From Tubulanus polymorphus (taxonomy: Eukaryota > Animalia > Nemertea): DNA of 64,000 nucleotides. The translations under genes were made by a program, and so were the position numbers. This document shows positions 1-64,000 of this stretch, one piece after another (position 1 is the first letter of the stretch; each line of letters begins with the position of its first letter). The stretch is taken from the NCBI RefSeq assembly GCF_964204645.1, contig NC_134026.1, positions 16,836,150 through 16,900,149 of the forward strand, written 5' to 3'. Below the pieces are notes generated by a model. That model ran no database searches. It had not been told where the DNA came from and was given only the letters and a program-made list of their open reading frames with translations.

Positions 1-300
1 AGGTAATTGATCAAAGCGTCTTCAAAATTTCCCTCAAAAAGTTCAAAAATGTGTAAAAAGAGCTGATTTTGGCGAACAACAATGGCTGCCAGTCGGCCAT
101 CTTGATTCTGACAGGGCCAGTTTTTGGGCTGAAGATGTGTCTAGGGTAGATACATGTGTAACCCAAATATCAAGACGTTACCTTGAAGCGTCTTCAAAAC
201 TTCCCAAAATAACTGGATTCCGTCTACGGACGGACGGACGGACGACGGACGAAAAGTGAACGCAATAGCCCGCTGGGACTTAAGTCCCAAGTGGGCTAAA
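1..300. mobile_element. Terminal part of a HINE/pearl-like non-autonomous Helentron-associated element (family A), cut by the window edge
   Basis: (ACGG)n microsatellite followed by the hairpin TAGCCCGCTGGGACTTAAGTCCCAAGTGGGCTA; near-identical to 57278-57588 and to the reverse complement of 44594-44885. Confidence 0.75.
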
Positions 301-2205
301 AAACGATCTTCACTTAAAGGAGGGAGGGGGCCCGGGACCCCCTCCCTAGATCCGCGCCTGCCTATGCATACTCCAGCTACCGTATTAATTTTATCACTGG
401 ACTCGATCGTTTGAATATGGCATTGGCATATTGGGGTACTGTCAAAATTATGAAATCTTAATTGACGAATAGCTTGATGTCTCAAAACAATTGAAATAAA
501 AAAAATCTTGGAAATAGCAAAGAAAATTATGGAAATACAGTACCGCGAAAATTGATTATATTTCATACGCCGAAAGGTTTTAGGCTATTTGAGAGCAATC
601 TTTCTGTTTAGTCAAGGGTTTTTGTCTTTAACAATTTTGTTTTTTATCCTCCAATTTATCAGCTAATCATATATACATTGACATGATCAAAAACTTTTAA
701 TTTCAAAAAACCTTTTAATGTATCTTAGAGATCGGATATGGCATTTCAGCGAATACAGAAAACTTTTTGGATCCTACCGGTACCGAATATACGGGTACCA
801 CTAGGCGGAGTCGTACCTTGGAGTAATTGGAGTATCTCCAAGAATGTACATACGGTAACGGGTGTTCAGCTGATTCACTGAAACGCTGCGCATTGTTTCA
901 TAAAATTCGTTAAATGGTTTTGTAACCACTATACGTACTGAGCTCAATCAAAATTACTCGTCAAAAAGAGAATAGCACTGGACACAAGAAAAAAGCGAAA
1001 CTAGTTGAATCAACACCAGGCCATAGTTAAAAGGTTAATGTAAAAAGTTAATTTGCCATGAATCTCTCCATTTTAGTCCGCAGTTTTTTTCTATCGTCTA
1101 TTAATTTACATGCTTGCGGCATGATAAAATAAATGCAGCGTTATGTACATGTACTTTTCCACCTTGGAGTTCATCACCATGAAAACGACAATTCATACCT
1201 ACTTACAATCACCTGAATAGTGTTATGAAATGGCAAATAACTCACCGCTAAAAAAACGCAGCCCGGTCTCGTTACTGGTACTCTACCAGTGAATGTTTCT
1301 GTTTGAATTTATTGTATCAACGGGCGAATACAAATATCAACAGCACAACGAATACCTACAATCAAAAAATTATTTTCTAACTGATGGTTTTTTTCATACG
1401 GCGACGGAATCGATAACCTACAGTGCGCTGTACTAGGAAATGATTTCGGCCTCGAGTCATACGTGATATGGTTTCTTAGGCCCATTATCGTCAGTTTGTA
1501 GCACGTGTGATTGTTGACCATTTCATAATAACCGTAGCTACGAAAATGACACAGTTGATGTTGAATATTTACCTTCAATGGCTATTACATTAATTTGTGG
1601 TATGGGCATAGCATGAAGTAAGAGACGAGTTCCGCTGACACTAAGTTGGAGAACAACTAAAATAAATAGGTCATTCGACATCTGCGATTTACGGACGTTT
1701 AGCGGGACCTGATGGTTTTTTCGTGATTTATGATCTATTTGTATCGTACACCTGTTTTAAGCCATTACGAAATTATCTTAATAGCACAGCCATGTGTAGG
1801 CCTGTTGTCATCATGGCAATTTCTTTTTATGCAGAATGAAAAAAAAACTAACAGTCCAATTTAGAGATATTATTGACCATAATTAAACTAAAGAACTCGA
1901 CAACTTGTTTCCCATTTCTGCAGCGCTTAAAAGTTGACTATTATTATGCATTTTGCATTCTATTTTCCCGAGGACAATCGCTTGATAAACTCTCGGATTT
2001 TCACATTTTCCTTCCGATTACTACAGTTGTCTCTTTTCACAAAGATTTTCTCCACACATTTTCTTTTGAATCAAGAAAATTAAGCTCATACGGCAGCAGC
2101 CGATGTAGTTTGAACTCTCTAGCCGTAACGATGATGGATCTATCATGTATTTAACGCATGATCACTCTATTCTTTAGGTATAGATATATTAAAGGCATCT
2201 TTATC

Positions 2206-3417
2206 TTTATCAGAGACGAGATATTTGGGGGTCTTAGGTTTATGGGTCTTAGGTTTAGTATATTATATATAGCTGTCACTAAACCTAAGACCCATAAACA
2301 TAAGACCCGACTCTAGATCATTATTTGTGTACTTTAGACTATTCAAAATGGTTCTAATATATAGATATTATTTAAAATGATCCATCGATGGCCTATTCAA
2401 ATCTGGTTTATTTATCAGAGACGAGATATTTGAGGGTCTTAGGTTTATAGGTCTTAGGTTTAGTATATTATATATAGGTGTCACTAAAGCTAAGACCCAT
2501 AAACCTAAGACCCGACTCTAAATCATTATTTGTGTACTTTAGACTATTCAAAATGGTTCTTATATAAAGATATTAGTTAAAATGATCCATCGATGGCCCA
2601 TTTAAATTAGGTTTATTTATCAGAAACGAGATATTTGAGGGTCTCAGGTTTATGGGTCTTAGGTTTAGTATATTATATATAGGTGTCACTAAACCCAAGA
2701 CCCATAAACCTAAGACCCGACTCTAAATCATTATTTGTGTACTTAAGACTATTCAAAATGGTTCTAATATATAGATATTAGTCAAAATGATCCATCGATG
2801 GCCCATTTATATTAGGTTTATTTATCAGAGACGAGATACTTGAGGGTCTCAGGTTTATGGGTCTTAGGTTTAGTATATTATATATAGGTGTCACTAAACC
2901 TAAGACCCATAAACCTAAGACCCGACTCTAAATCATTATTTGCGTACTTTAGACTATTCAAAATGGTTCTAATATATAGATATTAGTTAAAATGATCCAT
3001 CGATGGCCTATTCAAATCTGGTTAATTTATCAGAGACGAGATATTTGAGGGTCTTAGGTTTATAGGTCTTAAGTTTAGTATATTATATATAGGTGTCACT
3101 AAACCTAAGACCCATAAACCTAAGACCCGACTCTAAATCATTATTTGTGTACTTAAGACTATTCAAAATGGTTCTAATATATAGATATTAGTTAAAATGA
3201 TCCATCGATGGCCTATTTAAATTTGGTTTATTTATCAGAGACGTATTTGAGGGTCTTAGGTTTATAGGTCTTAGGTTTAGTATATTTTATATAGGTGTTA
3301 CTAAACCTAAGACCCATAAACATAAGACCTGGCTCTAATTCGTTATTTGTGTACTTTGGCCGAGATATTTGGGGGTCTTAGGTTTAGTATGTCATATATA
3401 GGTGTCACTAAACCTAA
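2206..3417. repeat. 205-bp tandem repeat (~5.5 units) with an internal inverted repeat in each unit
   Basis: Units start at 2206, 2411, 2616, 2821, 3026 and 3231 (TTTATCAGA); each has GGGTCTTAGGTTTATGGGTCTTAGGTTTAGT...ACTAAACCTAAGACCCATAAACCTAAGACCC; the repeat resumes at 6140-6206. Confidence 0.95.
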
Positions 3418-6139
3418 AGCCTGGCGCACACTGGCGACAGTTTCGAGCAACCGCCCGAATTGCTCGGCGTCGAACGAAAAAATCGCGCGTCTGCGGCAAG
3501 GGGCGACAGCGATTGCTTGTCGCCGAGAAATTGCTCGGCGATCGCTCGGGAGTTGCCCGTGTGCGGTAGCTAAAGACACCAAGCGACAAGCGACTCATCA
3601 ACTAGCCAATGAGAGAGCGAATAATTATCATGTGATACTTCGACCTCCGAATCAGCGGCGTGGTCCGTGCAATTTGGTTGATGTTTGCCTGTGAACGGAA
3701 TCTTTTGACGAGCTAATGCCAGTGTGAATAGGTTCGAATCCCATATTATGCTTCGGGCGCAATTTATACCTACTCTGCGGTCTGTTCATAGCGGGTGTAC
3801 AATCAGAGCTTCCAACTGTAATTTCCACTCATGCTACGTACGTTATCGCCGTTGTTTAATTAAACCCCAAGAGTTTGATTTTTGGTTCTGGCCGTGGAGA
3901 ATAGAATACACGGAATTTAGAGAATTGGACCATCTACCCACTCGACTGAACCTCTAAGTGAAGATCGAAACAATACAGTAATACTTTTTCACGTTTGAAA
4001 TTTATTTTATCAATAAGAAAAATGTATAGCAAAATACATAAAAAACAACAACTGGAAAATAATCAAAATAAAAACGATTTACGTTGCTCAAAAGATTAGA
4101 AAATTCGATAAATTCGGATCACAAGCAGGGGATGGGAAATTTTGTCAATTGAACGAAATGCGAATAATGTGTTTTCATTTGAACAGAAATAACCTAGCTA
4201 AGGGACTTGAATTTTAGTCCGAAATATGTGAAAATCCGAATGTAAACCGAGCCAAATTAAACGATTTATATACTTTAATTGATGGTGACAACGCAATTTT
4301 GATTCTCACCTGGCCCAAGTTTCAATTATTAAAATCAGAAATATGTTAGTGAACTTTTGTCTATTTCTTTGATTTAATGTTATTAATTTACAGTAGGCCT
4401 ACCGGCCCTACACCAAGAAATCATTTTAGAAAGCACCATGGTGCCTCCAAAGCCTCACGGAAAATTATCGCAATAAATGGATTTCGTATCCTATATTCTA
4501 AGTAAATCAAGGAGATTTAAACCTATTTCTAATGCACATAGAACCATAGAATCAGTGCGATTTATAATAAAAATAAACTGTAAATTATCATGTGAATTAT
4601 CATTTGACATCAACCGAAATCAGTTTTTGTATCGGCTTTAAGCCCAACGCACACGGCAAAACATTTGTTTCGCGGCGATACAGAAAACGTTTTTCAGAAA
4701 CCGATTTTTGCTAGTGAAAAACGTCTTTAAGTTCGGCGTTTTGTTTTGCCTCCCCCGCACACGGCATAACAAAAAAACATCGAAAACATTTTTTCACGAG
4801 GAAAAAACTGTTTTCGGTGCTGAGCGCGTTGGGCTTAATGATACGTTGTTTCTGATAATCAGCTGGAATGATTCTTAATTTGTAAACTGCAATAAAATTT
4901 GAAATCAGTTCCTGCCAGGGCTGCAATTTTCGTAGTACCTTCATGGCAAAAAGTAATAGGGGAGATGTGAAAGAGTACAGAGCTGTTCGTCCGTGCCCAA
5001 TGCAGAGAGCGGTAGACCATGCGTAAACTGTCGGTCCACGTGTAGTTTGAGACCAAGAAATACACCCCGACTTAGAAGTCCAACTTTGAATAAGCAACCG
5101 TTTTCTGAAAACTACTAATTCTCTCCTACGCGGAATATTAAATCAACATCTACAGATGCATCTAAAGATACTGAAATAATTCGGTTTCATTTTTCTAGTC
5201 TAATACTCTAACCACAACTTAAGGACGGTTGACTGTTGTTTCTCGATTTCAAGCTGGGAACAGGAGTCGGAATCGGGAAACAAATCGGAAAGTAGGCCTA
5301 CTGAGGCGAGGTCCGACTTAGAAAACCCTATACATTCAAAATTTCTTTGAATAATCATAACACCCCCGAGACATTGTCTCAATTTCTGTGGTACATTGGT
5401 AGTGTAGTTAATCATTCCGTGAAAAGTGAACACAGTCACGGGCACCGTAGCACGACAAACCTAAAATGAAATATCACAAATCAACTTTTTAAGAAACACT
5501 CAAACTCGCCTGAATTATCATTTGGATGATTTATCAACATAATGACAGTTTTAAATGACCAGAAAAGCTAGTCAGCCTAATATTGAATTTCGTTTATCGT
5601 ACCGAAGGTACGTTCGGCGAATCTTTCCAGATTCGTTCTAACTTATGATAGCTGAAATCACGGGAAGAAGATATTTCCTGCAAGTTAATATTTTTGTGCC
5701 CAAAAAGGTCAAAGAAATTCTGAAAGACATCGCTACTTTTCAGCTGCACCAAAGTATACGGTGCAAACTTGACTTACTCCTGCGCTGCATCTATGAACCC
5801 TGCATAGATTTTGAATGACGCGCTCGTGGTACGGTACCGGGATTAGATCTGTAGAAGTAACATTAGCAATAAATAGTGAATGTTGAACCTGGTACTATTA
5901 TTCACGGTACCGCTTCATTCCGTTCACAGGCAAACATCAACCAAATTGCGCAGCATATTTCTTTTGCTCGATGGTCGCCATTTTGAAAAAGTCACGTGAT
6001 ACTGTTGCCGGGAAAGATAATTGCCTCTCCGTCTCCTGTGGTAGCACACGGGCGACACCAAGCGATCGATTGCTCAACGGTTGCTCAAAAATCGGTCGCA
6101 GCAACAGGCGACTAAAAATTGCCTCGTGTGCGCCAGGCT
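3418..6139. mobile_element. Non-autonomous PIF/Harbinger-type DNA transposon (2.7 kb)
   Basis: 14-bp TIR AGCCTGGCGCACAC / GTGTGCGCCAGGCT, TAA TSD (3415-3417, 6140-6142) splitting a CCTAAGACCC repeat unit; no transposase ORF. Confidence 0.8.
4641..4835. mobile_element. Small Harbinger-like MITE nested in the larger element
   Basis: TIR AGCCCAACGC / GCGTTGGGCT flanked by TTA and TAA. Confidence 0.55.
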
Positions 6140-6206
6140 TAAGACCCCCTAAACATAAGACCTAACGGGTCTTAGGTTTATGGGGTCTTAGGTTTAGTGA
6201 CACCCT

Positions 6207-7818
6207 ATGAATATATGTAGTACTATTGATTTCATTTACGCGATGTCCCAATTTGATGTTCCTTATTCTTACGAAGAAGCTATGTCTTCTGAAAATGCTC
6301 CAGCGTGGCAGAAAGCCATGGAAAATGAATTTCAGGCACTGGAAGAAAACAAAACGTTTACGTTAACGCCGGCACCAGATGGTCGGCAAATAGTGGGGGG
6401 TCGATGGGTCTACGCGCTTTAAAGTGATGCAGAAGGTCACAAACAGTTCAAAGCGCGGTATGTTGCCAAGGGCTATTCGCAGATACCCGGTGTGGACTTT
6501 GGTAAAACTTTTTCACCCACTGCCCGCTTAATGTCAGTTAGAGTGCTGGCCGAACTGGCTGTTCAACATAATCTATTAGTCCACCAAATGGACGTAAAGT
6601 CGGCCTACTTAAATGCCCCTATAGACAGGGAGTTGTTCATGGAACAACCTGAGGGATTTACGGTCAAAGGCAAAAATGGTGAAAGATTGGTGTATAAGTT
6701 AGAAAAGTCTTTGTATACAGACTGAAACAGAGTGGGCACAATTGGAACATTACATTACATGAATTCTTGACCGCTCAAGGTTTTGAACGGTCGTTAGTAG
6801 ACAGTTGTGTCTATACCAAATACACTATTGATTCAAAAACCGTTTTAATTATCTGGGTAGATGAAATAATTGTGGCTGCAGATAGCCAGGTTGCTTTAGA
6901 GGAAATTAAAGCCAGCCTTAGCAATAGGTTTAAAATGAAGGACTTGGGAGTCCTGTCGTGGTTCCTAGGCATTGAGTTTTCCCACAAGCAACATTCATGT
7001 TCGATGAAACAAACTCTATATATTGACAAGATTCTTAAAAGGTTTCAGATGGAAAACTCAAAGCCAAGGTCCATCCCCTGTGAATTAGGTGGTTACAAGA
7101 TCACAGAAGATGAAGACCCTTTATAAACGGGTTATGACATCAAAGTATATCGCGAGATTGTTGGAAGCCTAATCTATACCATGACTAGCCGAGGCCGGAT
7201 CTGAGCTTCCCAGTAACAAAACTATCGCAGAACATGTCAAACCCAACTGTCGGTTGTTTGATTAAAGCGAAACATGTTCTTCGTTATTTGAAGGGAAGCA
7301 GACATAAAGGGTTGGTATTAAAAAAATCAGAAGATGATATAAGTCTAGTTGGTTTCTGCGACGCCGATTGGGGAGCTTCTCCTGATCGACGCAGTATAAC
7401 CGGTTATTGTTTCAGTCTAGTTGATAATAGTGCGCCAGTATCCTGGAAAAGCAGGAAACAACAAACAGTTGCCCTATCTACGTGTGAGGCCGAGTATATG
7501 GCACTCGCTGGCGCGGTACAGGAATCGAAGTTTCCGAGTCATTTACTCGGGAATTTATCGTTTGTAAACACTCGTCAAAATAGGTCAGTCTTATTGTACG
7601 GAGATAATCAAGGTGCGTTGGCATTGGCCAATAACCCAGTACATCACCAACGATCCAAACACATCGATATCCGTTTTCACTTTGTCAGAGACGAAGTGCG
7701 TAGTGGTGGGGTCATCTTGAAATACGTTCCTTCAGAGGAAAATTTAGCTGATATTTTTACGAAGCCTGTTAATAGAACCAAATTGATAAAATTTCTCGAA
7801 GCAATGTCTGTCGTATAG
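6207..7818 (+). pseudogene. Ty1/Copia pol remnant (RT-RNase H), 5'-truncated, with stops and frameshifts
   Basis: Motifs GGRWVY, KARYVAKGYSQ, HQMDVKSAYLN, IWVDEII, GFCDADWG, TCEAEY, DNQGA, KHIDIRFHFVR and ADIFTK across ORF pieces 6207-6422, 6492-6725, 6767-7126 and 7234-7818. Confidence 0.95.
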
Positions 7819-7984
7819 ATAACTGTATTTGAATTTTAATATTATGATTACTATTGGTCATACTGCTCATTCACAGCATTAGTTTATGGTTTATTATATA
7901 CATCTTAGAATAACATTTTGTATCTCAGATTTCATTACATTATATACGCTGTAACGTTACCGACATAAGTTTAAGTGGGGCCGG

Positions 7985-8229
7985 TGTTATAATATAAACT
8001 CATGTTTCTGTATTATTGTACATGTATTGTTTTGTGCAACACTGTATATGTAAAGATGGTACTATGAGAAGTGCTGCCACCTAACGCTATATTGGAAAAA
8101 TAAAAATTCTTTTTGTTCTCTCTCTCTCAATGGACACAGTCGTTATTGTGTTGGTGTCTTTGTTCCTCTCGTATATTTAAGTTCAGTAATCCGTCATCGT
8201 CCGGAGACCGTGACCTAAAGATGGCAACA
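7985..8229 (+). repeat. 3' LTR of the Copia element
   Basis: Purine tract AAGTGGGG at ~7973-7980, then TGTT...AACA with AATAAA near 8100; Polinton-derived sequence starts immediately after 8229. Confidence 0.7.
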
Positions 8230-8885
8230 TGTAGTTGGTATAAGAAATCAAATAAAATATATGATATTAATAATTCTGAAACTACTGCTATTAAAAATGA
8301 AAATACTTCTGAAATTCCAAAATTCACAATAAAAAAATGGATTAATATTTTAGAAAAAGAAGCAAAAAATAATTTTTTTAAAATGAATTGAATATCTCAC
8401 TACTTTTGTCTATCTATTCGGATATATCATTTCGGATTCTTAATATCTAATTAATTTTATTATCAATTTATTTTTTTTTTCAACAACTTCTAAATCATGA
8501 TGCCCGTCTTCATTTTTCCCATGGTAAATTATTTTAAATCCTTCTAAATCTTTTAATTCCTCTGTACTCAATAAAACCCATTTATCAGGTAAAAATACTT
8601 TAAATTCTCGCGTTGTACTAACATTACAGTAACTTAAATTTGCTGTTACTTTCTCTCCATATTTAGTTTTTATCTTCTAATTTCTATATTTTGTGTTCAA
8701 TTTCTTTTGTAACATCGCCCAACTTTTTTATGTCAAATTGTTTTTTTGTTGGTTTTATTCTGTTATTTATTGTCGCTAAGAATGAATTTCTATCTCCCAC
8801 TTATTAGAAAAAAAAATTACTTGTGGTGATGAGTGGTGTGTCGTCCTCTCGTCCTCTGATCTGAAAGCCCACTTTTACAATTACT
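8230..8885 (-). mobile_element. Terminal remnant of a Maverick/Polinton related to element 2
   Basis: Reverse complement matches 33481-~34155: terminus AGTAATT...CACCACTCATCACCACAAG, decayed homolog of 33566-33889, and the WYKKSNKI.DINNSETTAIKNENTSEIPK segment of 34012-34392. Confidence 0.9.
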
Positions 8886-9679
8886 GTAACGCATGTTGAG
8901 AATGAATTTCATCCGATATTTTTGTAACATAATGTTTTTCTCTCAGCAAAACTTGACGTTTTCTGGGTGCTAACGTTCAGTGGCTAGTAGACTGGATTGT
9001 ATTTTCTCTTATTTCATAAATCTTCATGCATATAAACTTGAACTGAACTGAATTGGAACTGAGATCGGTTAGGAGTAAAAACCTCCTTATTAACTCCTAT
9101 TTCTGAATTGTATATAAAGGAGTGAAGAAAGAAATATCAACCCTCATACCGAATACACTTTTACGTATAAATGAAAATAATGCACACTAGAACTATGGCT
9201 AATTTGCGACCTTAAATGAAAGAAATACGACTCGAATATTTTTAACTTTATCATGCATGATATGCGAATCTCCAATTAACCAGATAATCAGATATTCTTG
9301 GAAACTACCTACCAATTTAATCTTGAAGATATAAAGGAGTTATCCATATAAGTTAGAACGATAAATGATACCAATAAGACGAGAAAATAACAGAATTATG
9401 ACTGTAAAGGGAGTATACGTGCTGCGTAGATTTTCATGTGATGGATTAGACTTCTCCGATAAAATCGTCAAAAAGAGCTACGAAACCAATTCACAATATA
9501 GTTTTAATCATCTCAAAAAAAGTAAAACACTTGGAACCTTCTACAATTTAGAGTTTGCAAGAATAGGGGATTTCTGTTTAAATGTAGTTCTAGGATGAAT
9601 ACAAAAGTCACCCACATTTCAATGCATTTTGCCTCACTAACGGCGGTGGCTAACATTAAAATCATCTGAATAGAAGTAT

Positions 9680-9876
9680 TGGGAAAACGGCTCTATAACT
9701 TTTTTAGTCCTTGGCCCATGTTACCTTCATACCAAGTTTGCTCAAGATTAGGAAAGAACTGTAGTACAAGTAGCAAATTAAAGTAAAAGTTGACGGACAG
9801 ACTGACGGACAGAAGATGACGGATAATCACGCTAACCCATAGGCTCCGCTGACCTTCGGTCACAGTAGAGCTAAAA
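9680..9876. repeat. Fragment of a HINE-like element (related to family B)
   Basis: CATACCAAGTTT core, GACGGACAGAC microsatellite and terminal hairpin ending GAGCTAAAA; similar to 31600-31760. Confidence 0.45.
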
Positions 9877-10324
9877 ACTAGCATTCCTTTCATTTCTACC
9901 TGATCTTCATCCCTGATCTTTCTGACGCGCGAGAAAAAATCTATTTTTTTCATTTTTGAATGGTCTTGGGCATATATCAACCCTTTCAACATAAGAACTA
10001 AATGAAAAATCATGTTGTATGACGAAAGCTATGCACTTTGAGCATGATGATGGCAGAATTCCATCAAGATTAGGTCAAGGGGGCTGCCCAAAATCTATAA
10101 GTGGGAAAAATTGTATTAATCATATGATTTTTGTTTTAAGCTAACCATTTGCCAGAATTTGATATATCCACAATCAGACACTATTCTTTCATCTGGTAAT
10201 TTTTTGTCAACACGTATGTGTCGTCAGTCCCCCTAATAACTGACTGTAGATCAAAGAAAGACAAGTTTAGAGCCACCTGCACAGTTCCTATGAAAAACCG
10301 AACAAAGAAACTGCAGTAGATTTA

Positions 10325-10927
10325 AGTAATAGGGGTAATGGGCTTTCATACCAAAGGTCGAAAGGTCGAGCCCATTAAAAACAAAATATTAAAAGTAATT
10401 AAAAAACTATAATATATTTTCATAACCGCGTGTATTTTATATCAAAACTAAATATTTATTATAAGATATCAATAATATAAAAAGCATATTGTATTAAATC
10501 AATTGGTCGCTCCGCTTCGCTATCGCTCCGCTATCGCTCCGCTCCACGACCAATTGATTTAATTACAATACACAAATTTTAATAATCAAATATATTCAAA
10601 TGATAATAATTATTCTATTATTCAACCGAAATACACGCGGTTATGAAAATATATTATAGTTTTTTAATTACTTTTAATATTTGTTATTAATGAACTCGAT
10701 CATTAAACCTTTGATACGAAAGCCCATTACCCCTATTACTCTTAAAATATTCACATATATATGAATAACATTTAAATCATTGAACTTCTAAAATCAATTT
10801 TAATAAAAAATATAGTATTAAAATGGAAGCAAATAAATACTACTGCCCAACATGTAATATCGATATAGACAAGTCTCAAAAAGCAAGACACAATAAAACT
10901 AGAACACATTTAGAGAATAAATTGAAA
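10325..10927 (+). repeat. Left TIR of element 1 (603 bp), containing a 416-bp hairpin and the pPolB 5' end
   Basis: Reverse complement of 29139-29730; the differences I could see are one substitution and one extra 11-bp GCTATCGCTCC unit. Confidence 0.95.
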
Positions 10928-11062
10928 CTAGAGTATTCAGAACAGTTAACAAAGGGAAAGAAATTTATTGAATTATGGAACACTGATCCAAATAATAAAC
11001 AATACGTTGAGGAATTTATTATCAAGGAATCGAAAGAACTTATCAAAAGCAGCGAGGAATGA
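10823..11062 (+). CDS. Short chimeric ORF: pPolB N-terminal zinc finger (TIR copy) fused to an HNH-like C-terminal tail
   Basis: First 38 aa identical to pPolB 25215-29243; EQLTKGKKFIELWN resembles DQLDKAKTFVELWN of 11140-11808. Confidence 0.5.
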   Translation: MEANKYYCPTCNIDIDKSQKARHNKTRTHLENKLKLEYSEQLTKGKKFIELWNTDPNNKQYVEEFIIKESKELIKSSEE

Positions 11063-11139
11063 AAAAGGATGACGTTGGTCGAAGAAATGGAAGAGGATTC
11101 TAAAATGTTAATCAATTTTAATAAAAATATGTATAATAA

Positions 11140-11808
11140 ATGGAGCCGGAACAACCACAAACTATAAATATTACAAATAACACTGGTGTTATAAACATAT
11201 ACTACAAAAAGTGTTCTAAATGTGAATTAGATAAATTAGCTTTAACAGAATTTAGTAAGCGTAAGATTAGCAAAGATGGTTTTCAAAATTGTTGTAAAAC
11301 TTGTGCTAAACTATATACCAAACAATACCGAGAAGATAATAGAGAAGCTTACAATGATTATATGACAGAATACATGAGAGAAAAATATAAAACAGATCTT
11401 AATTTTAGATTAAAACAATGTTTACGGTCTAGATTAACGCAATTATTCAGTAAAGACAGTAACTCATACACATTATCTAATCTATTGGGTTGTTCAGATG
11501 AATTTCTCAAATCATGGATAATATATCAATTCGACGATAAAATGAATATAGATAATTATGGTGAATACTTTCATATTGATCACGTGTTGCCGATTTCTAA
11601 ATTTGACATGAATGATGAATACAATAAAAAACTTATTTGGAACTGGAGAAATTTAAGGCCTTTAGAAAAGAAGGAAAACATTATTAAATCCAATAAACTA
11701 GATTTACAGTTATATTTAGATCAACTGGATAAAGCAAAGACATTTGTTGAATTATGGAATAGTATTTCACAGAATCAACCGCATTCTGAGGTTTTGATTA
11801 GTGGTTAG
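11140..11808 (+). CDS. HNH endonuclease with N-terminal CxxC zinc module
   Basis: KKCSKC...NCCKTC; FHIDHVLPIS...WNWRNLRPL...ENIIKSNK beta-beta-alpha-metal motif. Confidence 0.85.
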   Translation: MEPEQPQTINITNNTGVINIYYKKCSKCELDKLALTEFSKRKISKDGFQNCCKTCAKLYTKQYREDNREAYNDYMTEYMREKYKTDLNFRLKQCLRSRLTQLFSKDSNSYTLSNLLGCSDEFLKSWIIYQFDDKMNIDNYGEYFHIDHVLPISKFDMNDEYNKKLIWNWRNLRPLEKKENIIKSNKLDLQLYLDQLDKAKTFVELWNSISQNQPHSEVLISG

Positions 11809-12153
11809 AAAGCTGGCAATTCTATTTGAGCTTTGTATGTATATAATACATAGCTTTTGCTTACTACTAAAACATATGTTGCCAAATATATCTTGTTTTC
11901 AATTCTAAATTAATTAACTTCATCATAAAGAACATCTGTGCAGAAGTAATTAGTTTGGTCGAACGTGCGCCACGTCGGCAGTTAGAAATCAACTTTCACA
12001 TACATAGTACGTATTGGATATTCTCTCTCAAAACACAGTTTACAGTTCTAAATCTAAATGTAAGTACCGTTTTTTGTAGTTATTATGAAGTAGGGAAACC
12101 TTTAAACATATTTAAGTACAGTAATTCATTTTCACAACATCTTTTAGATTAAA

Positions 12154-12882
12154 ATGGAATACAGAGATCAACCAGAAATTCCAAGTCAACCAACGGATGA
12201 GGAACCAGAAACGATAGATAGTGAAACTCAGGAATCAATAGAAATGGAGGATGAAACTCTCGTAATTGACGAACAAACTTCACAAACATTACAAGAACAT
12301 TTGGACTATCATCAAGAAATGGTGAAAATTCTGAGTGATGTAATACATAATAAACAATTACCGCGCGAATTACAATTACCAAAATTACCAGCAACGCGAC
12401 TCAAATTGCTGTTGGGGCTCAAAGAATCGAAAACAAAGAAAATGAGTGGAGAAGAGTTGAACGAGTTTTTAAAATCTAAATTAATCATTGACACAGGACA
12501 TTTAAACTTTCCGGAAATACAAAGTGTAGAAGTTATTTCATTTGCTGAAATTACTGATATCTTAAAAAAAAGTTATAAAACCATATTAAATAGAAAAGCA
12601 AATCACCTATGGGACCACATCATTTTCGGGGGTTATCTAAATATAGGGTTTTCAATGTTTGATAAAGAAACTGAGGGGATTTCTTGGGGACTGTGGGTTA
12701 AAAAGAACATAGATATCAGTGCTGGTTTTGAAAGAAAACTGAGAAGAGTAGGTAGATTAATAAAATACGAAAAATTCAAAATATTAGGATTAGCATTTAG
12801 TGAAGTAGTCAGATATTTACCAGAAATTGAAGAAATGATTGGAAACAATCCAGTAATTAAAGAATTCTGGACAAAATTATAA
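12154..12882 (+). CDS. Polinton hypothetical protein, acidic N-terminus, possible helical DNA-binding C-terminus
   Basis: 242-aa intact ORF inside element 1; WGLWVKKNIDISAGFERKLRRVG segment. Confidence 0.65.
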   Translation: MEYRDQPEIPSQPTDEEPETIDSETQESIEMEDETLVIDEQTSQTLQEHLDYHQEMVKILSDVIHNKQLPRELQLPKLPATRLKLLLGLKESKTKKMSGEELNEFLKSKLIIDTGHLNFPEIQSVEVISFAEITDILKKSYKTILNRKANHLWDHIIFGGYLNIGFSMFDKETEGISWGLWVKKNIDISAGFERKLRRVGRLIKYEKFKILGLAFSEVVRYLPEIEEMIGNNPVIKEFWTKL

Positions 12883-12949
12883 ATTATAACACTGAAGGTC
12901 TTTATAATATAGATATCAAAAAATGTTGTATATATCTGTTTTAATATTG

Positions 12950-23710: not shown

Positions 23711-24058
23711 TTATTTATCAAAAAAATTACTATCATCAAAATATTTAGTTAACTTATTTATGATTAATTCAACATTTATTTTATTACTAGTTTTATGATT
23801 ATCATATATTTTGGATAATATGTTTTTAATATCATATATGATAAAATCTTCATCTAATTCATAAAATCTTAAAGACTCGGTAATCTTTTCTACATTAAAA
23901 GTTTCTTTATCTATTGTTGTTTCATACTCAAATGTTGTTTCATTAGAAAATGCAATATTTTTAATATGTGTTATTACATCATTAATGTTAAATTTCATTT
24001 CTTTCTCACGTTTAAAATCAAATCCAAAACATATACTCGGTCCAACAGTTATATTCAT
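23711..24058 (-). CDS. Conserved hypothetical protein
   Basis: 115 aa; N-terminal half near-identical to 46473-46682. Confidence 0.75.
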   Translation of the reverse strand: MNITVGPSICFGFDFKREKEMKFNINDVITHIKNIAFSNETTFEYETTIDKETFNVEKITESLRFYELDEDFIIYDIKNILSKIYDNHKTSNKINVELIINKLTKYFDDSNFFDK

Positions 24059-24074
24059 TTATATAGGTGAAAAA

Positions 24075-24827
24075 TTACTCTCTACATCTTATAACTAATT
24101 CATATATCACAGGAAAAATATTTAAATCAATTAAGTATCCATTATGATTTCTTATTTCTAATTTAAAATTATTAAATTTAGGAATGCAAGGTTTAAAATC
24201 ACATTCAGCTAAATTATAATTTATTTGTGTTCCAAATTCTTTAACATTCTTCAATGGAAAAATGTTTAGTAAACCAGAATTACAAGTTATATCTTTAGTT
24301 GCTTCGAAAGTTTTTGTAGGCTCGATTAAATTGCAATAAATATAAAAGTGTGTAAAAGGTATTATATTTGATGTAGTATCAACATTTGAATAATATTTAT
24401 CTGGTGTAATTCCTAATAGTTTAGCTATAGGTTTTTTAACTGAAAATTGATATTTTTCATTATGAGCTAACCTTATCTTCATTTTATTAGAATTATCACT
24501 TTTCAAAAATCTAATGTTAAATTTAGTATCACTACCTAATTTGATCCGAGCTTTTTTATTAATTTCCTGCGCTAATGTATTTAAATTATATAATCCTGGT
24601 TTTAAAAATAGATAATTCCATTTATCCTTACTCTTGATTGAAAAAAATAAATGTTCAAGACTTTTAGCTGTTATATTATAAAAAGAATTACATAAACTTA
24701 TATTTACTAATTTTAAATCAACACAATTCTTAAATTCTCTATCTAATTGTATTAGTAAATTATGAGATTTATAATTTGTAAGTTTTCTAGAATCAACATA
24801 TATTCTGTATTCTTTTAATTCTGCCAT
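24075..24827 (-). CDS. Minor capsid protein (penton, single jelly-roll)
   Basis: IYVDSR, NSFYNI, PGLYN, FYIYCNLI, KLEIRNHNGYLIDLN pattern typical of Polinton/virophage pentons. Confidence 0.8.
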   Translation of the reverse strand: MAELKEYRIYVDSRKLTNYKSHNLLIQLDREFKNCVDLKLVNISLCNSFYNITAKSLEHLFFSIKSKDKWNYLFLKPGLYNLNTLAQEINKKARIKLGSDTKFNIRFLKSDNSNKMKIRLAHNEKYQFSVKKPIAKLLGITPDKYYSNVDTTSNIIPFTHFYIYCNLIEPTKTFEATKDITCNSGLLNIFPLKNVKEFGTQINYNLAECDFKPCIPKFNNFKLEIRNHNGYLIDLNIFPVIYELVIRCRE

Positions 24828-24844
24828 TTATTTTACATATTTTC

Positions 24845-25186
24845 TTATTCGAAATCTATTTCATGGTGTCCTTTTTCATTCTTACCTTTGTATACGAAAT
24901 AGAAATCTCCAGAACATAATTCTTCTAGATCTTCACTTGATAATCTATGAAATCTATCCGGTAAATATGTTCTGAATTTATATGTATTTCCTTTTAATCC
25001 TTCATATTCTAAGTGTATAACTAATTTATCTCCATATTTGTTAGTAACTGTAACAATATTTGTAATTAAATATTTCTTGTGAATTGTTAATTCTGTTAAC
25101 TTTTTGAATTTATAATCTACAGATTTTACATTTGTGGTATCTTTAATTCTATCTAAGAATTCATTGTGTACTTGTTTACTCTCCAT
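24845..25186 (-). CDS. Small beta-rich protein, possibly OB-fold ssDNA-binding
   Basis: KKLTEL...TNKYGDKLVIHL...TYLPDRF...YKGKNEKGHHEIDF; homologs at 33566-33889 and in the 8230-8885 remnant. Confidence 0.65.
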   Translation of the reverse strand: MESKQVHNEFLDRIKDTTNVKSVDYKFKKLTELTIHKKYLITNIVTVTNKYGDKLVIHLEYEGLKGNTYKFRTYLPDRFHRLSSEDLEELCSGDFYFVYKGKNEKGHHEIDFE

Positions 25187-25214
25187 TTATTATACAAATT
25201 TTTATTGAAATTTA

Positions 25215-28200
25215 TTAACACGTTAGAATCCTTTTCATAATTTCATTTTCTTTTGTTTCTTCTCTTTTGAATTTAATATATTCATCTAAATTGCAACCAT
25301 AGGCGACTGTGTGGATTCCATCATCTAAAATATATCTTTTATCATCAAATGGATTCAAACTTATCTTCTCTATCTCTTCAATATACATTTCATGATCTTC
25401 AGATCTTAAACATTTCATTTTATGTTTTCTAACTTCTTCATTAAATATACAATTGATGTAATCTTTAAAATGAATATTTTTTTCTACTACACTTTTGGTT
25501 ATTCCTTTTAACTTTTTAGCTTCATGTTCTTTAGTTTTATATGAATACATTTTAGATCTAATACCAATGAACTCTATCATTTCTTCACCACCTAATTCAT
25601 CCTTAAACTTCCCTGGAACTTTTTTATTATCATTGCTAAACAATTCATGATTTTTAGGATAGTTACTAAAATCAAAATGATGATTTAATATTTTTAAATC
25701 ATCTTTTATATTATCACTTTTTATCTTTAATATATAACTGTCAGTATCTAGATATAATATTTCTATATTTTTTTCTCCAAAATGGGGTTGTAATATGTTA
25801 TAGTAAAATTGATACATTAATAATTTTGAAATTTCTAGAACCGATGCACCAACATAGATTGGTTTATTAAATTTCATACTTGTTCTTCTCATCTTAACTG
25901 CTGCTAAATTTTCATCAAATATTTTGTTACCTATAAACTTAGGATATGATTGCAAATGTCTAATTCTTTTACCATTACTAACTAACTCAATGTCGTTTCT
26001 ATTACGAATATTCTCACAAGTCTTACCATAAAATGCATTATTCATTAACTTGAAGAAGTCTTTTTCAAAATCAGTTTTAGCTTCAGTTCTCTGTGTAGTA
26101 TTAAAATCTATATATTTTTCTAACCACTTAGATTGATTAAATGAAATATATCTATGTACTTTTTTTAATATCATTCCTTGATTCAAATAAAACTTCAACA
26201 TTCTATAATGTACAACATAATTATATTTATCTTCTTGAGTTACCATTAACTTTTCAGTATGAATATGATTATCAGGTTTAATTCTTTTTTGATAATTTGA
26301 TAATTCTTCATGTTTAACAGTTTTATGTTCGGGACAGTAAGCTAGATTTCTAGATTTGAATTTAATATTTTCAGGGTATTCTAAATCTACAACAAAGAAG
26401 TAACCAGTATCTGAATCATCTGCAATATCTAGGATTCTTTTCTTCCAATCAAATTTATCAATTTGTAAAACTTCAGTTATTTCAAACACCCCATAAGGTT
26501 GTGGTTCCATCATTGCCCAACCATAAAGATTATTTGCATCTATGTATAATAATTTATATCCAGGATTATCATTTACATTGAAATATCTATCACCCAATAC
26601 ACCTGAAACACCTCCTCTTATAGATTTTTCAAATAATAGTAATTGATCTATATTTGTTAACAAATCCATTTTTATATTTGTAAATTTTAATCCACAATCC
26701 CATGTTAATCCTGGACTAGAATAACAATGACAAGGATCAATGTTAAAATATTTTAGGTTTACATCTCTAAACCTTTCGAATATATCGGTTAATAATAATA
26801 CATCTGATTTTAAATATAAATCTACTAATTGCCCATGATTTTTAATTTCGAAATGATTCCAAATATTCAATGTTCTATTATAAACTTCATCTTTAACATA
26901 TTCATTTTTTAATTCATCATAGAATTGTTCTTTCAATAATTCAGTTATTTTAAAATCATTATGATTTTTATAGAAAGAATATGGAATTGCTCCTTTATAT
27001 CTCATTAATTGAAAATCATCATTATTTGGGTAATATTCTTTTAATATTTTTAATTCATCATCAACTAATGATTTAGATAAGTTATCTAATGAACTATTTA
27101 AAAATCTATATGAATCTATAAATCTTAGACAACCAAATTGGAATGATATATAATTCTCAGATGTTTTAGCTAACATTCTAAATTTATAAGTTGGTATTTT
27201 ATCTTTTGATTTATTTGAATTTAATATTTCTATTTCATTATTGATTTCTTCTATTTTATAACATAGCTGTTTGATAAATAAATGTGCGTCATACCCCGAT
27301 AGATTATGAAATATAACTGGTACAAAGTTAATTTTCTTAGCTTGTAAGTTACAATTCTCATGTGCAGCGCCTCTAAACTTTCCATTCAAATGATCATGGT
27401 CTCTTACTTTTTTATCTTTATAATTAAATATCTTTTCACAATAATAACATTTATCTGTAAACTCAAATACTTCTTTATCTTCTTCTGTCATAATTATTTC
27501 TATATTTTTATTTAACTTTTCATTAAATCTTATTTCATATTCAATTAATAAGTCACAAAAATGATTGATAACATTTTCATTTCTGTAATGATAATATTCA
27601 CTTTCAATTAGTTCTGGATAATCAGATTTAATATATAACCCGAAAGCTGCAGCTGATTGATGAATCTTTTTAATAGTATTTGTTTTGGGTGGTTCATCTG
27701 AAAAATCACTTTCATTAGAATTTAATTTCTTTCTTTTATAATATATTTCTTTTCTATCTTGATCAGTTAATTCTTTATTTAATGATTCAAAATCTCCATA
27801 TATTACAAATGGTACTTTATTTTTGTAATCATATTTTTTGAATTCTAATATTTTATCTTTTTCATTTGGTAAAACTAATTTACAATAATCATGATTATCA
27901 CATAGTTGTTTATGATTTAATAATGTACTTTCATTACTGAATCTATGTAAACATTTTCTACATAGATATATTTTATGGTGATCATTTTCTGATTTGAAAA
28001 ATAAATCGATTTGTTTAATCCACATGTAATGATTTTCATAATATAGTATATCTATAACATCGTTTGAATCATAATCTTTTGATAGGTATAAAGGTTCTAA
28101 TGTATAATGTTTTATGTTGTTACCTTTTGTATTTGGTAATTTAATTAAATCAAATACATTTATCTTTAAATTATTATCTCTTTCTATTTTTGGAATATTT

Positions 28201-29243
28201 TTAATTCTAACAGGATACTTATCTATCTTATAATTATTTTCAAATGGTTTATAATGAGTTAATCTAAAACTATGTGTAATATCTTCTGTTGGATGTAAAC
28301 AACTTATTGTAGCCCATAGAAAACATTTATTATCAAAATTTTGTATATTTATTACACCATTAGTTTTAAATGGTAGTTTAATATAACTTGTTCCATTTAT
28401 ACTATCATCTTTATAATATGATAAATTATTTTCATCAATTGGTTTTGATTTAGTTAACTTATTATATTTTGTGTTATAAACATGTAAAGTCATAAATATT
28501 ATTTCATCAAATATTAAACCTGATCCTTCAAAATATTTCTCTTCTATTTTACTTTTTATTTCATTATAACATTTATTTAATTTATCATCTATATGTTGTT
28601 TAGATATAATATGTTGTGAATGAGAATTTATATTATATATTGGTTTATCTTCAGATTTTATAAACTTTACTTTAACTGATATACTAATTTTTGGATATTC
28701 AACATCTGTAATTATTTTTATTATTTCTTTCATATTTTCTAAATGTTTTTTATTTTCTTCTAATGTTTTACCTTTATGAAATTTAAACTCGATAGCTGCT
28801 GGACCAATATCACTTTTAAATGCTTCGGTTATCTCTATATCTTTTTTATTATCTAATGAATTAATATAATTTCTTACATCTTCCATATATGGTCTTTTAT
28901 TGTTTAATTTATTTTTTATTCTTTTAATTGTTTTCTGTTTCTTATCGTTATCATTATCAAAATAATCTTCACCTATAATATCATTATTCTTATTTCTAAT
29001 ATGACTTATAGATTTTAAATGTTCTTTATAATATCTTTTATCACTGAATGATTGATTACATGTATCACATTTGTATGTTTCTTTTTCATCCTTTAATTCT
29101 TCTAATTCATTTTCTAATATATCATCTTCATATTCTAATTTCAATTTATTCTCTAAATGTGTTCTAGTTTTATTGTGTCTTGCTTTTTGAGACTTGTCTA
29201 TATCGATATTACATGTTGGGCAGTAGTATTTATTTGCTTCCAT
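25215..29243 (-). CDS. Protein-primed family B DNA polymerase (Zn fingers, terminal-protein/vOTU-like region, endonuclease VII-like insert); intein-free
   Basis: Exo YGDFES / FHNLSGYDAH / YLKSDV; Pol YIDANNLYGWAM, KLMNNAFYGK, YLDTDS, KLKG; DNKCF...HY; CYYC...RDHDHLNGKFRGAAHENCN. Confidence 0.97.
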   Translation of the reverse strand: MEANKYYCPTCNIDIDKSQKARHNKTRTHLENKLKLEYEDDILENELEELKDEKETYKCDTCNQSFSDKRYYKEHLKSISHIRNKNNDIIGEDYFDNDNDKKQKTIKRIKNKLNNKRPYMEDVRNYINSLDNKKDIEITEAFKSDIGPAAIEFKFHKGKTLEENKKHLENMKEIIKIITDVEYPKISISVKVKFIKSEDKPIYNINSHSQHIISKQHIDDKLNKCYNEIKSKIEEKYFEGSGLIFDEIIFMTLHVYNTKYNKLTKSKPIDENNLSYYKDDSINGTSYIKLPFKTNGVINIQNFDNKCFLWATISCLHPTEDITHSFRLTHYKPFENNYKIDKYPVRIKNIPKIERDNNLKINVFDLIKLPNTKGNNIKHYTLEPLYLSKDYDSNDVIDILYYENHYMWIKQIDLFFKSENDHHKIYLCRKCLHRFSNESTLLNHKQLCDNHDYCKLVLPNEKDKILEFKKYDYKNKVPFVIYGDFESLNKELTDQDRKEIYYKRKKLNSNESDFSDEPPKTNTIKKIHQSAAAFGLYIKSDYPELIESEYYHYRNENVINHFCDLLIEYEIRFNEKLNKNIEIIMTEEDKEVFEFTDKCYYCEKIFNYKDKKVRDHDHLNGKFRGAAHENCNLQAKKINFVPVIFHNLSGYDAHLFIKQLCYKIEEINNEIEILNSNKSKDKIPTYKFRMLAKTSENYISFQFGCLRFIDSYRFLNSSLDNLSKSLVDDELKILKEYYPNNDDFQLMRYKGAIPYSFYKNHNDFKITELLKEQFYDELKNEYVKDEVYNRTLNIWNHFEIKNHGQLVDLYLKSDVLLLTDIFERFRDVNLKYFNIDPCHCYSSPGLTWDCGLKFTNIKMDLLTNIDQLLLFEKSIRGGVSGVLGDRYFNVNDNPGYKLLYIDANNLYGWAMMEPQPYGVFEITEVLQIDKFDWKKRILDIADDSDTGYFFVVDLEYPENIKFKSRNLAYCPEHKTVKHEELSNYQKRIKPDNHIHTEKLMVTQEDKYNYVVHYRMLKFYLNQGMILKKVHRYISFNQSKWLEKYIDFNTTQRTEAKTDFEKDFFKLMNNAFYGKTCENIRNRNDIELVSNGKRIRHLQSYPKFIGNKIFDENLAAVKMRRTSMKFNKPIYVGASVLEISKLLMYQFYYNILQPHFGEKNIEILYLDTDSYILKIKSDNIKDDLKILNHHFDFSNYPKNHELFSNDNKKVPGKFKDELGGEEMIEFIGIRSKMYSYKTKEHEAKKLKGITKSVVEKNIHFKDYINCIFNEEVRKHKMKCLRSEDHEMYIEEIEKISLNPFDDKRYILDDGIHTVAYGCNLDEYIKFKREETKENEIMKRILTC

Positions 29244-29730
29244 TTTAATACTATATTTTTTATTAAAATTGATTTTAGAAGTTCAATGATTTAAATGTTA
29301 TTCATATATATGTGAATATTTTAAGAGTAATAGGGGTAATGGGCTTTCGTATCAAAGGTTTAATGATCGAGTTCATTAATAACAAATATTAAAAGTAATT
29401 AAAAAACTATAATATATTTTCATAACCGCGTGTATTTCGGTTGAATAATAGAATAATTATTATCATTTGAATATATTTGATTATTAAAATTTGTGTATTG
29501 TAATTAAATCAATTGGTCGTGGAGCGGAGCGATAGCGAAGCGGAGCGACCAATTGATTTAATACAATATGCTTTTTATATTATTGATATCTTATAATAAA
29601 TATTTAGTTTTGATATAAAATACACGCGGTTATGAAAATATATTATAGTTTTTTAATTACTTTTAATATTTTGTTTTTAATGGGCTCGACCTTTCGACCT
29701 CTGGTATGAAAGCCCATTACCCCTATTACT
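29139..29730 (-). repeat. Right TIR of element 1 (592 bp; hairpin 29326-29730)
   Basis: Inverted copy of 10325-10927. Confidence 0.95.
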
Positions 29731-31029
29731 GATTTAGCATTCTCACGTCTTTTCCAATTACACTGTTCTTTGCTGTACCTCAACCTATTCCTTTCCATAT
29801 GTATCCCTAATCAAAACACAGATGAATACAAACTGGTAAACGAAAAATAGTTGACATATGTAATATCACGACATATTTTATTTGTGTTATTGCTTTAAAT
29901 TAGGTAGATATTTTGCAGCCGCTTGATGTCCTTGAAATTTAAAATCGACCTCTAGCCTAAGTGGATAGAAATATAGCCTAGTGCATCAAAGTGAAATATG
30001 GCCAAGGTCCATCAACGTCGTTTGCTTTGTACTGCTGTTTGTACCTTGACCATGCCACTCGTAAGCGCCAAACATGTAAATAGACTATCGTATTTGAACT
30101 AAGATGATCAATGATACAACTGAGAACATCTTGCCATTCCAGCTCATGTCCTGCTTCGTCCAATTACGAGGTAACCAGAGGCAGGTTAGAACCGATTTTG
30201 GACATGTTCTAAATATTGCGCAGCGAATTTACTCAATTTTCTTCAAAAACGTATTATTCAAAGAAAAAAAAGTCATTCAGTAAATCGTTGCCCCAGCGTT
30301 TGCCGCTGCAGTCGCTACGGTTCCAATACCACTGTGTCCTGACAGCATGCATTCTCTTGAACAGTTTCCATAGTTTGGCTGTGTGTACAGGAACACCTAA
30401 AATTAAAAGGTCGTAGCCGGGTTCTAGAATATTGATGCCTTGAACATTAAGTTAACTTAGAATTAGTTGTTTTAGCAGCGCCTAAATGAAGCCCAGTTGA
30501 AACAGTCGACATTTTGATTTTTTAACAGCTATCAGACACCTTCGCCCAACTCATCTAGGAAATAGGAATAACCTTTACTCAGTAAGGATAAAAGCATTTT
30601 TAATACGAGAACCAAAATTCATTTGAAATTTCGCAAATCGATTTGACCAGCAGAGATTTGTTGGAATTAATTAAATCATATTGCTGTTGGTTAATGTGGA
30701 AATTTGGTCAAATAATGTTGGCGCCCATATATCTTCAACAAAGAAAAACCTTTGATTTATTCCTGTTAATGTCGAATGGCACAAGAACCCAACACAAGGA
30801 AATTCGTTCTTTATCGACCGATGTATTCACTAGCATTAATCATTTGTGGTCAAAGGCTTTGAAATATATCAAGACACACTTGAAGCCAAGAATAGAGAGC
30901 ATTTTCATACAGAGCAGGTATGATATTCAAATTTTATTTTCTCTATTATTTAGACTGAGGAAAGTTCAGAAATTCAACGTCAGTTTTCCCAATTTATCAT
31001 GATATTTCTTACAGAATTGAACCCCAGAG

Positions 31030-31761
31030 ATGAGAACGCCGACTTTAATAATCTGCACACGTGAAACAGCTGACGGTGCAGCTGGCAGCACTCGAAGCAC
31101 CGACAGCGTGAAATAATTTTGGGGGGTTTGGGCCCAACCCCAAAAATATTTTAGAAATCTAAAGCGTTTTCCTAGCACTATAAAATTTTAGCCCTTGGCC
31201 CATACTATCTACATACCAAGTTTCAGACTATAATTGTAGGACGAGTAGCGATTAAAAGATTTTACAAGTGTGACCTGTACAGCGCCCCCTAGAGATCAAA
31301 TTTGGAAAACGGTCGATAACATTCTGTCTCTTGGCCTGTAGTATCTGTAAACCAAGTTTCGTCAAGATCGGATTATAATTGTAGGACAAGTAGCGATTTA
31401 AAGATTTTACAAGTGCCACCCGTACAGCGCCCCCTAGAGATCAAATTGGGACAACAGCTCTAACTTGTAAGCGCTTTGCCCATAGTATCTACATACCAAG
31501 TTTCGTCAACATTGGACAATAAGTAGGACAAGTAGCGATTTGAAAATTTTACAAGCGCCACCTGTACAGCGCCCCCTAGAGATCAAATTGGGAAAACGGC
31601 TCTATATATTTTTAGCTCTTGGCCCATATTAGCTTCATACCAAGTTTGGTCAAGATAAGAATAAACTGTAGCAAATTGAAGCAAAAAGTTGACGGACGGA
31701 TGGACAGACGGACGTCAAAGTGAACACAGTATGCCCCCAACACGTTGTGGGGGCATAAAAA
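31030..31761. mobile_element. HINE-like element (family B) with three ~143-bp core repeats; left boundary approximate
   Basis: GTACAGCGCCCCCTAGAGATCAAATT at ~31277, ~31422 and ~31564; GACGGACGG microsatellite and terminal hairpin ATGCCCCCAACACGTTGTGGGGGCAT. Confidence 0.65.
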
Positions 31762-32070
31762 CTGATGACCTTGAAACTCACCACAATTATAGAACATGTC
31801 AGCATCTACAATTTTGCAATCGATTGTGATAATAATATATGCCTCTGTACCAATATAATATGGAAATACTATGTCATTCTACTATTCAACACCCCCTGGT
31901 GACCATATAGAAAAACGAATGACCTTGAACCTAACCAGAATCATAGACCATATCATGAACTACAACTTTGCAATTGATTGTGGTAACAAAATATGAATAG
32001 GTACGAATAGAATCTAGAAATACTAAGTTATTGTATTATTCAACGCCCATTGGTGGCCATATTCAAAAAC
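31762..32070. repeat. Fragment of family A core repeats
   Basis: CTACAACTTTGCAATTGATTGTGGTAACAAAATATG units as in 55950-56990. Confidence 0.7.
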
Positions 32071-33565
32071 GCATGACATGAAGGATAAATGACTAATTTA
32101 CGGAGAGATACTTTTTTCGATCAGACAGTTCTCAGGTCTTTATAGTACTTCAATTTCTTCTCGTTAAGAAATCATGGAAAGCACAATTCTGATAGCATTT
32201 GCCCTTTAACTACTTCGACACCACATATATGAATGGGCTATACCGGGAAATGTAAGTTGGCAATGAAGCCGACAGACTAGTAAATTGGCGACTTACTCCT
32301 GAATCTTGGAATGGGCAATGAATAAACCGGCATAATGATCGACTCAAACAAACAATGCTTGTGAGGGGTGGAATAATCGATTTCGTCACTTCTCGAGACA
32401 TAAGCATTCCTCCCTGTAGCGCATCATTTGAGCATTCCAAATGGAACATAGGCTGCATCGAAATGCTTCAAAACAATGGTGGTAACCGCCCACAACACAA
32501 TAACGCGCAATGTCTACTATCAAGAATCAAGGCCTCAAAAACATATAATGGACCAAAAAACGATAAATCATAGAGCAAAAGCGAATATTTTCGTGTTTGC
32601 TCTATAATTTTTCAATTTGCGTGGTAAAATTCGTTTTTGCTAGGGCGCAAAAATGAAAAGTTTGTTTTTGCTCTACAAGTTTCGTTTTGCGTTTTTCTAT
32701 AATCAAAGTAATGTAAAGATAAATGCACGTGGCCCTTATCGACAGTTGCTTCCTTTTTTGTATTTTCCAATGTACCTTATTTACCTTATCTGAACTGCAA
32801 AATGAACTGGTTCACATATCAGATTTCTGGATCATAGTTTATCAGCTGTCGTCTGAGATGTTACCCATTAGCATGTGGTAACACAAAGGTAGATTCAAAC
32901 CAACAATCGGACCAACAGCACTCAACCAAGTGACAGTGTAATTTCTGAAATGAGAAGAGGAATTTGGAACAATAAGCCCATGGGCCTTGAAGCATTGGTA
33001 GATTATACTGCGGTAAGGTATTAAGTGGTAAATGTTTTACATCTGCCGGCAAATGTTCTATGACGATGTTGATTGGGAGGGCCACAGACTTATTTATATA
33101 AGGTCAATTTGTCTTACGATTTTCATTTATGCTGAAAGTGAATTTCATTTTTCTGCCAACAATTTAGCCAAGTTATTTGTATTGTTAAACCTCATCAATG
33201 TGATTCTGTTAAAAAGACGAAACTAGTTTATCCCGAGTTTTCCGTCATTTCCCAGCCAAGAAATTTATATCAATCAAGATTTGGATACACAAACCCATTT
33301 AATACAACAATTTCGGCACTTTCGCCTACACAAGGTTCGTATCAACGGTGTAAGACTGTTAGGGTAATCATGACTGACTGTGGTTTTTGCATGAACTGTT
33401 AGGTCCTATTGAATAATGAAAACAAAAACAGAACTGAATGCAAGATCCTCTGATGCATAAATCGGTCAAAATGCAAAATGAGTAATTAGAAGATGGCGTT
33501 TTCATACCAGAGTACTAGAGTACTAGACACCACTCATCACCACAAGTAATTTCTTTTCCTAATAA

Positions 33566-33889
33566 ATGGGAGATAGAAAAGCATTCTTAGCAACAATAAA
33601 TAACAGAATAAAACCAGCAAAAAAACAATTTGAAATAAAAAAGTTAGTTGATGTTACAAAAGAAATTGAACATAAAATATTGAAATTAGAAAAGATAAAA
33701 ACTAAATATGGAGAGAAAGTATCAGCTAATTTAAGCTACTGTAATGTTAGTACATCGCGAGAATTTAAAGTATTTTTACCTGATAAATGGGTTTCATTGA
33801 GTACAGAGGAATTAAAAGATTTGGGATTTAAAATAATCTATCATGGAAAAAATGAAGATGGCCATCATGATTTAGAAATTGTTGATTAA
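33566..33889 (+). CDS. Homolog of the possible OB-fold protein
   Basis: TKYGEKV, VFLPDKW, YHGKNEDGHHDLEI. Confidence 0.7.
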   Translation: MGDRKAFLATINNRIKPAKKQFEIKKLVDVTKEIEHKILKLEKIKTKYGEKVSANLSYCNVSTSREFKVFLPDKWVSLSTEELKDLGFKIIYHGKNEDGHHDLEIVD

Positions 33890-34011
33890 ATTTAAAAAAA
33901 TAAATTAATAAAAATGATGAATAGCTAGAATCCGAAATGACTTATCTGGACAATTTAATTGCTCCGCATAGATAGACAAAAGTAGTGAGATATTCAATTA
34001 ATTAAAAAAAA

Positions 34012-34392
34012 TTATTTTTTTTGCTTTTTTTCTAAAATATTAATCCATTTTTTTAATGTCAATTTTGGAATTTCAGAAGTATTTTCATTTTTGATAGCAG
34101 TTGTTTCAGAATTATTAATATCATGAATTTTATTTGATTTCTTATACCAATTACACCCAATCAAAATGAATACAATTACAAATCCAACTGTAAAATATAG
34201 ACATTTATCAAATATTCTTTCATTAGAAGGAGTAGAAAGAACAATATTTTCACCATTTTTATTAACATTTTTATTACTTATTTTTTCTTTTACAGCTTTT
34301 TTATATTCTTGTGATTTAATTCCTAATTGCCGAGACCATTCAATTTGTTTCTGTGATCTCGGTTTTTTCTTCACTTCTTCCACCTTGTTCAT
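34012..34392 (-). CDS. Small basic TM protein (homolog of 14249-14644)
   Basis: RSQKQIEWSRQLG plus TM helix. Confidence 0.7.
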   Translation of the reverse strand: MNKVEEVKKKPRSQKQIEWSRQLGIKSQEYKKAVKEKISNKNVNKNGENIVLSTPSNERIFDKCLYFTVGFVIVFILIGCNWYKKSNKIHDINNSETTAIKNENTSEIPKLTLKKWINILEKKQKK

Positions 34393-34433
34393 TTATTATA
34401 GAAATATTTTTACTTTCAATATTTGAAAATGTT

Positions 34434-34931
34434 TTAACTAACAGTTGGTAATAATGTCATAAATCCACCTAATTGAAATGATAAATATCCAATCCATTTA
34501 TTTAATTCAGTCATAACTAAATAATCATTTTTTAAATCAGCATATAATCTATTTTCATCTTGAATTGGCAGCATATAATTACATAATTTACTATAACCTT
34601 TTACTACATTATCTGATATCGCGTCATTAATTCTAGCTGTTCTCGCGGTTTCATTAATCTTAAATAATCTAATAATTTCATCTGATTTCATTGTATCTAA
34701 TTCATTATAAGTTAAATTTTTACCGATAAAATTTTTACATTTTCCAGATGCTATTAATATTTCTAATTGATGTTTACAATAAAGATAATATTCATAATTA
34801 TTATTTGTCGTAACATTATTTAAAGCACCATCATCTGGAGTTAATTTTGTTTCTGTTATTCCTAAATCATCTAAAGTTTTTTCAATTGGAACATCACCAT
34901 TTTTAGATTTTATTTTCTTTTCACCTACCAT
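34434..34931 (-). CDS. Homolog of 13654-14256
   Basis: IEKTLDDLGI, YEYYLYCKHQLE, LKNDYLVMTEL. Confidence 0.75.
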   Translation of the reverse strand: MVGEKKIKSKNGDVPIEKTLDDLGITETKLTPDDGALNNVTTNNNYEYYLYCKHQLEILIASGKCKNFIGKNLTYNELDTMKSDEIIRLFKINETARTARINDAISDNVVKGYSKLCNYMLPIQDENRLYADLKNDYLVMTELNKWIGYLSFQLGGFMTLLPTVS

Positions 34932-34963
34932 TTATATAACAAAAAAATTAGTTGTGATGTTGC

Positions 34964-35235
34964 AACTAGAATTCAACTAGAATGTAACTAGAATTCAACT
35001 AGATTAACAAGCTAGTTGAAATATTGTTGTTTTTGTTTATTTCTAGTTAAATCTAGTTGATTTTTGTTCCAACTACCAATAACTAGAATTCAACTAGAAT
35101 GTAACTAGAATTAAACTAGATTAACAAGCTAGTTAAAATATTGTTAAATCTAGTTGATTTTTGTTCCAACTACCAATAACTAGAATTAAACTAGAATGTA
35201 ACTAGAATTCAACTAGATTAACAAGCTAGTTGAAT
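34964..35235. repeat. Three copies of a CTAG-rich ~55-bp repeat
   Basis: AACTAGAATTCAACTAGAATGTAACTAGAATTCAACTAGATTAACAAGCTAGTT at ~34964, ~35081 and ~35178. Confidence 0.85.
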
Positions 35236-35844
35236 TTAAATAAATTCATATTTAAATGGGTGTTGTAATCTAAATAGTAATTTTGATCTTTTAATATTTT
35301 TCAACTTATCCATATATTCATTATGTAAATCATGTGGAATAATATCATTTTCCTCAAGTGCATTTTTCATCGATTTTCTATCTTTATTGTAGAATAAAAC
35401 TAGAAATCTAATGTTTTCTCTAAAGTCTTTAACAATTGAATTATATTTTTGATTTAAAATCCAAGTTGTTATCCCAAAATGTCTGCCAGAAAAAGCTAAA
35501 TAGCATAACTCACTCTCTCTAACTTTTGAATCATGTAGATTAGCTCAATCATCTATAATGAATAATGTATTTGATCCTTTATAAATATCAATTGCTATTT
35601 TTATACAATTATCTAAATTTTCTTTTACTGTTTTAGGATCTAATATAATAAATTTATTATTTCTAGTAATATTTCTATCATAAGTTTGATTAAATTCATA
35701 TGTTGGACAAAATAATACTATATTATCAAAATAGTTTTTATAAACAGTTTCTAATAAATTTAATATAAAATAAGTTTTTCCACAATTTGTTACACCAGAA
35801 ATTAACATATTATGAGGCTCAAATATAAATAATTCCTTATTCAT
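35236..35844 (-). pseudogene. Packaging ATPase with in-frame TGA after Walker B
   Basis: GVTNCGKT, LFIIDD*; the frame continues to RLQHPFKYEFI. Confidence 0.9.
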
Positions 35845-36896
35845 TTATTTATTTTTAATTTTACTTGATAATATCCATTCATTGAATTTATCTGGCCATC
35901 CAACCCATTTTACTAAAGAATATTTCTTTCTTTTAATAGTTTTTGTTTTTAATACTTTTTCAATTTTATATTCTTGTTCTAGATTTTCAGTAGTTAAACT
36001 CAATTCTTCTTCATAAAAGTAGCCATCAACTTCTTCACCATCTAAATCTTCTAATTTATAGACATATGGTTTTGTTGTTATAACCTTTTTTATTTTATAT
36101 ATTTCTCTAGTAAAATTTCGATCGTATAGGTTCACTAAAATCATCTACAAGAAATGCTCCATATAAATTATTCCAAACAATTTCAGCATTTTCAGGTTTT
36201 CTAGCATCGATAGATTTCATTCCAATAGAAGAATGATAAGAATTATTATATCCTTCTATAAATTTTGGTAAAACATCAATTTGCTGTAAAATATTTCCAC
36301 ATTCTTGTTCTTAATGTTCTATTAAATCGTTCAACAACTGCTGCTTTTTTATCCAATTTTGTTGAAAAATATTTAATATTATGATTGTCTAAGAGTTCAT
36401 GAACAAGTGAATTATCAAACTCTTTTCCATCATCAAATTGTATTTTTTCTGGTTTTAGTTTATCATCCGAAAGAAATTTTCTTAAAACATTTGATGTTTG
36501 TACAGCATCTTTTCTATAAAGTGGGAAGCTCCATACATAACGACTAAAAATATCAATTATATTCAATAACCACCAATAATCATTATTATCTTTCTTAACA
36601 TTTTTCATAACAATTAAATCTCCTTGCCACTGTTGATCTACATAACTTACCATAGTTTTACGAGTTTTATATTTTCTAACAATTTTTTTATGTGTTGTGT
36701 ATGTTGGTTGTTCTAACATAAATTCATTTATATCTTTATATTTAACTAAATTTTGTGGGATTATCTTATCTAATTTAACTGGTTTTACTTGACGCCATAT
36801 ATTTTTAGTAGAAGAATAAGCAACCGAACTCTCAGGGTTGTAATATAAATTTCTTAAATATTGTTCTTTAGTATTATGAGTTTTTTTACCACCCAT
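35845..36896 (-). pseudogene. rve integrase with chromodomain, disrupted
   Basis: WQGDLI, QFDDGKEF, VVERFNRTL; stop at 36276; chromodomain in 35845-36144. Confidence 0.92.
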
Positions 36897-36926
36897 TTAT
36901 ATATCGTTAATTTTAACTTTATATTT

Positions 36927-38174
36927 CTAATATTGAATACTATCTAATTGTGAATTTACAATATTTAATTGTGCGTCAGATATAATATAAATGTGCATTT
37001 TAAAATTTAAGCTTCCTTTTTTCTTTTTCATGAATAATTGTATTCCATCTTTTGTATTGTGTAGTTTTTTCCCAGAACCATGTAATGAATTATCCTCTGT
37101 TGTTCTTAAATCTAACCATAATGCGTATTCATTGCCGGTATAATAATCCTTTTGATTAATATTACAATTTTCAAATGATTTTACTTTTTCATTCATAAAA
37201 TGTTTTCTAATTTCTGGCCATTGATCAATCATTCTCATTCCTTGACAAAATATTTTATTTGCTATTCCTTCGATGGTTATTTCTACTTTTGCTATTTCAG
37301 GATTATAATAATTATCAATCTTTATTGCGCCATTAGAATATGTTGCAATGGTAAAAAATATTAATATACCTTTAATAGATCTTCTTGGGAAGTTAATATT
37401 CTCATTAATTATTTCATCATTTGCATTAATAGTTACAGTTTAAAATTTATCAATATAATCATATAATAATGAAAATCCTTGATTGTATTGAGTTTGAATT
37501 GTGCTAGCAATATTTTCATTAGTTACTGTGTCATATTCTAAACATATATTCGATAATTTATAACCCATATCTTTAACAACGCTAGATAAAACAATTTCAT
37601 TTACAGGAGCAAATGTTATCTCAAATATAATATCTTCTTGAATTACATATTTATATAAAGGTGCATTATTATTTATCAATTCAAAGTCTAATGGAATTTT
37701 ATATTTGCTTCCATAAATCTTTTTAATCAAATTATCTGCGGCACTAGTTACTACTGCATTATTGGCTTCAGATCTTAATTCATTATGGTTTTCTGATTGG
37801 ATGCCTTGAAATATCATATTATTTCTATTTTCTTTAGTTAACCATAAATCTTTATAATGCATAAATAAATTATAATCATCTAATGAGAAAACTGTTTCTG
37901 GACCAATCTTTATAGTTAATTTTTTAATCAAATATCTCCCAACATAATCAACAACATAATTGTTATCATGGCCAGTTACTTTTATATCAGCTTATAAATA
38001 AATACTATTTGGAACATAAAAAGTATTTTGTGTTAATCGAGGAATTCTGACATATAAAGTTTCATCGGGATTAATATTTGAAGGATTATGAGTAATTATA
38101 TGATGTGATCTTTCTGCTTTAATAGCATTAGATATTCTAGAAATCTTAGAAGGACTTATATAACTCCCACTCAT
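36927..38174 (-). pseudogene. Major capsid protein, frameshifted
   Basis: Three ORF pieces highly similar to 18168-19415. Confidence 0.9.
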
Positions 38175-38194
38175 TTATTTAACAAAAAAATTAA

Positions 38195-39649
38195 TTATTC
38201 ATTTTTTACTATTTTTTCTTGATATCTTTTTGATATCATATTCACTAACCCAAAAATAATAGCACTTACAACTGTAATTAAAAATAAAATAATATGTTCA
38301 GCAGCAAAGTTAATAATGTTTCCTGCAGATTTCAATATAAAACCAACAATTGATGCAATAATTCCTGGTAAAGCTGCAGCAGATTTTTTAGATAGTTCCC
38401 ATAAATATTTTGCTAATTTCTTTAAACCATCCTTAACTTTATCTTGTATAGAATTATTATCATTCGGGGGTTTATCCGGTTTATTGGGTGTATGCGTAGA
38501 TTTCAAAGAATTTGATATTGCTAAACCAATTGTTGTAAATAACATAGTTACAGCTGTTAGAATTGAAAGAATTGTTATTCCTTCTAATTTAAATAATAAC
38601 TTTATTCTATCTTTCAATGATATTTCAGAATTTGGTTTTATCAACAAATCTTTAAAAATAACTTTTAATCTATTAATATTATAATCATATGATTTTAATA
38701 ATAATTTAATTTCTTCTTTTGGTAATTCTATGTTATATTCTAAATCATCTTTTTCTTTTTCTAAATACGCATTTCTTTTTTTAAATTCGATTTCTTCAAT
38801 AACTTTATTATCTCTATCTAATTTTAGTTGTTCCGATTCTTTTCTTGATTTAAATAATTCATCTTCTAAAGTTGTAATTTTTAAATCTCTTATACTTTTA
38901 TCATGCGCAATTTTATCAGATGCATGTCTTATACTTTCAATTTCTCTAATTGCTTTATCAGAAAATATATTTAAATCTTCTAATTCTTGATCTGTTGCAT
39001 CAATTAATCCATTCGGTAAAAGTTTTTCAATTAGAACTTTATTTGATTTAAGTTTACTAGTTTTGGAAGTTATATTCTGTTCAGAAGTTGTTTCTGTTTT
39101 TTATTTCTTTTTGATTATTTCAAATAATTCATTAATTCTTTGTTTAAATACGTCTATATCATTATCAGTTAATTCTTGTTTTATAACATCAGTTATTACA
39201 TTACTATTACTAATTCTTTTAATTCTATCTGGATCTAATTTTCTCAAAGTTAATTCTGTTATTATTTTTTTTAAATAAGTGATATCAATATAATAATCAT
39301 CTTTCAAACGATAATAACATTTACCATTATCTAAAAATTTTAATTGATCTGCTTAAAGTCTAACGTCTTCATCATTTATGTTAAGTTTAGATTTTTCAAT
39401 TAAATCTTCTAATTTAGGTATTTTGTTTAAATTATCTAAATCTTTTTTTACTAAATCTGGGTCTAAATTTTCAGGATTTAATTGTGATTCTGCATTTTTA
39501 ATATAATCAGGCGTATTTAAATTAGAATTACGTCCTGGCTCATTACCGTCATTAAAACTTGTTTCACTAATATCAGGTTGTTGTTCATCAGTTATGCCAG
39601 GTTCATCAAAAGGATCCATTCCAATATCTTCTCCACCTTCTACATCCAT
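38195..39649 (-). pseudogene. Homolog of the 568-aa membrane-helix protein, fragmented
   Basis: MDVEGGED start and near-identical C-terminal ~140 aa. Confidence 0.85.
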
Positions 39650-39665
39650 TTATATAATAAAAAAA

Positions 39666-41063
39666 TTAAAATTTAAAATATAATATTCCTCCTATAACAA
39701 TTCCTATACAAGTTAAAGCTAATTTAGTATTTTCATGTAATTTATTATCATTATCAGTTTTAATTATATCATGTTGAATATTATCAGTTTTAATATTTTC
39801 TGATGTTTTATAATCCGGTTTAGAATCACTTTTTAATTTAATATTCTTAGTTTTAGTTTCTGTTGATTGAATGTGTTTTTTATTTTTTTCACCTTCCATT
39901 AATTTTGGAGCAGTAATAATCTTTTTTTTTATATCATTCAATCCAAATGAATTATTTATTGTTGCAGTTTTAATTAAATTATTGTAACCAATTATATTTC
40001 CCATCTTTAATACTAAATCAATAGAAATAATTAATAGATTAGGGCCTATACAATAATTTAATCTAATATGTGATTTATCTAAATAATTTTGATATCTTAC
40101 AATGTTTTCTGGAATAGATCTATTTTTATCATTATGAATTGAATCTTCAAATAATACTTTGAATTGTTTCTGTGTATCAAATGATGTATTTAAATTTCCA
40201 ATTATTGGGGATCTTGTTTCAACCTGTGATCCTAGAATACATATCAAATAAGTTCTAATAGATTGATTTATTCTTTGTATACCAGCTTTAGTAAAACCTT
40301 CAATATTTTCTAAAATAAAATTAACCCAACCATCATTATTTTGTTGTTGTTTGATATAAATATAATATTTTGGTATTTCATTCCATTTAAACGTTTTTGA
40401 GTTAGTATTTTTTATTTCTTTTCTATATTTTTTAGTATAAGGGACAGCAAAACCTCCGATTGGAAATGGTGAATTATTCATTGCATCCAAAGCTTTCTCT
40501 ACTTTAGATAAATCTCCCCCTGTAATTGTTCCCATCTTTGATCTAAAATCAGAATTATTTATATCTATATTAAATTCATAACATATTTTATAATACTTTG
40601 ATAAATTAATGTTATTATCTAATTCTTTAAAATATCTAGACCCTGGTAAAGGACACTCTAATTCATTTAATATTAATCTTATTTGAAAGTATGTATGAAA
40701 TCTAAAGAGTGATAATATTAATGGTAAACTTGGTTTATTTAAATGATCATTCCAACTTATTCCGCGCCCTGTTGTTGCGCAATAAACAGCAAAATTTAAT
40801 TGGTTTTGCCGGAATTGCATATTTGATTTTAACATCCATAATTTTGCTTTACTTAATTCTTTTTCAAAATTAATTTCATAAACATTGAATATATTTTCCA
40901 TCTTTACATGAAAATTATTACTTTCAGTGACATAAATATATAAATCAATTAATGAATCTAAAGCTTCATTTCTATATGTAATATCTTTATTAAAATCTAT
41001 TGCTGGAATATTATATTTAATTGATTTATTATATTGGAAAGCTTTTGGAAAACTATCTTCCAT
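39666..41063 (-). CDS. Homolog of 21264-22565
   Basis: 465-aa open frame with high similarity outside a variable central segment. Confidence 0.8.
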   Translation of the reverse strand: MEDSFPKAFQYNKSIKYNIPAIDFNKDITYRNEALDSLIDLYIYVTESNNFHVKMENIFNVYEINFEKELSKAKLWMLKSNMQFRQNQLNFAVYCATTGRGISWNDHLNKPSLPLILSLFRFHTYFQIRLILNELECPLPGSRYFKELDNNINLSKYYKICYEFNIDINNSDFRSKMGTITGGDLSKVEKALDAMNNSPFPIGGFAVPYTKKYRKEIKNTNSKTFKWNEIPKYYIYIKQQQNNDGWVNFILENIEGFTKAGIQRINQSIRTYLICILGSQVETRSPIIGNLNTSFDTQKQFKVLFEDSIHNDKNRSIPENIVRYQNYLDKSHIRLNYCIGPNLLIISIDLVLKMGNIIGYNNLIKTATINNSFGLNDIKKKIITAPKLMEGEKNKKHIQSTETKTKNIKLKSDSKPDYKTSENIKTDNIQHDIIKTDNDNKLHENTKLALTCIGIVIGGILYFKF

Positions 41064-41079
41064 TTATATAATTAAAAAA

Positions 41080-42193
41080 TTAATAATTTATTAATTCTTT
41101 TAATAATTTATCTTGTTCTTCAACTGTTATATGACCATTTAAACTTATTATATAATCTAGCGTATTCTTTAATTTATTAATTTCTTTTATATTAGTTTTA
41201 ATTTTTTCTTTATTACTTTTTATATTTAATTTTGAACTTATACCAGTTAAAACACTTGAACTTAATCCTAATACACCAATTGATATAGCTAAAGGTGTTA
41301 ATGGACTGAATATTGCTAGAAATGTTATTACAGAACTAATTGTAACCGAACCACTTATAATCAAATAATATATAATTTTACTTTTTAAATATCTTTTCTT
41401 TTTTATCTTTAAGTCACTTTCAAATTCTAATATTTGTTTTTCTAAATATATTTTTCATTTAGTTTTATTCATATCATGAGGAATAATATCAATATTATCA
41501 TCCATTTATTTAGCAAAAAAATTACTAATTAGTAAACTTATAAGCAACAAATATAACAATAACTGTTCCACCTAAAATCCAAATTATTTCATATTTCTGT
41601 TGTTCTTTACTTGGTGTATAATAATCTGATAATTTAGGTTTGTATAGATGTAATTTTTCTTTATTGGTTACCGCGTTATATAAACTCATTGCATCATCAA
41701 CTGATTGAAAATCTCTATGTGAAATCTTCTGATCATATAATTCCTTGTTAATATAATCCATATAGTTTTGTCTCTTTTCTCTATATTCTTCTGCTGCTTT
41801 ATTGTATTTCTCTAATGCTAAGTTATGTATTTTTTTGTTCTGTTAATGAACCATTTTTATCAATATGTTTAAATAAATAACCGCCACCAGTAAATGCTAA
41901 AGCGTTAACAATTGCTGATCCTATAATAGTTACAGCAGCAGAAGCCATTTATTTAGTAAAATAATTATGCATATATATGGGAGGAATATATTTTTGTTTT
42001 TCCAAATAATCAATAGTTAAATTAGATAAAGTAACTGCTAACGTTAATTTTAAAATATCATTTATATCAAATCTATCAACATAAACACTTCCCATTTTGA
42101 ATAATTTTTTAATACCATTGAATAACCAACAGTTCCAACTGATAGTAATGCGCCATTATATAATCCAGTTATTATCCACTTATTATCACTCAT
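41080..42193 (-). pseudogene. Three small membrane-protein genes (homologs of 22582-23710), disrupted
   Basis: Starts at 41505, 41948 and 42193; near-identical DNA with a premature TGA and indels. Confidence 0.8.
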
Positions 42194-43532
42194 TTATTAA
42201 TTAAAAAAAATTACTATCTTCGATATATTTAGTTAACTTATTTATGATTAATTCAACATTTATTTCATTACTAGTTTCATTTGTATATATTTCAATTATT
42301 ATTTTTCTAATATCATCGATGATAAAATCTTCATCTAATTCATAAAATCTTAAAGATTCTCTAATTAAATTAGTAATCTTTTCTACATTTAACCGAATAT
42401 GCGCTTAAACTATCACTAGGGAATGGTAAAAACACCGTAGCTTCGTTCTTCTCGATGTTATTTCCCCCAAAACCTGGCGCATTAGTACTTTGCGCGTAGT
42501 AGCACATGCGCGTATAGCACATGTGGGTCAACATATCCATGTTGTGAGTTGACCCCTAGGTGGCACTCTTTAAAAAAAACGGAATGTAGCGAACTGATTT
42601 CGGGTGAAATCTTTGCTCGCATCCCTGAACGACATTCTATCCAGAAAGGCAGAAACCCGTTATCGCTGCTTGCAGCTATATTTAGGGTTTTCTGTTATTT
42701 CACAGAAAACCCTATTGATATCCGCGTGATTATTATTATTATTATTTTCTTCCACACTATTTTTACCAAAAGAACATAGGCTTTGTTACCTTACCGCTGT
42801 TTCATATACAATCCATATAATATCGTTCAGCTCACTGAGATCTACAAATAGCCCGCGTGTTTTTTCACGAATCATCGTTACAAAAGCGCTGTCGGGCCGT
42901 AAACATCGAAAATTTAGCCCCATTCAATGGGGCGACATGTTTTTCGAGTCGTCATCCCGAAATCAACCCGCAGGCCGACTGTCACTTCGATTATCAATTC
43001 AAGTATAAATGAACTAATTTATTGCCGCAGACTTAACATTCAGTCGTGGTCTTCAAACAGTGATTTTAACAATAGCCCATTTTCCTCATCAAATCATATT
43101 ACCGATACACTGGAAATTTACTACATTAGATTTTAAAAGCACTGTCGAGCCGTAAACATCGACGAATCGACGTGTGTTACTACATCGTCGTTCCGGGGAT
43201 CAGCTGCGAGTTTCTCCTCATCATGAACCTACGTGAAGTGAGCCTGTTATTCCAGCCTCGTATTCAGATGTAGTGTGTACACACTGTACAGCTGCCTGTA
43301 GATACTGGTTGACATGAAATGTATAACTTAGCATGACGGAGCGATGATAACTAACGTTAACGTTAGTATATAGCATCGGATACTGATACTCAAATTTCTC
43401 TGAAACAAAAACTCCAGGTTTCGTAAAAACTGAGTATATTACTGAATAGGCTCGATTGTTCAAGTAGATATATAAAGTAAATGTCTGTGCATCGATTTGT
43501 TCAGGTATTATTTCAACTCACGATTGCATCAT

Positions 43533-44586
43533 TCCGCGACAATTCATTATTTTGTTTTATCGCCCGCGACAATTCAATATTTTGGTTTTATCGCCCGCGA
43601 TAATTCATTATTTTGGTTTTATCGCCCGCGACAATTCAATATTTTGTTTTTATCGCCCGCGACAATTCATTATTTTGGTTTTGTCTCCCGAGACCATTCA
43701 TTATTTTGGTTTTATCGCCCGCATCAATTCATTATTTTGGTTTTGTCGCCCGCGACAATTCATTATTTTGATTTTGTCGCCCGCGACGATTCAATATCTT
43801 GTTTTTGTCGTCCGAGACAATTCATTATTTTGGTTTTATCGCCCGCGACAATTCATTAGTTTGGTTTTATCGCCCGCGACAATTCATTAGATTGGTTTTG
43901 TCGCCCGCGACAATTCATTATTTTTGTTTTATCGCCCACGACAATTCATTATTTTGGTTTTATATTTTGTTTTTATCGCCCGCGTCAATTTTTTTTTGGT
44001 TTTGTCGCCCGCGACAATTCAATATTTTGGTTTTGTCGCCCACGACAATTCATTATTTTTGTTTTATCGCCCACGACAATTCATTATTTTGGTTTTATAT
44101 TTTGTTTTTATCGCCCGCGTCAATTTTTTTTTGGTTTTGTCGCCCGCGACAATTCAATATTTTGGTTTTGTCGCCCACGACAATTCATTATTTTGGTTTT
44201 ATCGCCCGCAACAATTCAATATTATGTTTTATCGCCCGCGACAATTCATTATTTTGGTTTTGTCGCCCGAGACCATTCATTATTTTGGTTTTATCGCCCG
44301 CGACAATTCATTATTTTGGTTTTGTCGCCCGCGACAATTCATTATTTTGATTTTGTCGCCCGCGACGATTCAATATTTTGTTTTTGTCGCCCGAGACGAT
44401 TCATTATTTTGGTTTTATCGCCCGCGACGATTCAATATTTTTGTTTTATCGCCCGCGACGATTCATTAGTTTGGTTTTATCGCCCGCGACAATTCATTAG
44501 TTTGGTTTTGTCGCCCGCGACAATTCATTAGTTTGGTTTTGTCGCCCGCGACAATTCATTAGTTTGGTTTTGTCGCCTGCGACAAT
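43533..44586. repeat. 26-bp minisatellite, continuing at 45846-46120
   Basis: (TCGCCCGCGACAATTCATTATTTTGGTTTT[A/G])-type units, ~31-bp period by count, tens of copies. Confidence 0.9.
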
Positions 44587-44593
44587 TATTTTT

Positions 44594-45847
44594 CAGTCCA
44601 CTTGGGACTTAAGTCCCAGCGGGCTATTGCGTTCACTTTTCGTCCGTCCGTCCGTCCATAGACGGAATCCAGTTATTTTGGGAAGTTTTGAAGACGCTTC
44701 AAGGTAATGTCTTGATATTTGGTTTATACATGTATCTACCCTAGACACATCGTCAGCCCAAAAACTGGCCCTGTCAGATTCAAGATGGCCGACTGGCAGC
44801 CATTGTTGTTTGCCAAAATCGGAACTTTTTAAACATTTTCGAAGTTTTCGTGGGAAATTTTGAAGACGCTTTGATCAATTACCTTGATCATTCGTTTATA
44901 TTTGAATCTACCAAAGGCCCATCAGCATAAGAAAATTGGGTCGATCTGACTCAAGATGGCCGTCCTATGACCTTTTTAGTGCCCAAAAATGTCAATTTTG
45001 GCCAGAATTCTAGGTCACGTAGCTTCCTACTGGTTTGCCATTTCTCATTGCAATTGCTGATGGGTATTCTTCAGAGAGGGATGTTTTATACCTGGGACAG
45101 GTATCTTTGATCAGCCAATTATGACGCAATTGGCGGCCATCTTGGTGTCATCAGTACTCATTCGTAGGTGGGAAAAAGTTTTTCCACATTAAATTGATAC
45201 CTAAGCATATTGTGTTACTATATTCAATTGGAAAGTTGTAGCCCATAACGTGTTCTATGATTTTGGTGAGTTTCAAGGTCATTGGTTTTTGTATGTGGCC
45301 ATCAGGGGGCGTTGAATAATACAATAACTTAGAATTGCTATATTTGTACCAAGGCATATTTTGTTACCATGATCAATTGCAAAGTTGTAGTTCATGACAT
45401 CGTCATTGATTGTGGTGAGTTTTTAAGGACATTAGTTATTCCATATAGTCACCAGGGGGCGTTGAATAGTAGAATGGCTTAGTATTTCCTCATTAGATTG
45501 GTACCTAGGCATATTTTGTTACTATGATCAATTGCAAAGTTGTATTTCATGACATGAACTACGATTGGGGTGAGTTTTAAGGTCATTGGGTTTTGCATAT
45601 GGTCACCAGGGGGCGTTGAATAGTAGAATAACTTAGTATTTCCATATTAAATTGGTAACGAGGCATATTTTGTTATCACAATCAATTACAAAATCATAGC
45701 TGCTCACATGTTCTATGATTGTGGTGGGTTTCAAGGTCATTGGTTTTTGTATATGGTCACTAGAGGGCGTTATGTATTGAAATTGTTAGATTGTTGAGCA
45801 TTTGAAACAACTTCCCAAGTGAGCATGGTGTCCCTGGACCCCTAGTT
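44594..45847. mobile_element. HINE/pearl-like family A element, reverse orientation, inserted in the minisatellite
   Basis: Hairpin plus (CCGT)n at left, GTGTCCCTGGACCCCTAGTTT at right, internal core repeats; inverse of 55845-57588 with fewer units. Confidence 0.8.
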
Positions 45848-46698
45848 TGGTTTTGTCGCCCGCGACAATTCATTATTTTGGTTTTGTCGCACGCAACAAT
45901 TCAATATTTTGTTTTTGTCGTCCGCGACAATTCATCATTTTGGTTTTATCGCCCGCGACAATTCAATATTTTGGTTTTATCGCCCCCGACAATTCATTAT
46001 TTTGGTTTTTATCGCCCGCGACAATTCATTATTTTTGTTTTGTCGCCCGTGACAATTCAATATTTTGGTTTTGTTACCCGCGACAATTCATAATTTTGGT
46101 TTTGTCACCCGTGGTTTTGTCAGAACATTAAGTTTTTTGGTCGAACAGTGTATTAAGGTCGTTTTGGAAATTTACTCGGTCTGGTATATTTTGGATTACT
46201 GTGTATGTCATTTGTCAGGACATTAAACAGAAGACGACTTAGGATACTACCTTGCGTGACTCCACTAGCTAGACCGTCTCATTCCAAGATGAGGCGTTCC
46301 GTTGATTTCGGTTACAAGTTTCCGTTCAGAGATAACTGCTGAGCCATTTGGACGACCTATCATTGATACTGTTTCCTAATAGCCTGTTTAGTAATGGCTG
46401 ATGTTGAGCCTTATCAAATGCTTTGTTGAAATCCACCGTTGAACAGGATTCTAAGACTGTGCAGAAAACCCGTTATCGCTGCTTTGCAGCTATATTTAAA
46501 TTAGCAATCTTTTCTACATTAAAAGTTTCTTTATCTATTGTTTTTTCATACTTAAATGTTGTTTCATTAGAAAATGCAATATTTTTGATTTGTGTAATTA
46601 CATCATTAATGTTAAATTTCATTTGTTTCTCACGTTTAAAATCAAATCCAAAACATATACTCGGTCCAACTGTTATATTCATTTATATAATGAAAAAA

Positions 46699-47485
46699 TT
46701 AATCTTTACATCTTACAACTAATTCATAAATTACAGGAAAGTTATTCAAATCAATTAAATATCCATTATGATTTCTTATTTCTAATTTAAAATTATTGAG
46801 ATGTGGAATACAAGGTTTAATATCACATTCAGCTAAATTATAATTTATTTGCGTTCCAAATTGTTTAACATTCTTTAATGGTAAAATATTTAGTATACTA
46901 GAATTACAAATTGTATCTTTAGTTGCTTCAAATGTTTTTGTTGGGTCAATTAAATTGCAATAAATATAAAAATGTGTAAAAGGTATTATATTTGATATAC
47001 CGTATGTATTTCCGAAAATAAAATTATCTGAAAGAATTCCTAACAGTTTAGCAATAGGTTTTTTTACCATGTAAGCATGTTTTCTTACCATCAATGAATC
47101 AGGACCAATATTTTCATCATCAAACTTTACTTTAATTTTATTAGAGCTCTCACTTTTTATGAATTTAATATTAAATTTAGAATCACTACCTAACATAATC
47201 CGAGCTTTTCTATTAATTTCTTGCGCTAATGTTTCTAAATTATATAATCCTGGTGTAATCATAAGTTGATAAGCTTTTTTATCACTACGTCTTTCAGCAA
47301 TAAAAATGCTTCTATGTTCATAAGTTTTATCTGATGTATTATAAAATGAGTTACATAAACTTATATTTACTAATTTTAAATCAACACAATTCTTAAATTC
47401 TCTATCTAATTGAACTAGTAAATTATGTGATTTATAATTTGTAAGTTTTCTAGAATCAACAAATATTCTGTATTCTTTTAATTCT
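46699..47485 (-). pseudogene. Minor capsid (penton) homolog, 5' end disrupted
   Basis: PGLYN, THFYIYCNLI, KLEIRNHNGYLIDLN; upstream DNA still encodes KEYRIFVDSRK but lacks the ATG. Confidence 0.8.
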
Positions 47486-47557
47486 AGAATTATTATAACA
47501 TAAAAAAATTACCGCTCATCACTAAAAATTAATTTTAATAAAATTTTTCCTAAATAA

Positions 47558-48901
47558 ATGGATGAGAAGATAGCATGCGAAATTTGTGGTGAACTTCTAA
47601 GAAAAAGTAATATGGCTCGACATATGAAAAAACATGATGAAAATTATAAACCCCCTAAAATAAACTGTCCAAAATGTAATAAATTATTCTCAAGAAATTA
47701 TGTTAAAACACATTCAGAGAAGTGTAAAATTAATGGCGCAACGGCTAATGTTGATAGTAACGAAAGTAATAGTAATTCTGTTGAAGTTGAACCTGAAGTT
47801 ATTTGGAAAAGACCTTTCTTATTCTATGATAAGGATAATATAAAAGATCATTTCTGTGAGCCTTGTCGAATAAAATATAGCCCTGAAAATATAGAAGATT
47901 GGGAGAATCATCAATTTCGTAAAGCACATATAGATAAAATTTCTAATAAATTTGAAGCAGAATTCAATGAAAGAAAAAATAATATATTAGAAAAAATAAA
48001 ATATGAGAAAACGTTACCAGATAATAAAGAAACACTTGAAAAGTTGGAAAAACAATATAATGAATTAACAAGAAAAACATATTATTGTAAATATTGTAAA
48101 TTGATTATTACAACAAGTAATTCAAATCTACATAATAGAACAATAAAACATAAAGAAAACGTAAGAAAATACCAGGAGCTTAATGAAGATCTATTACCAA
48201 TAAATTATAAACAAAAATGCCCACAATGTAGTTATGCGACCTTAAGGCAAGAAGGTACTGTGTTATTTTGTAATGAATGTGGATGGCAAAAGAATTTATG
48301 GGGTGAAGAAAAAACTAGAGATTTTCTCATAGATCCAAAATTAAATTATCTAGATGAAATTTTTAAAATATTTTCTATAGAAGATCATACACCAGAATAT
48401 ATGCAATGGCTTGAAAAAATGAAAATGATAGATAATAAAAATGGTGAAATAACTAAAAAAGATATTATAAAAACAATTATTCCATCAACATTTAACACAA
48501 AACAAAAGAAAATGTATTTATATTTATTATTTAACGATTATTATGAAAAACCTAAATTAACAGAAGAAGATATGGAAAATATTAAAAAAATATTTAAACA
48601 AATATTAATGTATCATTTGGAAAATAGAATAACAGATTCAATAAATTATGAATTCTTTTTAAATAAGATTGTAAATTATTTAAACATAGATATTCCATTA
48701 ATAATTCCATTAATAATTCCATTTGATGAATTAACAAACAAAAAGAAACAAAGAGAGCGAGATGAAATGTGGTACAAGATAGAACTTTATTTAAATGAGA
48801 AAAATGAAATGGAAGAACCTAAACAAATTATACAAGAACAATTAAATGAAAATGAAGAAGCCAATAGTGATTTCGAGTTTGATGATATTGATCCATTTTA
48901 A
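47558..48901 (+). CDS. Multi-zinc-finger protein with VLTF3 (poxvirus A2-like late transcription factor)-like C-terminal domain
   Basis: Four CxxC...H fingers, a CPQC...CNECG ribbon, then SINYEFFLNKIV...KKKQRERDEMWYKI; 447-aa intact ORF. Confidence 0.65.
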   Translation: MDEKIACEICGELLRKSNMARHMKKHDENYKPPKINCPKCNKLFSRNYVKTHSEKCKINGATANVDSNESNSNSVEVEPEVIWKRPFLFYDKDNIKDHFCEPCRIKYSPENIEDWENHQFRKAHIDKISNKFEAEFNERKNNILEKIKYEKTLPDNKETLEKLEKQYNELTRKTYYCKYCKLIITTSNSNLHNRTIKHKENVRKYQELNEDLLPINYKQKCPQCSYATLRQEGTVLFCNECGWQKNLWGEEKTRDFLIDPKLNYLDEIFKIFSIEDHTPEYMQWLEKMKMIDNKNGEITKKDIIKTIIPSTFNTKQKKMYLYLLFNDYYEKPKLTEEDMENIKKIFKQILMYHLENRITDSINYEFFLNKIVNYLNIDIPLIIPLIIPFDELTNKKKQRERDEMWYKIELYLNEKNEMEEPKQIIQEQLNENEEANSDFEFDDIDPF

Positions 48902-51900
48902 TAACCATAAGGTAATGTTTTTATACCATCATCTGAAATATGTCTTTTATCGTCAAATGGATTCAAACTAGTTTTTTCAACTTCATTAATGTACATCTCG
49001 TGATCTTCTGATCTTAAACAATTCATTTTATGTTTCATTACAATTGAGTTATATAAACACTTTATATAATCTTGAAATTCTATATGTTTATCAACCACAT
49101 GTTTTGTTATTCCTTTTAACTTTTTAGCTTCATGATCTTTTGTTCTATAACTATACATTTTACTTCTTATCCCAACAAATTCAGTCATTTCATCACCCCC
49201 AAATTCATCTTTAAACTTACCAGGAATCTTTTTATTATCATTGCTAAATAGTTCATGATCTTTGGGATAATTGCTAAAATCAAAATGATGTTTTAATGTT
49301 TTTAAGTCTTTTGTTATGTCATTTGTCTTGATTTTTAGTATGTAGGCGTCCGTTTTTTTGGATTAATGGGAACCCAGAATTGAATGTTCCATCATCTGTT
49401 GATAAATCATAAACATAGTCAGTTGGGTTATATATTTCAAATAAATCTTTAACTTCTTCAGTTAAATCTTTTTCTACATGCCTTAAATTAAAACAATTTG
49501 GTTTAGATTTAATTAATTCTATATTCATATTAAATCCTAATGAACTGCATAATATATTCAATCCTGATATAGCAACTTTTCCTTTCTGTGCAAAGGTTAT
49601 CTTTTTATCCTTTGTATATTTTTTAGTTCCATCTGCGGCATAGAATCCAATGAAGAACCATTTTCTTAAATTATTTTTTGCATTTAATACATAATCTGGA
49701 ACTATATTTTCTTTAGTTGAAGTATTACTTTTCACTATTGCATGAATATAGAATTCATCATTATATTTTATAGCAAAATCTTTAGGATTATTCACAAGTA
49801 TTCTATAAACTGCTGATGATTTCATAACATCCATAATTTTAAATGTTTTATTTGGATAAACTTCTTCACAGAATTTCTTTATTCTTTCTAATAATTTTAA
49901 GTCTTGATTGCATAAATACCAACAATATTTATTACCCCAAACATAATTATACACACCTGCTGAACCATCTCCCATGAAAAATCCTTTGATAAAATATTCT
50001 TTTTCTTCTAATGTTTTGGGTTCTATATTATAAATATTATCAATTATTTCATCAAATGACATATGATTCATTCTTTGGAAAAATCTTTTATGTAATAATT
50101 CATCTCCAATTTTTATATCAGTTGGTTTTATTTCATCGCCTTTTCGTTTAATTAAGCTATGATCTTCTGTAACATCTACAAATCCTAATTTAGTTCTAAC
50201 TCTATAGATTTTCTTATTTGTTTTATGCCTAATAATATTCTTTAATTTTTTCCATCCATTTCTTGTCCAAACATCCATTAATTCATTTATTTGTATTAAT
50301 TCTTTTTCACCATATGAAATATAACATTCATTTTGTTTTGGAATTATTTCTGAAATTCTTCTTATCAATATTTTATCATTACATTTTAATAATATTGGGG
50401 TGTCAGCTGTTACAGAGTCAAAATATAATATTTCAATATGCTTTTCCCCAAAAAGTGGTTGTAAAACATTATAATAAAAATCATACATTAATAATTTTGA
50501 TACTTCTAAAACAGTTGAACCAATGAATATAGGTTTATTAAATTTCATTGACGTTCTTTTTAATTTAACTGCTGTTAAATAATCTTCAAATCTTTTATTT
50601 CCTAAATGTCTAGGACTTGATTGTAAATGTCTTAATCTTTCAGAATTATTTACTAATTCAATATCATTTCTATTTCTAATATTTTCACATGTTTTTCCAT
50701 AAAAACTATTGTTCATTAATTTAAAAAAATCTTTTTCGAAATCTGTTTTTGATATGGTTCTCTGTTGAGTATTAAAATCTATATATTTTTCTAACCACTT
50801 CGATTGATTAAATTCAATATATCTATGTACTTTCTTTAATTTCATTCCTTGTTTTAGATAAAATTTTAACATTCTATAATGAACAATATAATTGTATTTA
50901 TTATTTTGAGTAAGTATTAATTTTTCTGTAAAAACATGATCTTTCGGTTTTATTTTCTTCTGGTATTCACTTAAATAACTATCATCTACAGTTAAATGTT
51001 CTGGGCAATAAGGTAAGTTTCTTGGTTTAAACTTTATATTTTCAGGATATTCTAAATCAACTACAAAGAAATAACCAATTGGTGCTCCATCTTTTAAACT
51101 CGCAATTGCGCTTTCCCAATCAGTTTTATCATCATTTTCAACTTCTGTTAATATAACATTTTTATATGGTTGAGGTTGCATCATTGCCCAACCATATAAA
51201 TTATTGGCGTCAATATATAATAATTTATATTCATCATTTGCTTTAAAATATCTATCTCCAATAACACCACTAATTCCACCTCTAATTAATTTTTCAAATA
51301 ATAAAAGCATGTCTGGTTCTTTTAATAAATCTAATTCTACATTTGTATATTTTAAACCACATTGCAAGGTTAAACCAGGACTTGAATAACAATAACAAGG
51401 ATCAACATTAAAATGATTCAAATTAACTTCTCTAAATTTTTCAAATATGTCAGCCAATATCATAACATCTGATTTTAAATATAAATCAACTAATTCACCA
51501 TGATTTTTCATCTTAAAATGGTTCCAAATATTTAATGTTCTATTAAACACTTCGTCTTTCACATACTCCTCTTTTAATTGATCATAAAATTGATCTTTTA
51601 ATAATTCTGTTACATTAAAATCATTGTGTGTTTTATAAAATGAATAAGGAATTGCGCCTTTATATCTCAATAATTTAAAATCTTGTTCATTTGGATAATA
51701 ATATCGAGTTATAACAAAATCATTATCAACTAAACTTTTTGATAAATTATCTAATGAACTTGCTAGAAATCTATAAGAATATAAAAATCTGATGCAACCA
51801 AATTGAAATGAAATATAATTTTCAGATGTTTTAGCTAATAGTTTAAAATCATATTTTCTTACATTTACACCATTCATAGCATTATATTCTTCTATTTCTT

Positions 51901-52640
51901 GATTAATTGCGCCCAATTTTCCCGATAATTGTTTTATAAATAGATGGGTATCATAGCCTGACAAATTATGAAATAATATTAGTACGAAATTAACTTTCTT
52001 AGCTTGTAAATTGCAATCTTCATGAGCAGCTCCACGATATTTTGAATTTAAATGATCATGATCTCTAACTTTTTTATCAAATGAATAAAAACGTTTTTCA
52101 CAATAAAAACAATGAGTTGCATAATTAAAATCAATTTCATCTTCTTTTGTCATAACTATTCTTTTATTTTTGTTTAATAATTTTGCAAAATCACTTTCTA
52201 ATTCAATCATTTTATCACAAAAATCATTAACTACATTTTCACCTCTAAAAGAAATTTATTGACTTTCATATAATTCAGGATAATTTGATTTTATATAAAT
52301 TCCATAAGCAGCAGCTCTTTGATGAACTTTTTTAATTGTATTTATAATTGGCGGGTCTTGTATTGTGTCTTCATTTAATTCATTTCCTTTATCCATTGAT
52401 TTTAATAATAATATTTTTGTTATATATTTCTTTTCTATCTTGATCAGTTAATTCTTTATTCAACGATTCAAAATCCCCATAAATTACAAATGGAACAATA
52501 TTTTTAAATTTATGATTAGTAAATTTCAATTTATAATCTTTTTCTGTTGGCATTATTAATTTGCAAAAATCTTTATTATCACATAATTCTTTATGTTTTA
52601 GTAACGCATTCTCAGTTCTAAATTTAGATAAACATTTTCT
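48898..52640 (-). pseudogene. Protein-primed PolB of element 2, intein-containing, 5'-truncated and frameshifted
   Basis: YIDANNLYGWAM, KLMNNSFYGK, YFD-[intein]-TDAYILKIK; C-terminal piece 48898-49188. Confidence 0.95.
49352..50416 (-). mobile_element. Intein (355 aa) with LAGLIDADG homing endonuclease in PolB motif C
   Basis: Block A SVTADTPILL, B VDVTEDHSL, C FIKGFFMGDGS, E FFIGFYAADGT, F YVYDLST, G ...QKN; absent from element 1 YLDTDS. Confidence 0.95.
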
Positions 52641-53658
52641 TCAAAAATGTGGTATTCAAAGAAAAAAAAAAAACGTCTTTCAGTAAATTATTGCCATGGC
52701 TTTCGCCGCGGAATAATTGAAACATTATTTTGAGCCATTTTCAGCTGTTTCTAATGTTTTACGTGAGCGGAATGACAATTTGAAGTTACTATGAAAATGA
52801 GATGAGTCAGTGCTATTTTTTCGTACTCCTATTTTCGATCCATTTTACTAGCATTGGCATGACGTCAACCAATGCTATAAATCATTACATGCAGTAAAAA
52901 CAAGAAACGAAATTCTTAATATGGACTTTCCTAAATTTACTGAGTGTATGTTTATAATCAGCATCAAAATTAAACATTGGTAGTCAAGATTAGAGGTTAT
53001 AAGCAGAACAAATAAAAAATAGTGAAAACTACTGGACGTATCGGGCCCACTCCGCGCGGTAATTACGCGAAGCAGCAGAACACAAACATGGCCACTCTCT
53101 CAATTTTCAATGATAGAAATCGTGTGTGCATTTCAATTATTTCGGCTGTTAGGGTTTTAAGGCACAATATAAGTTGATGATGTGATATGGCGATGTTAAT
53201 TAATGATAATTCCGCAGTGAAGCTAGTCACGAACGGTGCCGATTGAGTGTACAGCTGCCAAAAACACTGAAATGTGCGTAGTTGCGTAACTATTTGCAGT
53301 GAATTGCAGACGAAACATGAAGCCTTAACAGCCGTTTAAAAAAAAATTATATCAATCGCAATTGTAATATGAAAATGAGATAGAACCTAAGTTAAAATTC
53401 TGGCCATTTCTAATATGTTATTACTAATTTTTAGTCAGTGCGGAACGTTTAGTTTTCCAACAATAATGAGGGGTGGTAGGTAGTCATGCAATTCAAGTCA
53501 TCATTTATTACACGTTACTTCCGTGTTGTTGAAAATCTCGCGAGTCCTGGACCAAATCCCAATGAACAATGTGATCTGTGTGCTGGCCACAAATGCACAC
53601 AGATCACACTTGTCACCCTGATATAATTTGCATATTTCATAATCATATAGATCTACAA

Positions 53659-53708
53659 TGTCATATCGAACAGTTCATAATATTTCATAGCTCTACTACA
53701 TATTAATG

Positions 53709-53750
<42 letters not shown>

Positions 53751-54127
53751 TAATATAACTTATGACTATAGTGTCAATATGTGCTTTAAGGTCGTAATCA
53801 ACATGTGACACTACTCAATATGTTTTCACAATAATTAGCTATAGTCAGTGCTCATCGATAATTAATTAATGTCTCTCAAACATGTCACTAGGTGTTTGTT
53901 TGTGAGTCCTGATGTCTACAACTTGTCTGACACCTAGTTCTCACATTATACTCATGATTCTGTATATAAAGACTGTGTAAAGCTATGATAATCATTTCTC
54001 ATTCCGGGATGCAATAAAGATTGTACATATAAGGTTTAACTGCCTTGTTGTTCCTGATGGATGGAATCCTGTACCGCTGGTTCCGATGGATGGAATCCTG
54101 TTCCCCAGCCAGCCTGCCGATACAACA
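53659..54127 (+). repeat. Possible solo LTR containing an (AAT)n microsatellite (~53709-53758)
   Basis: TGTCATATCG...CGATACAACA imperfect terminal IR, TATATAAA and AATAAA inside; flanks ACAA/ACCA are only an imperfect TSD. Confidence 0.35.
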
Positions 54128-55844
54128 ACCAGCCGGTTACACACTACACTACCCATTACACACTCCAGTACCCACAGCTTTCATATATCCATCCAAATAT
54201 TTAGTGTCTTTCTTCCTGGATTGAATTCAAATGATGGGAGACGACTGACTTTTTACAGACAATTAAATCAAAAGTCAGTATGGAAAATATCAAGAAACAA
54301 GAGGCCCACGGGCGTATTACCTTCATGATGCAGTAGAAGAAGAATGATTCAGTATTCAAAGTTTTACAGAAAGATTTACATTAATGTAATGATGTAACAA
54401 GTTTTAAAATTGTTAAGATGGTATAGGCAATGTGGCAATAATGTTCATTTTCTGTTAATATATCCTTACATGAAAAGACAAGCCCATTTTGGCTGCCCCA
54501 GACATCACACTACATGAAAAAAATGCATAAATAATTGTAGGCATCGCATGTGCTGAAAAGAAATCCAAGATGGATGGCAACCCTGGCGGCCATACTTGAT
54601 CTCCATTTTTTTTAAGGGGTAGACATCTCACCTACCAAAATTCTTACACTTAGTATCATGAAAGAGGATCAAGAATTCCAGGGCATTTCGTGCTAGAAAT
54701 TCAAGATGGCTGCCTTGGCAGCCATATTTGAAAGCTGACGACCTCCATATACAATAGGCATGGAAAGCTTACCTACCCTGATCCTAACACCAAATTTTGC
54801 AGAAATCCATCAAGAATTGCAAACTGCATCGAGCAAACAAGAAATTCATGATGGCCACCCTACTGGCAGCCATATTTGATCACCAATGACCTTTTTTTAC
54901 AATAGGGGTGGACATCTCGCCAGACCCAATCTTCAAGCTAATTTCAAAAAACATTCACCACAAATTTCAGGCAAATTGCTGTGTCAAATTCACTTCAATT
55001 CTATACACATCTGAGGGCATGGCTTAGGCCTATGCTATATGAGTCAATTACAATTCGAAAGACCAGCACAGAGGCCTATTCAAATCACATGTAAAACAAA
55101 AATCCATTACTTCTTAGTTTGTTTTCCCTGTCAGTGATTTATATTATTGTTTACACGTTTTAAACAGCTGATACAACCGCTCCTCCGTGCTGTGCCTAGG
55201 TCAATCATCTTAATTGATTCATATAGGCCTACTAAAATGCTCACTATGAACAAACTATTTGGTGAATCAATCCGGAATTTTTCAACAGAATATCAGACAC
55301 TAGGTACCTTGCTTGAAAGCTTTATTTGCAGTTTGTCATTAACAATCAGTTATGTAATACTTCATTCATGACTTTGAAGCGGCGCGCTGACAACGAATGC
55401 TCAAGCAAGGTCAGTCACGTAGGCCAATGATAACACGAAACAGACCGCAGTTTTCCCGTCTGTCCACATAAATTATAGGGACTATAATGCACCATTTGTT
55501 GACACTAACCTTTAATAAACTTCGTATGGATACAATCGAGATAATTCCACCCTATAATTCCACTAATCAACTTGAATTGCAAGTGTTGACTCATGAGAAA
55601 TGATCGAAATCTAGAGATTTGATTGGGAAAATAACAGCACTATAGTTCAAAAAAGTTTATAAACCACCTCTGACTGTCTTATTTAAAAGCTTAAACCAGG
55701 TGGACTCAGCCGCCGTGATTCGGCCATTCAACGATAGAAACTTTCCCATGGTCTTACCATCGACATTTTCTAATAATCTAGGGAAATTTTGGTTTCCATA
55801 GACAAGTGGCTGTCCAATATCAATAGTCGACAAAAACCCACAAT

Positions 55845-57588
55845 AAACTAGGGGTCCAGGGACACCATGCCCACTTGGGAATTGGTTTCAAATGCTCAAC
55901 AATCTAACAATTTCAATACATAACGCCCCCTAGTGACCATATACAAAAACCAATCACCTTGAAACCCACCACAATCATAGAACATGTCAGCAGCTATGAT
56001 TTTGTAATTGATTGTGATAACAAAATTTGCCTCGTTACCAATTTAATATGGAAATACTAAGTTATTCAAGCCCCCTGGTGACCATATGCTAAACCCAATG
56101 ACCTTAAAACTCACCTCAATAGTAGTACATGTCATGAAATACAACTTTGCAATTGATCATGGTAACAAAATATGCCTACGTACCAATCTAATAAGGAAAT
56201 ACTAAGCTTTTCTACTATTCAAGGCCCCTGGTGACTATATGGAATAACTAATGTCCTTAAAACTCACCAAATTCATGGAAGATGTCATGAGCTACAACTT
56301 TGCAATTGATCATGGTAACAAAATATGCCTAGGTACCAATCTAATGAGGAAATACTAAGCTATTCTACTATTCAAGGCCCCCTAGTCACTATATGGAATA
56401 ACTAATGTCCTTAAAAACTCACCACAATCATAGACGATGTCATGAACTACAACTTTGCAATTGATCATGGTCACAAAATATAGCTAGGTACGAATCTAAT
56501 AAGGAAATACTAAGTTATTCTACTATTCAACGCCCCCTGGTGACCATATAGAATAACTTATGTCCTTAAAACTCACCAAAATCATGGAAGATGTCATGAG
56601 CTACAACTTTGCAATTGATTGTGGTCACAAAATATAGCTAGGTACGAATCTAATAAGGAAATACTAAGTTATTCTACTATTCAACGCCCCCTGGTGACCA
56701 TATAGAATAACTTATGTCCTTAAAACTCACCAATATCATGGAAGATGTCATGAGCTACAACTTTGCAATTGATTGTGGTAACAAAATATGCATAGGTACA
56801 AATATAATATAGAAATACTATAAAAATAAAGTATAATATAATATAATATAAATAAAGTTATTGTATTATTCAATGCCCCCTGGTGGCCACATACAAAAAC
56901 CAATGACCTTGAAACTCACCAAAATCATAGAACACGTTATGGGCTACAACTTTCCAATTAAATATAGTAACACAATATGCTTAGGTATCAATTTAATGTG
57001 GAAAAACTTTTTCCCACCTACGAATGAGTACTGATGACACAAAGATGGCCACAAATTGCGTCATAATTGGCGGATCAAAAATACCTGTCTCAGGTATAAA
57101 ACATGCCTTTACAAAGAATACCCATCACAAATTGCAATGAGAAATGGCAAACCAGTAGGAAGCTACAGGACCTAGAATTCTGGCCAAAATTGACATTTTT
57201 GGCCACTAAAAAGGTCATCGGACGGCCATATTGAGTCAGATCGGCCCTTGGTAGATTCAAATAAAATCAATAGATCAAGGTAATTGATCAAAGCGTCTTC
57301 AAAATTTCCCTCGAAAACTTCGAAAATGTGTAAAAAGTATTGATTTTGGCGAACAACAATGGCTGCAAGTCGACCAACTTGAATCTGAAAGGGCCAGTTT
57401 TTGGGCTGAAGATGTGTCTAGGGTAGATACATGTATGAACCAAATATCAAGACATTAGGCCTTGAAGCGTCTTCAAAACTTCCCAAAATAACTGGATTCC
57501 GTCTACGGACGGACGCACGCTACAACGGACGGACGGACGAAAAGTGAACGCAATAGCCCGCTGGGACTAAAGTCCCGAGTGGGCTAAA
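55845..57588. mobile_element. Full HINE/pearl-like family A element with expanded ~150-bp core repeats
   Basis: AAACTAGGGGTCCAGGGACACC start, tandem TACAACTTTGCAATTGAT units, (ACGG)n, terminal hairpin, A/T-run insertion site with no TSD. Confidence 0.85.
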
Positions 57589-57637
57589 AATACTTTTTTA
57601 TTGTGGGTTTTTGTCCACTATCTAGGGAAATATTTAA

Positions 57638-60325
57638 CCCATTAGCACTTAAGCCGCCCTGCCTATTACTCCTCCTGCCGCCCGATTCCGCCCGCACTCG
57701 TTTTCCGTCTGCTACGCGAAAACAGTTATAGTTGGATCCCAACCCATTAGAGTATGATAAAGTAGATACACGAGTCCTTAGAATACCACACAGAAATCAA
57801 CATGTTCCTATTTGAATTTCCTGAGTATTTGCGGTTTGAACATGACAGATCCGATGACGCATCGAGCGCTCTACTATTTGAATCAAATATTATGTCCAGA
57901 AACAAACTTACAGTGGAACAAGTCTGCAATCAACTCAATGATGATGAGGATTATCTAGATTTGTCATGTCGGAGTGATATAGACTTTCATCCCACGGATT
58001 CGGAGATAAATTTTTATCAAGATTTTCGAACTAAAAATCTAGCATTAAAAAAACGCCTATTCACGATCGGTTTATGACATATCTCATAATGAATTCAAGA
58101 TAACGCATTACCAAATGTCATGTACAGTTAAGTTTATTTAAAAAAGAATGTACAAATTGTGAAAACAAATGAAAAACAAAATATTAGGCGATTTGCCGAC
58201 ATAATTCAGCAAAACACAGTATTGAACAGTACATACTAAAGCACAGCATTGCACTGCAATTTATGCTCAAACAGCTTACATTAGATTATCATCTTGAAAT
58301 AATAAGAAAGGAAATAAATTATCAGAGGCTGTGTTCTTGCATACTGTATGATATGGATGTAAAAGTCGGATCAATTTTGATGCCAATTCGCACGTTTGGA
58401 ATGCCAATTTGCAGCAAGGCCTCTGATATTTTATTTTAATTAAGGATGAAGATAATAGTAGTGAGCCAGACATAACACGAAGCCCATGAATTTTTGACAA
58501 GTGATATTGAGGAGGATGCTAGCAACCACGATGATGTACACGCACCCCTTTTGGCTATAGAAACTGGTGGAGCAGTAGGCCAGGGTACACATGAAGTTCC
58601 TGGTAGGGGTCGTGGTGCACCTTTATGTGGCAGAGGGCGTGTTCGTGGTAGACATTGAGGCACAGGACTGCGGATGACAATTTTGAGCCACCTGCAGGTT
58701 GGGAAGATGTATGTCCAGTTAGACCAATTACTCTAGGTCAATTTTCAGAAAATTCTGGCCCAAAACATAGGTTGCCATTTGATGCAGAAAAAGTTCAATA
58801 TCTGATGTAATTGCTCGATAATAATTTTTTTGAAGTCCTCGCGCATCATACAAATTTGAATGCAGTTATGAAGTTCCCTCCCCGCCTGCTGTACAGCTAG
58901 GCCAGTATTCAACGAGTGACAAATACTGGACCCCGACAACCACAGCTGCAATGAAAGCATACACTGGTGAATATTTTGATGGGCGTAAAAAATCTACCAG
59001 AATATGCCGACTATTGGTCTGATGATATTCAGAGATCCAGTAGTGATGCCAAATGATAAAGTGGGATACTTGATAGAATGCCTAAAACAAAACTTTCCAG
59101 CAAACTTCTATCCCCATCAACATTTGGTAATAGACGAAGCTATGATCAAGTATAACGGACGGCTACACTTCAAGCAATACATGGACCAGGCAGGCCAACT
59201 GAGATCATACTACAATGTTGGGAGATCTGGTTGTCTCTGGTGGAAATACTTGTTCTGGGTTCTATTGAATCATGCCCTGATAAATGCATACATTCTTAGA
59301 TAAATACACAACCACATACCAACATAAACGGAAATGGTCTTTCAAAACATTAAAAATGGCCATAATCCATTCCTTTGTTGAAATGTTCACCTCTAGACAA
59401 GTCCCAGCGTTGAATTTACCAGACTATGTGCGTGATGTCGAGGTAGTTTATCTTAGCAATATGCTGCAGGACCACTCACAGGTGAGATTTGCAGGACGGA
59501 AGCGTGTGTGTTTGTTGTAGAAGAGATGGCAGGTTTAGTGCTGTGGGTAGAGCTAATGAAACTGTCTATGGTTGTTCTGGCTGTGGTTTGAACATGTGTC
59601 GTGAGCAGTGTTTCCATATTTGGTATCGAAAATCTCCTGACCGTGCTACTGATTGCCTCTGAATGCAGATGAACTGATTTGAAGACTAGTTTCCATGTTA
59701 TGTTTAAAGTTGGTGTATACAAATATAGTTTTTAGTGTTACTTCCAAACATTTGCCTGTGAAACAGGGAATTTGGGTTTACTATGTTAATTTGTCAACTT
59801 TTATAGTTAGAAAGGTCAAAAGGTCAAAATCTGTTGGCCCTTCTCGGTTTTCTTCACTCAAATACATTTATTTTTACGTAAACATATTTTCTGCAGTCTT
59901 TTTATTCTTTGGAATCTAAAACTTTGTTCTCCTGTTGTCTCTACATTTCAAAGAAATAGCAAATATCATGGAATTTGGCAATATGAACAAATCTCATCAA
60001 GGGGTAAAATTGTCACTTTTCTGTAGCCCATTTGGTCAAATATGGCTTTATATCAAACTTTAGTATGTATGAGACCAAATAACTGTAACTTCCCACAGAG
60101 ATATTGAAAAAAGAAATGCTTGTCACAGTCCATATTTTAGCATGCAGGTCAGTATGAATTTCGGGAGTTCAAAAGGTCACGATTGGCCCACCTCATCGAA
60201 TCTTACGTCCTATGAAAGCCCTGTTCCTTTACTACAAACTAAGGAGAACTCAAAATCAGGTTTTTTCCTTGAAATTTCTGAGGAATAATTGACATTACCT
60301 AGTGAAATTAATAAGTGCTAATGGG
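57638..60325 (+). mobile_element. piggyBac transposon, internally deleted and decayed
   Basis: TTAA|CCCATTAGCACTTA...TAAGTGCTAATGGG|TTGA; IDEAMIKYNGRLHFKQYM, WWKYLF...NAYIL and a Cys-rich tail near 59500-59620. Confidence 0.9.
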
Positions 60326-61319
60326 TTGAAAAAGCGAAATTTCACACTCTACATTAATAAGATTAAAGTATTTATTTGTTTGACAAATCTTTGTCTGAAC
60401 ACCCACCAACAACTTATTAGTGGTGACATGAAAATGATGTCATCGACTCACTACCATCTTCTAACATTAACCTTATAACCATAACCTTATAACCAAAAGG
60501 TAAACTAGAATGAGGCAAACCCTGGCCTGAAATTCACCACCATGTGAAGTTACAGGGTTTGTGGTAAATGCGTTAGAGATATCATGTCCACAATTATTTC
60601 CATAAGAATGATATTAGAGAACATGTGTAGAAAGTGTAAATAAAGAACCAATGGTCCAGTGGCTCGCCAAATTGGTGTGTAGTAAAAATCTGTCATGTAG
60701 GCTACCAGTATGCAAAAAATCATTTCATTGAAAATTAAACAAGAAAAAAATGTATAAAAAAGGACTAAATTTTTATCTGTGTGAACTTTTAATGATAACT
60801 GACTTTTAACGAGAATGAAATCTTCGAAAAATTGATTATGGGCCTTATGTCTGAGTGACCCGATAAGATACGGTATAAACTTGGTGAGAGCCTGGGTTTC
60901 ATCGGAGGTATTTTAATTTTTATCATACGGACCAATCAGGACAGAAGCTCCCAAGTTCTTCAAATTTGAGGCCAGTAAGTGCCGGTTACTGACGAAACAA
61001 AGTTTATCGACTGACATGATTTTTAATAATTTCGCGATAGGATTGCTTACATGTTCACTCAGACAAATGTTGTTACGCGCAACCTACACCGTGGTGCGTG
61101 TACTCTATAACTGATAAATACACGCAGTGAACACGAGAGTATAAGGCTATATTGCCTAAACTACTGTACACGACTGTTTTCAACGCAAATGCTCCACTGT
61201 GCCCCAGTTAACAAACTAATACAAATAATCAGGGTCCAAAACGGATCGCTAATGCGAACGTTAATAAAATGACTTCAATTTAATTTTCTAAACGCTAAAT
61301 AGATGTAATAATGAATTAT

Positions 61320-64000
61320 TCTCGAGAGTAAGCTATTAAGCAGCGAGTAAAACGACGTTTCGTCCTCCACGGAACCAAGTTTTCATTTTACCGCCAACCA
61401 ACCGCCATCTTTTCTCGCTGCTTTGCGAAATATACACGTGTTTACCGAGGAGGAAATTTCTCAACTGGTACGGGGTTATTGACTCCCGATAATGCAGGAC
61501 CCTGATAAAGTGTCCGCTGACCGACCAGAAGGTCCTAGCCCCGGTACTAGTGGTACAGGAAAAAGGGCAGTTCACGGAAATTACGGAGATCGTGATCATC
61601 TCCGGAAGTCGAGCTTTCGGATGCTTTCTCCGCCGGAGGGTCAGATTTTGACTATGAATCTGACGCGGTAAGTGAAAATGACTTGCGTTCAACAGTTCGA
61701 TCGGCATGTTCTAATAAACGGGTTCGTAGGGCCAGTTATAGCCCTAGTTTCAGTTCGTCGCCAGAATCGTACGATAAAACGAAACGTAAGACTAAGAGAC
61801 ACAGATCGAGCCGCAAACGTTCTGCCTCATCTGGGCTCGCTCACCATCTGTAGAATCTGAAATTTTTGACAGATTTGACCCAAATGAGGAGGAGAAAGCA
61901 AACTCATGGTCACTCAGTAAGAGTCAAAATAAATACTTGCAGAAACATTTTACTGAATTCCTCAAAGAAGACATTATTCAAAGTAATGTTTTAAAGGACA
62001 GTCCCGTTCCGAACAGTGAGATATTGACTGTACCTTAACTACAGGAGGATATACTAAATGTTCTCCCGTTTAATCTGCAGGAGCCGTCTTCGAAGCTTGA
62101 TGAGAACATGGCCAGAGTTGGGCAGCGTATCAGACAAATATCGGGCCCGTTAGGTTTAGTTTGGCAGGAGTTAGAGAAAGCCAGGGAAAACCTGGAAGAT
62201 ATGCTAGAGTTAAACTCCCTTATCCAGTTGGTGGAGAAAAGTTTCTTGCTCGTAGGTGAAGCGTTTGTGTGGAACAACTTTGTTCGTCGAGTTGCTTTTA
62301 TGTCAACTCTAGTCAAGAATATTCGGTAGGCAAACAGCATTGTCAAAGATAATGGAGCGATCTTATCGAAAAACAGGCGGAAGCTCTTTGGATCGAAATT
62401 CTACAGGGCTCTGCACAAGAAGGCCTTGGAATCCAAAAAGGCTAGGGAAATACGTCAAAGCTTGACGCCGAATTCTCGGCCGAGATCGTTCAGACGAGGA
62501 AGACCCTTTCCAGGGGCGCCTCCGTCACGTGGGTTTGAGGACGGAGGTGACAAGAAGACCAGAAGCTACCGTGGTGCATAGTTCCGAGGAAGAGGCAAGT
62601 CTTCCAGAGGCAAACCAAGGTATGCTCAGATTTTCGTTAGATCAAGGGTCACAAAGGGTGAGGTAATTCAGAGCAGAGAACAATTTCTTAACCCTTTTGC
62701 CCGTGGATTCCCCAGGAGAATTGGGGAAGGCCCCCAGTATGGAAGGTTTTCTGGTTCCTCCAAAGGAATTGAGGCATCTAAATATGTCTCCGGCCCCATC
62801 ACTGGACATACCAGTGGGGGGGGGGGAGGTTGAAGTTTTGTGTCCAGAATTGGAAGAAGATTACCCACGATCCTTCAATATTGGAGATAGTGGAAGGATA
62901 TCGAATCAAATGGCTGTCTACTCCAACCCAGATGAATCCACCCTTTGTAACGAGATTCTCTGTGATGGAGGAAAATCAAATCAATTTGGAATTGGAGGGA
63001 ATGTTGACCAAACAAGCGGTAACAGAGGTGCGCCTTCAGGCGGACCAATTTGTCCGTCACATTTTTCTCAGGGAGAAGAAGGACGGGTCTTTCAGGCCAG
63101 TGTTCAATCTGAGAAAACTGAACAAAGAGATACCTTATCAACACTTCAAGACGGAGACAATCCATACACTAAAGAATTTGATACAGAAAGGGGACTACAT
63201 GGTGAAAATAGACCTGAAGGATGCTTACTTCACCGTTCCCATGCATCCAGAAACCCAGAAATACTTACGTTTCCAATGGGCGGGGAAGACTTATCAGTTT
63301 CAAGTCCTACCCTTTGGACTGGGACCTGCTCCCAGGGTTTTCACAAAACTACTGAAGGCCCCAGTGGGCCTCCTCAGACGGATGGGAATACGTTTGATGA
63401 TTTTTCTACACGATATTATTATTTTGAACCAATCAAGCGGAAAGCTAAGAGAGGATGCTTACATGGTAGTTTGGCTTCTGATTAGTCTGGGTTTCATGAT
63501 AAACTGGGGAAATCCCTTTTAGATCAAAGTCAGATGATGGAATATATTGGGTTGCAGATCGATTCGATAATGATGATGTTAAAACTTCCCGGAGGGAAGA
63601 TAATGAAGATCAGAGAGCAGTGTCAGCAGATGCTGAATTGTCAGACTGTGACTGTCAGAGACCCGGCAAAATTGATTGGGAAATTGACAGCAACAGTGAG
63701 TGCTATCCTGCCAGCACCCCTGGACTATCGGAATTTACAGATGCTTAAGAGAGCCGGCCTGGGTGTGGGGAACCAGTCCTACGAGACAGAGGTGACTCTG
63801 ACTACGGAGGGCAGAGAAGATTTGCTGTGGTGGATTCAGGAGATTCAAAATCACAATGGCAAATCTGTCATATCTCCGGACCCAGACCTGACCATCACGA
63901 CAGATGCCTCACACCTGGGTGGGGGGGCTGTAGTGGAAGGCACAGGTTTGGTGACTCAGGGACTGTGGTCTCCCCAAGAAGCAAGCAAGCACATAAATGT
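61320..64000 (+). mobile_element. DIRS-type (tyrosine recombinase) retrotransposon, decayed; left boundary approximate, runs off the window
   Basis: Degenerate gag-like region ~61500-62600; RT and RNase H with TITTDASHLG.GA and GLWSPQEASKHIN. Confidence 0.8.
62830..64000 (+). pseudogene. DIRS RT-RNase H, frameshift near 63520, catalytic YLDD altered to FLHD
   Basis: FRPVFNLRKLN, KIDLKDAYF, LPFGLGPAPRVFTK, IFLHDII. Confidence 0.9.

Follow-up and report, generated by a model that had tools for sequence, protein, structure and literature searches.

An insert in the catalytic motif of a Maverick polymerase

The window analysed here, a 64-kb stretch of DNA taken as a whole, holds two Maverick elements, and the polymerase of the second is interrupted in its catalytic motif C by a long insert. 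The questions raised by this locus are whether the insert is a full intein, whether its family is still able to splice and to move, and how it came to reside in an integrating element. The insert is real: 355 stop-free codons, starting with SVTADTP and ending with PLIQKN, directly follow ILYFD in the same frame as the upstream polymerase, and all the motifs quoted in a preliminary description of the locus (VTEDHSL, GFFMGDGS, GFYAADGT and YVYDLSTDDGTFNSG) are present in its translation. It sits within motif C, after the first Asp and before the Thr (D/TD, the slash marking the insertion point), a position which we take to be the one labelled pol-c. At the same place the polymerase of element 1 reads ILYLD/TDSYILKIK, i.e. 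the site is empty, as had been reported. The host protein had likewise been correctly recognized as a Maverick protein-primed DNA polymerase B (pPolB), with a PF03175 match at 6.9e-17. The features of the locus are collected in Table 1.

Table 1. Position, strand and basis of assignment of the features found in the window.
Feature	Position	Strand	Basis
Intein, 355 aa: Hint splicing domain with inserted two-motif LAGLIDADG endonuclease	49352..50416	-	translation, profiles, predicted fold
Block A with Ser1 (SVTADTPI)	50393..50416	-	translation, alignment
Block B with Thr83 and His86	50147..50182	-	alignments
First LAGLIDADG motif, acidic Asp150 kept	49961..49990	-	alignment
Second LAGLIDADG motif, acidic Asp262 kept	49625..49654	-	alignment
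Blocks F and G: Asp337, penultimate Lys354, terminal Asn355	49352..49420	-	translation, alignment
Intein/C-extein junction, frameshifted in window copy; length varies among reads of other copies	49345..49361	-	frames, reads
N-extein: pPolB exonuclease and palm regions with HNH (Endonuclease VII-like) insert	50417..52255	-	frame, profiles
C-extein of pPolB, in another frame	48898..49353	-	frames, comparison with element 1
Further upstream polymerase piece beyond second break; gene cut off above	52389..52640	-	comparison with element 1
Maverick element 1: integrase, A32 ATPase, capsid-like gene	10325..29730		repeats, profiles
Element 1 pPolB, intact and without intein; motif C site empty (~25745)	25215..29282	-	translation, comparison
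Decayed Maverick element 2; frameshifts or stops in its integrase, ATPase, capsid and accessory genes	33900..52650		profiles, comparison with element 1

The insert is a full LAGLIDADG intein, as had been claimed, with blocks A, B, F and G, two LAGLIDADG motifs and the predicted fold of a full intein. In the profile search that the preliminary description had proposed, it matches the intein profile TIGR01445 (6.5e-7) and Pfam LAGLIDADG_3 (1.1e-6), both above their cut-offs, as well as Pfam Intein_splicing (2e-7), below its cut-off, and 294 homologues were found at E<=0.001. This signal of motifs, profiles and homologues is far above chance. A model predicted from a 40-row alignment (pLDDT 88.6, pTM 0.90) has the Hint fold, which had been named as a check by structure prediction, and its top solved matches in Foldseek are full endonuclease-bearing inteins with E-values of 3e-18 to 4e-13 (TliVMA at 3e-18, PhoVMA, PI-PkoII, PI-PfuI and PI-SceI). 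The LAGLIDADG helices occupy residues 136-150 and 248-262 of the model, I-DmoI is among the structural matches, and the best BFVD folds are giant-virus PolBs.

The canonical features of class 1 inteins, i.e. Ser1, a block B Thr-x-x-His, the block F Asp and a terminal Asn, are all found in the insert. Thr83, His86 and Asp337 are invariant in the 40-row intein alignment, and Ser1, the block B Thr and His, the block F Asp, the terminal Asn and both acidic LAGLIDADG residues are kept in all nine aligned pPolB inteins. The penultimate residue is Lys354, the usual helper His being absent, and the block F His position is occupied by Gly. A penultimate His is the usual splicing helper in class 1 inteins but is not universal; both the Lys and the Gly also occur in the Mimivirus intein, relatives of the insert end in KN (101/203) or HN (85/203), and five of the nine pPolB inteins have a penultimate His. 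Compared to empty homologues (element 1, the filled/empty database pair P0142 and P0145, and reads skipping the intein), the insertion is clean and lies at a conserved site. The organization of Hog-Hint proteins, a C-terminal Hint domain with a sterol-recognition region and without an endonuclease, is not that of this internal insert with its LAGLIDADG domain.

Decay of the window copy

The junction on the C-terminal side had been read continuously as QKN/TDAYILKIK, which proved wrong: past the intein its frame stays open for ten codons until a stop at 49319, and the remaining, C-terminal polymerase sequence is encoded in a different frame. Ser1 and the terminal KN are present as described, while the Thr+1 named with them is out of frame in the window copy. 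Aligned with the polymerase of element 1, the N-extein shows 74% identity across 506 columns. Near 52400 the gene is interrupted once more, and for residues 1-441 of the element 1 protein no counterpart was found in element 2. Judging from these frames, the window copy as assembled cannot yield a spliced polymerase and is to be regarded as a dead, decayed relic of the intein family. The break at the junction may reflect a true mutation, or a short run of bases may have been misassembled. Reads carry indels at the C junction in four rows (18/97, 7/97, 14/112 and 13/107 reads), which indicates that the junction differs among copies. Programmed frameshifting at this point was set aside, as in relatives the frame continues across the junction and element 2 is broken elsewhere too.

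Intact relatives in the databases

Despite the broken window copy, the intein family is not dead, to judge from the reading frames of its relatives. Among the best 120 of the 294 homologues, seven clusters are pPolBs that carry this intein at the identical position and without a break in the frame (P0005 (63%), P0006, P0007, P0008, P0009, P0012 and P0013), the other matches being RNA-primed PolBs and topoisomerase II. With the window's own cluster, the intein clade is present in at least eight pPolB clusters, the seven from the databases being a lower bound; a second search, from P0005, gave no further carrier cluster among the best 120 of 1232 matches. All 15 pPolB carriers from the databases have Thr+1 in frame, and intein length varies between 337 and 355 aa, with no mini-intein devoid of the endonuclease among the carriers.

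The P0006 cluster has 136 members, of which 15 were listed, seven of them filled, five spanning the site empty and three fragments or not fetched. The contigs of these 15 are 57-1018 kb in size, which suggests integration. The seven filled members have an unbroken frame of 1537-1539 aa, and their exteins are 0.6% apart. In the P0009 cluster, the pair P0142 and P0145 is identical at 743 of 746 positions outside the intein, and filled and empty copies coexist in three element families altogether. The intein is nevertheless rare overall among pPolBs. Among 119 polymerases closely related to that of element 1 none has it, P0005 being the sole carrier among the 120 rows of that search (its query an intein-free region), and neither does any of 70 further cluster members. 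Viral, metagenomic and prokaryotic contigs gave 207 intein loci, the best 41% identical over full length and none of the 207 with a pPolB-like gene, and phage records gave two weak matches to the intein.

Origin and history of the intein

In a FastTree analysis of 203 inteins (seven near-copies and segments of at least 480 aa left out), ten pPolB inteins form one group with a support of 100 inside the motif C inteins of RNA-primed PolBs, and the same clade is recovered at 100/99 by IQ-TREE on 53 chosen rows. The comparison with giant-virus PolB inteins proposed earlier thereby bears out the nested position, and the RNA-primed PolBs surrounding the clade are mostly those of giant viruses. A group of inteins with FNxG(F/T/S)PL ends, which contains ChoanoV1 and proteins at 99-100% on GVMAG contigs, but also four shorter PolBs that are not giant-virus-like, is sister to the pPolB inteins with a support of 92 in FastTree and below 80 in IQ-TREE. 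On this placement the donor of the pPolB intein was likely a giant virus. The giant-virus PolB origin put forward in the preliminary description therefore stands as far as kinship goes (38% identity to the Mimivirus intein, E 4e-58, and the giant-virus PolBs among the BFVD folds), while the intein of Acanthamoeba mimivirus, considered as the donor, was rejected as it is the nearest relative in neither tree.

A single arrival on one Maverick, as first envisaged, had to be abandoned: the intein is instead a clade spread across the pPolB clusters and diverged along with the polymerases. In a polymerase tree built from N-extein columns of 53 rows (8 carriers and 45 empty, a subsample of the matches, with the very distant P0008 left out), the carriers need seven changes and a single carrier clade is rejected (p-AU 4e-70). 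Intein identity, which is 42-77% across families, is correlated with that of the polymerases (21 pairs, r 0.92; exact Mantel p 0.002), which points to a long residence of the intein in these lineages. The intein of P0008 is 42-49% identical to those of the other carriers but its polymerase only 20-26%, a mismatch which suggests at least one transfer of the intein between pPolB lineages that are far apart; a nested position of P0008 is not required by the tree test (p-AU 0.087). Co-divergence and patchy presence also fit one old gain followed by many losses. In the history proposed here, the intein would have jumped once, long ago, out of an RNA-primed PolB that most likely belonged to a giant virus. 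It would then have resided in pPolBs for long, been lost and regained repeatedly, and passed at least once from one pPolB lineage to another, distant one. For a crossing from RNA-primed to protein-primed polymerases, giant viruses and Maverick-type viruses would need to have been present in the same cell.

Copies in the reads and nature of the host

In four runs from one study of the species, 57-62% of the sampled window words are present, and in about 12% of a run from a second study the reads reach a depth of 117-261 over the intein and as much as 623 over its flanks; the window assembly may itself derive from one of these two studies. At the N junction the intein is entered by 246 reads and bypassed by 67, a further 126 having loose ends there, so that roughly half of the family carries the intein, and intein-bearing and intein-free copies occur in similar numbers. 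Nine differences are nearly fixed in the reads, with the window's own letter in only 1-10 of 186-399; should they be the mark of a single copy, the family would number from tens to more than 100 copies. Within the intein, 23 of the 33 listed variable places (the best supported of several hundred, with 258 further rows) are third codon positions (p 2e-5), and this bias would be a sign of selection on the intein in this species.

The window is, we infer, likely an animal locus. That the host is rather a protist, an alga or a fungus, or that the contig is a contaminant or a chimera with giant-virus DNA, so that a viral intein would lie on the chromosome of a unicellular eukaryote, appears unlikely. 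Such a reading would agree with the lack of a taxon-marking host gene in the 64-kb window, the flanks of which hold mobile elements only, and with viral PolB inteins described in the available text of PMC10710043 on nuclear scaffolds of algae and a labyrinthulomycete. However, reads of two studies of one species cover the intein and cross both junctions, so the chimera named as a possible refutation was not borne out; the GC content of the intein (0.247) matches that of element 2 (0.239), other pPolBs bear the same intein, and contamination or a chimeric contig is thus unlikely. A non-animal host is also weakly opposed by the repeat-rich flanks (37-39% GC, against 24% in the AT-rich Mavericks), with a copia-type reverse transcriptase, a second one that is presumably DIRS-like by its layout and a piece of a piggyBac-like transposase, and by the presence of a classical integrase-bearing Maverick with a 6-bp duplication, although none of these is exclusive to animals. 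For the entry into an animal germline aboard a Maverick that had been suggested, the Maverick carrier is supported (PF03175, integrase, ATPase), and the animal germline is likely.

Splicing, homing and divergence at the insertion site

The insert is probably best explained as a full LAGLIDADG intein in motif C of a Maverick pPolB, predicted both to splice and to home, and surviving as a selfish gene. Following the general scheme of intein splicing given in the available text of PMC7765530, Ser1 would undergo an acyl shift aided by Thr83 and His86, the extein Thr+1 would attack and Asn355 would cyclise, restoring the DTD motif. In homing, the endonuclease would cleave the unoccupied motif C site in a second Maverick, whether that element is integrated or newly arriving. 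With an intein-bearing copy as template, repair would then convert the cut site and carry short flanks along. Homing would also favour empty copies with altered sites.

The P0006 family offers a comparison at the protein level and in one family (seven filled and seven empty rows, one of the latter from a sister cluster), in which the ten residues preceding the site differ by 43% between filled and empty copies and the ten following it by 40%, compared to 2% over residues 300-1000, the difference fading over the next 40 residues. Filled copies are identical near the site. Empty copies differ mutually by 25% just upstream of it against a background of 3%, which is above all 48 control windows, and one empty variant has Cys instead of Thr at the site. 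This is the pattern which co-conversion together with selection for uncuttable sites would leave. A site-centred peak is absent in seven of eight clusters without known carriers; the one that has it is a cluster of three rows.

One alternative, distinctly unlikely, is that the intein splices but has lost homing, after a single entry, vertical inheritance and losses by recombination with intein-free elements. The coupling between intein and polymerase identity would be expected from such a course, the small distance among the intein-bearing P0006 members fits one recent expansion, and change counts on the tree cannot separate gain from loss. It accords poorly with the retention of the acidic LAGLIDADG residues in nine of nine inteins of such divergence, with the uniform presence of the endonuclease among carriers, with a divergence peak centred on the insertion site and with the P0008 mismatch, which needs a sideways move. 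That the insert is inert baggage which does not splice, its dead polymerase being carried in Mavericks copied in trans by intein-free ones, is very improbable, as the broken window copy, the two absent helper histidines and the intein-free relatives in the same species have to be set against seven long unbroken P0006 frames with nearly identical exteins, splicing residues invariant over deep divergence and a within-species variation biased to third positions.

Comparison with known systems and implications

The predicted splicing and homing intein has the Hint and LAGLIDADG architecture of the yeast VMA1 intein (PI-SceI) and of the archaeal PI-PkoII and PI-PfuI; those reside in single-copy cellular genes, whereas the carrier here is a dispersed multi-copy element. 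In the VMA1-type model, homing proceeds through cycles of loss and regain. The Mimivirus PolB intein (R322, residues 1053-1403, according to the available text of PMC549080) and other giant-virus motif C inteins share with the window intein the site after the first Asp, Ser1, the terminal Asn, Thr+1, the KN end, the two LAGLIDADG motifs and a length of about 350 aa. They differ in that their host is the RNA-primed PolB of a giant virus and not the protein-primed PolB of an integrating 19-kb element, and the pPolB inteins form a clade of their own. In Klebsormidium, Tetrabaena and Hondaea, according to the main text of PMC10710043, viral-like DNA polymerases on nuclear scaffolds contain inteins, and inteins are reported there from Anaeramoeba as well. 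As far as described there, these are similarly virus-derived and located in eukaryotic nuclear DNA, while the present case is distinguished by a multi-copy Maverick carrier with filled and empty copies in one species; animals, Metazoa, polintons and Mavericks are not mentioned in that main text, to which the supplement could add on polymerases.

Nuclease insertions in Polinton pPolB, of HNH and VSR type, are described in the available texts of bioRxiv 2023.08.22.554363 and PMC11071308. They resemble the present insert in being nuclease domains within pPolB, but are, in these texts, fused domains away from motif C, whereas here a complete Hint domain is found. The words 'intein' and 'LAGLIDADG' are absent from the main text of the former, and the latter suggests in its available text that the nuclease inserts stem from intein invasions, with no Hint domain described. 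The Hog-Hint of animal Hedgehog proteins also represents a Hint fold in an animal-type genome, but it lacks an endonuclease and does not join the halves of a host protein (PMC7765530 and PMC5784728, available texts). The same two texts survey eukaryotic inteins from fungi, algae, protists and giant viruses, with only Hog-Hint in animals, and the available text of PMC549080 notes an insect iridovirus intein, i.e. inteins are known from animal-infecting viruses. No description of an intein in a pPolB or in a Maverick was found in the openly available papers searched, including the available texts of PMC12220804, PMC13768754 and PMC5718144. The insert thus belongs to a known class of intein, in a host protein and a kind of element for which no prior description was found.

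The interest lies in the living family revealed rather than in the window copy, which is itself dead. A full intein in a multi-copy Maverick represents a route for inteins into animal-type genomes, and why animals lack inteins becomes a testable question. The shared DTD motif would allow a homing endonuclease to cross from RNA-primed to protein-primed polymerases, and filled, empty and apparently resistant copies in single families offer a natural system for the study of homing among dispersed repeats and might supply LAGLIDADG nucleases and inteins suited to eukaryotic nuclei. The chances are about even that an intein clade which jumped from giant-virus PolB is actively homing in animal germlines, spreading among dozens of Maverick copies per nucleus by cutting empty ones and driving escape variants at the catalytic motif. 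If this is so, animal nuclear DNA would have its first classical inteins and, with them, a natural intein-borne gene drive.

The two Mavericks

Element 1 has terminal inverted repeats of about 610 bp that are 97.7% alike, ends in AG...CT and is bordered by the 6-bp target duplication GATTTA; its integrase carries a chromodomain. For element 2, neither a pair of terminal inverted repeats nor a target duplication was found; it is truncated on the polymerase side at about 52650, and about 4 kb of other repeats are inserted at 42400-46500. Rfam and tRNA scans of the window gave no matches, no Pfam protease match for a maturation protease was found among the ORFs scanned, and a 433-aa gene had no match in the Atlas. 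The capsid-like gene, the candidate for a double jelly-roll major capsid protein, has no Pfam match, and its Atlas look-alikes at 0.97-0.98 include clusters with capsid families in 10-24% of their members. Element 2 retains homologues of most element 1 genes, in the same order in large blocks. An rve integrase is present in both elements, Pox_A32 was detected in element 1 with an 83% identical copy in element 2, and both window polymerases carry an HNH-type insert.

Related inteins and variation at motif C

Outside Mavericks, related inteins are found at D|TD-like sites of type II topoisomerases (P0010, P0102-P0124), where they form one clade, and one of these proteins, P0010, carries several inteins. 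Inteins are also present in short PolBs of about 1200 aa (P0016-P0018, P0156), which are unlike giant-virus PolBs, and these inteins share their C-terminal motif with the Maverick clade. Among the intein-free pPolBs examined (P0254-P0372), motif C reads DCD rather than DTD in 28 of 127, a substitution that may be an escape from the endonuclease.

The two elements and their surroundings

Element 1 looks young and complete, as its terminal ends are 97.7% alike, the 6-bp duplication flanking it is clean and its polymerase is unbroken. Internal palindromes occur within the ends. Its 222-aa gene has no Pfam match and is possibly a free-standing nuclease. The zinc-finger gene of element 2 has no counterpart at the corresponding place in element 1.

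Features of the two elements and the surrounding DNA (window positions)
Feature	Position	Remarks
Element 1	10325-29730	Maverick
222-aa gene	11140-11808	element 1; Cys pairs; HNH-like by eye
Palindromic repeat	16372-16961	in element 1
Zinc-finger gene, 447 aa	47558-48901	element 2; convergent with polymerase
680-bp stretch	33481-34155	left edge of element 2
Inverted copy of 680-bp stretch	8230-8885	left of element 1
Tandem-unit repeat	1-303, 31700-32100, 42400-46500, 55800-57600	31-bp and 154-bp units
Reverse transcriptase	61500-64000	overlapping frames; RNase H-like part; broken

The two copies of the 680-bp stretch are 86% alike and probably represent the remnant of a third element. The reverse transcriptase at the window end is presumably DIRS-like. 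The tandem-unit repeat occurs several times in the window, and one occurrence interrupts element 2.
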